This document shows, piece after piece, positions 1 through 64,000 of a DNA stretch of 64,000 nt. Below the pieces are notes generated by a model. The model was not told the origin of the DNA and searched no databases. It worked only from the letters and a program-made list of their open reading frames with translations. The first letter of the stretch is position 1. Every line of letters starts with the position of its first letter. A program made the position numbers and the translations under genes. The stretch is from Bacteroidia bacterium (GTDB lineage: Bacteria; Bacteroidota; Bacteroidia; J057; JAIXKT01): contig JAIXKT010000001.1 of the NCBI GenBank assembly GCA_026932145.1, positions 45,786 through 109,785 of the forward strand, in the 5' to 3' direction.

Positions 1-222
1 ATCATTGCCCAAAAACAAGACTTTGTGGGGCTGAGATATTACAACCCTCCCGGAGGGGTTAAATCTTGCCTAAATACCAAAATAGCTTGCTGCAACATTA
101 TGATAACGTACCAAAATCCACAAAAACAGCCTGTTACTGAAAAATTACACACAGATAACCGCTGTGCATTTGAAATCCTAACGGATGATATTCAAACACA
201 CCAGATAGATATTGAGGTTTAA
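1..222 (+). CDS. 3' end of an unidentified CDS that enters from upstream of the window
   Basis: Frame 1 is open from nt 1 to the TAA at 220-222. A strong hairpin plus T-tract follows at 254-312. I recognise no family motif in the 73 aa. Confidence 0.35.
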   Translation: MIAQKQDFVGLRYYNPPGGVKSCLNTKIACCNIMITYQNPQKQPVTEKLHTDNRCAFEILTDDIQTHQIDIEV

Positions 223-253
223 GTGTAGCTGTTTTTTTGAAATTACTTCTAAA

Positions 254-312
254 CCACAATGGCTCAATAGTTTAAATACCAAACTATTGAGCTATTGTGG
301 CTTTTGTTTTTC
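254..312 (+). terminator. Intrinsic terminator-like hairpin between convergent genes
   Basis: A 20-nt arm CCACAATGGCTCAATAGTTT (254-273) pairs with AAACTATTGAGCTATTGTGG (281-300), with one G.U pair. The loop is 7 nt and a T-rich run CTTTTGTTTTTCTT follows. Confidence 0.6.
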
Positions 313-319
313 TTGTCTT

Positions 320-961
320 TTATTTTTTTCCTAAATATTGGGCAACGCTTTCCATTGTTTCTTTGATTGCTTCTGCACCTTCTTCCCAATTTGCTGGGCA
401 AACTTCTCCGTATTGCTCATAATGCTGTAATGCTGCAACGATTCTCAATGCTTCATCAACACTTCTGCCTAACGGTAAATCGTTTACTAACTGGTGGCGC
501 ACAACTCCTTGCTTATCAATTAGAAATAATCCACGATATGAAATCGGCTTACCTTCAAAGGTTAAACTTTCGTGCCCGTCATCATCATAATCAACTTTGT
601 ATTCGCCGGCCAATACGTCATAATCGCTCGAAATAGTTTTTGAAAGATCTGATACAAGCGGAATATTAACGCCGGCAATACCCCCTTGATTCCGAGGAGT
701 ATTTACCCAAGCGTAGTGCGTAAATTTTGAATCTACAGAAACACCAATTAACTGAACGTTCTTTTCTGCAAACTTAGCTGCTGCATCACCAAAAGCAATA
801 ACTTCTGTGGGACACACAAAAGTAAAGTCTAATGGCCAAAAGAATAACACTACATATTTTTTGCCAATAAATTGTGACAAAGTAAAATTTTCTACAAACT
901 GGCCATCTACTACCGCAGAGGCAGAAAAATCAGGAGCTTTTTTTCCTACTAATACTGACAT
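320..961 (-). CDS. ahpC: Typical 2-Cys peroxiredoxin (AhpC/Prx1 type)
   Basis: Peroxidatic Cys lies in DFTFVCPTE and resolving Cys in GEVCPANW. The fold appears full length at 213 aa. Confidence 0.9.
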   Translation of the reverse strand: MSVLVGKKAPDFSASAVVDGQFVENFTLSQFIGKKYVVLFFWPLDFTFVCPTEVIAFGDAAAKFAEKNVQLIGVSVDSKFTHYAWVNTPRNQGGIAGVNIPLVSDLSKTISSDYDVLAGEYKVDYDDDGHESLTFEGKPISYRGLFLIDKQGVVRHQLVNDLPLGRSVDEALRIVAALQHYEQYGEVCPANWEEGAEAIKETMESVAQYLGKK

Positions 962-1199
962 ATAATTTGTTTATATTGACTCCAACAAACCCACCCCCAA
1001 AATAGTTCATAGTAAACAAATAGATTGCTGATTTCAAAGGATTAAGAGCTTAATAGCTACTTGTCGGCTTATTTTTGCATACTTTTGCTTCCGAATGATG
1101 ATGGTTTTTTATTTTTACGATTACTTCAAAAATAACTTCAAACTTCGTTTTTTTACTAACGACGAGTATTTTATTAAACCATAGCCCAAACTACAAGAG

Positions 1200-1526
1200 A
1201 TGTATTGGATTATTTTAGTTGTAGCGGGGTTATTTGAAGCACTTTTTGCCTTTTGTTTAGGAAAAGCTAAAGAAACGTTTGGGCAAGAAATGTATTGGTG
1301 GTATGTGGGTTTTTCTGTATCTCTAACTATCAGTATGGGGCTTTTGATGAAAGCTACGCAGGCGTTACCGATTGGAACAGCTTATTCAATCTGGACGGGA
1401 ATAGGAGCAGTTGGAACCGTTTTAATCGGTATTTTTGTATTTAAAGAGCCGGCAACCTTCTGGCGGATTTTTTTTCTGACTACCTTGATTGCTTCTATTG
1501 TTGGGCTAAAGAGTGTATCTCCCTAA
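1200..1526 (+). CDS. sugE: SMR-family small multidrug/guanidinium exporter (SugE/Gdx-like)
   Basis: 108 aa with 4 predicted TM segments. The conserved membrane Glu is present in AGLFEALFAF, and the PIGTAYSIWTGIGAVG motif is typical of SMR proteins. Confidence 0.85.
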   Translation: MYWIILVVAGLFEALFAFCLGKAKETFGQEMYWWYVGFSVSLTISMGLLMKATQALPIGTAYSIWTGIGAVGTVLIGIFVFKEPATFWRIFFLTTLIASIVGLKSVSP

Positions 1527-1553
1527 AAAAACATCTCATAAGAAATCCTTAAA

Positions 1554-3410
1554 TCATTGATTATTAGGAATAATAGGTAGATGTAATTGACTTTGGTAGT
1601 TAGGGCCGTGAAATATCCAGATTTTTTGAGGGGTAGGAGAGATGTTGTCAAAATGATCTTTATCGGCGGCAGCGATGGCAATACGGATTTTGCTGCCAGG
1701 CTGAAACTGATAAGATGTTGGTTGAAATTCAATAGCTATTTTTCTGGGCTGACCAGGGGTTAATAATTGTTTGGTTTCCGAATTAAAAGATTGATTTAAG
1801 CCTGGAGTTTCATACATCGGCATTGTTTGCTCTACGGCAACAGAGGCTCTAACCAAACCCTCGGTAACATAAATTACGTTTCCATCTTTTGTAACTTCCT
1901 CTAAATAAGCATAGACACAGGCATCGGTTGTGTCTGAGGCTAAGTATAAATCCAACCAAGGATGTCCGGTAACTTCGGTATGTTGGTTTAAGGGTGCAGA
2001 ATCAAAAACCAAGCGTTTAGTATCGTTGGTAGCTTGGTCAGGATAGCCGGTTTGTCCATTTTTGTAAAGTAGGGTTAAGCTATTCCATCGGCTGGTATTT
2101 CCGCTTCCGGTGGTTGTATCTACTAAATAAACTGTTGAGCCGGGTTTCGCAGGTGGAACTGTACTTAATTGATTCTCAAAACAAAAATAACGTATCCATT
2201 GCGTTTGCGGTAATGGCCAAGTATTGGCAGATTGCCACTTTTCTGCTCCCATTGTGTAGTAATGAACTCTGGTATCTTGGTTGATTTTATTTTCACTTCC
2301 TTTCAGATAATAGTCAAAATACCGTAAACACTCGCCAAATAGGTCAAACTTAGTGGCTGGCTGGGTAGCTCTGGGGGAAATATTCAATTTGCCGCCGTGG
2401 TCCCAAGGGCCAATCAACAAATGCTGTGGGTTTTTGAAGTTCATAAATGCTTTAATAGCGGAGTTTGTAAGCCCTCCGTCAAACCAACCGCTGATGCAGT
2501 ACATCGTTGTTTTTGAATCCGATATTTCTCGGGTTCGTTGGTGGGCACTATAATCATCAATAGTTGACCCCCAAGAACTTTTTGAATTTCGGAACTCAAT
2601 AGCTTCATCAGCGATGTTGAAATTTTTGTTGTGTTTCGCCACATTTTGGAGTAGGGTTGTACGTTTTTTATCTCCCATTACCGGTTTGATGCCTTTAACG
2701 GCCATTTTGGCTTTTTTCCCAAATACGGCGAAACGGTTGTGGTCAAATTCACGTGTTGTGAGTCCCCAAACATCTACAAATCTTCCGTGCCGGATTCCGC
2801 CCGGGGCGGAAATATCTGCATATAGGTCAAAAATAGCATTCCGTGGAATTACTACTTTAACGGCTTCATGGCGTATTGAGGATAAAAGCATTGCCGTTGT
2901 ACCTACATAAGAAACGCCGGTAGAGCCTACTTTTCCATTTGACCACGGCTGAGATATGATGGAATCTACAACGGTGTACATATCAGCGACTTCTTGTGGG
3001 CTAAACTCCATTTCTCGGCTGCCGTCACTTGCTCCCGAACCTCGTGTATCTACTACAACAACTGCATAACCTCTTGAAACAAAGTAAGTTATTTCATCTA
3101 ACGAAATACTGGTGGTTGCGTGTTTTTTGATTATCCGAAATACCCGTTTGATTTCCAAAGATCTCACATAACGTGTTTGGTATAAAATAGTTGGTAGTTT
3201 TTCTCCGGTATTTTTTTTAGGTAAATAAATATCTACTGCTAAACGAAGCCCATCTTTCATTGGCCAGTACATAGATTTGTACTGATATTTTGAAGAAACT
3301 TTATAGGCTTGCTGCCCATAAGCTACGGGAAAAGTTTGGGATTTAGCTAAATGGATAAAAACAAAACTGATTATCAATAAATTAAAGATTAATTTTTGAT
3401 ATTTTTTCAT
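1554..3410 (-). CDS. CocE/NonD-family serine hydrolase (X-Pro dipeptidyl-peptidase S15-like), secreted
   Basis: Signal peptide present. VVVVDTRGSGASDG and the nucleophile elbow GSTGVSYVG are present, followed by the long C-terminal beta-domain typical of CocE/NonD. Confidence 0.75.
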   Translation of the reverse strand: MKKYQKLIFNLLIISFVFIHLAKSQTFPVAYGQQAYKVSSKYQYKSMYWPMKDGLRLAVDIYLPKKNTGEKLPTILYQTRYVRSLEIKRVFRIIKKHATTSISLDEITYFVSRGYAVVVVDTRGSGASDGSREMEFSPQEVADMYTVVDSIISQPWSNGKVGSTGVSYVGTTAMLLSSIRHEAVKVVIPRNAIFDLYADISAPGGIRHGRFVDVWGLTTREFDHNRFAVFGKKAKMAVKGIKPVMGDKKRTTLLQNVAKHNKNFNIADEAIEFRNSKSSWGSTIDDYSAHQRTREISDSKTTMYCISGWFDGGLTNSAIKAFMNFKNPQHLLIGPWDHGGKLNISPRATQPATKFDLFGECLRYFDYYLKGSENKINQDTRVHYYTMGAEKWQSANTWPLPQTQWIRYFCFENQLSTVPPAKPGSTVYLVDTTTGSGNTSRWNSLTLLYKNGQTGYPDQATNDTKRLVFDSAPLNQHTEVTGHPWLDLYLASDTTDACVYAYLEEVTKDGNVIYVTEGLVRASVAVEQTMPMYETPGLNQSFNSETKQLLTPGQPRKIAIEFQPTSYQFQPGSKIRIAIAAADKDHFDNISPTPQKIWIFHGPNYQSQLHLPIIPNNQ

Positions 3411-4204
3411 GATTTTTGAGGGAGTTTATTTTTTTGTGAGCGATAGATTAACCAAAATCCGATGATTATCAGTGGGATACTCAATATTTGCCCCATATTC
3501 ATTGGTAAGTTGTCTTCAAAAGAGACTTGGTTTTCTTTTATGGTTTCCCAAAGTATTCTGAGGCCAAAAATCCAGACAAGAAATATTCCGAAAGACAATC
3601 CGGCGGGTAGGTTGTTGGTATGTTTCCAGTAAAGTTTGTAGAGTATTCCGAAGAGAATTAGACAAGTGATTGCTTCATAAAGTTGGGCTGGGTGTCTGGG
3701 GAGTTCGTCAATACGGGCAAAAATAAAAGCCCAAGGCATATCGGTTGGTTTTCCGATGATTTCAGAATTCATCAGATTCCCTAAGCGGATAAAGCAACCG
3801 GCTAAGGCAACGGTAATGACAATTCTGTCTGCTATCCAAACAAAGGATTGATCTGGAAATTTTTTGGAATAAAGAAAGAGAGACGTAAGGATACCGATTG
3901 CGGCTCCGTGGCTGGCAAGGCCGCCTTCCCAAACATACAAAATCCGGATTGGGTCTAAAAGATAGACTTCCGGCTCATAAAACAGGCAGTGCCCTAAGCG
4001 AGCACCCACAATAGTGCCGATGAGCATGTGTAGGGTTAAGGTATCCAAGTTAGAATCCGGTTTTCCTTCTTGCCGCATAATGCGCAGCATGATTCCGTGC
4101 CCAATCAAAAAACCCAAAGCAAAGAGCAGCCCGTACCACCGTAGGTGAACCGGCCCTAAGGAAACAATTTCAGGATCTACGTTCCAAAAAATCGCCGCTA
4201 TCAT
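3407..4204 (-). CDS. lgt: Prolipoprotein diacylglyceryl transferase
   Basis: LRWYGLLFALGFLIG and GGLASHGAAIG motifs in a polytopic membrane protein. It overlaps the downstream hydrolase gene by 4 nt. Confidence 0.9.
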   Translation of the reverse strand: MIAAIFWNVDPEIVSLGPVHLRWYGLLFALGFLIGHGIMLRIMRQEGKPDSNLDTLTLHMLIGTIVGARLGHCLFYEPEVYLLDPIRILYVWEGGLASHGAAIGILTSLFLYSKKFPDQSFVWIADRIVITVALAGCFIRLGNLMNSEIIGKPTDMPWAFIFARIDELPRHPAQLYEAITCLILFGILYKLYWKHTNNLPAGLSFGIFLVWIFGLRILWETIKENQVSFEDNLPMNMGQILSIPLIIIGFWLIYRSQKNKLPQKS

Positions 4205-4448
4205 AAAATATTAATAATCAAGAAATAAAACAAAAAAACACAAGATTCCTAAGAAAATTCAGTGATTTTTTGACGATGCAAAATAAATGATTACAGGAGA
4301 CAATATGAACAAAAAGTTTCTATAGATTTAACTATGTAGCTATCAACTTAACTTTATGGTTGTTTGGTAACAAAGAAGACTCTATTTGCTTAAGGTGGGT
4401 TTTATAATTTAAATCATTGTTATTCAGGTAATTATATGTATATTTGTG

Positions 4449-4664
4449 TATAATTTAATACGAAAACAATATGACATCACAAGAGTAAGAGTAGAACACG
4501 TATTTGGTTTTATGGAATAAAGTATGAACGGACTTGCTGTAAAATCTGTAGGAATAGCAAGAGCAACAGGTATAATAGGACTTATCAACCTTACCTACAA
4601 CTTATTCAGGCTTGAACAAGTTCAAAGATTAAATTTATTTACATCGGAATATGCTATTAATTAG
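4449..4664 (+). mobile_element. IS5/IS1182-type DDE transposase C-terminal remnant (pseudogene fragment)
   Basis: The frame reads YNLIRKQYDITRVRVEHVFGFME*SMNGLAVKSVGIARATGIIGLINLTYNLFRLEQV. The RVEHxFGxxK...NLxYNxxR pattern is the conserved C-terminus of IS5-family transposases. There is an in-frame stop at 4518-4520, and the catalytic N-terminal part is absent. Confidence 0.7.
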
Positions 4665-4797
4665 TTGCAAATTATCGAATAAAAAATAAAAAAATTGTAT
4701 GTGAATTAAAAAAATAATTTGTACAATTACTTACTTTTTCAACCCAGATTTTAAAAGAGTTCTGATTTGTGTCTGAAAAAAATAAAAAAACTAATTT

Positions 4798-5358
4798 TTA
4801 GAACCCACCTGAAAGTACTTTGTTTGGAAACCCTAAAATTGTCGTGCTACCGTCTGCGTTAATTGTTATTTCTGTGTAATTGTTGTTTTCAATATCGTAG
4901 TCTGCGTAACGGTCTGTCAAAAAATGGATTTCTTGGTTTGTTGAGCCAATCCATTGATGATTCATTGTCCGCTTTGTTCTGTCGTAACGCCCTGTAATGA
5001 GAATGTCTAAGTTGTCAAGTATTGATGTCTTAATCTTTTCTGTTATTTCTGTTATTTCGTAACCAGTGAAAAGCATTGTGCTTAGTCCAAGTTTTCTACA
5101 TTCAATAAGCAATTCAGAAACTTCGTCAAACTGGTTTAATGGTTCACCACCCAACAAAGTTATTCCGTCAATAAGTTCTTTTTCGTTTTCAATTTTACGT
5201 AGTAAGTCTTGAACGGATAAAATGATTTTGTCCTCAAAAGCCCACATTTCAGTATTCCAGCAACCTTTGCAACGAATAGAACAGCCTTGCACCCAAATTA
5301 CAAAACGGCAATTTGGTCCATAAATAAAACTGTGTTCTTCTATGTGTGCAATGTTCAT
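4798..5358 (-). CDS. NrdG-like radical SAM activating enzyme (4Fe-4S single-cluster type), last gene of the island operon
   Basis: YGPNCRFVIWVQGCSIRCKGCWN carries a CX3CX2C cluster motif (about nt 5260-5283) with an NrdG-type context. A GGEPL SAM-binding motif is present. At only 186 aa there is no SPASM/twitch extension. Confidence 0.75.
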   Translation of the reverse strand: MNIAHIEEHSFIYGPNCRFVIWVQGCSIRCKGCWNTEMWAFEDKIILSVQDLLRKIENEKELIDGITLLGGEPLNQFDEVSELLIECRKLGLSTMLFTGYEITEITEKIKTSILDNLDILITGRYDRTKRTMNHQWIGSTNQEIHFLTDRYADYDIENNNYTEITINADGSTTILGFPNKVLSGGF

Positions 5359-5359
5359 T

Positions 5360-5803
5360 TTAGTAAGTGTTTCTAACCAAAACCAACTTGATTTTTCCTT
5401 TTATGTTTTCTTCTTTTACGGAATAACCTTGTTCTTTGGCTCGTTCAATGATTGTCGTTCTTTGCTTATCAATAAACGCTAAACGTTCCTGTTCTAATCG
5501 CTTTCTTTCTTCTTCCAAACGTAAACGTTCAGTCTCTTTAAGTTTGTTTTGATAGATAACGTTATATTGCTTTTCAACTGTTCTAATAAAATCCGCTTGA
5601 TTTCTGTCCGTATGCGAATAAGCAAAAAGAGCATATCTACCGAAATTGTCTTTTTGAAATTCTTGAAAACCTAAACGTACATCTTTTCTGTTTGTAACTA
5701 CTTTATTTCCTTCTACACGAAAGCCACAATCAACTGATTCTAAAGCTTTACATAAACATTCAAGGTCAATGAAAGGTGTTGCTGTTTTAATTACTGCACT
5801 CAT
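5360..5803 (-). CDS. DUF1257 (Ycf35-like) family protein with a charged coiled-coil insert
   Basis: The N-terminus MSAVIKTATPFIDLECLCKALESVDCGF and the later FIRTVEKQYNVIY fit my recollection of the DUF1257 consensus. There is an ERLRLEEERKRLEQER helix. The start overlaps the upstream gene by 4 nt. Confidence 0.5.
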   Translation of the reverse strand: MSAVIKTATPFIDLECLCKALESVDCGFRVEGNKVVTNRKDVRLGFQEFQKDNFGRYALFAYSHTDRNQADFIRTVEKQYNVIYQNKLKETERLRLEEERKRLEQERLAFIDKQRTTIIERAKEQGYSVKEENIKGKIKLVLVRNTY

Positions 5804-6006
5804 TTTTTCTTGATTTCAATTTTGTTTTGACTTTTCAATTCGTTTGCCTGATAAAATTCATCTGTCTTGGTAATTGAATCCAAATCGGCTAAATCACCTA
5901 ACAGTTTTTGTAATTCATCAATGCATATTTTGCCTTTAATGCCTTCGGTTGAAGCATTTATTTTCCCATTTTCGTCAATGGTTACTACAATTCTTTGTTC
6001 TGCCAT
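5800..6006 (-). CDS. DUF2997-like small protein (68 aa)
   Basis: The pattern IVVTIDENGKINASTEGIKGKICIDELQKLLGDL...TDEFY fits my recollection of DUF2997 (i.v.i..dG.v...v.G..G..C.....le..lG...t.eyy). Confidence 0.5.
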   Translation of the reverse strand: MAEQRIVVTIDENGKINASTEGIKGKICIDELQKLLGDLADLDSITKTDEFYQANELKSQNKIEIKKK

Positions 6007-6011
6007 TTTCG

Positions 6012-7925
6012 TTAGTTTTTAATTGCACATAAATTTGCTTTTAAGCGTTCTGCTTCTTTTTTTCCCTGTTCGTATTCTTCCCAATTTTGTATTGCCAAAA
6101 ATTGTTGGCTGTTTACTTGAAATAATTTTCCGATTGTCGGCAACTGTTGTAAATCAGGCATTTGAATGAATTGTGATTTTCCTGCATTATTCTGTTGGGA
6201 GCTTTTGTCTCCAACAATTTCACTTAATGAAGACAAATTAGATTGAGAGACTTGCTTATTCTTTTCCTTTTCTTTGCTTTCGATTTGGTTTTTGAAAGCG
6301 TTAATTTGTCTTTCAACCCCGCTTATTTCATCTACTATTTTAGATAAGAAAAGTGATTTGACTTTTTCGTCGCAATCTCTAATCGAACTCTCCAACACTG
6401 ACGTAGATTCAGATGAAATAGAAGCATTATGAATTGAATTTAGTTTATCAAGGATTTTCTTTGATGATTCAACTTCTTCAAGATTTTTATTGTTTTTTCT
6501 TGCTTTCTGTTGCAAACCGGCTTTAAATTTATTCAAGTCTCTGGCATTTATTATATGCTCCGCACAAAAGTCATTGAGTTTTTCTTGCTTTTCTTGTTCA
6601 AAAGCATCTTTTAATGAGTTCAACTCCGCAGTTTTTTCAGATTTAATTCGTTCAAATTCCGTTTTTTGTGCCTCCTTTTCCTGCTTCAATTTCAATAAAT
6701 CAAGATTTTTCCCTTCTTTCTCAGAAATATCAGACTTTAATCTTTCAATTTCTTCATCAAGTTTCGCTTTACGGTCTTCGGTCTCTATTTCGCCAATTTC
6801 ATTTTGAACTTGTGCATTGATTTCATTGATACGGTTGATTTTCTCTTTCAATTTCGCTTCAGCTTGATTAGCAAAATCAGTTTGTTTCAAATCGTCAATT
6901 TCATTTTTCAATGCACCAAAAACATTTTTCTTACCTAAAAAGAAACGTGAAATTGCTTTTGACAAGTTAGTTTCTTTCTTTTCAGCTTCTTGTATTTTGT
7001 TTACAATAGAATCCAAAGCCTTTATGATTTCTTCGGTTTTCTTTTTCCACCTTTCGTAAAGCGCGTTTTCATTGGCTTGTTCAGGCAAATAAAATGGTGT
7101 GTTTTGCCATTTGTATTCAATGCTTACTGAAACTCCATCGTCATCAAAATTTGGTTCTTTGTTTTCAAATTCACTTTTCGGCAACAAACTTTCTAGAACG
7201 ATATCGCCTAAATCGTTTGTTGTGTTTGCTTTTATCTGAATTGGAATTTGTGTTTCCTTGTTCAACGAAATAATTTGTTTGTCTGATAATTCGCTTCGTT
7301 TTGCTATTTCTGAAAAGTCAAATAATGTTCCGTAAACAAAATCTTTTCCGCCAAAGGCGTTTATGTCGTGAAAAACATCAAGCGGCTTTGAAGTTATATC
7401 GCCTTTCTTTCCTTTTTCAATCACTTCTTTTTTGGCTGTTTCCCAAAATTGATAGCAGAAATGACGAAACAATTCTTTCGTTTCTTTGGTGTCCAAACTT
7501 CTTGAAATGTGTTGCGAAACGGCAATACTTTGTTCTGTGAGTTGTCCTGTAAAAAATATTCCTTGCGGTTTATCAGAATTTGGATTTACCAAAACAAACG
7601 AACCTTTATTTCTTATTTCATAACGTATCAAACAAATTTCGTTCAACAAATCTAATTCTTGCGAATACTCATTGACAAGAATATAAAAGCGAACTTTCAA
7701 ATTTTGAGCAATGTCAAAAATCTGTTTTATCAAACCTTTATCAGTCAAGGCTTCTGTTTGTATGCAAACAATTCCTTCCTGTGCAGATTGCAAGGCTTTC
7801 GCTATTTCGTTTTTGTGATTTTGATTTGCTGAAACATTTAATTTTTGTCGCCAAAAATTCTGCAACAATTCATTGCTGTAATCAACGGTTTTATTTTTTT
7901 GTATGGATTGTATTTTAGTTGCCAT
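6012..7925 (-). CDS. 637-aa protein: globular N-terminal domain (~290 aa), ~300-aa K/E-rich coiled coil, small C-terminal domain
   Basis: Residues ~290-600 are heptad-like and K/E/Q/N-rich (for example EAEKKETNLSKAISRF...KLKEKINRINEINAQVQNEIGEIETEDRKAKLDEEIERLKSDISEKEGK). The N-domain has an alternating beta-alpha pattern (VRFYILVNEY...RNKGSFVLVNP) that loosely resembles a PLD-like fold without the HxK histidine. Confidence 0.6.
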   Translation of the reverse strand: MATKIQSIQKNKTVDYSNELLQNFWRQKLNVSANQNHKNEIAKALQSAQEGIVCIQTEALTDKGLIKQIFDIAQNLKVRFYILVNEYSQELDLLNEICLIRYEIRNKGSFVLVNPNSDKPQGIFFTGQLTEQSIAVSQHISRSLDTKETKELFRHFCYQFWETAKKEVIEKGKKGDITSKPLDVFHDINAFGGKDFVYGTLFDFSEIAKRSELSDKQIISLNKETQIPIQIKANTTNDLGDIVLESLLPKSEFENKEPNFDDDGVSVSIEYKWQNTPFYLPEQANENALYERWKKKTEEIIKALDSIVNKIQEAEKKETNLSKAISRFFLGKKNVFGALKNEIDDLKQTDFANQAEAKLKEKINRINEINAQVQNEIGEIETEDRKAKLDEEIERLKSDISEKEGKNLDLLKLKQEKEAQKTEFERIKSEKTAELNSLKDAFEQEKQEKLNDFCAEHIINARDLNKFKAGLQQKARKNNKNLEEVESSKKILDKLNSIHNASISSESTSVLESSIRDCDEKVKSLFLSKIVDEISGVERQINAFKNQIESKEKEKNKQVSQSNLSSLSEIVGDKSSQQNNAGKSQFIQMPDLQQLPTIGKLFQVNSQQFLAIQNWEEYEQGKKEAERLKANLCAIKN

Positions 7926-8919
7926 TTTTTGTAATTTTGGTGTTAGGGTTTAAGTCCATTGGTGCGGTCAAATGCCAAAACACCTTTTTAGATGTAGGTT
8001 CCTCAATAAAATCTTTTGTTTTTGGAATATCTAAACTAAACGTTGCTAATGCTTCTTTTTTATTTAGTTCCATTGCTGTTTTTTCAAAACCGCTTATGCT
8101 TAAATATTCTTTCTTCAATACTTCATTCAGCAACCAATTACGCCATTTTTTTGCATCTTCTTTATCGTAAGGCATTAACGGCAGATTTTGAATTAGAACT
8201 TCAAAGCCGTTCCATTTAGAAGCGAAATTTTTATCTTCAAATGTTTTTCTGACTTCATCGCTCAACCTGTCAAAACGAATACAGTAACGCTTTTTATCGT
8301 TATCCCATTCAGGTAAAATTTCAGAAATAATTTTTTGAATGTCTTTATCGCTCGGAATTGCTTCGTTTTTGACGTTCGCTGCTCTATCTTTATTTCCTAA
8401 TTGTCCACTGAAAATGTAATGTGATTTTTCAAGATTTTCCCAAACCCAAGAAAAATGAATTTGGTCGTTGCTGTTGTTCACATTACCAAATACTTCATCT
8501 GAAACCAAATTTAACTTTGTGTATTTGTTTTCGTCTGTCGGTAAAAGAAAATGTCCTTTTCTGTCAAGTGAAATTTGATTACGAATTTCATCTTTTGCGT
8601 TTGGTTGTAATCTTCTGAAATAAAAAACAATATTCTTAAAAAACGAATCACTTTGTGTAAACCAAATTTGATACTTGCCTTCTTCGGAAACAAACATTTT
8701 TCCTGTTTCTTTTACCGCATTGCCAAATTTTGTGAGTTGATAATGTTCATCAAAAACACCAATGTTTTTCAAATAATCTTTAATTCTGGTTTCAATCAAA
8801 GGTTCAAAGTGTTTTCCATTCAAATATTCTTGAATGTCTTTACGCAATTCTTCTTTCTGAAAACGCAAATACGCTTGTGCAGAATTGAGTTTGATATTTT
8901 TATTTAGCGTTACTTTCAT
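7915..8919 (-). CDS. 334-aa hypothetical protein with no recognisable family, embedded in the island operon
   Basis: Long uninterrupted ORF that overlaps the genes on both sides (ATGA overlap at 8916-8919, 11-nt overlap at 7915-7925). I can identify no catalytic or NTP-binding motifs. Confidence 0.6.
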   Translation of the reverse strand: MKVTLNKNIKLNSAQAYLRFQKEELRKDIQEYLNGKHFEPLIETRIKDYLKNIGVFDEHYQLTKFGNAVKETGKMFVSEEGKYQIWFTQSDSFFKNIVFYFRRLQPNAKDEIRNQISLDRKGHFLLPTDENKYTKLNLVSDEVFGNVNNSNDQIHFSWVWENLEKSHYIFSGQLGNKDRAANVKNEAIPSDKDIQKIISEILPEWDNDKKRYCIRFDRLSDEVRKTFEDKNFASKWNGFEVLIQNLPLMPYDKEDAKKWRNWLLNEVLKKEYLSISGFEKTAMELNKKEALATFSLDIPKTKDFIEEPTSKKVFWHLTAPMDLNPNTKITKNGN

Positions 8920-11900
8920 AATTTTTTCGTGTTTTTGGCTAATGCTCTTAAATCTTCTGAATTGGATTTCTGGCTGTAATAATAGTAACTGCCAATGATT
9001 ACCAACTGAAATTTTGCTCTTGTAATTGCGACATTTAAACGATTTGGATTATCTAAAAATCCGTCTCGGTTTGTTTGAACCATTGATAAAAAAACCACGT
9101 CTGCCTCTTGCCCTTGAAATTTATCTACTGTGTGCAATTTGATATTTACACGATGTTTGCCATTTATGATGTTGAAATTGGCATATCCGTTTTCGTTGCC
9201 TGTGAGTTTTTGTAGTTCTTCACGAAGCAAAGTTTCTTGCCCTCTGTAAAAAGTCAAACACGCAACCGACCACTCTTTGCCCTCTGGCTGTGCATTGTTT
9301 TTTGCGTATTCCAAAAACTGCTTTAGTTCTTTCATCAACACTTTTACTTCGTTTGGATTTTTACCTTTAACAGTATTTCCTTTTACATCAAGCCAAACTT
9401 TACGTTGTGGATATTCGTTGTAATTCCATTGGCGTAAATTCTCAATCGTGTTTGGGTGTTGCAAATCCAATAAAGCATTTTCCGATTGATAAAATTGTTC
9501 TCTTGGAAACTTTGAAATGTCGGGATGCATACGGTGTTGATACTTCAACGTTGTTTTGCGGTGTTGAATATCGTATTGATTAAAACCTTCCGAAATGGTT
9601 GATTCAAATTTCAATTTCCTGCCCGAAATCCCTTTTACCAACGATTCTAATATCGAGGGAAATGCCATCGAAGCAATCGTATTGATTTGTTCTTCAACTT
9701 TTTCTTTGTCCAACGATTTTGGAATAAGCTCTTCAATCGCTTTGCCGTAACTGCCTTTTAATTTACTGTTTTTGGTAAGGCGAATTTGATGTTCTCTGTC
9801 CACACGCCAAGCAATTTCTTCCGCCCAACTTTTCTCGGAGAAATGCGTATTTACCGATTCAACAATCTCAAAACTATTTTCAAATTCTCGTCCTTTTTCT
9901 TTGTGCTGAAACGAATGTTGTTGCTGATAAACGTTATGAATAAAAGCGTGTTCACTTTCTTCCCATTTTGTACTTCTCAAAACTGCGTGGATTTCGGGAA
10001 TTAAATGCAGATTTTGTTCCAATAAATTCTTATCGATAAAAATTAAATCTGCACTTGCCAAGAGAAGTTTAGAACATTGATTAATATTTCCTTTATGGAC
10101 GAGATAAATGATTTTATGTTCAAATTCCTTCTTCTGCCGGAGTTTCAATTCTTTTGAAATTTCAACTAGAACTTTAAAATCAACAGACAAAACAAATTTA
10201 TTGTGTTTACTTCGCAAAATCTCATTTACTTTTTGTAAATAAAAAACAGCTTGTTGCAATTCAGTAGAAATATGCTTCTCGCCAATGCTTAATTGTTCAA
10301 TGTTTGAAACAATTTCTTCTCGGTCTGTAAATGGCGAAAGTTGCATTACATCGCCCACTAAGATCCATTTCTTAGCATACAATGCAGGAACAAGAAATTC
10401 TTGAAATGTCGTTTTACTGCTTTCGTCAATTATCAGATAATCAAATTCGGGAACGATTGGCTCGTTACTGAAATACCTCAATTTTCCTGTTTCGTCTTTC
10501 TTTGCTACACCTTTTCGCAATTTGAATTTCGGGTGTTGTAAAATGCCTATGGTTGTCCCGCAAACAAGGTTTGAAATATCAAGCAACAACTTTTCATCAA
10601 TAGAATTTTCCTCAATCAAATTGTTTATCTGAAATTCTTTGATGTCTTCGCTAATACGTTGTTCATCGCCTATACGAACAGGAAGAATATGAAATTGCTC
10701 TAAAAGATGGGTTCCGTTCTTCTTTTCTTTCAAACGCTCCAAAACATTATCAATAGCAACGTGAGTAGAGCCGCAAAGCAAAACTCGTTTGCCTTGTTTG
10801 GCTAACTGACAAATCAATTCTAAAATAACCGTTGTTTTTCCCGAACCGGGCGGACCTTCCAAAATTGCAAAATCAGGTGTATTGATTGCCTGATGAATAA
10901 ATTGACGTTGTTCTTGGCTTCCACTTCTTGATTCATCAGTAATGACAAACCATTCTCTTATTCTATCTTTTGTTGGTTGTTGCCATTCGCTTCGTTCTCT
11001 GTTTTCAAAAAGTTTTATGAGCTTAGCGTGTTCGCCAACAGGCATACGCATTAGCGTGCTAATGGCTTCAATTTGTTTGCGTAATTGGTAAGTGTTGACT
11101 TTTACGGTAAGAATAGAATTGTCGGGTGGAAAAGTAAATTGCGGATAACCTTTTTCATTTCTCTTTTTAAGAACAATACGATTTTCTGATTCAATTCCTG
11201 CACCAACTTGATATTTGTTTTTCTTGTCATCTTCAATTTCAATTCCGTCATCAAAAAAGTATTTCAATGGCGAAAAACCCGGAATGTCATCGTTCGCATT
11301 GTCGTCTAATTCTTCAAGTTGAATCCAATAAGCGTCTTTGCTGTTTTTTCTTGTATTCTCAATTTTGAATTTCAGTTTGTCGCAGATAACCGTTTTGCCA
11401 AAATCGTTCGTGTCCGAAAGTGTGATGTTTAAATCATCGTTTCTGGTTGCGTTTAGTGTTTTACCATTTTCAAATTTCAGATTTTTAAAATTAATAAAAC
11501 TACTAAGTTTTCTGTGTTGAATTTCGGTTGCGTTGTCGTTTGGCTTTTGTTCAGTATAAACAATGTAACGCTGTTGTTCTTCTCTGATGATTGTTCCCTT
11601 TGGTTCTTCCGATTGAATTACTTTGTATTTTAATGGTTGATTGTTCCAAAACAACATTTCATTTTCTATTGGTAAAACGTCAAACACAATATTATTGCCA
11701 TTTGCAGAAACTATTTTATGAACGCTTGCACTACCCATAATGCTTGTAGTTTCCTGCATTTCAGTTGCAATACTTTCATCAATTTGTACGATTGTTTGTT
11801 TTGGAACGTCAAACAATTTTCCAATCAAACGCAATTCCGCAATATTTTCCGTTTTTACTTTTTTGAATTTTGCTTTTATATTTTCTTTCTTCTCTAAAGC

Positions 11901-12038
11901 TGCAATGGCGTTTTGCAAATAAGTTTCAAACGGTTCAAATGCACGTCTTGCAGTGTTACGAATACCTTCAGAAACGCTGTAATTTGTATTTATGTCTAAT
12001 TCCTTTTCCTTCGGAAGATTGAAATAGTAATACTGCAT
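8916..12038 (-). CDS. Upf1/DNA2-NAM7-like superfamily-1 helicase (AAA_11/AAA_12 type) with an unknown ~380-aa N-terminal domain
   Basis: Motif I is EGPPGSGKTT (about nt 10833-10856) and Ia is RVLLCGSTHVAIDNVLERL. Motif II is DYLIIDESS, III is LVGDVMQLSPF and IV is YQHRMHPDISKFPREQFY. Motif V is VDKFQGQEADVVFLSMV and VI is RLNVAITRAKFQLVIIG. Confidence 0.85.
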   Translation of the reverse strand: MQYYYFNLPKEKELDINTNYSVSEGIRNTARRAFEPFETYLQNAIAALEKKENIKAKFKKVKTENIAELRLIGKLFDVPKQTIVQIDESIATEMQETTSIMGSASVHKIVSANGNNIVFDVLPIENEMLFWNNQPLKYKVIQSEEPKGTIIREEQQRYIVYTEQKPNDNATEIQHRKLSSFINFKNLKFENGKTLNATRNDDLNITLSDTNDFGKTVICDKLKFKIENTRKNSKDAYWIQLEELDDNANDDIPGFSPLKYFFDDGIEIEDDKKNKYQVGAGIESENRIVLKKRNEKGYPQFTFPPDNSILTVKVNTYQLRKQIEAISTLMRMPVGEHAKLIKLFENRERSEWQQPTKDRIREWFVITDESRSGSQEQRQFIHQAINTPDFAILEGPPGSGKTTVILELICQLAKQGKRVLLCGSTHVAIDNVLERLKEKKNGTHLLEQFHILPVRIGDEQRISEDIKEFQINNLIEENSIDEKLLLDISNLVCGTTIGILQHPKFKLRKGVAKKDETGKLRYFSNEPIVPEFDYLIIDESSKTTFQEFLVPALYAKKWILVGDVMQLSPFTDREEIVSNIEQLSIGEKHISTELQQAVFYLQKVNEILRSKHNKFVLSVDFKVLVEISKELKLRQKKEFEHKIIYLVHKGNINQCSKLLLASADLIFIDKNLLEQNLHLIPEIHAVLRSTKWEESEHAFIHNVYQQQHSFQHKEKGREFENSFEIVESVNTHFSEKSWAEEIAWRVDREHQIRLTKNSKLKGSYGKAIEELIPKSLDKEKVEEQINTIASMAFPSILESLVKGISGRKLKFESTISEGFNQYDIQHRKTTLKYQHRMHPDISKFPREQFYQSENALLDLQHPNTIENLRQWNYNEYPQRKVWLDVKGNTVKGKNPNEVKVLMKELKQFLEYAKNNAQPEGKEWSVACLTFYRGQETLLREELQKLTGNENGYANFNIINGKHRVNIKLHTVDKFQGQEADVVFLSMVQTNRDGFLDNPNRLNVAITRAKFQLVIIGSYYYYSQKSNSEDLRALAKNTKKL

Positions 12039-12039
12039 A

Positions 12040-13596
12040 CTAAATAAAAGGATTATTGTAAGATTCTTGTTTCAGCTTTGGAGTGTCTTTGTCTTTGTCC
12101 TCCAATGTTTCGGGTTCGCTTGTTGAAGCTGAAACAGCACGGCTTTTTGCCCACAAACGCATTTTAGAAATTGTTTCGTGCATTGTTCTTGAAAGCGGAA
12201 ATGTTTTTCCGATTGCTTCTAAAATATGTTCGTTGGTAACTTCTTTTTCTTCATCATACGCTTGAAAAAGAGCTTCTTTTATAACTTCTTCCAATTCTGC
12301 ACCCGAAAAGCCTTTGCTTGCTTCTGCAAGTTTCTTTGTGTCAAATTTGCTTTCTTGTCGGTTTTTCTTCTTCAAATGTATTTTGATAATTTCTTCACGT
12401 TCTTTTTCGGTTGGCAAATCCACAAAGAAAATTTCATCTACACGTCCTTTACGAAGTAATTCGGGCGGTAATTGCGAAATGTCATTGGCTGTTGCCACCA
12501 CAAAAACAGGTTTTGTTTTTTCTTGTAACCAGGTTAAAAATGTTCCCAAAACTCTTGCTGTTGTTCCTCCGTCAGAACTTCCCGAAGATGAAATCCCCGA
12601 CATTCCTTTTTCAATTTCATCAATCCATAAAATACTTGGTGCGATTGCTTCGGCAATGTTTAACGCTTCACGAATATTCTTTTCAGATTCGCCAACAATT
12701 CCACCAAATATTTTTCCCATGTCCAAACGCAACAACGGAAAATACCAAAGGTTTCCAACCGCTTTAGCCGTTAAACTTTTTCCTGTTCCGGGTATTCCCA
12801 ACAGCAAAATTCCTCTTGGATAAGTCAAACCAAAATCTTTTGCACCTTTATCAAAACCTCTGCCACGTTTGGTTAGCCAATCTTTCAAATTTGCTAAACC
12901 GCCAACGTCTTTCATTTCTTCTTTAGGGTGGTAATATTCCAAGTAACCACTTTTTTTGATTACGTTTTCTTTCTCACGAATAATCAAAGGAACTTCAGCG
13001 CCTGTCAAACTTTCGTTTTCGATGTAAGCCAATGCAAATGCTTTTTCAGCTTCCATAATTGTCAAACCCAAAGCAGATTCAATCAATTCATTGTCGGGAT
13101 TGTCAGCGTTTGGAATGTTGTGTGCTGTGCAAACTTTTTTGTAAATGGCTTTGATGTCTTCGAAATTTGGGAAAGGTAAATCCAAAATATGAACATCTTT
13201 TTCTAATTCACTTGGCAGTTGCAAAAATGGCTGTGAAAAAACTAATGTTTTATCTTGTGAGTTTTGTAAGGCAATGTTTCGGAATGTTTTTATCATTCTC
13301 GGTTTGTCTGCTGTCAAGTCGGGATAAAAATCTTCTAACAACAAAATCAAATTTTCTTTCTCTTTGAAAAAATCAAGAACCGTATCAGGTAGTTGTTTTT
13401 CTTCATCTTCAATTTCAAAACTTCGTTTTTTCTTGTCCCACTTTTTAATTCCTTCAACTCTGTTCCAAATGAACAAGTCTTTATCTAATTCATTCGCGGT
13501 CTTTACCAACATACCGTGTACACGATGTGTTTCGTAACTGATTATTTGAATCAATTTTGTATTTGCTTTTACAAGGTTAATCAATTTTGTTTCCAT
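12040..13596 (-). CDS. Classical-clade AAA+ ATPase (CDC48/FtsH/SpoVK-like single AAA module) with an unknown ~230-aa N-domain; first gene of the island operon
   Basis: Walker A is GIPGTGKS (about nt 12775-12798) and Walker B is ILWIDEIEK. The sensor/SRH region is VVATANDISQLPPELLRKGRVDEIFFVDLP. An acidic/lysine-rich C-terminal tail follows. Confidence 0.85.
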   Translation of the reverse strand: METKLINLVKANTKLIQIISYETHRVHGMLVKTANELDKDLFIWNRVEGIKKWDKKKRSFEIEDEEKQLPDTVLDFFKEKENLILLLEDFYPDLTADKPRMIKTFRNIALQNSQDKTLVFSQPFLQLPSELEKDVHILDLPFPNFEDIKAIYKKVCTAHNIPNADNPDNELIESALGLTIMEAEKAFALAYIENESLTGAEVPLIIREKENVIKKSGYLEYYHPKEEMKDVGGLANLKDWLTKRGRGFDKGAKDFGLTYPRGILLLGIPGTGKSLTAKAVGNLWYFPLLRLDMGKIFGGIVGESEKNIREALNIAEAIAPSILWIDEIEKGMSGISSSGSSDGGTTARVLGTFLTWLQEKTKPVFVVATANDISQLPPELLRKGRVDEIFFVDLPTEKEREEIIKIHLKKKNRQESKFDTKKLAEASKGFSGAELEEVIKEALFQAYDEEKEVTNEHILEAIGKTFPLSRTMHETISKMRLWAKSRAVSASTSEPETLEDKDKDTPKLKQESYNNPFI

Positions 13597-13609
13597 TAGA
13601 CTTTATATA

Positions 13610-14028
13610 GGATGCGTTCTATAAATCCCCATTTTTTGAGATCTTGTATGTGTCGTTTTATTGTTGCTGTGGAGCAAACTGTTTCTTGAGCAAATGATTT
13701 TCATTAAGCAATAAGTTTGAAAGAAAATGGATCAAAAATTCTTCTGTTTGATGAATACAACAGTTAGCTCACCCAATATTTCAGCGATGCGTGCTGAAAC
13801 TTTATCGGCTTCTTCGGTACGGTTTTCGTTTGTTTTAGATAGGTGCTGTTGATAGTAACTATCAATACGTTTTTTTACTTCGTCAATGGTGATGTTACCT
13901 TCAATGTTTTGTTTGGCAGTTTTAATCAAGTAGTCTGACGGTTTTAGGCCGATAGCTATTTTCCAAACTTTTACTTTTTCTGCTTTGCTTGGTTCGTTTT
14001 GTCTTAAATATTCATCAAAGTTTTCCAT
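13610..14028 (-). pseudogene. Truncated, stop-interrupted fic-family gene (N-terminal region only)
   Basis: MENFDEYLRQNEPSKAEKVKVWKIAIGL..SDYLIKTAKQNIEGNITIDEVKKRIDSYY...RTEEADKVSARIAEILGE matches the N-terminal region of a widespread Bacteroidota/Proteobacteria Fic family. The frame hits a stop at 13732. It then continues in frame to ...THTRSQKMGIYRTHPI*, reminiscent of IHxxLFxGIY. The HPFxxGNGR core is absent, and the remnant ends 14 nt before the AAA+ start codon. Confidence 0.6.
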
Positions 14029-14133
14029 TATGGTAGTTAAAAATGGTTTTTTAAAATACTCCTCAAAACGAAAGCAAAGAATGACTAACTATCCGGCTTT
14101 ATCTAAAAATCCTGATATTGTGTAGTCAAGATT

Positions 14134-15015
14134 TTAGTTGGACGTAGCAAATGCAGGGCGAAACACAAAAAATCCGGTAATGGTTGTTCTGTTTCCTAAG
14201 TAGCTGCAAAAGTCTTCTTTAAAGACCACTTTTTTCTTGAGCATGGAGGCATGCGAAAATTTTAGTTCGTCATTATCACGACTGATAAAGCCGCAATGAG
14301 ATACGTCTAAGCCGGCAACGTTGGTAGCTAAGGCTATGATGTCTCCGGTTTTAGCTACTGCGGCATAGCGGTCGTATTCATGTATCGGATAATAAAACTT
14401 TTTGCGGGCGTTTAGCCGTTCTTCTTGTTTGCTGATTCTATCCCAATTTGTGAATCCTCTGAATTTCTTTTTGTTACTGGAAATGTAGTGGATTTTTTTG
14501 TCAAATATAAAGCCATTTTGTGCGGCAACATCATAGAGTAGTCCGGCATCTTGCATTTGGTATAGTTGGTCTGTAAAGTAGGTGATGCGGTCTTCCCACA
14601 CACAATTTACTCCATTATAGTAGCGGAAGTTGTCTAAATAAGAAACGAATTGGCCGAGCAGCAGTTCTTCATCGGATTGTGCCTTAGGATGAGTGGCTAA
14701 CCAACGTTTGGTTAGCAAAATAGCCCAAGCTGTTTCGATAAAGGTTACGCAGTTAAGTTCATGGATGTTGATCAATGTTTTGCCCGGTTTTAACCCCCAT
14801 GCACCGGCACCGTATTTTTTCCCGATAAAATTATACAGAATACCTTCTATATCATACTCAAAGTCAAAGCAATCACCGTTTTCACGGATGATATTCAACA
14901 CAGCGTCTTTGGAGTCTCCTACGACAAGGCAACGCTCTAACAGCTCGTCAGAATTTGCCTGAATGGGATTGAATAATAAGCCAAAGCACCCTAACAATAA
15001 AAACTTCCACTTCAT
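14134..15015 (-). CDS. DUF1460-like putative amidase / cell-wall hydrolase, secreted
   Basis: Signal peptide present. The INIHELNCVTFIETAWAILL segment fits my recollection of the DUF1460 N-terminal Cys motif. 293 aa. Confidence 0.5.
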   Translation of the reverse strand: MKWKFLLLGCFGLLFNPIQANSDELLERCLVVGDSKDAVLNIIRENGDCFDFEYDIEGILYNFIGKKYGAGAWGLKPGKTLINIHELNCVTFIETAWAILLTKRWLATHPKAQSDEELLLGQFVSYLDNFRYYNGVNCVWEDRITYFTDQLYQMQDAGLLYDVAAQNGFIFDKKIHYISSNKKKFRGFTNWDRISKQEERLNARKKFYYPIHEYDRYAAVAKTGDIIALATNVAGLDVSHCGFISRDNDELKFSHASMLKKKVVFKEDFCSYLGNRTTITGFFVFRPAFATSN

Positions 15016-15091
15016 AGATACCGATGTTTGTAGCTATTACGCAAAACTACGAATACTATGCCAAAGATTCAATAAAATGTGGGTTTTTTGT

Positions 15092-15123
15092 GGAAAAACT
15101 ATAATTAAGATAAGATTATAGTT
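15092..15123 (-). terminator. Weak AT-rich hairpin plus T-tract downstream of the TolC-like gene
   Basis: On the minus strand AACTATAAT-(9 nt)-ATTATAGTT is followed by TTTTTCC. The stem has only 2 G:C pairs. Confidence 0.3.
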
Positions 15124-15139
15124 TGGTTTTGTGAATTAT

Positions 15140-16480
15140 CTATTCTAATAGAAGTCCTTGTGCTTTGAGTAAGTCCACTTTGGCAATATTTACTTCTAAG
15201 AGTGCATTCAGATAATTGATTTCAGATTCTTTGCGGCTTGCATCTGCATTTACTATATCCAGAATCATGCCGGTGCCTTTGTCGTATTTTACTTTGGCTA
15301 AACGATAAACTTCTTGGGCGAGTTCTAAATTACGCTGCTGAATTTCTACACTGCGAATGCTGTTGTTGTAGGTAGTAACGGCGTTTTTGAGTTCTAACTG
15401 GACTGCCAGCGTAAAGTTTTGTTGGTCAAGTTCGTTCTTTTTTATAGCAACGTTGGCTTGTTCTACTCGGCTTTTACGCCTTAGTCCGTCAAAAATTGGT
15501 AAGGTAAGCCGAAAACCTACAACACCGGTAGCAAACCAATTTCTCTTAGTATCAAAATAAGAGAATTCATTTCGCATAGCTTGGGAGGAAATACTTCCAA
15601 AAAGGTATAGCGTAGGGACAAATCCGGCTACATGGCGCAATCTATCTAAATTATAGAGTTTATTTTGGATTTTAAGCAGTTGAAACTCTACTCGTTTTTC
15701 AATATCTACGGATGCCTCTACTAAGTTGAGCGCAGTTGGGGTTGTGGTTAAGGTGTCCGTCAAAACTAAATCTGATCCTAAATCCATCCCCATTTGAAAC
15801 TTTAGGAGGTTTAAACTCAACGTTACTAATTGCTTGGCTTTTTCGTATTCTGTTTTTAAGTTATTGATAGTAACTTCAATTCTATCTAAGTCAATTTTTT
15901 CAACGACCCCGCCTTGGTATAGTTTTTCAGTATCTATTTTTAGTTTTTGAAGTTTTTCTAAGTTTGCTTCAATCAGTCCTATTCGTTTTTGGTTCACTAA
16001 GCAGTTATAGTACGCTTTTTGGATAGCAGCTACGGTTTCTGTTTGGCTGCGTTCGGTAGCTTTTGAAAATAGATAAACGACATTACGAGCTGCCGCAAGC
16101 CCTACAAAGAAATCGCCGTCAAAAGCTAACTGGGTAAAATCAAGGCTGGCCGTTGTATTGTATTTAGTACCAAACTGAATGGGAATCATCGTTCCTTCAG
16201 GAGCCATAGGGTTGAAGATTTTGGCCGGAATTAGTGATGTGGGTAGCTGTACAAAATATTGAGAGTTAATCGTTGCATTAATTTGCGGTAAGCCAATGCC
16301 CATTATTTCTCGGGCAAAGTAGGTAACGCTATCCAGCGTTAAGCGAGCAGAACGTACTTCAGATTTGTTTTCCAAACCAAATTGAGTACATTCTTTGATA
16401 GAAAATTTGTGAGTCTGGCCAAATGCAGCATTTAATATTGTTGCTAAAATAATAGCAATACTTTTAGTTAGTGGTTTCAT
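15140..16480 (-). CDS. TolC-family outer-membrane efflux protein
   Basis: 446 aa with a signal peptide and two OEP-type coiled-coil/beta-barrel repeats. Its start overlaps the stop of the TetR gene. Confidence 0.8.
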   Translation of the reverse strand: MKPLTKSIAIILATILNAAFGQTHKFSIKECTQFGLENKSEVRSARLTLDSVTYFAREIMGIGLPQINATINSQYFVQLPTSLIPAKIFNPMAPEGTMIPIQFGTKYNTTASLDFTQLAFDGDFFVGLAAARNVVYLFSKATERSQTETVAAIQKAYYNCLVNQKRIGLIEANLEKLQKLKIDTEKLYQGGVVEKIDLDRIEVTINNLKTEYEKAKQLVTLSLNLLKFQMGMDLGSDLVLTDTLTTTPTALNLVEASVDIEKRVEFQLLKIQNKLYNLDRLRHVAGFVPTLYLFGSISSQAMRNEFSYFDTKRNWFATGVVGFRLTLPIFDGLRRKSRVEQANVAIKKNELDQQNFTLAVQLELKNAVTTYNNSIRSVEIQQRNLELAQEVYRLAKVKYDKGTGMILDIVNADASRKESEINYLNALLEVNIAKVDLLKAQGLLLE

Positions 16481-17084
16481 TTTTCCCTAATAACCGATGA
16501 TTTTGTTCAAAATATTTAACCCCTTTTGGGGTGCAAATTCCTCTTAAATACAATTCTATGAGTTGTAGATATACTTGACTTAGTGAGTATTTTTCTATTG
16601 GGAAAGTATCTTGATTTATTACTCCCAATGCTAAATTTAAGTATAGCCCGGTAACTATCTCTATGTGAATATCTTGCCGATAGTATCCTTGATCTATTCC
16701 GTTTTGTAGGTTTTGGAATGTATTTTCCCGTATAAAGTGGTCACGGTAGCCCTTTAGCTCGTCCCAAGCGGCTATATGATATTTTAATAAATCATAAATT
16801 AAATTTGGGTTAAATCCGGCTACTTGTTTTAAAATATGATTGTATAATAGCAGTAGTTGGTCAATGGGGTTTGGGTTTGTATTAACTATCTCTAAACCGA
16901 TGCAGCGCTCGTTATCAAAATAGGTTCGGGTAGCTTCCAATACCAGCGAATTTTTATCCGAAAAATACTGATATAAAGTTTTTTTGGAAATACCTAATTG
17001 TTCGGATAAATCATCCATAGAAACACTACGGATGCCAAACTTCATGAACATGAGCAAACTGCTGTGAAGGATTTTCTCTCTCAT
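16464..17084 (-). CDS. TetR/AcrR-family transcriptional regulator
   Basis: N-terminal HTH FGIRSVSMDDLSEQLGISKKTLYQYFSDK. I prefer the ATG at 17084 (MREKIL...) over the track's 14-codon extension. Confidence 0.8.
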   Translation of the reverse strand: MREKILHSSLLMFMKFGIRSVSMDDLSEQLGISKKTLYQYFSDKNSLVLEATRTYFDNERCIGLEIVNTNPNPIDQLLLLYNHILKQVAGFNPNLIYDLLKYHIAAWDELKGYRDHFIRENTFQNLQNGIDQGYYRQDIHIEIVTGLYLNLALGVINQDTFPIEKYSLSQVYLQLIELYLRGICTPKGVKYFEQNHRLLGKNETTN

Positions 17085-17307
17085 AATTAGAGTTAAAAAA
17101 ACTTTGGAAACGCAAAATAAGTTCAAAGTTTCCTTTAAAAAAAATCAGATGACTTAAAAAGGTTATTGCTGGTTTGTAAAATATTGATTAAAAGCTATTT
17201 TAGTTTTTAATTCTTTTTTAACGGACAAGTTTTCAACAATTGGCAAAGTTGCCCACAAAAAAAGCTATACTCAGCGTAATTGTGGATATTTGTACCTGCG
17301 TTTAATT

Positions 17308-18075
17308 ATGGAGACCCTCAAGCAGTACACCATTCAGTTACCTCAATTTGAAGGCCCCTTTGACTTATTGCTGTTTTTTATAGAGCGCGATGAATTAGAT
17401 ATTTATGATATTCCGATTAGCAAAATCACCCATGATTTTTTGGGTTATCTAAAACAGTTAGAAGAATCTAACTCCATAGAAGAGGCTTCAGAATTTATGG
17501 TAATGGCAGCAACCTTGATGAAAATTAAAGTTCAAACACTTTTACCAAGACCTAAGTTAAATGAAGAAGGGGAGACCATAGATCCGCGTTCTGATTTGGT
17601 TCATAGCTTGTTAGAGTATCAAAAAATAAAAAAACTGTCTGAGGAGTTAGAGCACTTAGCTACAATTCGGGCTACTTTACATGAGCGCGGGTTTACCCAA
17701 AATGAACTGAAATTATTAACGCAAGATAAATCTATTCAGGAAGAATGGTGCGGCTTAACACTTTTTACCTTAGCTGAATCATTCAAAAAATCATGGCAAC
17801 GGTTTGCACTTCGTGAAAATGCCCCCGCAAAACATATCGTCCAACCATATCCTTACCAATTAGAAACCGTTAAAACTGCCGTGATTAAACAAGTTTTTAT
17901 TCGTTCAAAAGCTCATTTTGAAGATATTATACTGGAATACCCCAATAAATTGTATGCAATATTTTGTTTTTTGGCAATCTTAGAACTTGTTCAGGAAGGA
18001 AAAATCGGATTATTATTAAGCGACGAACCCAATAAATTTTGGTTGATTGCCATAGAAACTATTGCTGCGGCATGA
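17308..18075 (+). CDS. scpA: Segregation and condensation protein A
   Basis: FEGPFDLLLFFIERDELDIYDIPISKIT is the canonical ScpA N-terminus. The ATG at 17308 is preferred over the TTG at 17290. Confidence 0.85.
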   Translation: METLKQYTIQLPQFEGPFDLLLFFIERDELDIYDIPISKITHDFLGYLKQLEESNSIEEASEFMVMAATLMKIKVQTLLPRPKLNEEGETIDPRSDLVHSLLEYQKIKKLSEELEHLATIRATLHERGFTQNELKLLTQDKSIQEEWCGLTLFTLAESFKKSWQRFALRENAPAKHIVQPYPYQLETVKTAVIKQVFIRSKAHFEDIILEYPNKLYAIFCFLAILELVQEGKIGLLLSDEPNKFWLIAIETIAAA

Positions 18076-18087
18076 TAGAACTCTATC

Positions 18088-18747
18088 TTAATGATAGATT
18101 TCTACCGGAATATACAAGGCTTTGGTAGTATCATTATTGAATGCGATAAAATATATTCCGGCTGGTAAATCGCCGATTTCAAGGTAACTTTTTCCCTGAA
18201 CCAATGGAATATAGCGAATGAATTGCCCAAAATAATTGTAAATAGCTACGGAATAGTTAGTTACGTCATTCTCTACCTGAAAAAACAGTTTATCGGAAGT
18301 TGGGTTTGGAAATACCGAAACAGTGTTATCCCAAGATAGATTTTGAGGTCTTTGGGTAGATTGTTGAACGGCAAAGATTATGGTATCGGATGCCCAACGA
18401 TCTAAGGTTAAGGAATCAAGTAAATCATAAATCAAGGTATATTGCCCAGAAGGAAGTTTTCCCAAAGAAAAAGTATCTTCTGATGTACAAATTACCGTCA
18501 AAGGCCCCAATAGATGAAATGCTTGCAGCCTAAACTCATTCATATTTAACTGGATAGTTTTAGCCGCTAAATTGCACCCTGAACTTGGAAATACTGACTG
18601 GACGATTAAATGTATGCTATCATTATCAGTAGGTTGTTCCGGTATCAATTTGGCGGTATTAATAACTCCCCACTGGGCATACAAAATGCTTGATTTTAAG
18701 CTGATTAGGAGTATTATCCATAATATTAAAGACTTTGGAGTGGGCAT
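18088..18747 (-). CDS. Secreted protein with a T9SS C-terminal sorting domain
   Basis: Signal peptide present. The C-terminus VFPNPTSDKLFFQV...LPAGIYFIAF...IYH is a type-A Por secretion tail. Confidence 0.7.
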   Translation of the reverse strand: MPTPKSLILWIILLISLKSSILYAQWGVINTAKLIPEQPTDNDSIHLIVQSVFPSSGCNLAAKTIQLNMNEFRLQAFHLLGPLTVICTSEDTFSLGKLPSGQYTLIYDLLDSLTLDRWASDTIIFAVQQSTQRPQNLSWDNTVSVFPNPTSDKLFFQVENDVTNYSVAIYNYFGQFIRYIPLVQGKSYLEIGDLPAGIYFIAFNNDTTKALYIPVEIYH

Positions 18748-18812
18748 ATTGAAAAAATATACAGATAACGGGTCAAAGATAATAATATTTTTTATTTTTG
18801 CGCAATCATTTT

Positions 18813-18886
18813 GGCGGGAGTAGCTCAGTTGGCAGAGCGTCAGCTTCCCAAGCTGAAGGTCGCGAGTTCGAGGCTCGTTTCCCGCT
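18813..18886 (+). tRNA. tRNA-Gly (anticodon CCC), no encoded CCA
   Basis: Hand-folded cloverleaf. The acceptor GCGGGAG pairs with TTCCCGC, the D arm is GCTC/GAGC, the anticodon loop is TTCCCAA, the T arm is GCGAG-TTCGAGG-CTCGT, and the discriminator is T. It is 74 nt because of one extra C in the 5' strand of the anticodon stem. Confidence 0.8.
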
Positions 18887-19044
18887 CTTCATAGAAATTG
18901 TTATTAAATTACGACAGGTACTTTAAAATAATTGGGATAGTAATATTTTCGTACCTTTTGCCGTCCGTTACGTACTTTTTTAAGTAAAACCAACTACATT
19001 GAATAAAAATTTTGCTAATTTTAGCGCAATTTTTATCTTTTTAG

Positions 19045-22000
19045 ATGTATAGACGGACGTTATTCGTGATTACTTTGCTTCTATGCCAAAGGATTGCTTA
19101 TAGTCAATGTGTTCCAATAAATTTGGTTTTACCGGATACTATTTGCACAAATACGGATGTTGTTTTTCAGCGGGTTACAGCGTCGAGTTATCATTGGGAT
19201 TTTTGCCCCGGTGATTTATCCGGTGTTCCGGTGTTGAATGCGGATATAGGTTCGAATGTTTCCCGTGGACTTGGCCTCGATATGGTTGTTGAGGGTGGCC
19301 AATATTACATTTTCACAACGGGTTATGATGGCACGTTAAAACGTTCCAATTTTGGTAATTCTCCAGAAAACACACCTACGGTTACGAACCTGACATTGAG
19401 TAAGACGCCTATTACTCCTTTTCAATATCAGCAGTTTAAAGTAAACAATAATTGGTATGGTTTGGCGACTTGTGCGGGTTCTTCACCTGCGGTTTATTCT
19501 TTTCCGAGCCTTACTTCGAATAGTGTTTCCGTTAGTTTTTTGGATACGATTCCGGCTGGTTGTACTGGATTAGCTACGTTAGTTGACCACGACACTGTAT
19601 TTGCTATTTTTTCACTCAATAACTATATGAGAGTGTATCGTTTGGATAATACGTTGAGTAATCCGGTACTTATTCAGACGTTTTATGGGGTATCGTCTAT
19701 TTCCCAGTTAGAGTTAGTTCGGGATTGTAATGGTATTGTGTTGTTTGGTGTGGGTAGTGGTGGCCTTACTCAGGTTGTTTTTGGTAACTCTTTATACAAT
19801 ACACCTGTTGTTACGGTTCATAATTTACCTGGGCTTAATAATCCTAATGGTTTAGCGCCTGTAGTAGATATGGGTCAGAAATATGTTTTTGTGTTGAATA
19901 CTGGCGGGCAAAATATAATGCAAGTATCTTTTCCGAGTGGTTTTGGCGGGTTACCGGGGGCTACTACTCAGTTAGCTCCGGCATTGCCGTCCGGGTTAAT
20001 GGCTCTTAATGCACTGCATGATAAAAGTCGTTGGTATTTATTTACGTATCCAGAGCAGCCGAATCCTACCGTCAAATTAAGCCGGTTGGTTTTTCCGGAA
20101 AATAACTGTAATACCTCTATATCATCACTTAACACCGCTATTCCTATTGGGCTGAACTATTCCGCTGCCGGGACTTATATTGTTGAGTTAAGTGCTTTTT
20201 ATTCCAATGGCAGTATGGTTTCTACAATAGACACTATCAATATAACGGCAACACCAGGCCATTTTGCGGATTTTACGGTATATAACACTTGCTTAGACTC
20301 TCAGGCTTCTTTTGTGTATTCACCGATTCGGGATATATGCGGTGGGATTTTGAATTATCAATGGGATTTTGGGGACGGCTTTCAATCAAATTTATCAAAT
20401 CCGGTACACTCATATTCGAGTATCGGATTTTATAATGTGAAGTTGGTTATTAATACAATCAGTGGGTATAGTGATAGTATAACGAAGCAAATTAAAGTAG
20501 GTCGTAAACCCGGTTCTAATTTTACGGCTCCATCAAGTTGTAGTTTTTTGCCTATTCAGTTTACGGACGGTTCTGTTTTTGGGGATACGGTAGCGCGCTG
20601 GTTATGGGATTTTGGGGACGGCCAGACCTCTACGAGCCAAAACCCTGTCCATACATACACACAGGCAGGTAGCTATCCTGTTTCATTAACACTTTATGGC
20701 AAAACAAGTTGTGATAGCACAATAACTAAAAACGTTGTTATTACGGGAGTAGATCCAAATTTTGTTTCAAATAATATTTGTTTAGGACAGACAACTCAAT
20801 TTACAGATAGCAGCAAGAATAATGGCCAGAGTATAGCAAAGTGGTTATGGGATTTTGGTACTGGTATTTCAGCCGATACATCTAATCTTCAAAACCCAAC
20901 GTTTCAATACAGCGCACCCGGCAACTATTCTGTTACATTACGCATTAGCACTACTACCGGCTGCAATAGTATGATAGTAAAAAATACTTTTGTTGCGCCA
21001 TTACCTGATGTTTCGCTTGTAGTTGATGGTGATTTGTGTTTGCCAAATGCAGTGCTCAAGGTAAAGAAAAATACCCCCATTTCTATTAGTACTTATTCTT
21101 GGAACTTTAATGGAGTGCAAATATTTGGTAATAACCCTACTTTAGCCGTAAATAATTTAAGTGCCGGAATATATCCATACTTTGTTACTATAACAAGCAC
21201 AGATGGCTGTCCAGTTATACTACATGATACACTAAGAGTAGGTGTTAGCACTGAATTGGTAGTTATGGATACCATTTGCGGTAATGCTCCCCTCACCTTA
21301 AATGTGCCTTTTGGGGGAAATACAACTATTTGGGATTTCTGTTCCGGAGATATCGCAAATATGCCAATACTCACCCAAGGTATTGCAACAAGCCCTAAAA
21401 ATGGCGGAGGTATCGTTTTGGTTGAACAGAATGGAAATTGGTTTGGATATTCTGTTTCTACCACCACAAGCTCAATTATTCGCTTTGATTTTGGAACAAA
21501 CTTAGGTAATAATTCTCCCATAACTACCGAAATCACAGTTACTGGAACTGCTATTACTAACCCATACACATTGCAAGCTGTTTCGGGAGACAGCGGCAAA
21601 ATTTATCTATTTATAGCCTCCAGAACTCCCGGTAAAGGTATTTTACGTGTTCGTCTTAATTCCGCAACGGATACTATTCCCGTTTGTGAAGCAATTTCAG
21701 GAACAACTGTCTATAGTGGCTTTTCAGGAGTTTCTGTAACTAAAGAAAAAGGAAGTTGGTTTTTATTAACTTATTACTATGGGTCAAACGAGTTGAACAT
21801 TTTTTCTTTGGGTAGTTCATTAGAATCTTCTGCTACATTTATTCAAAAATATACCACTAACTTTTCTACTGCTTCTGGCGGAATTACAACGGTTCAAGAA
21901 TGTGGAGCTACATACGTATTTGTATGCGGAGTAAATTCAAGCTCAGGATTACATCGGTTTACATTTAATTCGGGGCTGGCGGGTAGTGCCACTTTTACAT

Positions 22001-24504
22001 CAATAACGTTACCTGCCGGAGTGCTTTTAAATCCTGTTATGCCGGTTCCTGTTTATGACAAAGGAAATCGCTATTTATTGATTCAAAACATGGGGGGAAG
22101 TGTATCAAGAGTCAATTTTGGCTCAAAATGGTCTAATAGCACAATTACGGATGCTGATAAAATAAATCTTACTCTAAATGGAATGTACTTTGTCGCTTTT
22201 ACGGGTGCGTTTAGCCAAAGTAAATATTACTTTTTTGGTACAGCATATTCAGACAACAGCGGCCTAAACCGATTGGTTTTTCCCGATAGCTGTTCCGCCA
22301 CTATTCCGTCTTCTTCAGATTATTTGCCCTCACCGGTTTATTATACCCAAACAGGCAAAAACTATATTCAACTGCTACAACGAGATGCAAATGGAATAAC
22401 TAAGGTTTATTTAGATAGTGTGTATGTTAATTCTTCTAATGCTGATTTCTCTTTTACCTTAGGTTGTTTAGGAGTACCGGTACAGTTCACAGATTTATCT
22501 AACTTAGGTGGAACACGTTCATGGGACTTTGGAGACGGAAACACATCTACTGCCTTAAACCCAACAAATATTTACACACTTCCGGGAAACTATACAGTTC
22601 GCTTGTTAGCAGCAAATACACAAGGGTGTTCACAAGTTCAGGTAAAGAATATAACGGTTCATGAAACTCCAGATGCGAAGTTTAACTTTATTTCCAGATG
22701 CGCAACCTTACCGGTTCAGTTTTTTGATAGTTCCACAATTTCAAATGGAAATATCGTTTTCAGAAAATGGGACTTTGGAGATGGAACGGTAGATTACAGC
22801 CCAAACCCAACCCACGCATACACAACCGGAGGAGTAAAATCCGTAGCCTTAATAGTCGTTTCCGACAAAGGTTGTTCAGATACCCTGATACAAACATTAA
22901 CTTTACCGGTATTCGACTTTAGCTACCAAAATACCTGTGTTGGGCAGACGACTAACTTTACCGCAAATACAAATTATAATTCTGATGCCATAATAGGTTA
23001 TAGCTGGAACTTTGGTGATTTAGCAAGCGGAAGTGCTAATACTTCTACCCAGAAAGACCCAACACATCAATTTTCAGGCTTAGGGCAATATATGGTGCGT
23101 TTTGTGGTGCAAACAGCTTCCGGCTGCTCTGATACTTTGTATAAAATGATAGAAATAACAGCACCTCCTACGGTTAATTTTCAAACTATGGGTGCTTGTG
23201 TAGGGAAAACAGTTACATTTATAGACGCAACGACACTTTTAGGCGGCGTTATTACATCATGGAGTTGGGATTTTGGAGACCCCGCCAGTGGCAGCCTAAA
23301 CACCTCAACGTTACAAAATCCAAACCACCTATACTTTGCCCAAGGAACATACAACATAACGCTCAGTGTTACTGTGTCCGGTGGTTGCAACGTTGTTTAT
23401 TCTAAACAGATTACCATAAGTGACAGCCCCAAGGCAAACTTCTCAACAGCAGGCCAATCTTGCCAATATACATACATCCCTTTCACAGACCAATCAAGTG
23501 CTGGAAATTCACCTATCGTTTCTTGGTATTGGGAATTTGGTAACGGCGTTTTTTCTACCCTCGCAAACCCCTTAATGTCCTATGCTGATACCGGAAACTA
23601 TACCGTGATGCTTATTGTTTTCAACCAAAATGGATGCTCTGATACAACCCAACAGATTATTCGGATTACCAATAAGCCAAATGCCGACTTTACCGTTTCT
23701 ACAACTACCGGAGATTCCCCCTTAGTAGTATTATTTACACCCCTTCAATTTGTAAATACGATTCAATTTAGCTGGAATTTTGGGGACGGCATAACCAGCC
23801 TTGATTCATTCCCCACACACACGTATTCGCAACGAGGAACCTATCGAGCTATGCTAATTGTTTCAAATGGAATTTGCCAAGATACTATTTCTAAAACCAT
23901 AACAGTAACCCAACCAATCCCTGAAATCCCGGATTTAGCAGTACTTGATTTAGGGGCTCAATTATCCGGAAATAAACTTCGAATTGCAGCCCAAATTCAA
24001 AATAAAGGAAATACTCCTGTTCATAAATTTAATTGGGTTATTCAAGTTCAAAACCAACTAAGTGTGATAGACCCATTTCAAGGAGATACTATTTTCCCAG
24101 GACAAATAGTATCTTATTCACCAGCAAATACTTATATTGTAAACTCACACGACTTATCTATATTTTACTGCGTTGAACTTATTAATCCCAATGATACCTT
24201 AGATGCTTATCCTTTGGATAATTCACGTTGCCAAACGTTTAATACCCCGGTGGCTGTACGCCCATTGTATCCCAATCCGGTACATGATCAACTTCATATT
24301 GATGTAATTACAAGCGATCCGCTAAATATCACATTAAGAGTAGTTGATGAAGTAGGGAAAATCATCTCAGCCGGAATCCAAAAAAACTGTATCAAAGGAT
24401 TAAACGCCATAATACTTCCATGTAGTGAAATAGCTACTGGAAACTATTTCCTTGAAGTACAATATAATAACACAAAAGTTTTTCTTAGATTTATAAAAGA
24501 ATAA
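19045..24504 (+). CDS. Giant (1819 aa) secreted adhesin-like protein: two copies of a ~350-aa module, ~10 PKD domains, a CARDB-like domain and a T9SS C-terminal domain
   Basis: Signal peptide present. The PKD signature WDFGDG..S....NP.H.Y...G.Y.V.L recurs. A duplicated module begins at WDFCPGD (nt 19195) and WDFCSGD (nt 21331). The C-terminus LYPNPVHDQLHIDV...GNYFLEV is a T9SS tail. Confidence 0.85.
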   Translation: MYRRTLFVITLLLCQRIAYSQCVPINLVLPDTICTNTDVVFQRVTASSYHWDFCPGDLSGVPVLNADIGSNVSRGLGLDMVVEGGQYYIFTTGYDGTLKRSNFGNSPENTPTVTNLTLSKTPITPFQYQQFKVNNNWYGLATCAGSSPAVYSFPSLTSNSVSVSFLDTIPAGCTGLATLVDHDTVFAIFSLNNYMRVYRLDNTLSNPVLIQTFYGVSSISQLELVRDCNGIVLFGVGSGGLTQVVFGNSLYNTPVVTVHNLPGLNNPNGLAPVVDMGQKYVFVLNTGGQNIMQVSFPSGFGGLPGATTQLAPALPSGLMALNALHDKSRWYLFTYPEQPNPTVKLSRLVFPENNCNTSISSLNTAIPIGLNYSAAGTYIVELSAFYSNGSMVSTIDTINITATPGHFADFTVYNTCLDSQASFVYSPIRDICGGILNYQWDFGDGFQSNLSNPVHSYSSIGFYNVKLVINTISGYSDSITKQIKVGRKPGSNFTAPSSCSFLPIQFTDGSVFGDTVARWLWDFGDGQTSTSQNPVHTYTQAGSYPVSLTLYGKTSCDSTITKNVVITGVDPNFVSNNICLGQTTQFTDSSKNNGQSIAKWLWDFGTGISADTSNLQNPTFQYSAPGNYSVTLRISTTTGCNSMIVKNTFVAPLPDVSLVVDGDLCLPNAVLKVKKNTPISISTYSWNFNGVQIFGNNPTLAVNNLSAGIYPYFVTITSTDGCPVILHDTLRVGVSTELVVMDTICGNAPLTLNVPFGGNTTIWDFCSGDIANMPILTQGIATSPKNGGGIVLVEQNGNWFGYSVSTTTSSIIRFDFGTNLGNNSPITTEITVTGTAITNPYTLQAVSGDSGKIYLFIASRTPGKGILRVRLNSATDTIPVCEAISGTTVYSGFSGVSVTKEKGSWFLLTYYYGSNELNIFSLGSSLESSATFIQKYTTNFSTASGGITTVQECGATYVFVCGVNSSSGLHRFTFNSGLAGSATFTSITLPAGVLLNPVMPVPVYDKGNRYLLIQNMGGSVSRVNFGSKWSNSTITDADKINLTLNGMYFVAFTGAFSQSKYYFFGTAYSDNSGLNRLVFPDSCSATIPSSSDYLPSPVYYTQTGKNYIQLLQRDANGITKVYLDSVYVNSSNADFSFTLGCLGVPVQFTDLSNLGGTRSWDFGDGNTSTALNPTNIYTLPGNYTVRLLAANTQGCSQVQVKNITVHETPDAKFNFISRCATLPVQFFDSSTISNGNIVFRKWDFGDGTVDYSPNPTHAYTTGGVKSVALIVVSDKGCSDTLIQTLTLPVFDFSYQNTCVGQTTNFTANTNYNSDAIIGYSWNFGDLASGSANTSTQKDPTHQFSGLGQYMVRFVVQTASGCSDTLYKMIEITAPPTVNFQTMGACVGKTVTFIDATTLLGGVITSWSWDFGDPASGSLNTSTLQNPNHLYFAQGTYNITLSVTVSGGCNVVYSKQITISDSPKANFSTAGQSCQYTYIPFTDQSSAGNSPIVSWYWEFGNGVFSTLANPLMSYADTGNYTVMLIVFNQNGCSDTTQQIIRITNKPNADFTVSTTTGDSPLVVLFTPLQFVNTIQFSWNFGDGITSLDSFPTHTYSQRGTYRAMLIVSNGICQDTISKTITVTQPIPEIPDLAVLDLGAQLSGNKLRIAAQIQNKGNTPVHKFNWVIQVQNQLSVIDPFQGDTIFPGQIVSYSPANTYIVNSHDLSIFYCVELINPNDTLDAYPLDNSRCQTFNTPVAVRPLYPNPVHDQLHIDVITSDPLNITLRVVDEVGKIISAGIQKNCIKGLNAIILPCSEIATGNYFLEVQYNNTKVFLRFIKE

Positions 24505-24508
24505 TATT

Positions 24509-25978
24509 ATGACAGAACAAATAATTGATATTCCGGTTGTAAAACACTGGATCGGGGGTTGTTGGGTAGAAAATACAGGCAATACCATGCCCGTTGATTC
24601 TCCCATAGATGGTTCGTATTTGGGAGAAATGCCCGTAGGAGGGAGCTTAGAAGTTGAAAAGGCCGTTTTAGCTGCCGCTAAGGCTTTCCCCTCATGGTCT
24701 CAAACACCTATTAAAGAGCGAGTTCAGGTGCTGTATCGTTACCGAACTTTGTTAGAAAAATACCGCTTAGAATTAGGGCATTTAGTTCAAAAAGAGAACG
24801 GAAAAACCTTAGATGAATCGCTTGCAGAAGTGGATAAAGCTATTGAACTCACGGAGTTTGCTTGTTCGATGCCACAATTAGCTTACGGAGAGCTTTTAGA
24901 GGTGAGTGCCGGCGTAGAGTGTAGGGTAGAGCGATTCCCATTAGGAGTAGTAGCTTCCATAGTTCCATTTAATTTCCCTTTAATGGTTCCTAATTGGACT
25001 ATTCCCAATGCAATAGCACTGGGAAATTGCATGATACTAAAGCCTTCAGAGCAAGTTCCATTAACGTCAATACGTATCGCAGAGTTATTGCAAGAAGCAG
25101 GATTACCGGAGGGTGTTTTCAACTTAGTGCAAGGCGGCCAAGCTGTTGTAGAAGCAATCTGTGACCATCCGGGAATTAAAGCAATTAGCTTTGTAGGCTC
25201 TACCAAAGTTGCCAAAATTGTCTATAAACGAGCTACCGCTAACCTAAAAAATTGCTTAGCATTAGGCGGAGCCAAAAACCATTTGATAGTTTTACCGGAT
25301 GCAGATATTCAGATGACGGCTTCTAATGTGATTGCCTCTATGAGTGGCTGCGCAGGGCAACGCTGTATGGCGGCAGCTACCGTCTTAGCAGTAGCAAACA
25401 TCGAGAATATCATTGCTGAAATGTGTAATGAAGCTAAAAAAATTATACCCGGAAAAAATCTGGGCGCCGTAATCTCAAAAACAGCAAAAGAAAGAATCGA
25501 AGGCTACATAACCGAAGCAGAACAACAAGGAGCTAAAATCCTTGTTGATGGTAGAAATCATGTTGTACAAGGCAAAGAAAACGGATATTATGTGGGGCCA
25601 ACGGTTATTGACTACGTAACGCCGGATATGAAAATCGCGCAAGAGGAAATATTCGGCCCCGTTATCTGCATTATTAGAACGCCGGATATGGACACTGCAA
25701 TCGCAATTCAGCATAACTCTCTGTATGGTAATGCGTCTTCAATATTCACCCGAAGTGGCGGAGCGGCAAAGTATTTTCAGCAAAATGCCAATGCCGGTAT
25801 GATTGGCGTTAATATCGGTGTGCCGGTACCACGAGAACCATTTTCGTTTGGTGGCTGGAACGAATCAAAATTTGGAACCGGTGATATTACTGGAAAAAGT
25901 TCTATCGAATTTTGGACTAAACTGAAAAAAACTACTACTAAGTGGGAGGCATCTGCCAAAACCAACTGGATGAGCTAA
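24509..25978 (+). CDS. mmsA: CoA-acylating methylmalonate-semialdehyde dehydrogenase (ALDH family)
   Basis: PFNFPLMVPNWTIPNAIALGNCMILKPSE, GGAKNH and the catalytic Cys in CAGQRCMA are typical of MmsA. Confidence 0.85.
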   Translation: MTEQIIDIPVVKHWIGGCWVENTGNTMPVDSPIDGSYLGEMPVGGSLEVEKAVLAAAKAFPSWSQTPIKERVQVLYRYRTLLEKYRLELGHLVQKENGKTLDESLAEVDKAIELTEFACSMPQLAYGELLEVSAGVECRVERFPLGVVASIVPFNFPLMVPNWTIPNAIALGNCMILKPSEQVPLTSIRIAELLQEAGLPEGVFNLVQGGQAVVEAICDHPGIKAISFVGSTKVAKIVYKRATANLKNCLALGGAKNHLIVLPDADIQMTASNVIASMSGCAGQRCMAAATVLAVANIENIIAEMCNEAKKIIPGKNLGAVISKTAKERIEGYITEAEQQGAKILVDGRNHVVQGKENGYYVGPTVIDYVTPDMKIAQEEIFGPVICIIRTPDMDTAIAIQHNSLYGNASSIFTRSGGAAKYFQQNANAGMIGVNIGVPVPREPFSFGGWNESKFGTGDITGKSSIEFWTKLKKTTTKWEASAKTNWMS

Positions 25979-25990
25979 TACTCCCAATAA

Positions 25991-28900
25991 TCATCGGTAA
26001 TAAAAGTTGAGATTTAGCCCTTGTAGTTTCTCAATAAACTCGGGGCTAATATTAACCCGATAACGAGCCGCTAATAAATTAAAATGTTCACCGGTATTTG
26101 AATCTCTTATCTTGAATTTCAACTGTTTATTACCGGAATTTTTTTGCACTAAGGTATGAATGTTCTGCATTAGATTTTCTTCTATATCAGAAGTATCCAA
26201 TTCTAATATAATTTCTTGTGTTTGTTTTTCACCTATTTCTGAAAGCAATTGAATTTGCTTTGGGCGAAAATCGAGGGAATCACTGTCTCTAAAACTTGGC
26301 TCCATTTGGCCACTAATGAGTAAACATTGGTTGATGTCTAAATAATTCTTAAACTTTATGTAATCATCTCCAAATAAGCTAATATCAATTGAGCCGGTAT
26401 AATCTTCAAACTGAAAGGTTGCATAACGTTTACCGGATTTTGATATTCGTTCTACTGTTTTGGTAACGATTCCCGCTATTTTGATGGTTTGCTGGGCTAA
26501 TGCTGATTCTAAATCTCGAATGGAATTGCTGGCAAAGCTGTTAATCTCAACCCGAAATTTATCTAACGGGTGTGCAGATAAGTAAAATCCAATAACTTCC
26601 CGTTCCTGCTTTAAGTCATCAAAAAGTGTCCAGTGCGGGTTTTCAGTGGGAGGTTGGGGCTTAGCTATTACCGGCGATTTAGAGGTATCCCCAAAAAGAG
26701 ATTTTTGTAGTGAGTTTTTTTCCTGAACTACTTTAGCAGCGTAGGCTAATAGTTTGTCAATAAAAGTACTATCAATCTGGTTGTCAAGAGTATAACAATT
26801 TCTGGGTATTTGGAAAGAATCAAATGCACCGGCTAAAGCCAATGATTCAAGGAGTTTTTTGTTCAATCCTTTTCCGTACATTCTGCTGCAAAAGTCATAA
26901 ATGCTGTGAAAACTTCCTTTTTCTTCTCGCTCTTTAATAATTGATTCGGAAACCGCCGTTCCAATTCCTTTGATAGCTCCTAATCCAAATAAAATTTGGG
27001 TTTCTCCATGAACAGAAAATAAATATTGAGAACGGTTGATTTCCGGAGGCAAGACAGCAATGCTCATTCTTCGGCATTCTTCAATGAAAAAAGTGATTTT
27101 GGATAAGTCATTCATGTTATGGGTTAGCACGGCAGCCATATATTGGCAGGGGAAGTTAGCTTTGTAAAAGGCTGTTTTAAATGCTAATACAGAATAAGCT
27201 GCCGAATGAGATTTGTTGAATCCATATTCAGCAAACTTTGCCATGGTATCAAAAATATCGTTAGCTTTTTCTTTCTCAATATTATTTTTAGCACATCCGG
27301 CCACGAAGTTTATGCGTTCTTTTTCCATAACTTCCGGTTTTTTCTTTCCCATAGCTCTACGGAGCAAGTCAGCTTGCCCTAAGGAATATTGGGCTAAGAC
27401 CTGAGCGCATTGCATAATCTGCTCTTGATAAACCATAATGCCGTAGGTGTTTTTTAAGATTGGCTCTAATAGTGGATGCGAATATTCAATAACAGAACGG
27501 CCATGTTTTCGGTCAATAAATAGTGGGATATTTTCCATAGGACCCGGACGATACAATGCGTTCATGGCAATTAAATCTTCAATATTGGTCGGTTTTAGTT
27601 GCCGTAGATATTTGCGCATTCCGTCAGATTCAAATTGGAATGTAGCTACTGTATCTCCTTGCTGGTAAAGTTGATACGTTTTTGCTTCAGTTAAATCAAT
27701 GGTATCATTGTTGATTATTTTACCGGTACTTTGCTGCACCAATAGCAGCGTAGTTTTGATGATAGAGAGAGTTCTGAGGCCGAGGAAATCCATTTTTAGG
27801 AGTCCGCAGGACTCTGAGCTTGGGCCGTCAAATTGGGTAGTTATGACTTTATCTTTGTTAATAGCTACCGGGACGTAATTAGAGATTTCGCCGGGGGCTA
27901 TGATTACACCTGCTGCATGAACGCCGGTTTGTCTGGCGGTTCCTTCTATAGTGCGGGCAGAAGCCATCATCTTGTTGATCTTAGGGTCTTGGCTACCAAA
28001 GATGGATTTTAGTTCTTGATAAGTATCCGGATTTTGTTCTTTATCAAGAGCATCTGCGAAACTGACATTGGGTTTATCGGGAATCAGTTTTGCGATGCGG
28101 TTTACTTCTTGTAATGGTACTTTAAGGGTTCTGCCGGCATCTCTCAAGGCCGTTTTTGCGCCCATTGTTCCGTAGGTAATAATCTGACAAACAGAGCTTC
28201 GGCCATATTCTTCAATGACGTAATCAATAACTGCTTGCCGGCCTTCGTCGTCAAAGTCTATGTCTATATCCGGTGGGGAAATTCGTTCGGGGTTCAAAAA
28301 TCGTTCAAAGAGTAACGCATATTGCAGTGGGTCAATATCAATGATTCCGATACAATAGGCGACTACAGATCCGGCGGCAGATCCGCGCCCAGGTCCCACA
28401 AACACACCACGTCTTCGTGCCTCACTCGTAAAACTCTGAACAATCAAAAAATATCCGGCAAACTTCATATTCTTGATGATTTGCAGCTCATTTTCAATAC
28501 GTTCACTTATTTCACTTGTTATTTCAGAATAACGTTTTTTAGCACCTTCCCATGTTAGATATTTTAGATAAGTATCATTATCTTCAAATCCTTCCGGCAT
28601 TCGGTAGGTTGGCAGCAGTAAGTCGCTGTTTAGATTTAGGTTAAAGTTGCATTTTTCGGCTATTTCTAAGGTATTGGTAAGGGATTCCGGATAGTCAGAA
28701 AACAAATCAGCCATTTCTTGTTGGGTTTTGAAGAAAAATCGCGGATTTAATTGTTGATTATCATCCGTAAAGCGGAATCGTTTAGGGTCATCGTAATCAG
28801 CATTAGTTTGTAATGCTAACAACAAATCATGGGCTTCGCTATCCTGCACATTCACATAGTGAACGTCATTGGTAGCAATCATTTTGACAGAATGTTTTTT

Positions 28901-29470
28901 AGCCCATTTTACCAAAACTGCATTACATTTATCTTGGTCTGCTAAGCCATGTCTTTGTAACTCAATGTAATAGTTATCTCCAAAAATAGCTAAGTATCCC
29001 AGAAATATCTTTTCGGCTTCTTGTTCTCCTTTGTTTAATATTGCTTGGTTTATTTCTGAGGCAATGCAGCAGGTTGTGGCTATTATTCCGGTGGAATATT
29101 GGGTTAATAATTCTTTGGATATACGAGGTTTGTAGTAAAAACCCTCTGTATAAGCTAAAGAACTTAGTTTAATCATGTTTTTATATCCAACATCATTGCA
29201 GGCAAACAAGATTTGGTGGTAAATTTTATTTTCTGGAGACTTATCATCGAGTTTTCCGGAAACCAAGTAAAATTCAGAGCCGATAATCGGTTTGATTTTT
29301 TTTTCTCTACATTTAAGTACAAATTTAGGGACACCGAACATGTTGCCGTGGTCAGATATGGCTAACGCGCTCATTTTTAAGCGTTCAGCTTTAGATACTA
29401 AGTCTGTAATCTTGCTTGCGCCATCTAAAAGCGAAAATTCTGTGTGGGTATGCAAATGCACAAATTCCAT
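25991..29470 (-). CDS. dnaE: DNA polymerase III alpha subunit
   Basis: PHP domain start MEFVHLHTHTEFSLLDGA. At 1159 aa it includes the polymerase core and an OB-fold region. Confidence 0.95.
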   Translation of the reverse strand: MEFVHLHTHTEFSLLDGASKITDLVSKAERLKMSALAISDHGNMFGVPKFVLKCREKKIKPIIGSEFYLVSGKLDDKSPENKIYHQILFACNDVGYKNMIKLSSLAYTEGFYYKPRISKELLTQYSTGIIATTCCIASEINQAILNKGEQEAEKIFLGYLAIFGDNYYIELQRHGLADQDKCNAVLVKWAKKHSVKMIATNDVHYVNVQDSEAHDLLLALQTNADYDDPKRFRFTDDNQQLNPRFFFKTQQEMADLFSDYPESLTNTLEIAEKCNFNLNLNSDLLLPTYRMPEGFEDNDTYLKYLTWEGAKKRYSEITSEISERIENELQIIKNMKFAGYFLIVQSFTSEARRRGVFVGPGRGSAAGSVVAYCIGIIDIDPLQYALLFERFLNPERISPPDIDIDFDDEGRQAVIDYVIEEYGRSSVCQIITYGTMGAKTALRDAGRTLKVPLQEVNRIAKLIPDKPNVSFADALDKEQNPDTYQELKSIFGSQDPKINKMMASARTIEGTARQTGVHAAGVIIAPGEISNYVPVAINKDKVITTQFDGPSSESCGLLKMDFLGLRTLSIIKTTLLLVQQSTGKIINNDTIDLTEAKTYQLYQQGDTVATFQFESDGMRKYLRQLKPTNIEDLIAMNALYRPGPMENIPLFIDRKHGRSVIEYSHPLLEPILKNTYGIMVYQEQIMQCAQVLAQYSLGQADLLRRAMGKKKPEVMEKERINFVAGCAKNNIEKEKANDIFDTMAKFAEYGFNKSHSAAYSVLAFKTAFYKANFPCQYMAAVLTHNMNDLSKITFFIEECRRMSIAVLPPEINRSQYLFSVHGETQILFGLGAIKGIGTAVSESIIKEREEKGSFHSIYDFCSRMYGKGLNKKLLESLALAGAFDSFQIPRNCYTLDNQIDSTFIDKLLAYAAKVVQEKNSLQKSLFGDTSKSPVIAKPQPPTENPHWTLFDDLKQEREVIGFYLSAHPLDKFRVEINSFASNSIRDLESALAQQTIKIAGIVTKTVERISKSGKRYATFQFEDYTGSIDISLFGDDYIKFKNYLDINQCLLISGQMEPSFRDSDSLDFRPKQIQLLSEIGEKQTQEIILELDTSDIEENLMQNIHTLVQKNSGNKQLKFKIRDSNTGEHFNLLAARYRVNISPEFIEKLQGLNLNFYYR

Positions 29471-29658
29471 AATGCGAAGGTATTTAAGGTTCAGGGGAAC
29501 TTATTAACGAGTTTTTAGAAATTTACTGTGAATAAATTTTATGAAAGTTAGATTATTTTAGCATTGTGGCAGCAGGGTAGGAGAGAAGTATTTTAGCATA
29601 ACGATTAGGTTTGATAAATTGGTTAAATTCCTTAATTTGCATCAGTAAGCAAATAGCT

Positions 29659-30864
29659 ATGTTGCAGGCAAATGATGCTTTTCCTTTAGAATGTCAATGG
29701 AAAATCTGGTTATCTGATAACGAACAACTCTCCAAACTTCGGTTAGTTCAATTTGAAAAGGCTGATAATCTGCCACTTATTTGGGATTCTATGGCTAACC
29801 AAAACCCATTAGTAAGCCGTAATCATCTTTCAGCCCTCGAAAATGCCAATGCAGATTTGGCTGCATTTTACTTTATACTTTATGAAGGTGATAAGCCGCT
29901 TACTTGTTTTTATTTTCAGCTAATAACGCTATCTCGTAATAATTACGATAAATTTTCTGAAAAAAAATGGCTGAACGAACTTTTTGGCCTTTATATCAAC
30001 CATCGTAAATATGGATTGTTGATTTGCGGAAGTATTTTTCACAGCCATTTTCAAGGGATTTTTAGCAATCAAAATGTATCTAATGAATTAATATTGCGTG
30101 CTTTATGTCGTTCTATAGATAGGATTCGTTCTAAGAAAAAGGTCTCTGCCATCTTGCTAAAAGATACGCCATTATGGATTCAAACTATTTTACAAAAAGA
30201 TTCTGCCGGTTTTACAAAATTACCCGATGATATTTCTATGGAAATGGAAATCCCAAATTCTTGGATAACTTTTGAGGATTATTATCAATCCTTAACGGCT
30301 AAATACGCAACTCGGGTTCGTAAGGTTAGGCAGAACTTAGATACCGTTGTTAGAAAGGAGTTAAGTCTGCAAGAAATTCAAATTTATCAAAAACAAATTC
30401 ATAACTACTATTTGCAAATACTTCAAAAACAATCTATTAGAATAGGAATTATCCCTGAAAATTATTTTTATGCTATAAAACAAAGGTTACCGGAAAACTT
30501 TTGGGTATTTGGATATTTTCACAAAGAAGACTTAGTAGCGTTCTCAACAGGTTATTCTTTTGAACAAACGATTGAGGTTCATTATATTGGTTTTGATTCA
30601 GTTAGGAATAATGAATTATCCTTATACTTTAATATTTTATTGGATGGAGTTTCGGATGCTATTTTGCAAAAGAAGAAAAAATTAATCTTAGGCAGAACAG
30701 CTTTAGAAGCAAAGGCAATTCTTGGCTGCAAGCCTAAGATTTTGTATAACTATTTAAGAACGCATAGCAGTTTGCTTTCTTGGAGTGTCGAACTCTTTTA
30801 TGAATGGTTTCAGCAAGGGCAAAACGAAAACTGGAAAAATCGGAACCCATTTAAAAGAACGTAA
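29659..30864 (+). CDS. Hypothetical protein, possibly a GNAT/FemAB-like (BioF2-like) acyltransferase fold
   Basis: Size and C-terminal pattern (VHYIGFDS...LYFNILLDGV...LGRTALEAKAILG) resemble BioF2-like acetyltransferase domains. This is a weak call. ATG at 29659 is preferred over the TTG at 29611. Confidence 0.4.
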   Translation: MLQANDAFPLECQWKIWLSDNEQLSKLRLVQFEKADNLPLIWDSMANQNPLVSRNHLSALENANADLAAFYFILYEGDKPLTCFYFQLITLSRNNYDKFSEKKWLNELFGLYINHRKYGLLICGSIFHSHFQGIFSNQNVSNELILRALCRSIDRIRSKKKVSAILLKDTPLWIQTILQKDSAGFTKLPDDISMEMEIPNSWITFEDYYQSLTAKYATRVRKVRQNLDTVVRKELSLQEIQIYQKQIHNYYLQILQKQSIRIGIIPENYFYAIKQRLPENFWVFGYFHKEDLVAFSTGYSFEQTIEVHYIGFDSVRNNELSLYFNILLDGVSDAILQKKKKLILGRTALEAKAILGCKPKILYNYLRTHSSLLSWSVELFYEWFQQGQNENWKNRNPFKRT

Positions 30865-30887
30865 TTAATAATACATAAATTCCTGAT

Positions 30888-31346
30888 TTACAGGAATTTA
30901 TGTATTATTTCATTACAAGTTCTTAGGCAAATCTGATATACATTTTCAAAGTCATCAATATCTCCAAAGTAAGGGTCGGGGGTTTCTAAGTCGCCGTTAT
31001 GTAAGGGGTCAAATTCCCTAAAAAGAAAAATTTGGCTCTTGCAGGATTCCGGCTTCAGGCTAATTACGGTTTTATGAATCCTATTATCCATTGTAAAAAT
31101 AAAATCAAATTCTTGATAATCAGATTCTTGTATTTTTCTGGCAAAATGATTTAGTTTAACACCATATTTTTCACAAACGGCTATTGTTTTGCTAAATGGT
31201 CGTTCACCAACATGATTAGCCAAAGTAGCTGCCGAATCAATCACTTGATTTTGGATATTATTTTGTCTAAGTAATTGGTTCATAACGCCTTCTGCCATTG
31301 GCGAACGGCAAATATTTCCTAAGCAAACAAATAAAATAGCGGGCAT
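30888..31346 (-). CDS. Low-molecular-weight protein-tyrosine phosphatase
   Basis: P-loop CLGNICRSPMAEG (CX5R-S) with the DPYFG Asp loop. Confidence 0.9.
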   Translation of the reverse strand: MPAILFVCLGNICRSPMAEGVMNQLLRQNNIQNQVIDSAATLANHVGERPFSKTIAVCEKYGVKLNHFARKIQESDYQEFDFIFTMDNRIHKTVISLKPESCKSQIFLFREFDPLHNGDLETPDPYFGDIDDFENVYQICLRTCNEIIHKFL

Positions 31347-31504
31347 AAATTTTACGGCGCAAGATAATGAGTTTTAGCTTCTTTTAAGGTAGAGTTAAAT
31401 TTAAAATATACTCTATTTAACATAATATAACTTATGGGACAATTTTATTTGTAATAATACCACTAATTTAAAGCTGCTTTATGGCAGATTATTACTTGAA
31501 ACCG

Positions 31505-31512
31505 TAACTTTG
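31505..31512 (+). promoter_or_regulatory. Bacteroidota -7 promoter box TAACTTTG upstream of pheT
   Basis: Exact match to TAnnTTTG, ending 7 nt before the ATG at 31520. Confidence 0.5.
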
Positions 31513-31519
31513 CTGCACA

Positions 31520-33904
31520 ATGAAAATCTTACATAGTTGGCTAAAACAGTTTGTTGATTTAGAAGATTATACACCGCAACAGATTGCCCACATTTTAACC
31601 ATGTCCGGGCTTGAAGTTGAACATATCGAAACAAAACTTAAAGTTTTTGGAAACTTATCCGGCGTGGTTATCGGTAAAGTTGTTAGCTGCGAGCAGCACC
31701 CCAATGCCGATAAACTAAAAGTTTGTCAAGTAGATATTGGAGAAACTGATTTGTTATCAATTGTTTGCGGTGCATCAAACGTAGCTGCTAATCAGTTTGT
31801 ATTTGTAGCCAAAATAGGAACAACTTTATACCCTATTGATTCAGAACCTATTACAATTAAAAAATCCAAGATTCGCGGTCTTGAGTCTTGTGGCATGATT
31901 TGCGCCGAAGACGAATTAGGGATCGGCACAAGCCATGAAGGAATTATTGTTTTGAAAGATTCCCCGCAAGTTGGAAGTACTGCCTCACAATATCTCAATT
32001 TAGCGCCGGATTATGTTTATGAAATTGGCCTCACCCCTAACCGTACAGATGCAATGGGACATTGGGGCGTTGCCAGAGAATTAGCAGCTCTCATTAACCG
32101 CCCCTTTATCCCACCCGCCGTTAAACCACGTACAGAAATAAACCAAACAACACCATTCCTAATAGAAGTCATTGAAAAAAAGGCAGTTCCAAAATATTTT
32201 GGTGTTTTTATTTATGGAATAAAGCCAGCCATTACTCCGGATTGGATACAGCAGCACCTTGCCGCAATCGGCGAAAGATGTGTTAATCCAATCGTTGATG
32301 TAACCAACTTTGTCTTGTTTGAGTCCGGCCAGCCCTTACATGCTTTTGATATAGAAAAATTAGCATCTCCCAGACTTACAGTACGTTATGCAAAACGTAA
32401 TGAGCTGTTTGAGGGATTAGGGCAAAAAAAAATTTCCCTTTCGGCACAAGATATTGTTATTGCTGACGAAACCCAAACGGCCTGCTTAGCCGGTATTTTA
32501 GGGGGAAACTTCTGTGCCGTTGATGAGCAAACGACTAATATCTTCTTAGAAGCTGCTTATTTTGAACCCAATCATATTCGCAAAACTGCCCGAAAATTAG
32601 GGCTACACACACCTGCATCATTTCGCTTTGAGCGCGGCTGCGACCCAGATATAATTCCCTACGCCCTCCAAAGAGCTACCGAACTTATTTTAGAATATTT
32701 TGGCGGAGAAGCTACCGGAATATTAACACCTGAAAATCAAAGAATTGAACCCAAAAGAATCCTGTTTTCACCCCAAAAAGCAATTCAACTTATCGGGCAA
32801 AATATCCCCACTGAAACTATTTTTGACATTCTGACCAAATTGGGAATGGTTATCCTCTCTCCCGCTGACCAGCCGGAATGGATTATTGAAGTACCCCATT
32901 TTAGGCATGATGTAACCCGTTTCCAAGATATTATTGAAGAACTGTTGCGTTTTTATGGATTAGATAATATCAACTCAGCCCCAAAACTCAATGCTTCGCC
33001 AGTATTCACCGCAAACCCAGATTATCATTTTCGGTTTCGAGTTTGTGATAGATTAGCCGGAAGAGGTTTCTCACAAATATTAACTAACTCATTGATTCAC
33101 AGAAAATATACATCAGATAATTCAATTAATTTATTAAATCCACTAAGCGAAGATTTGGCTATTTTAAGAAATTCATTGTTACCCGGAATTTTAGAAGTAG
33201 TTGCCTTTAACCACAATCGAAAAAATACCAATTTGCGTATTTTTGAATGGGGAAAAACATATCTTCATGCTGATAATCAATACAATGAAGAAAAATACTT
33301 AGCATTATGCGTTACAGGAAATAATTTTCCGGATTCATGGCAAAATCCTAAAATTCCGGTAAATCTACTCACAATCAAAGGAGAAACAGAAAATTTACTC
33401 ACCGAGTTAGGCATTGATTATCAATGGAAAAAAACAGATTCTGACTTAGAATTGCAGGATAGCTTGGTATTAATTTCCCAGAATAATCCTATCGGAAAAA
33501 TAGGAACTATTAATCCAGAATTGATTCAAGACTTTGATATTAAGCAAGATGTATTTGTATCGGTCTTAAATTGGGAAAAAATCGCTTCGCTTTCGCAGCA
33601 AGTTCGAGTAAAGTTTAAAGAGATTCCGCGCTTCCCATCTGTTCACAGAGATTTAAGTTTAGTATTAATTCAAAAAATTGATTTTGAGGAAATTAAGAAA
33701 ATCGTATTCCAAACTAATCCGAAATTAATTCGTAAAGTAACGCTATTTGATAAGTTTCAGCCTAAAAATCAGCCCGTTTGTTATGGAATATCTGTGGAAT
33801 TGTATGACGAACAAAAAACATTGACAGATGCACGTATTGAACAAACAATGCAGCAAATAATTAGCCGGTTAGAAGAAACTCAAAAAATAAAACTTAGGTC
33901 ATAA
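31520..33904 (+). CDS. pheT: Phenylalanine--tRNA ligase beta subunit
   Basis: MKILHSWLKQFVDL start, with tRNA-binding, B3/4, B5 and FDX-ACB regions. 794 aa. Confidence 0.95.
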   Translation: MKILHSWLKQFVDLEDYTPQQIAHILTMSGLEVEHIETKLKVFGNLSGVVIGKVVSCEQHPNADKLKVCQVDIGETDLLSIVCGASNVAANQFVFVAKIGTTLYPIDSEPITIKKSKIRGLESCGMICAEDELGIGTSHEGIIVLKDSPQVGSTASQYLNLAPDYVYEIGLTPNRTDAMGHWGVARELAALINRPFIPPAVKPRTEINQTTPFLIEVIEKKAVPKYFGVFIYGIKPAITPDWIQQHLAAIGERCVNPIVDVTNFVLFESGQPLHAFDIEKLASPRLTVRYAKRNELFEGLGQKKISLSAQDIVIADETQTACLAGILGGNFCAVDEQTTNIFLEAAYFEPNHIRKTARKLGLHTPASFRFERGCDPDIIPYALQRATELILEYFGGEATGILTPENQRIEPKRILFSPQKAIQLIGQNIPTETIFDILTKLGMVILSPADQPEWIIEVPHFRHDVTRFQDIIEELLRFYGLDNINSAPKLNASPVFTANPDYHFRFRVCDRLAGRGFSQILTNSLIHRKYTSDNSINLLNPLSEDLAILRNSLLPGILEVVAFNHNRKNTNLRIFEWGKTYLHADNQYNEEKYLALCVTGNNFPDSWQNPKIPVNLLTIKGETENLLTELGIDYQWKKTDSDLELQDSLVLISQNNPIGKIGTINPELIQDFDIKQDVFVSVLNWEKIASLSQQVRVKFKEIPRFPSVHRDLSLVLIQKIDFEEIKKIVFQTNPKLIRKVTLFDKFQPKNQPVCYGISVELYDEQKTLTDARIEQTMQQIISRLEETQKIKLRS

Positions 33905-33965
33905 ATTATTGATTACCAGCTTAAAATAACGTTTCTATTAAATAATAACTTTGATTATATTTTTG

Positions 33966-33973
33966 TAACTTTG
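33966..33973 (+). promoter_or_regulatory. Bacteroidota -7 promoter box TAACTTTG upstream of era
   Basis: Exact TAnnTTTG match, ending 4 nt before the ATG at 33978. Confidence 0.5.
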
Positions 33974-33977
33974 AAAG

Positions 33978-34889
33978 ATGGATAACATAAATTATCCGGA
34001 AAGTCATAAATCCGGGTTTGTAAGTATTGTTGGCAAGCCAAATGTGGGAAAATCTACCCTTTTGAACGCATTGCTTGACCAAAAATTGTGTATCGTTACG
34101 CCTAAGGCTTCTACTACGCGCCACCGAATTTATGGAATACTTAATGAGCCAGCCGTTCAAATAATCTTTACAGATACTCCCGGTTATATCAAAAAAACAT
34201 ATAACCTGCACCACGCTATGATGCACGACTTCTCTATTGCCCTTGAAGATAGCGAAATCGTATTATTGGTAGTTGACCCTGATGAGCATTTTCCCGAACA
34301 AGAGTTATTTGAACAATTACTTAAACATAAATCACATATATTTCTGGTTATCAATAAAATAGACTTATATAGTAAACAAAAAGTTGAAGATAAAATTGCC
34401 GCAGTATCTAAGATCTTACCTATTGCAAAAGTGTTTAGGGTGTCTGCCATTCAAAAAACGGGGTTAGAGGAAATCAAGAACGCAGTAATAGATACGCTTC
34501 CCGAAGGCCCCCCTTATTTTGATAAGCAAGCAATATCTGATAAACCGGAGCGTTTTTTTGTTGCTGAATTTGTTCGTGAACAACTATTTTTAAACCTTCA
34601 TGAAGAACTTCCATATAGCTGCGAAGTTTATATAACAACCTTTAAACCAGATGGAAACAAAATTTTTATTGACGCAGAAATTCATGTAGATAAGAAATCC
34701 CATAAGGGAATGATTATTGGCAAGCAAGGGCAAATGATTAAAGTCATTAGGAAGGCAGCACAAGCCGAAATAGAGGCTTTTTTAGGCACACCGGTTTATC
34801 TTTCATTATACGTTCGTATTACCGAAGACTGGCGGCAATCACGGTTTCGTTTATCTCAATTTGGATATGTTTTACCTAAACAACTTTAA
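33978..34889 (+). CDS. era: GTPase Era
   Basis: G1 is GKPNVGKST, G3 is DTPG and G4 is NKID. A C-terminal KH domain is present. Confidence 0.95.
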   Translation: MDNINYPESHKSGFVSIVGKPNVGKSTLLNALLDQKLCIVTPKASTTRHRIYGILNEPAVQIIFTDTPGYIKKTYNLHHAMMHDFSIALEDSEIVLLVVDPDEHFPEQELFEQLLKHKSHIFLVINKIDLYSKQKVEDKIAAVSKILPIAKVFRVSAIQKTGLEEIKNAVIDTLPEGPPYFDKQAISDKPERFFVAEFVREQLFLNLHEELPYSCEVYITTFKPDGNKIFIDAEIHVDKKSHKGMIIGKQGQMIKVIRKAAQAEIEAFLGTPVYLSLYVRITEDWRQSRFRLSQFGYVLPKQL

Positions 34890-36132
34890 AATTGGCTGTT
34901 TTGGGCTTCTTCTAAGCTGCTTAACGGCATTAAACTGTTTTTCCCAAAAAGAATTACGTACCGAAGACTGGATTTATGAACCCCAAATAAAAACCGTTCA
35001 ATTCTATCTGAATGACAAACAGATGAGCTTCCCGGCTATCTCTTTAAAGGCTAAACAAGATTACTTGACTTTGAGTTTTGATGAGATGGGAACAGAACTC
35101 TCTGACTTTACAGTAGAAATTGCGAACTGCACCCAAAATTGGGAAGTATCAATGCTGTTGTCTTTGGAATTTTATCAAGGACTACCCACCTCCTCGATTT
35201 TACAACGCGCTCTTTCTCGTATGACCCGTGTACCGTACATACATTATACTTTTCTCCTTGAAAATCAGTTTCTTATGTCCGGAAATTATCTCTTAAAAGT
35301 ATATCGAAATGGAGACCCAAGCGATTTGGTTATTACAAGAAGATTTATTGTTTATGAGCAATCTGTGATAGTTCAAGCGCAAGCTATTAATACCCAAGAT
35401 GTTGCACAAAGACAAAAAATGCAACACGTTGCATTTGAGCTATATCCAGGTGGTTTATCAATTATTAATCCATATCAAGATATACAAGTAACTGTTTTAC
35501 AGAATTTTAGATGGAATACTTCAAAATCTAAGTTAAACCCTACTTTTATAGCACCTGATAAAATCGAGTATCGTTTTGATGCCCAAACAGATTTTTGGGG
35601 AGGTAATGAATTTAGAAAATGTGATATTAGAACTTTTCGTTTAAAAAGTATGACGGTTGAGGCTATTGAAGATAAAGGTAATTTTTACCAAATCTGGCAG
35701 TATCCTGATAAGCCGCGTCAGTTTAACCCTTATTTTACTGCCAAAGATTGGAATGGGGATTATCAAGTATTTACTACCGATGCTGATAACGCAACCATAG
35801 AGGCAGATTACGTCAATACAGTATTTCGATTACAGTCTGAAAAATATTCTACTCCCGTTTATATATTCGGTAAATTTTCGGATTGGAACTTGCTCCCACA
35901 AAATAAATTGGTCTGGACTGGCAATCAATATCAAATTGATATACCTTTAAAACAAGGTATTTACGATTATCAGTATGCTATTTTAGAAAATAATATTCCT
36001 AATGAAACTTTGATAGAAGGTTCTCATTTTGAAACTGAAAATTACTATACAGTATTGGTTTATTACCGTCAGCCAACAGACCGCAGCGACAAACTTATCA
36101 GCTACAAGAATATAAACTATTATGATAGATAA
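34867..36132 (+). CDS. DUF5103-like protein (possibly T9SS plug-protein family)
   Basis: Signal peptide present. IKTVQFYLNDKQMSFPAISL....LTLSFDEMG...FTVEIANCTQNWEVS fits my recollection of the DUF5103 N-terminal domain. The family call needs an HMM check. Confidence 0.5.
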   Translation: MFYLNNFKIGCFGLLLSCLTALNCFSQKELRTEDWIYEPQIKTVQFYLNDKQMSFPAISLKAKQDYLTLSFDEMGTELSDFTVEIANCTQNWEVSMLLSLEFYQGLPTSSILQRALSRMTRVPYIHYTFLLENQFLMSGNYLLKVYRNGDPSDLVITRRFIVYEQSVIVQAQAINTQDVAQRQKMQHVAFELYPGGLSIINPYQDIQVTVLQNFRWNTSKSKLNPTFIAPDKIEYRFDAQTDFWGGNEFRKCDIRTFRLKSMTVEAIEDKGNFYQIWQYPDKPRQFNPYFTAKDWNGDYQVFTTDADNATIEADYVNTVFRLQSEKYSTPVYIFGKFSDWNLLPQNKLVWTGNQYQIDIPLKQGIYDYQYAILENNIPNETLIEGSHFETENYYTVLVYYRQPTDRSDKLISYKNINYYDR

Positions 36133-36169
36133 TTGACAAGTTTTTTATTTTTTAAAAAACTTGTCAATT
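36131..36169. terminator. Bidirectional terminator-like perfect inverted repeat between convergent genes
   Basis: AATTGACAAGTTTTTT (36131-36146) pairs with AAAAAACTTGTCAATT (36154-36169). It overlaps the last codons of nusB. Confidence 0.55.
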
Positions 36170-36681
36170 TTGGATACCTGCCCCTGCTCTAACAGGTGAT
36201 AATAAGTTCTATCTAAAATCCCGTTCAAAAATTGCGGACTTTCCGGAGAAGAATATAGCTTAGCAATTTCTAAATATTCATTAATAGAAATCTGAACGGG
36301 TATTGACTCCATCGTTTTGATTTCATGTAAAGCAAGTGTTAAAATCACTTTGTCTATTAAGTGCGTTCGGCTAATATTCCATCTACTATTGGTAAACTTA
36401 GATAGTAGCTCGATATACTCTTTCCAGCTATTGATTGTTCCGAAATACAGTTTTTCAATAAAGTCTAAGTCGTTTTCGACCTTTCCTTTTTTGTCTTGCA
36501 TTTGTAGGGATACCTTTTGGGAAAATTCGCGTAGATGTTGCTCAAAACATTCTACGGCAGTATTTCCGGAGGCCATGCACGCAAAAACAGCTTTCATAAC
36601 AGCGATTCTCATTTCTCGTCTTGAAATTCGAACCGTTGGGTCTATTACGGGAATATCTGAATCGTCTTCGTCGGTTACCAC
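36145..36681 (-). CDS. nusB: Transcription antitermination factor NusB
   Basis: SRREMRIAVMKAVFA start of the NusB fold, a helical protein of 178 aa. It lies downstream of and overlaps the dehydrogenase gene by 7 nt. Confidence 0.75.
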   Translation of the reverse strand: MVTDEDDSDIPVIDPTVRISRREMRIAVMKAVFACMASGNTAVECFEQHLREFSQKVSLQMQDKKGKVENDLDFIEKLYFGTINSWKEYIELLSKFTNSRWNISRTHLIDKVILTLALHEIKTMESIPVQISINEYLEIAKLYSSPESPQFLNGILDRTYYHLLEQGQVSKIDKFFKK

Positions 36682-37784
36682 TTTTTAGAGTAAGCATTTA
36701 TTTTGGCTACTCTGTCAATTCTATCTAAGGCGAACCGGAGAGCAGCTTCATGTGGGGTAATGTTTTCTTGTTCAGCTATGTTTATAACACTTAGTAGGGT
36801 GTCATAAATTCCTTCTGTTTGATGTTTAGCTCGTTGGGCATTGTATCCGATTCGTTCATTGGAAACGTTAATCAAGCCTCCGGCGTTAATCAAAAAGTCC
36901 GGTGCATACAGAATGTCTTTTTCTTTAAGAGCTTGTCCGTCCCGCTTTTCTTCCAATAATTGGTTGTTAGCTGCGCCGGCAACAATGCTACAGTTGAGTT
37001 GCGGAATAGTTGTGGGGTTCAGACCGGCACCTAATGCGCAAGGAGCATAAACATCGCAAGGTGTGCTTGCTATCTCAGATTCATCATGGATAATCTGAGC
37101 ATTTGTTTCCTGTGCTACTTTTTTAACTCTTTCTTTATCAATATCAAACAAGATTAGCTTTGCGCCGTCGTGGTGTAAAAGTTTTGCAAGGGCCTCTCCT
37201 ACCTTACCTGTTCCCTGAACGAGAACGGTTTTCTGGGCTAAGGATTCACTTCCGGTTCTGTGTTTTAAGCAGGCTTTGATTCCCATATACACACCGTAAG
37301 CTGTTACTGGTGAGGGGTCTCCACTCCCACCGTTACTTTCGGAACGGCCTACTACGTGTTGGGTTTCTTTCATCATCAGTTCAACATCTTTTACGCTGAT
37401 ATTGACATCTTCGGCGGTGATATATTTTCCAGAAAGACTATCTACAAACTGCCCAAAACGGCGAAATAATGCTTCTGATTTAATAGTCGGTTGGCCTATA
37501 ATCACCGCCTTACCGCCACCTAAATCTAAGCCGGAAATAGCTGCCTTAAATGTCATGCCTCGTGAAAGTCTCAAAACATCTGTTAAGGCTTGCTTTTCTT
37601 CTGCGTATTGCCAAAGCCTTGTGCCACCTAAGGCAGGCCCTAAAACAGTATTGTGAATAGCTATAATAGCTCGTAAGCCTGTTGCTGAATCGTAACAAAA
37701 TAACACTTGCTCATGCTCATGAACAGAAAGCATATCCAGTATGGAAACTGAATCTAATGCTGTCGGAGAATTTGATAAGACCAT
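36675..37784 (-). CDS. ldh: Leucine (Glu/Leu/Phe/Val family) dehydrogenase
   Basis: AIIAIHNTVLGPALGGTRLWQY and KAAISGLDLGGGKAVI, plus the Rossmann motif VQGTGKVG. Confidence 0.85.
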   Translation of the reverse strand: MVLSNSPTALDSVSILDMLSVHEHEQVLFCYDSATGLRAIIAIHNTVLGPALGGTRLWQYAEEKQALTDVLRLSRGMTFKAAISGLDLGGGKAVIIGQPTIKSEALFRRFGQFVDSLSGKYITAEDVNISVKDVELMMKETQHVVGRSESNGGSGDPSPVTAYGVYMGIKACLKHRTGSESLAQKTVLVQGTGKVGEALAKLLHHDGAKLILFDIDKERVKKVAQETNAQIIHDESEIASTPCDVYAPCALGAGLNPTTIPQLNCSIVAGAANNQLLEEKRDGQALKEKDILYAPDFLINAGGLINVSNERIGYNAQRAKHQTEGIYDTLLSVINIAEQENITPHEAALRFALDRIDRVAKINAYSKKW

Positions 37785-37920
37785 TTATTATTGTAATAAA
37801 AACACGCAAGTTTACAAATATTTCACATAGAAAAACTTAAAAGAAAAATTAATTTGGTTTTTATAAATTCATCAATTTCTAAAACCACGATTATATCTTT
37901 ATAGGTTTATTTCCATCGGA

Positions 37921-37951
37921 AAAAGCAAAAAGTCCGAAGTTTATTCGGACT
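37921..37951 (-). terminator. Intrinsic terminator immediately 3' of tRNA-Glu
   Basis: An 8-bp stem AGTCCGAA/TTCGGACT (37931-37938 with 37944-37951) and a 5-nt loop. On the minus strand it is followed by TTTTTGCTTTT. Confidence 0.65.
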
Positions 37952-37954
37952 TTT

Positions 37955-38029
37955 TGGTACTCGGTAGGGGAATCGAACCCCTGTTGCAAGAATGAAAATC
38001 TTGAGTCCTAACCCCTAGACGAACCGAGC
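37955..38029 (-). tRNA. tRNA-Glu (anticodon TTC) with encoded CCA
   Basis: Hand-folded from GCTCGGT-TC-GTCT-AGGGGTTA-GGAC-T-CAAGA-TTTTCAT-TCTTG-CAAC-AGGGG-TTCGATT-CCCCT-ACCGAGT-A-CCA. The 1:72 pair is G.U. Confidence 0.85.
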
Positions 38030-38147
38030 GAGAATCTGGCTGCAAAATTAGTGCTTTTTTGATTATATCAAACGTTTTTTTTATGTTTTTTGTAATCTAT
38101 TGATATACAATTAGATATTTTAATTTCTGCCAAAATATTAAAATTCG

Positions 38148-39245
38148 TTAGTCAATAACTTGTTTTAAATAGGCTTCATATTGGTCTATTATACGCTCCC
38201 AGTTATAAACAACTCTTACTTTTTGTTGGTTTTCTGCTATAAAAGAGGCTCGGTTCTTAGATAGCTCATCGTAGTTAATGAGGATTTCTGCGGCATCTTG
38301 TGGGGTCGCAAAATAAAAAGCATTCTTTTCTAAAACAGACATATTAAATGGATTTTTGTGCGCCGCAACAAGTGCTCCCGAGCCCATTGCTTCTACCAAT
38401 GAAGGATTGGTTCCGCCTACTGAATGACCGTGAAAATATACTTTACATTGATACCTAAGATTGTTTAAATGCTCTAAATTGTATAATCCACCAATAAATC
38501 TAATGCTGGGAGTATCTGCAAACTTGGTTTTTAATACCTCTCCGTAAGGAGTTTGATGATTTCCTATAACAATGAAAGGATCTTTATCTTGTGAAATCTT
38601 GTACCCTTCCAGCATCATCTCAATGTTGTTTTCGGGTTCTAATCTTGCTATCAACATAGAATAACGATAAGGTTCAACTTGATAGTTTTTTAGAACTTCG
38701 GGGTTCGGTTGGTCAAAAATATAGGCACCAAAAGGGATTACCACTGAGTCTTTTTGGTATGTTTGTAGAAAGTATTCACGAATCCCCTCATTATCTGAAA
38801 TCATGTATTTGATTTTAGATAATGCAAGTTTTTCTAACCAAAGCATAAATCTACGAATGGGGGCATTAAATTTTGTTCTTTTCCATTCTAAACCATCCAT
38901 AGTGAATGCAACTGGCTTATTATCAGTTTTTAGCAGATACATTGTGGGAACTACTGTGCTATAACCCAGTTCAAAATAGGCATCGAATTTTTTATTCAAA
39001 GCATCTTTTAAGCAAATGAAGTCAAAAATAAAATTTGCAAATGCCCCCAAAAGAGGTTCGGGATGCCATTTTTGGATGATTTGGATACCATTATACGCTG
39101 GTAATTTATAGGGATGAAAATGAGGGTTATAAACCGTTACGGAATGCCCTCGCTTTACTAAACCCATAGATAGTATTTCTGCAAATTGCTCAAAGCCACC
39201 GTAATTATTGGGAATCCCGCGAGTGCCTAAAATAGCTATTTTCAT
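38148..39245 (-). CDS. Glycosyltransferase family 4 (DUF1972 N-terminal type)
   Basis: The MKIAILGTRGIPNNYGGFEQFAE start is characteristic of DUF1972-GT4 enzymes. A C-terminal GT1-type domain is present. Confidence 0.75.
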   Translation of the reverse strand: MKIAILGTRGIPNNYGGFEQFAEILSMGLVKRGHSVTVYNPHFHPYKLPAYNGIQIIQKWHPEPLLGAFANFIFDFICLKDALNKKFDAYFELGYSTVVPTMYLLKTDNKPVAFTMDGLEWKRTKFNAPIRRFMLWLEKLALSKIKYMISDNEGIREYFLQTYQKDSVVIPFGAYIFDQPNPEVLKNYQVEPYRYSMLIARLEPENNIEMMLEGYKISQDKDPFIVIGNHQTPYGEVLKTKFADTPSIRFIGGLYNLEHLNNLRYQCKVYFHGHSVGGTNPSLVEAMGSGALVAAHKNPFNMSVLEKNAFYFATPQDAAEILINYDELSKNRASFIAENQQKVRVVYNWERIIDQYEAYLKQVID

Positions 39246-39291
39246 TAAAAATATATAGATAAAAAATTATACAAATAATAAAATTGTGTTG

Positions 39292-41853
39292 TTAGTTTCC
39301 GGAAAATCTATCCTGAAAATTTCTCTGTTTGTTGATTTTTAAGTCTGCAAGGGTAGAGCTTTTTACATTTAAAGTAAAGAAATAGCTTCTAAATGTCCCA
39401 AAAGGAATAATATTTAGGGTCATTTGCCAGCAGTGTAAGTCTCTGGTTATATTGATGCTGGTTACAGTAAGTTTTTTACTTTTGAAGTCTAAGCCGCTGC
39501 TGTATGAAATCCCCCATTTAGGGGTTAATGTGATATTTCCGGAAAAAGTAAGTGCGTGCCTAAGGGTTACTGTCTGTAATGGACGATCATAGTTTAGCGT
39601 ATAGCTCAAATTGAGTGTCCAAGGTATCGAGAAATCTTGATATTGGTCAAAAATAGATTGATAATGATGTTGTTTTTTTTCAGGCTGTTCTTTCTTTTTG
39701 GGGCTTTTTAGATTACAAGAAATGGCTGCCGAAGCGGAGGTTAATCTGGCTAACTGCTTATTTTGGGTGTATAAAAATACCGGAGTTACCCGTGTTTTAG
39801 CCTCGTTAAGTGCATACCAATTAAAACTGCCGTCTAAGTTAAACACAAACAGCCCTTTCAGCAAAGAAGTACGAGCATTGGCTCGCAAAGGATCTATCCG
39901 AAAACTATCAGCAGCAAAATTATAGCGGGTTGAAAGGCTGAGGTTGTCTAATAACGTTGTGTAGGTCGAGTTATCTTTGGCAGATTTATTGGGGTCTGTT
40001 TTTTTGTTTAAAGACTTCATTTCAAGCATATTACGTAATCCAAAGTTAATTGCTTGACTTTCTCCGCCGGCAGGCGAACCAATAATTCCGTTTTCAAAGC
40101 GGCTGTAATGAATTTCTGTGCCCGTAGAATCTCTATAGGACTTAAAAACCCCCCATTGAGATTTACCAAAATCTGGGCGGTAAGTATATGATACTGATGG
40201 ATTTAATGTGTGTCTAAAAGCCCGTTTACGTTTAGATTGGGTTTGAAATACTCCATAAACGTTGGTATTAGCGGCCATATTCAAGCTAAAATCTCGGGTA
40301 GCTGCAAAACCATTTGTTTTGTCTGTTTTTAATGAATCTATGGTTCCGGCATTAACCCAAGTTTTATTGGTTGTTTGTAAATACCAATATTCATTAAAAG
40401 TAGCTGATGGAGAGAGTGTTACATAGCGTAATAGTTTGAAGTTAGTGTTAATGCTTGCCGTGTGTAACATTCCGTTGCGCATATTATTTCGGGTTTCCGG
40501 CTTGAGTAGCAAAGAATCGTAAGTATTCAAAACATTTTTTAATGCTACGTTATATCCTACGCTAATCTGCTCATACCAAGCATTTTGTGAAGCATTTTTT
40601 TTCTTAAACGGGTTAAATCTATTTACAGACAAATTGGCAGAAGGAAGTGATAGCTCAATATTTCGGGTTGCCAGATTTTGGTTGCTATTCATGCTCACAG
40701 AAAGCAAAGCAGGTGCACGGCGAAAACTCTTTTGATAGCTGATACTGGAAGCTAATTGGGTATTAACGACCTGAGCAATGTTAAAAGAGTTATTTCTAAA
40801 GTAAGAGGGTGAAGCTGCATTCACATTTGCTCTGAATTGTGCCGTAGGGCTTAGTATCTGGTTATGATTCCAAACAATATTGATGTTGCGAACTTCCTGA
40901 AAGTTAGGGTCTGTAGGTTCATTAAAGCGGGTGATGGCGTAGTTAAAGTTTAGATTTCCGTCAGTAACGTATCTTTTTTTGTAGTCTAACTTAGTTCCGA
41001 TGCGGTATCCGCCTTTGGTAAAAATATCTCCTTCGAAGGTGGCATTTAGGTAAGGGCTTGCCGCCCAAAAGAAGCCGCCGCCTCGTAGAAAAAAACCTCT
41101 ATCGGCTGCTTCTCCATAGGCAGGAATAACAATTCCGGATTTTCTTCGCTGCTGATTGGGAAAAAAACCAAAAGGAAGAACTAACGGAAGCGGAACGTCA
41201 GCTACCCGTAAATACAGCGGTCCGCAGATGATTTTATCACCCGGAATCACCTTCAGTTTGCTTGCATGAATGCTAAAATGCGGATGCTCTGCATCACAAG
41301 TAGTAAATTCACCCGAGGCAATATAATAGGTGTTATCCGGATTCCGCCGGATAGTTTGCCCCAAAATATAATCCCCGCCTTGATTCGTTTTCGCTTTATA
41401 AATAATTCCTTTACGGCTTGAAAAATTGTAACGCATCCGTTCTGCTCGGTATTCTTGACCTTTTTCTACAAAGATAGGTGTTTTAACCCACTTTCCGGTG
41501 GAATCCTCAGCCCCTCGTGCCTCTACCATATTATTAGGCCAATCTACATCAATAAATTCTGATTTCAAGCGCATTCCGTCATAATCCAAAGAACTTTCGC
41601 TATAAAGCCACATCTTTTTGGTATTCAAATCCAGTACAATAGAATCTTGGGCAGCATATTTCACCTGATCTTTAATATCACTTGCAGATTTTAAGCTATC
41701 CAAACGCATTATCTTAGCCGTTGAATCACGCTTAGAAACAGAATCTGCCGTAGAAACGGCTATAGAATCTGATTTTATTTGCGCTAAACAATAACTACTT
41801 CCTAAAACTAACCCGATTACAATCCGGAACAGAAAGCCCAGACTTCTCTGCAT
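39292..41853 (-). CDS. LptD/OstA-like outer-membrane LPS-assembly protein
   Basis: Signal peptide, an OstA-like N-terminal beta-jellyroll region, and a long beta-strand-rich barrel (853 aa) that ends in an aromatic-rich C-terminus. Confidence 0.6.
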   Translation of the reverse strand: MQRSLGFLFRIVIGLVLGSSYCLAQIKSDSIAVSTADSVSKRDSTAKIMRLDSLKSASDIKDQVKYAAQDSIVLDLNTKKMWLYSESSLDYDGMRLKSEFIDVDWPNNMVEARGAEDSTGKWVKTPIFVEKGQEYRAERMRYNFSSRKGIIYKAKTNQGGDYILGQTIRRNPDNTYYIASGEFTTCDAEHPHFSIHASKLKVIPGDKIICGPLYLRVADVPLPLVLPFGFFPNQQRRKSGIVIPAYGEAADRGFFLRGGGFFWAASPYLNATFEGDIFTKGGYRIGTKLDYKKRYVTDGNLNFNYAITRFNEPTDPNFQEVRNINIVWNHNQILSPTAQFRANVNAASPSYFRNNSFNIAQVVNTQLASSISYQKSFRRAPALLSVSMNSNQNLATRNIELSLPSANLSVNRFNPFKKKNASQNAWYEQISVGYNVALKNVLNTYDSLLLKPETRNNMRNGMLHTASINTNFKLLRYVTLSPSATFNEYWYLQTTNKTWVNAGTIDSLKTDKTNGFAATRDFSLNMAANTNVYGVFQTQSKRKRAFRHTLNPSVSYTYRPDFGKSQWGVFKSYRDSTGTEIHYSRFENGIIGSPAGGESQAINFGLRNMLEMKSLNKKTDPNKSAKDNSTYTTLLDNLSLSTRYNFAADSFRIDPLRANARTSLLKGLFVFNLDGSFNWYALNEAKTRVTPVFLYTQNKQLARLTSASAAISCNLKSPKKKEQPEKKQHHYQSIFDQYQDFSIPWTLNLSYTLNYDRPLQTVTLRHALTFSGNITLTPKWGISYSSGLDFKSKKLTVTSINITRDLHCWQMTLNIIPFGTFRSYFFTLNVKSSTLADLKINKQRNFQDRFSGN

Positions 41854-42060
41854 ATTGCTGCAAAAGTAAAGCGAATAGCTGAATTTATACCAAAAACCTA
41901 AAAATATTGCTTAAACATCTTTCCAGATAAACGCCTATTCTCTCAAAACGTTATCCACAGACAATAAAAAGCAATTACAATACGTTTGTATAACTAAACA
42001 CAGAATAGAAGCTCGGCACAAATTTTGAGGATGATTTTTTTAGAAATTTGCATGAATTAG

Positions 42061-42849
42061 ATGAATATGCGTTCAAGAATCCAGCTTTTACCGTATTTGT
42101 TGGTAATTTTTTTTCTGTACTGTTCTTTTAATACCCGCTATGCTATTGAAACCAATGTGAATAGCATTGTATTAGATGCCGGGCACGGAGGAAAAGACCC
42201 TGGCACAAGTGGCTCTGTTTCAAAAGAAAAAACGATTGCCTTAGCAGTAGTTTTAGAGCTTGAAAAAATACTCAAACAATATTCCCCAAATATTGAGGTT
42301 AATCTTACTCGAAGAAATGACACATTCGTAGAGTTGATTGAGCGCGCAGCTATTGCAAACCGAAAAAAAACAGATTTATTCATCAGTGTGCATTGCAATG
42401 CCAGCCCCAGTAAAGAAATCAGCGGCTCAGAAACCTATGCCGTAGGCTTGCACAAAGAAGACCAAAACTTAGATGTAATCATGAATGAAAACTCATCTAT
42501 CTTATTGGAAGAAAATTACTTAGAAAAATATGATGGCTTTGACCCCAAATCAGAAGAGGGTTACATCATATTTTCATTGCTTCAAAATGCGTACCTAAAA
42601 CAAAGTTTGTATTTAGCCAGAAAAATAGAAGATTATTTTCAGCAAAAAACAGGGCGCAAAAGTAGAGGCGTAAAACAAGCCGGATTTTTAGTGCTCTGGA
42701 AAACCACTATGCCCTCTGTATTGGTCGAAACAGGCTATTTGAGTAATAAAATTGATGAAAAATTCCTAAACTCGGTAGAAGGTAGGCAACATATAGCAAA
42801 CTCTATCTACAAAGCCATTCGTGAATACAGAACTGATTTAAAAAGCTGA
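42061..42849 (+). CDS. N-acetylmuramoyl-L-alanine amidase (Amidase_3)
   Basis: VLDAGHGGKDPGT, FISVHCNA and the ETGYLSN zinc/fold motifs. Confidence 0.85.
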   Translation: MNMRSRIQLLPYLLVIFFLYCSFNTRYAIETNVNSIVLDAGHGGKDPGTSGSVSKEKTIALAVVLELEKILKQYSPNIEVNLTRRNDTFVELIERAAIANRKKTDLFISVHCNASPSKEISGSETYAVGLHKEDQNLDVIMNENSSILLEENYLEKYDGFDPKSEEGYIIFSLLQNAYLKQSLYLARKIEDYFQQKTGRKSRGVKQAGFLVLWKTTMPSVLVETGYLSNKIDEKFLNSVEGRQHIANSIYKAIREYRTDLKS

Positions 42850-42897
42850 TTACCAATAGTTTAGAACAAATTTATATTGTAATCCTGCTTCTGATAT

Positions 42898-42927
42898 AGG
42901 CAGTTGTTTTCTTTAAAACAACTGCCT
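42898..42927 (+). terminator. Strong hairpin downstream of the amidase gene
   Basis: A 13-bp perfect stem AGGCAGTTGTTTT/AAAACAACTGCCT with a 4-nt loop. No long T-run follows directly, so function is uncertain. Confidence 0.45.
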
Positions 42928-43070
42928 TACCGTTTAATACACAGTTATCAGTTGTGTTATTTCGTATTTTTTAGGTAACTTTCCGATGTAAATCTTTTTT
43001 GCCCGGCACCTCAAAAAAGATAAGACCCTAAAAATTACGAATGATAAAAGTAACTTTTTTACATACATTT

Positions 43071-44384
43071 ATGAAAAAAACTCTTGATATTTTTAATTAT
43101 ATAAATCTATTTAATTTACAGAAAATCATAGTTTTATGTATTTTACTTAAACAATCAGTAGAGGTTTTTTCGCAAGAAATTACGCGCTGCGGAAATGACC
43201 TGAGAATGCCCCAGTATCTTATTCAAAATACAGATAAAATTCAAGCAATTGATATTTCTGCACAAACGTATCATAAAAATTCCGGAACTATCAGATATAT
43301 TCCGGTGGCAGTTCATGTAATCCATAATGGAGGAAGCGAAAATATAACTGATAATCAGATATTTAGCCAAATTGAAATTCTAAATCAAGATTTTCGTAAA
43401 ATATCGGGCACTTTGGGAGACGGTAAAGGTGTAGATACACAAATTGAGTTTTTTTTAGCCCAAAAAGACCCAAACGGACAATGTACGAATGGCATTACCC
43501 GTCATCAATCACTGCTTACCAATCATGATATTTTGGATGAGGTTCAATTAAAGTCAATATGTCATTGGCCAGCACGGAGTTATCTAAACATTTATGTTGT
43601 GAAAACAATCTTAGGCGGGCTTACCTTAGGTTATTCAACACAGCCCGGGCAGCAAGATTCTTCGTTAAGCGGAGTTGTTATTCAGCATACAAATTTTGGT
43701 AAAGTAGGGACGGTAACGCCTCCTTTTCATTTAGGTCGTACAGTAACCCATGAAGTTGGTCATTGGTTAGGATTATTGCATATTTTTCAAGATGGCTGCG
43801 CCGGAACATCTCCTGCAAATTGCAGTAGCTTTGGAGATAAAATTTGTGATACCCCTCCTACTAAAAACCCTAACGGTAACACCGGATGCCCCACAGGAAT
43901 CAATACCTGTGTTGAGTTTCCACAAGACAAACCGGATATGGTCGAAAACTACTTAGATTATACCGATGACGCTTGCATGAACTTATTTACACAAGGACAA
44001 TCAAGCCGCATGAATGCTGTCTTAGACATAGAATACACAACTTTATGCACAGAACAAAACTTAAAGGCAACCGGATTCGGAGGTTGTATTTCAGCCATAA
44101 GCTCCTTAAACACAACAGAAATCACAATTAATATTATGCCCAATCCCGCTACCAATCGTGTTCAAATCTTTTGTAACCATCATCAAGGAACATCTTTGCT
44201 ATCTCTTACAATTAAGAATATTTACGGGCAAATTATTGAGAACATGGATGTTAGTGAAATAACAAACTTTGTTTGGGAACCGGCTATATGGGAAAAACTA
44301 CCTTCAGGAATTTATTTTGTAACACTAACAACCCGTAACGGAATATCTTATACCCAAAAAGTCTTAAAACTATCTGAAAATTAA
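43071..44384 (+). CDS. M43-family (pappalysin/cytophagalysin-like) zinc metalloprotease with a T9SS C-terminal domain
   Basis: HEVGHWLGLLHIF zinc motif. The C-terminus IMPNPATNRVQIF...LPSGIYFVTL is a T9SS tail. ATG at 43071 is preferred. Confidence 0.8.
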   Translation: MKKTLDIFNYINLFNLQKIIVLCILLKQSVEVFSQEITRCGNDLRMPQYLIQNTDKIQAIDISAQTYHKNSGTIRYIPVAVHVIHNGGSENITDNQIFSQIEILNQDFRKISGTLGDGKGVDTQIEFFLAQKDPNGQCTNGITRHQSLLTNHDILDEVQLKSICHWPARSYLNIYVVKTILGGLTLGYSTQPGQQDSSLSGVVIQHTNFGKVGTVTPPFHLGRTVTHEVGHWLGLLHIFQDGCAGTSPANCSSFGDKICDTPPTKNPNGNTGCPTGINTCVEFPQDKPDMVENYLDYTDDACMNLFTQGQSSRMNAVLDIEYTTLCTEQNLKATGFGGCISAISSLNTTEITINIMPNPATNRVQIFCNHHQGTSLLSLTIKNIYGQIIENMDVSEITNFVWEPAIWEKLPSGIYFVTLTTRNGISYTQKVLKLSEN

Positions 44385-44394
44385 CAATAGTAGC

Positions 44395-44402
44395 TACATT
44401 TG
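44395..44402 (+). promoter_or_regulatory. -7 promoter box TACATTTG
   Basis: Exact TAnnTTTG match, 21 nt upstream of the ATG at 44424. Confidence 0.4.
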
Positions 44403-44423
44403 CTTTTGATAACTTATTTTTAG

Positions 44424-45473
44424 ATGAAGCGAAATTTGCAGTCATTATGGTTAGGTATTTTCCATGGGTTAAATGATCTGAGTGCAGCTTATTGGCTGGG
44501 AAGTTATATTTCTAATACTGCCTTAGATACTGCTCAATTGTTTGTTTTGTATAATGTGCTGGCTTTTGGTGGGCAGTTTGTGCTGGCAGGCTTCATGCAG
44601 GGAACTACCATTCGTTCAGTATCCTTTCGGATTATTGGGTTACTTTTAATATTGTCTTGGTTCATTGGCGATACAAATCCGTATTTAACAGTTGTGTTGT
44701 TGGGTTTGATTTCGTCTGCGTTTCATTTGTTGGGGGGAGTGTATGTTTTGCGGTTATATTCCGGTTCTTCGGCCCATGTAGGTCTTTTTTCTGCACCGGG
44801 AGTGCTTGGAATCGCCATTGGCGGAATATGCGTTACGCAGTCTATTGGGCATCTCACAATGGCATTCATAATAGCCGGTATCATTTTAGGGTTAATATTT
44901 TTATTGCGACTACCTGATTTACCGGCTATTTGGTCAAAGACACAAGTAAGCTCAAAATTTCATTTTGACCGCCATGATTGGGCAATGTTACTTTTGTTAT
45001 TAACAGTTGTTTTACGTTCAGGGATTTGGAACATTGTATTTACAAGTTGGCATTATTTTGAGGCGAACCCGGTTTGGATGGCTGTTGCAGCCTGCTGCGG
45101 AAAAGGTTTAGGCGGGCTATTGGGAATATGGGTGCAACCTAAAAAACTTGTACAAATACTTACCCTTAACTTGCTCATTACCTTTGTTTCGGCAATTCTG
45201 TTTAATAATTATATCAGCTTACTCATAGGAATATTTTGCCTGCAAGCCCTAATACCGCTTACATGGGTGATTTTAGAAAATACCTATTTGAAAAACCCGT
45301 TGTTATCAACGTCATTATCATTGGGAATCTTGCTTCTATTTGGCGGATTTACAATGTTTCCGCCATTTTCGAGCTGGTTTTCAAGTATTTATGGAATAAT
45401 AGCCTCCATTCTAATGCTTATTACCTTTTACTTTTTTGCTTTTAATATTTCACAGAAAACAGTTGAAGATTAA
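44424..45473 (+). CDS. Polytopic integral membrane protein, family not recognised
   Basis: 349 aa with about 10 hydrophobic segments. I see no diagnostic motif. Confidence 0.55.
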   Translation: MKRNLQSLWLGIFHGLNDLSAAYWLGSYISNTALDTAQLFVLYNVLAFGGQFVLAGFMQGTTIRSVSFRIIGLLLILSWFIGDTNPYLTVVLLGLISSAFHLLGGVYVLRLYSGSSAHVGLFSAPGVLGIAIGGICVTQSIGHLTMAFIIAGIILGLIFLLRLPDLPAIWSKTQVSSKFHFDRHDWAMLLLLLTVVLRSGIWNIVFTSWHYFEANPVWMAVAACCGKGLGGLLGIWVQPKKLVQILTLNLLITFVSAILFNNYISLLIGIFCLQALIPLTWVILENTYLKNPLLSTSLSLGILLLFGGFTMFPPFSSWFSSIYGIIASILMLITFYFFAFNISQKTVED

Positions 45474-45566
45474 GGTATAAGTAAGAAAAAAAAGATTTTT
45501 AGAATATAGTTTAATCTGTTTCTAAAAAACTTTTTCAACTTTGCGGCCAAATACAGAACCAGATAG

Positions 45567-47996
45567 ATGTCTAAAAATCTACTAATTGTTGAATCTCCGG
45601 CTAAAGTTAAGACCATTACTAAATTTTTGGGGGATGATTTTATCGTGAAGTCAAGCATGGGTCATATACGGGATTTACCCGGCGGCGACCATTCCGTTGA
45701 TATTGAAAACGGTTTTAAACCTACCTATGAAGTTTCTTCGGATAAAAAGGAGATTGTAAGAGAGTTAAAGCAATTAGCCAAAAAAGCTGAATTTGTGTGG
45801 TTAGCTTCTGACGAAGACCGCGAAGGAGAAGCTATCTCTTGGCATCTATTTGATACCTTAGAACTTACTCCGGCGAAAACCAAACGAATCGCTTTTCATG
45901 AGATTACCAAATCAGCGGTAGAGCGAGCCATCCAAAATCCCAGAAGTATCAATATGGATTTGGTATTAGCCCAGCAAACCAGACGCATCTTAGACCGCTT
46001 AGTAGGCTTTGAGTTATCACCTATTTTATGGAAAAAAGTAAAAGCAGGGTTATCTGCCGGGCGCGTTCAGTCAGTAGCGGTTCGCTTAATCGTAGAAAGA
46101 GAGCGAGAAATCATAGCCTTTCACTCAATACCTCAGTTTAAAGTTACAGCAGAATTTGATGCTCAGGGAAAAGTACTAAAAGCCGAACTAAATAAACGTT
46201 TTGATACAGAACAAGTTACGTCTGATTTTTTAGAAACCTGCCGGAATGCAGCCTTTCAGGTTGCTAATTTAGAGGTAAAACCCACTAAAAAGACCCCTGC
46301 TCCGCCTTTCACTACTTCTACGTTGCAGCAAGAAGCAAGCCGTAAGTTTGGCTTTTCCGTTAATTTGACAATGCGTTTAGCCCAGTCATTATACGAAAAT
46401 GGCTTCATTACTTATATGCGTACAGACTCGGTAAACTTATCCGAACAAGCCTTAGGCGCAGCACAAGAAACTATAAACCAAGAATTTGGAGAAAAATACC
46501 ATCAATTACGGAGGTATAAAACCAAGACATCCGGTGCCCAAGAAGCCCACGAAGCTATCCGGCCAACCGAATTTGCCCATAAAATTGTTTCTGATGAACG
46601 AAATGAGCAAAAATTATATGAACTTATCCGAAAACGTACCTTAGCCTCACAAATGGCTGATGCCCAGTTAGAAAAAACAATAATTACCATTAACATCCTA
46701 AATCAAAATAAGATACAACCTTTTCAGTTTATCGCTCAAGGCGAAGTAATCCGCTTCGACGGTTTTTTAAAACTTTATTTAGAAAGCCATGATGATGATA
46801 AGGAAGAAGAACTAAACTCCGGACTATTACCAACTGTAACGAAAGATCAATTACTTAACTATAACCAGATTACAGCACAGCAACAATATAACCGTCCGCC
46901 AGCTCGATACACAGAAGCCAGCTTGGTAAAAAAAATGGAAGAACTGGGTATCGGTAGGCCATCAACCTATGCACCCACAATAACCACAATTCAGCACCGA
47001 AACTACGTTCTTAAAGAAGACCGCGAAGCAAAAACCAGACCTATCATCCGCTTTAACCTAAAATCCAAAACCAATTCTATTGAAAAACAACAAGTTACAG
47101 AAAACTACGGAGCAGAAAAAAGTAAATTATTCCCAACTGATATTGGATGTGTGGTAAATGACTTATTGGTAGAATATTTTCAGGATATTATTGATTACAA
47201 ATTTACGGCAAAGGTTGAAGAGGAATTTGACGAGATAGCACACGGACGTAAAGTTTGGAATAAAATGTTAGCCCATTTTTATCAGCCATTTCACGAAAAA
47301 GTTTTAAATACAATAGAAAAAGCCGAACGAAAGTCAGGCGAGCGTTCTCTGGGAATAGACCCTGAATCCGGAGAGCCTGTTACGGTTCGCATTGGCCGTT
47401 TTGGGCCATTGGTTCAGATAGGAGCCGCAGACGGGCCTACAAAACCGCGCTATGCAACGATTACCAAAGGATTTTTAATCGAAACCATTACTTTAGAAGA
47501 AGCATTGAGCTTGTTTCGTCTGCCCAGAATCGTTGGTGAATTTGAAGGAGCACCCCTAAAAACAAACAATGGTCGCTTTGGACCCTACATCATCTATGGT
47601 AAAAATGAGTTTTGCTCACTCCCTAAAAACTATGACTTATTAACAGTTTCAGCAGAAAGTTGCATCGAAATCATTCAGGCAAAAAGAGAATCAGATGCAG
47701 CCAAAACAATACGAGAATTTCCAGAAATAAACGCTAAATTGATGCAAGGAAGATGGGGGCCTTACCTAAAAGCAGGGAAAGAATCTATCAAACTTCCCAA
47801 AAACATTGTTCCGGAGTCTTTGTCGCTAAATGACTGTGAGCAGCTAATATCCAGCCACTTAGAAAAACAAGGAACTACTAAATCAAAAGCTAAGAGTACA
47901 GGGAAAAAAACTACACAGAAAGAGGACTCCGCTCCAAACGTTCCTGAGAAAAAAACCAAAGCACCCAGTTCCAAAACACCTAAATCTAAAAAGTAG
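45567..47996 (+). CDS. topA: DNA topoisomerase I
   Basis: TOPRIM start LLIVESPAKVKTITKFLG, the active-site region ITYMRTDS, and a lysine-rich C-terminal tail. Confidence 0.95.
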   Translation: MSKNLLIVESPAKVKTITKFLGDDFIVKSSMGHIRDLPGGDHSVDIENGFKPTYEVSSDKKEIVRELKQLAKKAEFVWLASDEDREGEAISWHLFDTLELTPAKTKRIAFHEITKSAVERAIQNPRSINMDLVLAQQTRRILDRLVGFELSPILWKKVKAGLSAGRVQSVAVRLIVEREREIIAFHSIPQFKVTAEFDAQGKVLKAELNKRFDTEQVTSDFLETCRNAAFQVANLEVKPTKKTPAPPFTTSTLQQEASRKFGFSVNLTMRLAQSLYENGFITYMRTDSVNLSEQALGAAQETINQEFGEKYHQLRRYKTKTSGAQEAHEAIRPTEFAHKIVSDERNEQKLYELIRKRTLASQMADAQLEKTIITINILNQNKIQPFQFIAQGEVIRFDGFLKLYLESHDDDKEEELNSGLLPTVTKDQLLNYNQITAQQQYNRPPARYTEASLVKKMEELGIGRPSTYAPTITTIQHRNYVLKEDREAKTRPIIRFNLKSKTNSIEKQQVTENYGAEKSKLFPTDIGCVVNDLLVEYFQDIIDYKFTAKVEEEFDEIAHGRKVWNKMLAHFYQPFHEKVLNTIEKAERKSGERSLGIDPESGEPVTVRIGRFGPLVQIGAADGPTKPRYATITKGFLIETITLEEALSLFRLPRIVGEFEGAPLKTNNGRFGPYIIYGKNEFCSLPKNYDLLTVSAESCIEIIQAKRESDAAKTIREFPEINAKLMQGRWGPYLKAGKESIKLPKNIVPESLSLNDCEQLISSHLEKQGTTKSKAKSTGKKTTQKEDSAPNVPEKKTKAPSSKTPKSKK

Positions 47997-48046
47997 GTTT
48001 TAATCAAACTTATCGTCCATATTTGTTGTAACCCTGCTATCCAATT

Positions 48047-48754
48047 ATGAATTCAGAACAGGTTGTGATTGTAACCGGAGCGTTTTCTGGAATTGGCTTG
48101 ATGACTACAGAGCTACTCATGAAATCCAAAAATAAGGTAGTTGCGGTAGGTCGGAATCAGCAAAATATATTTCCCAGTTTTAAGACCAATTTTTTGCCCA
48201 TTGCTCGTAACTTACATTCACAACGAGATGCGCAAGATGTTGTAGAATTTGCCTTAGAACGATTTGGCCGTATTGATGCAGTTATTCATGCAGCCGGCAA
48301 AGGATTGTTTAAGCCCTCAATGGAGCAAACGCAGCCAGATTTTGAAAGAATGTTTGCAGATAATTTTTATGGTGCAGCATTATTATCGCAAGCAATACTC
48401 CCCTATTTTGTTCAGAATAAAAGTGGTACACAGGTTTTTTTGTTGCCGATACTTTCTTCGGATTCTGCCCGACTATATGGAGCAGCCCACTATTCAGCCA
48501 AAATGGCACTATCAGGTTACATCGAATCAATCCGTTATGAGGCGCAGAAACATCTTATCAAACTTTCGGTGCTGGAAGTTGCACAAACCCAAACATCTTT
48601 TTGGGGAGAACTAAAGCAACCATTTGTTAATCAACCTTTTTTTTCCCGTTTAGATGTAGCTAAAGCTATTCTTTCGGTGGTTACTCAACCCACTACCCTT
48701 ACTTTTAATCATTTAGTTTTGTATCCAAATACAGAAAATAGCTTACCGAAATAA
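48047..48754 (+). CDS. Short-chain dehydrogenase/reductase (SDR)
   Basis: VTGAFSGIGL cofactor motif and a YSAKMA catalytic Tyr-x3-Lys. Confidence 0.8.
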   Translation: MNSEQVVIVTGAFSGIGLMTTELLMKSKNKVVAVGRNQQNIFPSFKTNFLPIARNLHSQRDAQDVVEFALERFGRIDAVIHAAGKGLFKPSMEQTQPDFERMFADNFYGAALLSQAILPYFVQNKSGTQVFLLPILSSDSARLYGAAHYSAKMALSGYIESIRYEAQKHLIKLSVLEVAQTQTSFWGELKQPFVNQPFFSRLDVAKAILSVVTQPTTLTFNHLVLYPNTENSLPK

Positions 48755-48769
48755 TAATCTTGACGTTAC

Positions 48770-49672
48770 TTGGACAAACAACTGCCTTTTTTTAAAAGCC
48801 CTTATTTTCAGTTACACCTTTCTGTTTTTTTATTTGGCTTTACTGCAATTTTAGGGGCATCGGCTGATTTATCCTCATTTTGGTTAGTATGGCACCGATG
48901 TTGGCTCGCTATTATAGGTTTTGCCGTTATCGGAATTATCAGAAATGGAGATAGCTTTTTTACCTTTCGGAATCCTGTCAGATTAATCTTTATTGGAGGG
49001 ATATTAGCCTTACATTGGCTGCTGTTTTTTCTATCCATTAGGTTATCTTCAGCATCAATAACGTTGGCTTGTTTAGGTACAGGGACTTTATTTACAGCAT
49101 TATTAGAGCCTGTTTTTTTACCCGAACGTAAACTTCATTGGGTTGAAATTTTAGTTAGCGGCATTGTCTTAGCTGGCTTATTGTTAATCTATCAAGTAGA
49201 TGCAGAATTTAGTCTTGGAATTTTAGTAGCATTATTAAGTACCTTATTATCATCATTATACAGTGTTTTAAATAAAAAATATATTACCCATTTAGATACA
49301 GTTTATGTAAATTTTATGGAGTTATGGGGGAGTTTTGGAGTAGTTTCCTTATGTATTCCGATACTATTTTGGCTTAACGAACCTATTGAGTTATTTCCCT
49401 CCCAACAAGATTGGGGTTTATTGCTCATATTGGCTTGGCTTTGTACTTGCTTTGCTTACATACTGTCTATTAACGCATTAAAGAAAGTTTCTGCCTTTAC
49501 GTACATATTGTCTGTTAATATGGAGCCGGTTTATGGTATTTTGATGGCTTGGATTTTGTTAGGAGAAAAGGATGTTGTACATTTGAGTTTCATCTTAGGA
49601 ACTATGTTAATTCTTTCTTCGGTAATTGTGTATCCATGGCTAAAAACAAAGATAACGGCATCCTCAAAATAG
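48770..49672 (+). CDS. EamA/DMT-family transporter
   Basis: About 10 TM segments in two EamA-like halves. The start is a TTG as called by the track and is uncertain. Confidence 0.6.
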   Translation: MDKQLPFFKSPYFQLHLSVFLFGFTAILGASADLSSFWLVWHRCWLAIIGFAVIGIIRNGDSFFTFRNPVRLIFIGGILALHWLLFFLSIRLSSASITLACLGTGTLFTALLEPVFLPERKLHWVEILVSGIVLAGLLLIYQVDAEFSLGILVALLSTLLSSLYSVLNKKYITHLDTVYVNFMELWGSFGVVSLCIPILFWLNEPIELFPSQQDWGLLLILAWLCTCFAYILSINALKKVSAFTYILSVNMEPVYGILMAWILLGEKDVVHLSFILGTMLILSSVIVYPWLKTKITASSK

Positions 49673-50523
49673 CCTATTTAATTACTTGTTTTTTTTTAAA
49701 TTGCTTATATTCAACTATAAACGCTCAGCACTTAGTGCTGAAAGATTCTGCTATGCTTTCAGCACGGGGGAAAGTTTTAAGCCAAGATACTTACGGAAAT
49801 ATATATCTGCTTACGCAAAAAAATCAGCTATGTAAATTGTTTTCTACGTGGGATTCTGTGTATTGCATAGGCGGGCGCGGAACGAGCGAAGAAGCGTTAT
49901 TAGACCCAAATGCAATTTGTGCTACCTCTCAACAAAGCATTTACGTTTTGGATGCCGCCCCACGTAGAATAGTTTTGTTTAACTATAATTTAAAGCCGGC
50001 ACGTGAAGTCCGGTTTATTGACCTTGAAAATGACCCAAACTTTACCGAAAATCCCACTATAATTCCCAAATCTTTTGTTGTAGGCCCCGGCGGGGACTTA
50101 TTTTTGCTCAATTCCTTTGATAACAAGATTTTAAAATTCAATTCTAATGGCCGTTTAGATGCCCAATTCGGCGGCGTAGATTATGGGCAAGGACGGCTAC
50201 TTTCTCCCAATGAATTGTATATCGCTCAAGACTATACTGTTTGGGTTACGGATACTCTTAGCCAACAAATTATCCAATTTGATTATTATGGCACTTGGAT
50301 ACAGAACTGGAAACCGGCTATTCCCTTTAAGTGGAATAGAGCTAAATTATCCGAAAAAAAATGGCTGTTCTGGAACGAACAGTATTTAACATTATATCAA
50401 ATAGATAAGCCTAATACCCAAAACTTCCAGCTACCTTGTGTAGCTAACGATTTAGAAACACAGCAGAATAGCTTAATTTTATTAAATAATACGAAAATTT
50501 ACAGATTGTTGATTTCTAAATAA
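49636..50523 (+). CDS. Secreted hypothetical protein with NHL/beta-propeller-like repeats
   Basis: Signal peptide follows the ATG at 49636. Repeated blades of the form xxIYVLDxxxxRIxxF/xxGDLFLLNSFDNKILKF/xxVWVTDTLSQQIIQF are present. Confidence 0.5.
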   Translation: MAKNKDNGILKIAYLITCFFLNCLYSTINAQHLVLKDSAMLSARGKVLSQDTYGNIYLLTQKNQLCKLFSTWDSVYCIGGRGTSEEALLDPNAICATSQQSIYVLDAAPRRIVLFNYNLKPAREVRFIDLENDPNFTENPTIIPKSFVVGPGGDLFLLNSFDNKILKFNSNGRLDAQFGGVDYGQGRLLSPNELYIAQDYTVWVTDTLSQQIIQFDYYGTWIQNWKPAIPFKWNRAKLSEKKWLFWNEQYLTLYQIDKPNTQNFQLPCVANDLETQQNSLILLNNTKIYRLLISK

Positions 50524-50741
50524 TTAAACAATATCAGAAATTAGCATTCTATTTTGTTTAAAGTTTTAGTTTAAGTCGAGCAAGGTAATTTATTCATAAT
50601 AAATATGAATTAGCAAATAATTTATTGACCTAAGAGAATTGTTTTATTTTAAAAAAACGGCATATTTGTCTTTGTCAAGAGTTTAGCTTAAAAATGTTAA
50701 TTTGTGGAAATTTCTTTGTTACAAAATGGCGCAGTAGCTAT

Positions 50742-50749
50742 TACTTTTG
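50742..50749 (+). promoter_or_regulatory. -7 promoter box TACTTTTG upstream of dnaN
   Basis: Exact TAnnTTTG match, 26 nt upstream of the ATG at 50776. Confidence 0.45.
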
Positions 50750-50775
50750 TGGAATATTTTTACCGTTAAAAAAGC

Positions 50776-51903
50776 ATGAAGTTCATTATTTCATCTTCCG
50801 AATTATTACAACAAGTAGGCTTAGTTGTTGGGGTTGTACCGGCGAAGGCAGTTGTTCCAATCATTCAAAATCTGCTATTTGAGGTTACCGATAAGCGACT
50901 AACCATAACTGCCACAGATTTAGAGAACACGATGCACACAACAACGGCTGTAGAAGCCGAAGAAGATAGCCGTAAAGTTTGCTTACCAGCAAAACTCATA
51001 TTAGATATTTTAAAAGCTATTGATAATCAGCCAATTACAATCACTATTCCAGAAAATAGCTTTGTATGTGAAGTTACAACTTTAAACGGTAAATACAAAA
51101 TCAGTGGTGAAAACGGCGAAGATTTTCCCCGAATAACCCTTCCGGAAAATACCCGTTCCGTTCAAATGCCGATGCCCTACTTAGTTCGAGCTATCGAAAA
51201 AACACTGTTTGCCGCTTCAACAGATGAACATAGGCCGGCAATGAACGGTATGTTGTTCAACTTTAAAGAAAAAAGTGCCACTTTCGTAGCCACAGACGCA
51301 ACACGCTTGGTTAAATATCAACGCACTGATATTGAGAGCGATTCAGAATTTAAGTTTATATTACCGCCTAAGGCACTAAAACTCTTAAAAGGCTCCGCAA
51401 GCGGCTCTGCCGAACTGATACGCATAGACTTTAACGACAGAAACGCTGTTTTTAATATCGGAAGTATCATGTTGGTATGCCAGTTAATTGACGATAGATA
51501 CCCGGAATATGAAGCCGTAATCCCAATTCAAAGCCCTAATCGCTTGATTGTAAATAAAAAAGACTTTATATCTTCATTAAAACGTTTAATTATCTTTGCC
51601 AACAAAACCTCTCATCTATCTCGATTTAAACTTATTGGTAACTCTATAGAACTTACTGCCGAAGACCAAGATTTAGCAAACGAAGCCAAAGAGACTTTAC
51701 ACGGCCTTTATGAAGGTGAAGAATTAGAAATCGGCTTTAACTCCCAAATGATTCAAGAAATTATTACAAACACAGATACAGAAGACGTAATATTAGAGCT
51801 TGGCACTCCGGGGCGAGCAGTGATTATTTTACCGACAACCCAAGAAGCAAACGAAAATGTATTGATGCTCGCAATGCCCAGTATGTTAAATAGCTCTTAC
51901 TAA
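50776..51903 (+). CDS. dnaN: DNA polymerase III beta sliding clamp
   Basis: MKFIISSSELLQQV start and a three-domain length of 375 aa. The DATRLV and RYPEYEAVIP motifs are present. Confidence 0.95.
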   Translation: MKFIISSSELLQQVGLVVGVVPAKAVVPIIQNLLFEVTDKRLTITATDLENTMHTTTAVEAEEDSRKVCLPAKLILDILKAIDNQPITITIPENSFVCEVTTLNGKYKISGENGEDFPRITLPENTRSVQMPMPYLVRAIEKTLFAASTDEHRPAMNGMLFNFKEKSATFVATDATRLVKYQRTDIESDSEFKFILPPKALKLLKGSASGSAELIRIDFNDRNAVFNIGSIMLVCQLIDDRYPEYEAVIPIQSPNRLIVNKKDFISSLKRLIIFANKTSHLSRFKLIGNSIELTAEDQDLANEAKETLHGLYEGEELEIGFNSQMIQEIITNTDTEDVILELGTPGRAVIILPTTQEANENVLMLAMPSMLNSSY

Positions 51904-51936
51904 ATTAGATTGGCATTATTTCTGTATAAAAAATTC

Positions 51937-52617
51937 ATGCTTTGGATAAAACACACATTATTTTGGATCGCTCTTTTAACAACGGGTATTGCTTTTGGGC
52001 AGCATGACGGAACGGCTTTCTCAAAACCGGATGTTCCTGAATTTGAGGGAACTATCAACTATTCTATAGCCATAACCGGAAAAAACGCCAAAGGATTTGC
52101 AGCAGACGAACCAATACAAAAAATGGATCAACATTATAGAAAAGGAGATTTTATCATACAACTCTATGAAGGCTCATTTCCTACCTCTATTTTATACATT
52201 TTGGATTCTAATAAAGTCTATTACATAGATGCAGCCAATAAAAGATACTTTCTAAAAGATAAATATCAGTACACTAAAAAAGATACCATTCCAATAGCTG
52301 TAAAAAAATCGGAAGAACAAATAATCTTGGGTCACAAATGCTCTACTTGGGAGGTTACTAAGGGTAGCGAAACCACAACATATTACGTTTCAGATAAAAT
52401 CTATGTAGATATTAGCCATTTCAAGAAGAAGCCCAGAACCAAAGCTATCTTTCTGATAAAAGGCTTAGACGGCAGAATACCACTCAAAACAATCCGTAAA
52501 ACTCCTGACTTAACCATAACAACTACCGCTACCCGGCTTTTGCCAAAAGCATTAGATATTCAGAATTTCAGAATTCCTAAAGACTTTAAGCGACATATAA
52601 GAGATTGGCGGCGTTAG
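51937..52617 (+). CDS. Secreted hypothetical protein (possibly DUF4412-like)
   Basis: Signal peptide follows the ATG at 51937. The protein is beta-rich and I see no catalytic motifs. The family call is weak. Confidence 0.4.
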   Translation: MLWIKHTLFWIALLTTGIAFGQHDGTAFSKPDVPEFEGTINYSIAITGKNAKGFAADEPIQKMDQHYRKGDFIIQLYEGSFPTSILYILDSNKVYYIDAANKRYFLKDKYQYTKKDTIPIAVKKSEEQIILGHKCSTWEVTKGSETTTYYVSDKIYVDISHFKKKPRTKAIFLIKGLDGRIPLKTIRKTPDLTITTTATRLLPKALDIQNFRIPKDFKRHIRDWRR

Positions 52618-52619
52618 CA

Positions 52620-53783
52620 ATGGGTAATTATTTATTCAGTAATCCATCGTTCAAATTGGGTATTTTAGGCGGCGGGCAGCTTGGTAAAATGCTCTTGCAG
52701 GTGTGCAATTCATGGGATATTCACACAGAAGTTTTAGACCCCTATAAAGAACCTCCTGCCCGATTTTTATGCCAAAAATACCATCAAGGAGATTATACTG
52801 ATTATCAAACAGTTAAAAAGTTTGGGCAAAATCTTGATTTAATAACCATAGAAATTGAAAACGTAAATACGGATGCCCTCAATTCATTGCAAAATCAGGG
52901 AAAATTAATATCACCTAATCCGGCAACCGTAGCAACTATTCAAGATAAAGGTAACCAAAAATCTTTTTTCTTCAGAAATAATTTACCTACTGCCCCCTGC
53001 CGTTTTTTTACAAATGCCCATGAAATTCATATCAGCATACAGAAGCAGCAGATTAATTTTCCATTTGTACAGAAATTACGTACAGGCGGATATGACGGTT
53101 ACGGAGTACAAGTGATTCATAATCAGGGAAATTTGAATAAACTATTCGATGCTCCAAGTATCGTAGAGCCGCTTGTTTCTATCCAAAAAGAACTTTCTGT
53201 AATCATCGCCCGAAGCCGGTCAGGAGAAATTAAAGTATTTCCTATGGTTGAAATGGTTTTTCACCCAACAGCTAATTTGGTTGAATACTTACTTTGCCCC
53301 GCCCATGTTTCAGATTCGGTAGTTAAAGATGCCAATGATATTGCCCACACATTGGTAGAATCACTGTCTTTTGTGGGTCTTTTAGCAGTAGAGTTTTTTT
53401 TAACGGATAACAACGAGTTACTTATCAACGAAATAGCTCCACGCCCGCACAACAGCGGTCATCATACAATTGAATCCTGCGTAACCAGCCAATATGAACA
53501 ACTGCTACGAGCTATTTTAGGATTCCCTTTAGGAAGCACTAAGTTACGTACACCGGCTGTAATGCTCAATATTTTGGGAGAAGATGGGCACGACGGAAAT
53601 GTAAAATATCTTGGAATCCCGGAATGCCTAAACATTGAAGGAGTAAAAATTCATGTTTATGGTAAAAAACATATCCGCCCGTTCCGAAAAATGGGGCACG
53701 TAACCATCGTGGACGAAAACTTAGAACACGCCATCCAAAAAGCAGAACAAGTTAAACAATTACTGAAAGCAGTTTCTGCATAA
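52620..53783 (+). CDS. purK: N5-carboxyaminoimidazole ribonucleotide synthase
   Basis: ILGGGQLGKM, an ATP-grasp core, and NEIAPRPHNSGHHT. Confidence 0.9.
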   Translation: MGNYLFSNPSFKLGILGGGQLGKMLLQVCNSWDIHTEVLDPYKEPPARFLCQKYHQGDYTDYQTVKKFGQNLDLITIEIENVNTDALNSLQNQGKLISPNPATVATIQDKGNQKSFFFRNNLPTAPCRFFTNAHEIHISIQKQQINFPFVQKLRTGGYDGYGVQVIHNQGNLNKLFDAPSIVEPLVSIQKELSVIIARSRSGEIKVFPMVEMVFHPTANLVEYLLCPAHVSDSVVKDANDIAHTLVESLSFVGLLAVEFFLTDNNELLINEIAPRPHNSGHHTIESCVTSQYEQLLRAILGFPLGSTKLRTPAVMLNILGEDGHDGNVKYLGIPECLNIEGVKIHVYGKKHIRPFRKMGHVTIVDENLEHAIQKAEQVKQLLKAVSA

Positions 53784-54317
53784 ATGAGAAAATTAACAAC
53801 TTACGAGATAGAACAACTACATGATGCAGCTCTAAAACCAACTATTAAAACTCCGATTGTAGTAGTTTTAGAAAATATCCGCAGCCTGCATAATGTAGGG
53901 TCAATTTTCAGAAGTGCCGATGCCTTTAATATTCAGAAAATATTTTTATGTGGAATTACCGGCATCCCCCCCCACCGAGAAATCCAAAAAACAGCCCTTG
54001 GTGCAACCGAAACAGTAGATTGGGAATTTTACAACCATACCCAAGATTGCATAAGCAATTTAAAAAAAGATAATTACAAAATAATTGCCGTAGAGCAAAC
54101 AGACCAAAGTATTGATATTTCTCGGTTAAGCATTCTCCCTAAGCAGTCATTAGCATTTATTTTGGGAAATGAAGTTAATGGCATTTCAGCAGAAATCCTT
54201 GAACTCTGTGATGCCGCCGTTTCCATCCAACAATACGGAGATAAACATAGCTTAAATGTATCCGTAGCCGCCGGAATTGTGTTTTTTAGCATCCTGCAAA
54301 AATTAACAGACCAATAA
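53784..54317 (+). CDS. SpoU/TrmH-family RNA 2'-O-methyltransferase
   Basis: NVGSIFRSADAF, LGNEVNGIS and SLNVSVAAGIV SPOUT motifs. Confidence 0.8.
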   Translation: MRKLTTYEIEQLHDAALKPTIKTPIVVVLENIRSLHNVGSIFRSADAFNIQKIFLCGITGIPPHREIQKTALGATETVDWEFYNHTQDCISNLKKDNYKIIAVEQTDQSIDISRLSILPKQSLAFILGNEVNGISAEILELCDAAVSIQQYGDKHSLNVSVAAGIVFFSILQKLTDQ

Positions 54318-54449
54318 TTAGATGTGAATTTTACGGTTAAAGTATTGTTAAGTAATAATAACTTCTGAATCGTAACAAATTATCTAATAAAACCTGCAAA
54401 GAACGAAAATGTGCAAAAAATATTTTTGTTTCAACAAACAAAATGTAAG

Positions 54450-54457
54450 TAACTTTG
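54450..54457 (+). promoter_or_regulatory. -7 promoter box TAACTTTG
   Basis: Exact TAnnTTTG match. The track's TTG start at 54455 lies inside this box, which argues for the ATG at 54494. Confidence 0.5.
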
Positions 54458-54493
54458 CAACGAATTAACCTACTTAATACAAGATACGGTGTT

Positions 54494-56437
54494 ATGCTAT
54501 TACCCATAAGAAATTTTGGAATAAAATTATTTTCGCTACTAACGGTTAGTTATCTGCTTAGTGGATGCGGCCCGGAAGGTTTGATAAACAAGACGAAATA
54601 CAACGGAAAAAAAGTTACTAACACTTGTAAGAACTTTGAAACCGAAGCAAAAGCGATGCTTGCCTCAAATATGGGACAAACGACCCTCCGCGTAAGTGAA
54701 TATGATAACTCTCAGTTTGACTATTTCTACTTAGAACCCGGTCAGTACGAAATAAAAGGAGACACCTTGTATTTCAGAATGATCGGCGACATGGAGTACG
54801 GAAAATATTTGACCAAAGGAGTAGCTGTTCATGTAACAGCCGAGTATTCATCACAAGAACATCTGAAAAATATTGAATCAGAACCCCAAGGACAATTGGG
54901 AATGCTCGTTATTGATGAGACTTACTACAAGGCAAATAACACACCGTTTTTCTTGTATAAGATTCCGGTCGGCAAAAAATTAGATGGCCGGCAGGTAATC
55001 CTGAAGTTCTCAATCGTTCAATACAAAAAAGGAAAAGTAGCTAAGGTATTTTGCAATACAGTGGAAGTTCCACTAGGCCCAATGGAGCCAAACTGCTGCA
55101 CAGACCAACCTTGGGAGCAGGCTAATACCGGTTCATTGGTAATACTACCAGATATTAACATTAAAGATGAAAACTACCGCTATAAGGGATTTCAAGGAAC
55201 ATTAGACCTTATCTTCCCGATGAGTTCAACCAAGTTTAATGAAAACGAATTAACAGACGTTATCACAAACTACTTAGCCAAATACGAAGCCGAAGGCTTT
55301 AAGGCAAATACCATTAACATTGAAGGTTATGCTTCACAAGGCGGAACGGAAGAATTTAACCAAAAACTTTCAGAAGCACGCTCTCTTGCTGTCTTTAATG
55401 ACCTAACGAAAAAAATGCCTAAAGAAAAGGCTGAAACAATCAAAATTGAATATTCCGGTAAAGGTGAAGATTGGGAACGCTTTGACCTACTCACCAAAAC
55501 AGCCGTAATGACTGATGAAGAGCGTAAGCAGGTTCTAACTATATCCGCTTCCAGTGCCACCAAAGATGAAAAAGAAGCAGAACTCCGTAAACTGCCCCAT
55601 TGGGATAAACTCGTAAAAGAAGTATTGGAAAACTGCCGTCATACATTCATCACCTTTACTTTCGATTATCAACCGGATAAAATGTACACCGAAATGTATC
55701 CCTCCAAAATGCCGGTTATCTCTCCTGAATTGTATAACGTAGCAACCAAAAAAATGACCATTGGTAAATACATAAAAGGAACTGATGCTCAAAAAGGACT
55801 GCGTGTACTTAATATGTTGATTCCAAATAATGAAAAAGCTAACCTATTTGCAATGCGCTGCACCTACTTATTTGGTATCAACGACATAGCCTCTGCTATT
55901 AAAGACATTGAAAAAGCACAATCCTTAGATAAAAATAACCAAGACTATGCTATGGCTTCTTTGGCTTTCAAAACTAAATTTGCCAGCAACTATTCCCTTG
56001 ATGAACGCATGAAAATGCTTGATGCTTACAATGACTATGCTATAAAATACCCCAACAACAAAGGCTTGTATTTCAACCGTGCTGTGATGATGGAAAAAGT
56101 AGGTTTTATTTCCGGTGCCTTAGCTGAATATTCAAACTTAATTACAGAATCTTCCAAAACAGCTACAGGACTAAATAACCGCGGTGTAGCAGAGCTAAAA
56201 ACCAATCGTTTTGCAGAAGCAGAGGCAGATTTTAAAGAAGCTATCTCCTTAGACCCCTCACAAGCTGAACCATATTTTAACCTTGCTTTAATTTATGCTT
56301 ACAAAGGACTTCCAGATAAATGTGTAGAAAACTTAGATAAAGCCATTGAAATTAACCCTAAGTATAAAGATGACGTTATGACGAATCCGGTTTTCTCTGT
56401 AATGCGTGATAACCCAAAATTCAGTAAATACAAATAA
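54494..56437 (+). CDS. OmpA-domain / TPR-repeat lipoprotein
   Basis: Lipobox LLSGC. The OmpA-like segment is INIEGYASQGGTEEFNQKLSEARSLAV. C-terminal TPR repeats include AEADFKEAISLDPSQAEPYFNLALIY. Confidence 0.75.
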   Translation: MLLPIRNFGIKLFSLLTVSYLLSGCGPEGLINKTKYNGKKVTNTCKNFETEAKAMLASNMGQTTLRVSEYDNSQFDYFYLEPGQYEIKGDTLYFRMIGDMEYGKYLTKGVAVHVTAEYSSQEHLKNIESEPQGQLGMLVIDETYYKANNTPFFLYKIPVGKKLDGRQVILKFSIVQYKKGKVAKVFCNTVEVPLGPMEPNCCTDQPWEQANTGSLVILPDINIKDENYRYKGFQGTLDLIFPMSSTKFNENELTDVITNYLAKYEAEGFKANTINIEGYASQGGTEEFNQKLSEARSLAVFNDLTKKMPKEKAETIKIEYSGKGEDWERFDLLTKTAVMTDEERKQVLTISASSATKDEKEAELRKLPHWDKLVKEVLENCRHTFITFTFDYQPDKMYTEMYPSKMPVISPELYNVATKKMTIGKYIKGTDAQKGLRVLNMLIPNNEKANLFAMRCTYLFGINDIASAIKDIEKAQSLDKNNQDYAMASLAFKTKFASNYSLDERMKMLDAYNDYAIKYPNNKGLYFNRAVMMEKVGFISGALAEYSNLITESSKTATGLNNRGVAELKTNRFAEAEADFKEAISLDPSQAEPYFNLALIYAYKGLPDKCVENLDKAIEINPKYKDDVMTNPVFSVMRDNPKFSKYK

Positions 56438-56456
56438 TCAATTTCTCTTATAATTG

Positions 56457-56482
56457 AAAAAGCCGCCGAAAAGCGGCTTTTT
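56457..56482 (+). terminator. Rho-independent terminator
   Basis: AAAAAGCCGC-CGAAAA-GCGGCTTTTT. A GC-rich 6-bp core is extended by A/T pairs and runs into a T-tract. Confidence 0.75.
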
Positions 56483-56501
56483 CAATTTATTCCAAGAAAA
56501 A

Positions 56502-57620
56502 ATGCGTATAGGAGTAAATACAAGGCTATTGCTTGCAGGAAAATTAGAAGGTCTTGGGCGTTATGCCCATGAAGTACTGTCTCGTTTGGTTCAAATTTAT
56601 CCCCAACATGAGTTTTATTTTTTCTTTGACCGAAAATATGACCCACAATTTATCTATGCCCCAAATGTAACTCCGGTTGTTGTTTACCCTTCGGCAAGGC
56701 ATCCCGTTTTGTATTATATCTGGTTTGAATGGGCACTACCCTACTATTTAAAAAAGTTAAACATTGATTTGTTTTTTTCTCCCGAAGGTTATTTATGCCT
56801 AAATAGCCAAGTATCTCAAATTCATGTAGTTCATGATTTAGCTTTTGAGCATTATCCGCAAGATATTTCGTATTTAGAAGGCTTATTCTATCGCTTTTTT
56901 TATCCGAAATATCTCCAAAAGGCTCAAAAAACAGTTGCTATATCAGAGTTTACCCGTCAGGATATTTTAAATTATTATTCTGCAGATCCCCAAAAAATCA
57001 TCCCTATTTGGAATGGAGTCAGTGAAAATTTTCACCCCATAGATGAAGCCGAACAATTAAAAACGCGCCAAAAATACACAGCCGGCTATCCTTATTTCTT
57101 GTATGTAGGTTCAATTCATCCACGAAAAAACCTTTCTAACTTGATACGTGCTTTCAATATTTTTAAAAAAAACACATTAACTCCACATAAGTTAGTTATT
57201 GTGGGAAGAAAAGCTTGGGATTATCAAAAAGTTCTAATGGACTCCAATGAATGCAGTTATCGTGATGATATTTTATTTACCGGCTATATTGCTGATGAAG
57301 ACTTAGTGAAGTTATATGCATCCTGCGAAGCAGTTTGCTATGTATCTTATTTTGAGGGGTTTGGATTACCTGCTGTAGAAGGTTTCCGAAGTGGTGTGCC
57401 GGTCATTGCTTCTAATACTACCTCTTTGCCGGAAGTATGTGGCGATGCTGCTATTTTGGTAGATCCACATTCTCCGCAAGATATTGCTAATGGTATGGCT
57501 CAGCTAATTCAAAATCCCGAATACAGAAAAAACCTGATTGAACGCGGAAATGACCGTGTAAAATTATTTTCATGGCAAAACACTGCAGAATCAATCGGAA
57601 AATTGATATTTGGTAGCTAA
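56502..57620 (+). CDS. Glycosyltransferase family 4
   Basis: EGFGLPAVEG and the GT1 C-terminal domain. The ATG at 56502 lies after the terminator that the longer track ORF would include. Confidence 0.8.
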   Translation: MRIGVNTRLLLAGKLEGLGRYAHEVLSRLVQIYPQHEFYFFFDRKYDPQFIYAPNVTPVVVYPSARHPVLYYIWFEWALPYYLKKLNIDLFFSPEGYLCLNSQVSQIHVVHDLAFEHYPQDISYLEGLFYRFFYPKYLQKAQKTVAISEFTRQDILNYYSADPQKIIPIWNGVSENFHPIDEAEQLKTRQKYTAGYPYFLYVGSIHPRKNLSNLIRAFNIFKKNTLTPHKLVIVGRKAWDYQKVLMDSNECSYRDDILFTGYIADEDLVKLYASCEAVCYVSYFEGFGLPAVEGFRSGVPVIASNTTSLPEVCGDAAILVDPHSPQDIANGMAQLIQNPEYRKNLIERGNDRVKLFSWQNTAESIGKLIFGS

Positions 57621-58018
57621 CTCGCTTCAAAAAGTTGATTTATCTTAGCATTAAATGCCTCTTTATTGATGATAAATTGTGTTTGTTCCCCTTCTGCAAT
57701 AAGTATTTTGTGCCAAAAAGCCTTCCATTTACAATGGATTTTATTGTTAATAACAGATTCCAAAGTGGCTATTAGCGTTACAGTTGCTTTATAGGGAGCT
57801 GGTTCATAGTGTTTTACTGAAACATAAGCGCCAACACCTTCTTCGGTTTCTTCCAGCATTTCTAATACAAAGAGGCGACAAACCCATTCTGCATCTTTAG
57901 CAAGAGCAAAAGTCGCATATACTCGGTGTACCAAGCCGGAATCAAATTGAGCCAATCTGGATTCATCTACCCAAACATCAAAAGTCTTTGTATCCCCAAG
58001 CTGAAAAGGATTTAACAT
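57617..58018 (-). CDS. Hotdog-fold thioesterase-like protein (FlK-like)
   Basis: The 133-aa size and the pattern VHRVYATFALAKDAEWVCRLF...GVGAYVSVKH resemble small hotdog thioesterases. This is a weak call. Confidence 0.4.
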   Translation of the reverse strand: MLNPFQLGDTKTFDVWVDESRLAQFDSGLVHRVYATFALAKDAEWVCRLFVLEMLEETEEGVGAYVSVKHYEPAPYKATVTLIATLESVINNKIHCKWKAFWHKILIAEGEQTQFIINKEAFNAKINQLFEAS

Positions 58019-58019
58019 C

Positions 58020-58487
58020 TTAGTTAAAGTTATGAAATGATTTTAAATGGTACAATTTGGGTGGGTCAAAATATTTACGTCTTTTGGTGATACGAATAGT
58101 CGGTATTTCTTTGGCTACCGACCGAGAACATCTTGTTAAGCGGTCGGCTGATAACGCTATCCCTTTGATGATTCCAAATTGCTGAATAGCTTCTTTGCTA
58201 AAACGGGAGCAAGACGGTTCATACATACAATTTTTGGATAGCTGTGCAGATAATACCGTTTGATAAAATCGTAAAGACCCGTACAAAACCCAGTAAAGTG
58301 GATTTAGTTTAACGTAGAGCGGCTTTTGAGATAATTTAGGTTTTGGTTTAGGCGACTTACGAGTAAGTTGGATATGAAAGTCTTCTATAGAATTAATATC
58401 TTGATTATCAAGTTTTTGTGCATTTATTAACGAAACTGTTAGATAAGTAATTGCATAAAACAAGAGTTTAATTTTTAAAAGATTCAT
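58020..58487 (-). CDS. yidD: YidD-domain membrane protein insertion efficiency factor with a long N-terminal extension
   Basis: YidD core LRFYQTVLSAQLSKNCMYEPSCSRFSKEAIQQFGIIKGIALSADRLTRC. The ATG at 58487 (MNLLKIKLL..., signal-like) removes the overlap with the PAP2 gene. Confidence 0.7.
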   Translation of the reverse strand: MNLLKIKLLFYAITYLTVSLINAQKLDNQDINSIEDFHIQLTRKSPKPKPKLSQKPLYVKLNPLYWVLYGSLRFYQTVLSAQLSKNCMYEPSCSRFSKEAIQQFGIIKGIALSADRLTRCSRSVAKEIPTIRITKRRKYFDPPKLYHLKSFHNFN

Positions 58488-58492
58488 TTTTC

Positions 58493-59068
58493 CTAAGCAT
58501 TTTTGTATAAGCCACTTACAGGAATAGACCATTGAACTAAGCAATATTTTAAGCCAAAAGCAAGGGTAATTCCTAAGATCCAGCCGGCTAAAATATCTCC
58601 GGGATAATGCACACCTACATAAATCCGAGAATAACTTACCAATAATGCCCACAAAACCCAAATAGTTTGTAAAACAGGGTTTTTCTTCAAGACAGTAGTT
58701 ATCAACCATGCGGCTAATACTGCGGTATTAGCCGCATGGGATGAGATAAAGCCAAATTTTCCACCACAGTTTGGGATAAGCAAATGGATTAACCCCTGCA
58801 AACTCTGTTCATGGCAAGGGCGCAATCGCTCAAAAAAAGGCTTTGTGAAACCGGATGAAATCTGGTCTGCTAAGGTAATTAGCAACGCAAGGCAAATTAA
58901 CCAAGGGAGCAACCGCCAACGGTAACGATAGCCAAGCCAAAATATCCAAACGCCATACCAAGGTAGCCAAGTCCATTTTTCGGTAGCAAAAACCATCAAC
59001 GAATCAATATTTGACTGATGAAATTGGTTTAACCATAAAAATAAACCTTGATCTAACTCTTGAAGCAT
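58493..59068 (-). CDS. PAP2-family lipid phosphatase
   Basis: The three PAP2 motifs are present: KPFFERLRP, SSHAA and SRIYVGVHYPGD. Confidence 0.85.
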   Translation of the reverse strand: MLQELDQGLFLWLNQFHQSNIDSLMVFATEKWTWLPWYGVWIFWLGYRYRWRLLPWLICLALLITLADQISSGFTKPFFERLRPCHEQSLQGLIHLLIPNCGGKFGFISSHAANTAVLAAWLITTVLKKNPVLQTIWVLWALLVSYSRIYVGVHYPGDILAGWILGITLAFGLKYCLVQWSIPVSGLYKNA

Positions 59069-59088
59069 TTAGTATAATTTGCTAATAA

Positions 59089-59613
59089 TTAGTTTTTTAC
59101 AAAGCCTAATTGAATTAAAGCAAATACAGCATAATTCAGAATATCAATATAATTTGCATCAACTCCTTCGGAAGCGATTGTTTTTCCGTTATTATCTTCA
59201 ATACTACGGATACGCAGAATCTTCATGAGTATCAAATCCGTTAAGGATGAGGTTCTCATATCTCTCCAAGCTTCTCCATAATCTTGATTTTTAGCGAGAT
59301 AGGTTTCAAAGGCTCTGACTACTGCTTGATCATAGTATTTTTCAATGTTATCTTCATGATTGCCTCCGGATAATATTATCAATGCGATTATTGCATAGTT
59401 TATTAAGCCAACATATTCATTTTCAATGGGTTCTTGAACAGAATTTTTTCCTGTATCTTCGATTGTCCGAATCCTTTTTGCTTTAATAAAGAGTTGGTCA
59501 GTTACCGAAGTTAATCTTAATATTTGCCAAGAAGCCCCGTAGTCTAAATGTTTTTTTAGAAAAAGTTGTTTGCAAGTTGCTATAACTTGATAATATTGAT
59601 CTGAGGTATTCAA
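59089..59613 (-). CDS. DUF1599-like protein (two internal repeats)
   Basis: An internally duplicated unit DYG(A/E)(S/A)W(Q/R)...(L/T)D(Q/L)(L/I)..K..RIR(T/S)IE fits my recollection of DUF1599. Confidence 0.5.
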   Translation of the reverse strand: MNTSDQYYQVIATCKQLFLKKHLDYGASWQILRLTSVTDQLFIKAKRIRTIEDTGKNSVQEPIENEYVGLINYAIIALIILSGGNHEDNIEKYYDQAVVRAFETYLAKNQDYGEAWRDMRTSSLTDLILMKILRIRSIEDNNGKTIASEGVDANYIDILNYAVFALIQLGFVKN

Positions 59614-59628
59614 GAGATAATTGAGTGT

Positions 59629-59961
59629 TTATTTTTTGTGTTTTTCAAATTCTTCTTTGCAATGAGCTGAGCAGAAGCCATATAGCTTACCTTCAGCGGT
59701 TCTAAGAGTATCTGATATGGGATATTCCGCAAAACTCATCCCGCAAATAGGGTCTTCCTTTACGGTTAAACTGGCAAACAACTCGGGGGTTGCGTCCTTT
59801 CCGGGTTTTGCATTGTCTTCTGACATACCATGCTCATCATGAGCGGAATGTTCCTCATGCTGCTCGGTAGAAGTTGAGGAATTTGTACTTTCTTGGGCTG
59901 CCGGTTTACTGCAAGATACAAGCAGAAAAAGTCCGGCAACGATAATATTAAATTTAATCAT
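59629..59961 (-). CDS. YHS/TRASH-domain metal-binding lipoprotein
   Basis: Lipobox LLVSCS, a His/Glu-rich linker EQHEEHSAHDEHGM, and a C-terminal DPICGM...CSAHCKEEF Cys motif. Confidence 0.6.
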   Translation of the reverse strand: MIKFNIIVAGLFLLVSCSKPAAQESTNSSTSTEQHEEHSAHDEHGMSEDNAKPGKDATPELFASLTVKEDPICGMSFAEYPISDTLRTAEGKLYGFCSAHCKEEFEKHKK

Positions 59962-59994
59962 TTAGCAAAATTATACAATAACTTGCAAAAATGG

Positions 59995-61413
59995 TTATTT
60001 AAAATACTTTTCCATAAAACGAACAAAGTTATCACGCATGATTTTCTGAACAATTTGTTCTGGTTCTAATTGAGTTTCACGAAATAATGAAAATCGTTGA
60101 TGAAATAATTGTAACAAAGAATCATCTAAGCCAACGTTGTTTTCATTTGTTTTGCGATAGTCTTCTACGGTTACAATACTGTCAATGGGGTCAATTATAC
60201 CATCAAAATCACTGCCGATGCAAATATTATCAAGTGCTAATTGGGGGGAAATACCAAATGCAACAAGCGTTGTGTAAATATGAACTATTTGATTAAAAAA
60301 GAGTTCCACCCAATTTCCATTTTCTTTTCGGATTTTTTGGGTTAGTTTTTCACCTGCTAAAACTCTTTCGTCTAAAATGATTCCGATTAAGCCATCTAAT
60401 TGATGGATTGCCAGAATATCGTCATCATGGATGTTTATATCCCAAGGATTGAAGCGTTGGCTTTGTAATCTATCTTGGGGTGAGTCTTCTTTGGTTTGTA
60501 GTAGTTGATGGTTTCTGAGGTTTGTTCTTTTTCCGGAAACCGCTACGTGCGAAGCTATTATCGGTTTTTTGTGTTGTTTTGCAAGTTCATAAATCTGATA
60601 GCGAGCAACGGCATCACAGTGTTTTACATCTAAAATAATATTTTCTTCTAAACAGCGTTTTACAAAGAACTGTCCTAAGTAGGTTAGACCTCGATACTCT
60701 CCTACTAAATGCAGGGATTTTATCGGATTATGGGCAATTTTTTGTAATCCAACCAATTCAATAGCCTTTGGTTGTGTTGCTAAGTGATTGTAAACAAAAT
60801 GATTAAGTGTTAAGCTGAATACAAAGTTTTCTTTCATAAACTGGATTTTTTGCTCAATCATTTCTTCGTTAATTATTTCCGGTAAATCTTTATTTTTTCC
60901 CGGAAAAAGGGCATCTCTGTATTCAAATCCTAAGCAATGGCTTCCTTCTATGGCTAAAATCAGTGCAATTTGGTTTGGGTTTTTCAGGATTTCCTGCGCG
61001 TGTGCATAGGAATGAGCGATAACAGCTTTGCGGTCGCTATCTGGGTCTTGTAGGTTGCGTTTTAGGTAGTTAAGTTCTTCTTGAAGTAAGTCAAAAGGCC
61101 GTTTGTTTAAAATATCTCTGAGGCGTTTTACGTCCATTTTCATTACTCTGGCCATGACCCCCGGCATTGTAACCAATTTTCCCAAAACATAGCGTTCTAA
61201 CATTGTTATGGAGCACATTACAAAGCGTGTGTTGGAGTTTAAGAGTCTGGAGAAATCTGCTTGCGTAAGTTTTGAGGTTCTGCCGACCCGTTCTTCCGGG
61301 CTGGCTTCATCATAGCGATGCCAAGGATTGATTATCGCATTGATTAAAAATGCCTTTAAAGTTGGATGAATGTGTAAATCACAATAAAAATCTTCTGGTT
61401 TTGAATAATTCAT
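59995..61413 (-). CDS. Divergent M19 (renal dipeptidase-like) / amidohydrolase-fold metallohydrolase
   Basis: N-terminal CDLHIHPT metal-ligand-like motif and a C-terminal IGSDFDGIIDP that resembles the M19 GxDFDG motif. Confidence 0.4.
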   Translation of the reverse strand: MNYSKPEDFYCDLHIHPTLKAFLINAIINPWHRYDEASPEERVGRTSKLTQADFSRLLNSNTRFVMCSITMLERYVLGKLVTMPGVMARVMKMDVKRLRDILNKRPFDLLQEELNYLKRNLQDPDSDRKAVIAHSYAHAQEILKNPNQIALILAIEGSHCLGFEYRDALFPGKNKDLPEIINEEMIEQKIQFMKENFVFSLTLNHFVYNHLATQPKAIELVGLQKIAHNPIKSLHLVGEYRGLTYLGQFFVKRCLEENIILDVKHCDAVARYQIYELAKQHKKPIIASHVAVSGKRTNLRNHQLLQTKEDSPQDRLQSQRFNPWDINIHDDDILAIHQLDGLIGIILDERVLAGEKLTQKIRKENGNWVELFFNQIVHIYTTLVAFGISPQLALDNICIGSDFDGIIDPIDSIVTVEDYRKTNENNVGLDDSLLQLFHQRFSLFRETQLEPEQIVQKIMRDNFVRFMEKYFK

Positions 61414-61428
61414 GAATAATATTCTGTA

Positions 61429-62748
61429 TCAATAAGTTAAATCTTTAGAAAGTAATTTGATGCTCCAAACGACTTTTCCTCGCTTGGATATAACTTGGTA
61501 GTTTAGCTCTGCGGTATCATTTTTTGGGATGCAAGTAAATTTGCCGTAGTTATGTTTTCGATACCAAGAGCCGGGGATTCTGATTGGGTTATTTCTTTCA
61601 ACATCGCCTTTAAAACTTGGTCTAGGCCAACTTGTTAAGGGTGAATTGGTAAATTCGTATAGCGGATAGAGGTTTTCTTTTTCTACTTTAAAGGCTTCGC
61701 TATGGTGTTTATCTCCGGATAAAAAGATTACGCCGGAAATTTTATTTCTCCGGATAAGTTCCAGTAGGTTATTAAATTCTGTGGTATAATGGGCAAAAGA
61801 TTCATGTTTGGTAATTTCGTTCAGCACTTGTGTGCCGCTGACTATACATTTGAATTGGGCGTTAGATTTTTTAAGCTCTTCGATAAGCCAGTTTATTTGC
61901 GTTTTGCCAAACATTTCACCGGAGGGGCCATCTTGGGGAGTTCGATAATAGCGACCATCTAAGCAAAAAAAGTCAATTACTCCCATAGAAAAAGTAAAGT
62001 AGTTTTCTGAACCTTGATTGGGTTGTTTTGGGTTTGGCCAAAATTGGTGAAATACTTTTAGTGAATTATCTTTTTTATTAAAGTCTCCATTGCCATCATT
62101 GGGGCCAAAGTCGTGGTCATCCCAAATAGCGAATTGTCTATGTGGCCTTAACGCATTGTTTACCACACGGGTTCTCCGCATAGACACATTGCGTAGATAC
62201 ATCCGCTTGTAGTTTTTCCAATAATATCCCGGCAGGTAATAAACGTTATCCCCTAACCACAAAAAATTTGTAGGTGGTTCTTTGGCAATTTGGCGTAACG
62301 TTCCACGATTGGTAAAAGCATTGAGTGGAGAAAAAAAACCTTTTCCAATATACATACAACTTCCCAAAAGCATTGTAACGGTATCTTCATGGTTCGAGTT
62401 AGGCGTTGAAAACGAACATATTTGGGGCTGTTTTTTTCCGTCAATAGAAAAGGATACAGAATATTTTGTTGCTGGTTTTAGGTTTTTTAGGGTAAAAATA
62501 ATAGCCGGTTTTTTAACCGGAAAAAGTTCTTGGTTAATGGGAAGGCTATACTGCTCAATTGTTTGTCCATTTTCCTGCAATATGGCTTCGGCAGCAGTAC
62601 CACATTTTTTGAGTAAAACCCAAAGATAGGCTTGCTCGGTAGTAACCTGACCCAGATAGGGCCCAGAAATAATTTGAGATTCTACTTTAAGATAAGAGCC
62701 TAAAAATATGATAATAAGTATTTTGCAAAATATTATTTTCCTTTCCAT
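61429..62748 (-). CDS. PhoD-like alkaline phosphatase / metallophosphoesterase
   Basis: WLGDNVYY, IWDDHDFGPNDG and FLSGDKHHSEA motifs, plus a signal peptide. Confidence 0.8.
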   Translation of the reverse strand: MERKIIFCKILIIIFLGSYLKVESQIISGPYLGQVTTEQAYLWVLLKKCGTAAEAILQENGQTIEQYSLPINQELFPVKKPAIIFTLKNLKPATKYSVSFSIDGKKQPQICSFSTPNSNHEDTVTMLLGSCMYIGKGFFSPLNAFTNRGTLRQIAKEPPTNFLWLGDNVYYLPGYYWKNYKRMYLRNVSMRRTRVVNNALRPHRQFAIWDDHDFGPNDGNGDFNKKDNSLKVFHQFWPNPKQPNQGSENYFTFSMGVIDFFCLDGRYYRTPQDGPSGEMFGKTQINWLIEELKKSNAQFKCIVSGTQVLNEITKHESFAHYTTEFNNLLELIRRNKISGVIFLSGDKHHSEAFKVEKENLYPLYEFTNSPLTSWPRPSFKGDVERNNPIRIPGSWYRKHNYGKFTCIPKNDTAELNYQVISKRGKVVWSIKLLSKDLTY

Positions 62749-63512
62749 TTTGGATTTCGTTTTTCTATGAATGCATTCATACCTTCTTTTTGGTCTTCGG
62801 AGGCAAACAGTAAGTAGAAGTTTTTTCGTTCAAAGAACAATCCTTCTTCTAATGAGGTTTCAAAAGATTTCAGAACAGCTTCTTTGGCTAATTGGCAGGC
62901 TAAAGGAGGTTGTTTGGCTATGGTTGTTGCGAGGGATATAGCTTCTTGGAGGTATAGTTCTACGGGAACGATTTTGGTGATTAGGCCGGCTTGAAATGCT
63001 TCTTGTGCGGATATAAAACGTCCTGTGAGTACCATTTCCATTGCTTTGGCTTTTCCGATAGCGCGGGTAAGCCGTTGTGTACCGCCGGCGCCCGGCATCA
63101 CTCCTATTTTTATTTCTGGCTGGCCGAACTGTGCTGTTTCGCTGGCTACTATCATATCACAGAGCATTGCCAGCTCACATCCGCCTCCCAATGCAAAGCC
63201 GGAAACCGCCGCTATAATGGGTTTCTTAACCCGCTTGATTTTATCCCAAACAGAAAATTGGTCTAAAATCAGCATATCAACAGCACCGCGCCCTGACATC
63301 TGCTTAATATCAGCACCGGCAGCAAAAGACTTTTCGTTTCCGGTAATTATGATACAATGAACGTTTTCAGTTTTATCTAATTGTTGGCAGGCATCGGCCA
63401 ATTCTGCCATTAATTCTGTATTTAGGGCATTGTATTCTTTGGGGCGATTCAAGCGAATTAAAGCGACATTGGCTGATATTTCTTTTTCAACAATAATAAA
63501 TTGATAATTCAT
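62733..63512 (-). CDS. Enoyl-CoA hydratase (crotonase family)
   Basis: FAAGADIKQM, the oxyanion-hole region AAVSGFALGGGCELAMLCD and PEIKIGVMPGAGGTQRL. Confidence 0.9.
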   Translation of the reverse strand: MNYQFIIVEKEISANVALIRLNRPKEYNALNTELMAELADACQQLDKTENVHCIIITGNEKSFAAGADIKQMSGRGAVDMLILDQFSVWDKIKRVKKPIIAAVSGFALGGGCELAMLCDMIVASETAQFGQPEIKIGVMPGAGGTQRLTRAIGKAKAMEMVLTGRFISAQEAFQAGLITKIVPVELYLQEAISLATTIAKQPPLACQLAKEAVLKSFETSLEEGLFFERKNFYLLFASEDQKEGMNAFIEKRNPKWKGK

Positions 63513-63538
63513 AGTTACTAATGGGTAGCAAAGTTACG

Positions 63539-63546
63539 TATCTTTG
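63539..63546 (+). promoter_or_regulatory. -7 promoter box TATCTTTG
   Basis: Exact TAnnTTTG match in the divergent intergenic region. It lies downstream of an in-frame ATG at 63521, so the real start is probably later. Confidence 0.4.
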
Positions 63547-63565
63547 CGCTTTAAATACGTTTTCT

Positions 63566-64000
63566 TTGGATTTAGAACCACATGTTTCTGTATTAATTCT
63601 AAATTATAACGGTAGAAATTGGTTAGAGCGTTTTTTGCCCAGTGCTTTGGCTACAAAGTATTCTAACTTTTCTGTTATTGTGGCTGATAATGCTTCTACT
63701 GATGATAGTTGTGCTTGGTTGGAAACCACTTATCCCGCCGTTCGGTTGATTAAATTGGCTAAAAACTACGGTTTTGCGACTGGAAATAACTTAGCGGCAG
63801 CCCAGATAGATTCTCCGTATATTGTTTTTTTAAACAGTGATGTAGAAGTGGATTCGGCGTGGTTAGCTCCACTGGTAAAGCGAATGGAAGCTATGCCTAA
63901 ACTGGCTGCTATACAGCCCAAGATTCGCAGTTTTTATGAAAAAGAAAACTTTGAATATGCAGGTGCTGCCGGAGGATTTATTGACGAATTAGGCTATCCT
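63566..64000 (+). CDS. Family-2 glycosyltransferase, 5' partial (runs off the window)
   Basis: VSVLILNYNGRNWLERFL...VIVADNASTDDS...NYGFATGNN...FLNSDVEV is the GT2 N-terminal signature. The start is uncertain (TTG at 63566 or ATG at 63521). Confidence 0.75.
   Translation, partial: MDLEPHVSVLILNYNGRNWLERFLPSALATKYSNFSVIVADNASTDDSCAWLETTYPAVRLIKLAKNYGFATGNNLAAAQIDSPYIVFLNSDVEVDSAWLAPLVKRMEAMPKLAAIQPKIRSFYEKENFEYAGAAGGFIDELGYP

Follow-up and report, generated by a model that had tools for sequence, protein, structure and literature searches.

Gene organization of the locus

The window, a 64,000-nucleotide stretch of a contig from a Bacteroidia bacterium, contains an operon of seven translationally coupled genes on its minus strand, which overlap or sit 1–5 nt apart (Table 1). 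In order, they encode an AAA+ ATPase, an Upf1/MkoA-like helicase, a protein termed here the middle protein, a protein with a degenerate PLD domain (the dead PLD), a DUF2997 protein, a 147-aa protein and an NrdG-like radical SAM enzyme. This gene order, with the dead PLD in the fourth position, is strictly syntenic in approximately 45 loci, mostly from Bacteroidota MAGs. The first-pass annotation had described the operon as a helicase, an AAA+ protein and a PLD-like protein; these genes are present, and the operon comprises seven genes in total. No description of the seven-gene operon was found in the libraries or literature searched.

The fourth gene encodes 637 aa, starts with ATG and ends at a stop codon in positions 6012–6014. 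The limits and length annotated earlier thus stand for an ATG-to-stop frame, and every sequence string quoted then was found in its translation, with the correction that the frame lies on the minus strand; the plus strand has no open frame at 6012..7925, its translation being full of stops. An identical protein has been deposited as MCZ2355110.1, a 'hypothetical protein' from a Bacteroidia MAG. There are 33 close homologues, and a profile search collected at least 361 cluster representatives of the family, mostly from Bacteroidota. Because of these homologues, the strict synteny and the deposited protein, we regard the gene as real rather than a chance open reading frame.

Table 1. Features of the dead-PLD protein and of the surrounding operon (positions in the window)
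Feature	Position	Strand	Evidence or remark
Whole ORF, dead-PLD / helical-arm protein ('PPLD')	6012..7925	-	exact match MCZ2355110.1; 361 family representatives
Residues 1-35, N-terminal beta-hairpin before PLD lobe	7821..7925	-	AF2 strands 8-15, 20-27; invariant N23, W25
Residues 36-165, predicted single PLD-fold lobe	7431..7820	-	Foldseek vs PDB; profile matches FAM83B, Nuc; sub-threshold Pfam SACK1
Residues 107-131, degenerate HKD motif K107-G-S109-F-V-L-V-N114-P...G122...T-G-Q128-L-T-E	7533..7607	-	hmmalign and MAFFT vs HKD-bearing relatives
Residues 166-288, predicted beta-rich post-PLD domain ending in invariant W273-x-N-x-P-x-Y-L-P	7062..7430	-	AF2; separate second stretch in distant members
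Residues 289-562, predicted helical arm (helices 289-320, 323-347, 356-474, 482-502, 505-562)	6240..7061	-	AF2 full-length; heptad analysis; alignment
Residues 453-483, conserved apex module FC...G/R-K-N-x-K-N; AF2 turn 475-481	6477..6569	-	AF2; alignment
Residues 563-599, S/Q/N-rich disordered linker ending in conserved LPxLPxxG	6129..6239	-	pLDDT 25-31; alignment
Residues 600-637, conserved C-terminal beta-beta-alpha-beta unit (GKLFQV..FLAIQNWEEYEQGKKEAERLKANLCAIK)	6015..6128	-	AF2; C-terminal profile
Gene 1, classical AAA+ ATPase, 518 aa (PF00004 + AAA_lid_3; CDC48/PAN/FtsH-like; weak IetA match)	12040..13596	-	intact Walker A/B
Gene 2, Upf1-like SF1 helicase, 1040 aa (AAA_11/AAA_12), uncharacterised ~370-aa N-terminal region	8916..12038	-	PADLOC MkoA 3e-76
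Gene 3, 'middle' protein, 334 aa, possibly N-terminal winged helix	7915..8919	-	homologous to middle gene of HKD-active triads
Gene 5, DUF2997 protein, 68 aa	5800..6006	-	Pfam PF11211, E 5.7e-7, above cut-off
Gene 6, 147-aa protein, charged central helix, possibly DUF1257-like	5360..5803	-	DUF1257 match in 1/10 members, E 0.007
Gene 7, NrdG-like radical SAM enzyme, 186 aa, CxxxCxxC intact	4798..5358	-	Pfam Fer4_12 8e-32

Among the neighbouring genes, the helicase additionally matches PADLOC MkoC (6e-26), and the radical SAM enzyme scores just below the cut-off of the NCBIfam NrdG model (7.9e-33; 113.6 bits against 126.1). The winged-helix signal of the middle protein is weak, with wHTH-PRTase_assc recognized in three of eleven members (best E 0.006). 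Most middle proteins also end in a PxHDRY...NS[IL]D domain resembling a single PLD-type lobe, which is absent from the window's own middle protein.

Distribution and conservation of the cassette

The cassette has a sparse and patchy distribution, with 11 loci found among 185,579 species genomes using the patterns applied, and its GC content is lower than that of its surroundings. One and the same protein (P0025) occurs in differing flanks with toxin-antitoxin and AAA_14/DUF4143 genes, an integrase adjoins locus L022, and CARF, PIN and SLFN genes surround locus L007; together with the lower GC, these features hint at mobility. Conservation across cassettes is highest for the AAA+ ATPase (67–92% identity), whereas the dead PLD and the middle protein diverge much faster (30–66%). 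Housekeeping genes (lgt, a peptidase, an amidase-like gene, a TolC-like gene and ScpA) border the cassette in the window, with no known defence genes among them.

Such flanks could suggest that the operon is a housekeeping or stress module, involved in RNA quality control or redox-linked, in which the dead PLD is a structural relic. In line with this, no PADLOC system model fits the complete cassette, the viral contigs searched yielded no relatives, and DUF2997 and DUF1257 proteins cluster with ferredoxin in cyanobacteria. We nevertheless consider a non-immune role improbable, given the patchy occurrence of the same cassette in varied contexts beside toxin-antitoxin, integrase, CARF, PIN and SLFN genes, a helicase that is nearest to Mokosh MkoA, and the faster evolution of the dead PLD and the middle protein, as expected for conflict genes. 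The strong motif conservation in the dead-PLD protein described below argues against its being a relic.

Fold of the N-terminal domain

An AlphaFold2 (AF2) model of residues 1–296 (pLDDT 81.6) was used as a Foldseek query against the PDB. All 50 listed matches, including every one at E ≤ 1e-3, are structures of the PLD superfamily, among them PLD1, Zucchini, NucT, FAM83A/B and Nuc at E of about 1e-5, and the single-lobe proteins Nuc, NucT and Zucchini are matched with target TM values of 0.6–0.69. The family profile matches FAM83B, its best solved structure, at 6.3e-7 and Nuc at E 0.008, and the Pfam SACK1 family (PF07894) is hit below its gathering cut-off (E 0.0026; 17.8 bits against 21.4). 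The model and these matches bear out the PLD-like N-terminal domain proposed from the letters alone, and AF2 reproduces in residues ~37–165 the alternation of strands and helices that had been read at ~45–135. Thus, the N-terminal domain is predicted to keep one PLD-fold lobe. It is followed by the beta-rich domain; residues 241–296 rise in pLDDT from ~75 when the C-terminus is omitted from the model to ~93 when it is included.

Degenerate active site and loss of the second lobe

The catalytic HxK(x)4D(x)6GSxN motif of the PLD superfamily is not present in the window protein as aligned. In both hmmalign and MAFFT alignments, K107-G-S109-x4-N114...T-G-Q128 falls on H-x-K-x4-D...T-A/S-N of the active relatives, which corresponds to the replacements H to K (K107), K to S (S109), D to N (N114) and N to Q (Q128), and in the profile match the motif column falls on the HDK of Nuc. 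The earlier placement of 'RNKGSFVLVN' at the HxK(x)4D position was therefore accurate, and so, with both the His and the Lys of HxK absent, was the suggestion of a catalytically dead domain. To the single dead domain noted before can be added the loss of the second PLD lobe: the window protein lacks the ~100-aa segment of the 650–890-aa family members and the second PLDc_2 stretch of the active relatives. By sequence comparison, the protein is a former PLD-type nuclease without catalytic residues.

The degenerate site remains under constraint. G108-S/T109 and G127-Q128 are strongly conserved; in the close subfamily G108, S109, N114-P115-N116-S117, G127 and Q128 show little or no variation, and most of the wider family retains the G-S/T pair. 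Such conservation could mean retained chemistry rather than mere binding, with a pocket rebuilt on G-S/T and G-Q (together with R101) that catalyses phosphoryl transfer or hydrolysis in a non-canonical way, and might need a second lobe as partner to do so, such as the HDRY domain found in most middle proteins; the His is also kept in a few coil-bearing members (HG[ST]). However, the position of the His is otherwise variable (I, K, L, V and others), none of the coil-bearing members examined retains the Lys of HxK, the nearest match among solved structures is a pseudo-enzyme (FAM83B), and the middle protein of the window has no HDRY domain to offer as a partner. We know of no His-less enzyme in the PLD superfamily, and place little credence in a surviving enzymatic activity.

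The helical arm and the C-terminal unit

Residues 289–562 are rich in K, E and Q (36% E+K+Q; 2.8% P+G) and are predicted to be helical, with disorder at residues 563–599; the low-complexity region of the first-pass annotation is largely helical in the model. Heptad periodicity is significant in patches (z of 2–3), with register shifts. The base of the arm is conserved (SRFFLGKK, EIExEDRKAKLDEEI), and its middle is variable. Beyond the linker, AF2 folds residues 600–634 into a beta-beta-alpha-beta unit with a pLDDT of ~90, and a profile of the last 49 aa recognizes this unit in 139 of 180 family sequences. The C-terminal globule suggested earlier is accordingly conserved and folded in the model, its structured part being ~38 aa rather than ~60 aa.

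A segment homologous to the C-terminal unit lies only ~12 aa after the WxNxPPxLP motif in the coil-less active relative P0146, and the distance between these two conserved motifs ranges from 11 to 430 aa across the family. Because the flanking segments are adjacent in coil-less relatives, the ~300-aa coiled coil of the first-pass annotation, which survives as a predicted helical region with patchy heptads, is an insertion and not a simple C-terminal fusion. An insertion between adjacent motifs most likely folds back on itself, which would leave ~80–120 residues per strand (~12–17 nm), about a third of the SMC length that had been assumed. In the full-length AF2 model, which has a pTM of just 0.49 and low confidence at the tip (459–507), the turn coincides with the conserved apex motif. 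The apex module is present in P0034, P0038, P0041, P0047 and others and absent from the nearest homologues of 537–543 aa. The two stretches of arm that flank the apex vary in length together (r=0.55, n=23; 0.83 minus one outlier). From the insertion topology, the predicted turn at the conserved apex and this co-variation, we infer that the arm is most likely a folded-back structure of ~12–17 nm with a conserved tip motif, and not an SMC-length rod.

In architecture only, this layout resembles SMC, Rad50 and LmuB proteins, which share a head built from N- and C-terminal segments, a probably antiparallel arm and a conserved tip. By analogy, the protein might engage DNA in the same manner, its dimeric heads and coiled-coil arms clamping, bridging or measuring DNA (e.g., phage genome ends or replication intermediates) and reporting to the ATPases. 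PADLOC LmuB does match the protein (E 1.8e-6), but the match is limited to the low-complexity helical residues 294–577, and in Foldseek the arm resembles coiled-coil fragments of Smc weakly and without significance (E 0.4–1.2). Moreover, no P-loop or NTPase domain, and hence no ABC ATPase head, was found in the dead-PLD protein; its apex has neither a hinge domain nor a CxxC zinc hook; and the arm has ~80–120 residues per strand compared with ~300. We therefore regard an SMC-style DNA-engaging arm as quite unlikely. A fixed ruler is also argued against by the several-fold variation of arm length within the family. The scaffold or ruler role suggested by the first-pass annotation is plausible.

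Active relatives and separable modules

The HxK motif is kept in seven of the best 150 family representatives, all of them short (455–514 aa) and coil-less, and the four of these that were scanned match Pfam PLDc_2 twice each. Relatives of ~500 aa reached by the family profile carry two intact HxK(x)4D motifs. These HKD-active relatives sit in helicase-middle-PLD triads without the other four genes, and the triads are homologous to the window genes (helicase, 36% identity, 1e-145; middle protein, 2e-15). Conversely, the AAA+/DUF2997/147-aa/radical SAM set stands alone at one locus at least (L068). The operon thus joins two separable modules. Their coupling is not obligatory, since the coil-bearing dead PLD of L022 has no DUF2997 or radical SAM genes downstream. 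A dead, coil-less form is represented by P0133.

The composition of these modules bears on a possible role of the dead PLD as client or latch for the AAA+ ATPase, in which its disordered linker or arm would be engaged and unfolded by the CDC48/FtsH-like hexamer upon activation, so that other subunits are released or activated. The ATPase belongs to the classical clade, has intact Walker motifs and is the most conserved protein of the operon, and a conserved 37-aa disordered segment does separate two folded parts of the dead PLD. This evidence is purely circumstantial, however, and the occurrence in L068 of the ATPase with only DUF2997, the 147-aa protein and the radical SAM enzyme indicates that its primary client probably belongs to that module; we hold the client reading to be very unlikely.

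Comparison with known systems

A close parallel is with Mokosh, the type I of which consists of the MkoA helicase and the MkoB PLD nuclease; Mokosh needs an intact PLD active site, and mutations in this site abolish its defence (Millman et al. 2022). In both, an Upf1-like SF1 helicase lies beside a PLD-family protein, and the HKD-active relatives weakly match MkoB (1.9e-7 to 4.5e-4), whereas the window protein itself has no match to PADLOC MkoB. The echo of Mokosh noted previously is thus supported by the MkoA-like neighbour and by the triads of the active relatives. The differences are considerable: the active site intact in Mokosh is replaced in the window protein, which has gained a coiled-coil insertion; the Ser/Thr kinase domain of the Mokosh type I helicase was not found in the window helicase; and the one- or two-gene layout contrasts with seven genes here, the middle, AAA+, DUF2997, 147-aa and radical SAM genes being extra. 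Overall, the operon appears to be related to the anti-phage system Mokosh but to have been rebuilt.

Type III-C CoCoNuT systems combine the UPF1-like helicase CnuH with CnuE, an effector composed of a wHTH, a coiled coil and two PLD domains (Bell et al., eLife 2024, PMC11090510). The window has a comparable succession of an UPF1-like helicase followed by genes with a wHTH-like N-terminus (weak here), a coiled coil and a PLD. In contrast to CoCoNuT III-C, the wHTH-like and PLD parts are encoded by separate genes, and the PLD, which is dead, has a single lobe and precedes the coil instead of following it. There is no Hsp70-like CnuD, and no McrB/McrC-type domains (CnuB/CnuC) were found in the seven genes, the other NTPase being a classical PF00004 AAA+. 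The same survey describes inactivated nuclease domains that are retained for binding (Bell et al., eLife 2024, PMC11090510).

With the FAM83/SACK1 (DUF1669) proteins, of which FAM83A/B are top Foldseek matches, the dead PLD shares a PLD fold that lacks catalytic residues. The FAM83 pseudo-PLD is a eukaryotic protein anchor that binds CK1 and has no coiled-coil arm; its context is unrelated, and the window protein has neither its CK1-binding function nor its coil-less layout.

Proposed function

We favour, with a probability somewhat above even, the interpretation that the protein descends from a two-lobed PLD nuclease, has lost catalysis and now serves as an adaptor or nucleic-acid-binding subunit of the operon, most likely one directed against phages or mobile elements. 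The ancestor would have been the effector of an Upf1-like-helicase/middle/PLD triad similar to Mokosh or CnuH/CnuE. The inserted helices would double back into an antiparallel arm whose tip (475–481) is basic and conserved, allowing the C-terminal unit to complete the head domain, and the single lobe may homodimerise in the manner of Nuc and Zucchini to form a particle with two arms. The old active-site groove would be kept to bind nucleic acid or a partner rather than to cleave, as in FAM83, TrmB and inactivated defence nuclease domains. In this manner the protein could physically couple a sensing module (the helicase and the middle protein) to the AAA+/DUF2997/147-aa/radical SAM module, which may now supply the output activity.

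A more specific version, which we judge unlikely as a whole, pictures a Mokosh-like helicase sensor devoid of nuclease output, linked by the dead-PLD arm to an AAA+ unfoldase and the NrdG-like radical SAM enzyme, with the DUF2997 and DUF1257-like proteins as cofactors or substrates and defence achieved by radical chemistry or protein remodelling.

The family offers a clear and datable case of a defence nuclease turned structural subunit, since active two-lobed, dead coil-less (P0133) and dead coil-bearing forms are all extant and the gene context of each is informative. Should the operon prove to be an immune system, it would connect sensing by an Upf1-like helicase with an output through radical SAM or AAA+ activity, a pairing without parallel in described systems, and would provide the first functional context for DUF2997 and DUF1257-like proteins.

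A degenerate PLD fold in the N-terminal domain

The ORF proposed in the first-pass annotation proved to be real, an ATG-initiated minus-strand frame of 637 aa (stops close the plus strand); all peptide strings quoted there are present in the minus-strand translation. The identical protein is on deposit as MCZ2355110.1, a Bacteroidia MAG entry labelled 'hypothetical protein'. Querying residues 1–312 in a word-indexed search returned 33 homologues, mostly of 523–543 aa (41–82% identity), none of which carries an annotation. A profile of residues 1–296 searched against 1.84 billion proteins retrieved 361 cluster representatives at E ≤ 1e-3, 180 of which reach E ≤ 1e-10. Hosts with names are mainly Bacteroidota MAGs, along with one Spirochaetales bin and one Christensenella bin; no relatives were found in the viral contigs searched.

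Pfam gave only a sub-threshold match of the target to SACK1, the FAM83 pseudo-PLD domain (E 0.0026; 17.8 bits vs. 21.4). For the AlphaFold2 (AF2) model of residues 1–296, built from 16 family sequences (pLDDT 81.6, pTM 0.73), all 50 PDB matches listed by Foldseek, including all 40 at E ≤ 1e-3, belong to the PLD superfamily. Among them are human PLD1, Zucchini/PLD6, NucT, FAM83A/B, Nuc, PPK, SauUSI, BfiI and the PLD-like domain of TrmBL2 (E ~1e-5; target-normalised TM 0.6–0.69 vs. single-lobe nucleases). From sequence alone, the lobe profile (A3) matched FAM83B (6.3e-7) and, less strongly, the nuclease Nuc from Salmonella (0.008). The PLD-like N-domain suspected on first reading is thus borne out, as a predicted PLD fold. 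Of the solved pseudo-PLDs, FAM83/SACK1 comes closest, and it offers a precedent for scaffolding by a dead PLD.

Of the 150 top-ranking family representatives, seven proteins of 455–514 aa (P0146, P0149, P0152, P0155, P0159, P0169 and P0171) keep the catalytic HKD motif as H-[SAT]-K-x4-D-P ... T-[AS]-N. Each of the four that were scanned matches Pfam PLDc_2 twice, and hence these relatives are ordinary two-lobed HKD enzymes. In the hmmalign alignment, and again in a separate MAFFT one, K107-G108-S109-F-V-L-V-N114-P115 of the target falls under H-x-K-x4-D-P, and T126-G127-Q128 under T-A/S-N; the HKD profile column also falls on the HDK of Nuc. The degenerate motif and missing catalytic His noted in the first-pass annotation were thereby confirmed. 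In all coil-bearing members examined, the catalytic Lys position is occupied by S/T, A or another non-basic residue. The residue at the His position varies (I, K, L, V), and His survives in four members as HG[ST/A]. The second lobe is gone as well. A ~100-aa segment, located in 650–890-aa members after the first lobe and ahead of the next conserved block and absent from the window subfamily, is a degenerate second lobe (weak PLDc_2/TrmB matches in P0129 and P0160). With the HKD residues replaced and this segment missing, the target is single-lobed and dead by the canonical mechanism.

A helical insertion that probably folds back as an arm

The full-length AF2 model (25 input sequences; pLDDT 82.4, pTM 0.49) contains a helical region, a linker and a C-terminal unit (see table). 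When checked for disorder, the K/E/Q-rich region came out helical: AF2 places helices across residues 289–562, heptad analysis yields windows at z = 2–3 (residues 295–350, 351–390, 463–490 and 519–560) with register shifts between them, and residues 296–585 contain 2.8% P+G and 38% charged residues. The region is predicted to be helical and partly coiled-coil-like, not disordered. Its base is conserved in sequence across the family (SRFFLGKK, 326–333; EIExEDRKAKLDEEI, 379–393) and its middle is variable. The proposed C-terminal globule also held up: besides the modelled unit, a profile built on the 49 C-terminal residues recognises 139 of 180 family sequences.

The first-pass annotation read an SMC-length coil fused to the N-domain; comparison with relatives shows the coil to be an insertion. 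In the active relative P0146, a W-T-N-L-P-P-K-L-P motif is followed after ~12 residues by LDIYKNGKNTYIVIQNKSQLEKGNKISTEMKAKLV, which matches the C-terminal GKLFQVNSQQFLAIQNWEEYEQGKKEAERLKANLC of the target. The corresponding spacing is 292 residues in the target and 11–430 residues (median 234) family-wide. Because segments that adjoin each other in coil-less proteins have to remain together, the inserted helices should lead outward and return, so that the insertion probably folds back as an arm. Several observations agree with the fold-back. The AF2 turn at 475–481 (ARKNNKN) falls on a conserved apex module, FC-(~20)-G-x-K-N-K-x-K-N-P-E-E-A, common to the target and P0034, P0038, P0041, P0047, P0048, P0056 and P0070. 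Arm lengths on either side of the apex co-vary (129/64, 154/86, 179/114; r = 0.55, n = 23; r = 0.83 without one outlier), which is only suggestive because the sequences are related. The pLDDT of residues 241–296 rises from ~75 in the N-only model to ~93 once the C-terminus is included, and strands newly appear at 166–176. Finally, arm-like Foldseek matches are solely antiparallel Smc fragments and helical hairpins, at non-significant E-values of 0.4–1.2. On the fold-back reading, the arm would measure about 80–120 residues per strand, or 12–17 nm, a third of SMC length; likeness to SMC/Rad50/LmuB is limited to architecture. The apex module is found in many distant members and deleted from the nearest 537–543-aa homologues, so that the apparent '100-aa insertion' of the target is a retained module that those homologues lost.

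A seven-gene operon that apparently combines two modules

Seven minus-strand genes, overlapping or 1–5 nt apart, make up the operon, and the target is number four.

Features of the target protein, its operon and related loci
Feature	Position	Strand	Residues or length	Remarks
AAA+ ATPase	12040-13596	minus		PF00004 + lid; CDC48/PAN/FtsH-like; Walker A/B intact
Upf1-like SF1 helicase	8916-12038	minus		PADLOC MkoA 3e-76
Middle protein	7915-8919	minus	334 aa	
Target, dead PLD with helical arm	6012-7925	minus	637 aa	
Target helices			289-320, 323-347, 356-474, 482-502, 505-562	full-length AF2 model
Lys/Asn-rich apex module FC...G.KNK.KNPEEA	6477-6569		453-483	mid-arm
Disordered S/Q/N-rich linker			563-599	AF2, pLDDT 25-31
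C-terminal beta-beta-alpha-beta unit			600-634	AF2, pLDDT ~90
DUF2997	5800-6006	minus		Pfam 5.7e-7
147-aa protein	5360-5803	minus	147 aa	
NrdG-like radical SAM enzyme (rSAM)	4798-5358	minus		Fer4_12 8e-32; NrdG 113.6 bits vs. cut-off 126.1
Cassettes with longer middle protein	L001:8497-10011, L010:2233-3732, L011, L013-L017, L022:1742-3361			
Window flanks	1-4204, 13732-24504			peroxiredoxin, SMR transporter, S15 peptidase, Lgt, AmiA-like amidase, TolC-like OEP, TetR, ScpA, 1819-aa PKD-repeat T9SS cargo

By tblastn with the seven proteins, gene order is identical in every long-enough locus found via the target (L001–L004, L011–L019), and it recurs, at identities as low as ~30%, in 33 of 35 informative metagenome loci that an independent search with the 147-aa protein found. 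Conservation is highest for the AAA+ (67–92% identity where the target has 30–66%); middle proteins share 32–78% across cassettes. The ~250-aa N-terminal region of the AAA+, here and in homologous loci, has no family match; the protein may resemble cyanobacterial/plastid Ycf46. Helicase residues 1–370 have no Pfam, NCBIfam or PADLOC match, and the first ~220 may be peculiar to seven-gene cassettes, since the alignment with the helicase of a three-gene cluster (L007) begins only at residue ~223 of the window helicase.

Most cassettes encode a middle protein of ~500 aa, with an extra C-terminal domain of ~165 aa (motif PxHDRY[LI][IV]...W..NS[IL]D) that is missing from the middle proteins of the window, L012, L018 and L006. 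This domain matches PADLOC NsnC (4.4e-6), resembles a single PLD-type lobe with His, and might supply the dead PLD with the catalytic or partner lobe that it lacks. The DUF2997/147-aa/Fe-S enzyme triad (4798–6006) has a parallel in the duf2997-ycf35 (DUF1257)-fed7 ferredoxin cluster of cyanobacteria (PMC4284462), the link to Pfam DUF1257 being weak (one of 10 members of the 147-aa family, E 0.007). No glycyl-radical-type partner was seen for the NrdG-like enzyme.

The HKD-active P0171 and P0152 sit in three-gene clusters of helicase, ~380-aa protein and PLD, whose helicase shares 36% identity (1e-145) with that of the window and whose middle protein is likewise a homologue (2e-15); L007 also bears CARF-like, PIN and SLFN/AlbA_2 genes. 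Helicase, middle protein and PLD are all absent from a compact unit at L068:2854–5763 that consists of AAA+ (534 aa), DUF2997 (68 aa), a protein of 146 aa and rSAM (195 aa), so that these four genes form a module of their own. At L070, DUF2997-147aa-rSAM occurs with no AAA+ detectable upstream. Given the triads with active PLD and the stand-alone L068 unit, the seven-gene operon looks like a nested combination of two modules, a helicase-middle-PLD triad within an AAA+ ... DUF2997-147aa-rSAM unit, with the PLD inactivated. Apparent intermediates also occur. P0133 (462 aa), a dead PLD without a coil, is preceded by helicase and middle protein, with a 285-aa Fer4_12/radical SAM gene directly upstream of the helicase (L021:4219–5076). 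A second is the coil-bearing P0160 (817 aa), which has an integrase downstream instead of DUF2997/rSAM.

Relation to known systems and proposed role

Mokosh is defined by a COG1112/Upf1-like helicase and a PLD nuclease that must have a working active site for defence, with a kinase domain added in type I (Millman et al. 2022). The echo of Mokosh heard in the first-pass annotation stands for the MkoA-like helicase beside a PLD fold; it fails for the active nuclease, the kinase and the MkoB match, all absent from this seven-gene operon. In CoCoNuT systems, the Upf1-like CnuH is typically followed by CnuE, an elongated wHTH joined via coiled coils to effectors; the type III-C effector has two PLD domains, and several types retain inactivated nuclease domains (PMC11090510). 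The window cassette resembles this helicase-effector unit but lacks McrBC homologues, carries its putative, weakly supported wHTH part and its PLD part on separate genes, and places the coil after a dead PLD. The target is best read as a Mokosh/CnuHE-type PLD effector turned non-catalytic arm protein.

We infer that the operon is a defence system, because of its MkoA-like helicase, sparse distribution (the search patterns used found 11 loci among 185,579 species genomes), variable flanks and low GC (0.33–0.36, below the 0.38–0.41 of neighbours). Identical proteins occur in varied flanks, which include toxin-antitoxin, integrase, CARF, PIN and SLFN genes. Counting against a defence role, no PADLOC system model matches the whole cassette, and the window flanks are housekeeping regions with no recognisable defence island. 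Flanking genes bear T9SS sorting domains, consistent with Bacteroidota.

Overall, the initial observation was confirmed and its interpretation supported, with corrections to strand, coil topology and length, second-lobe loss and the seven-gene context. The operon is without description in the libraries and literature searched. Single-lobe PLDs such as Nuc and Zucchini homodimerise, and by analogy the target would do so via its single lobe. Its PLD groove would be kept for binding rather than cleavage, and the protein would serve as an adaptor linking a helicase/middle-protein sensor to the AAA+/rSAM module.
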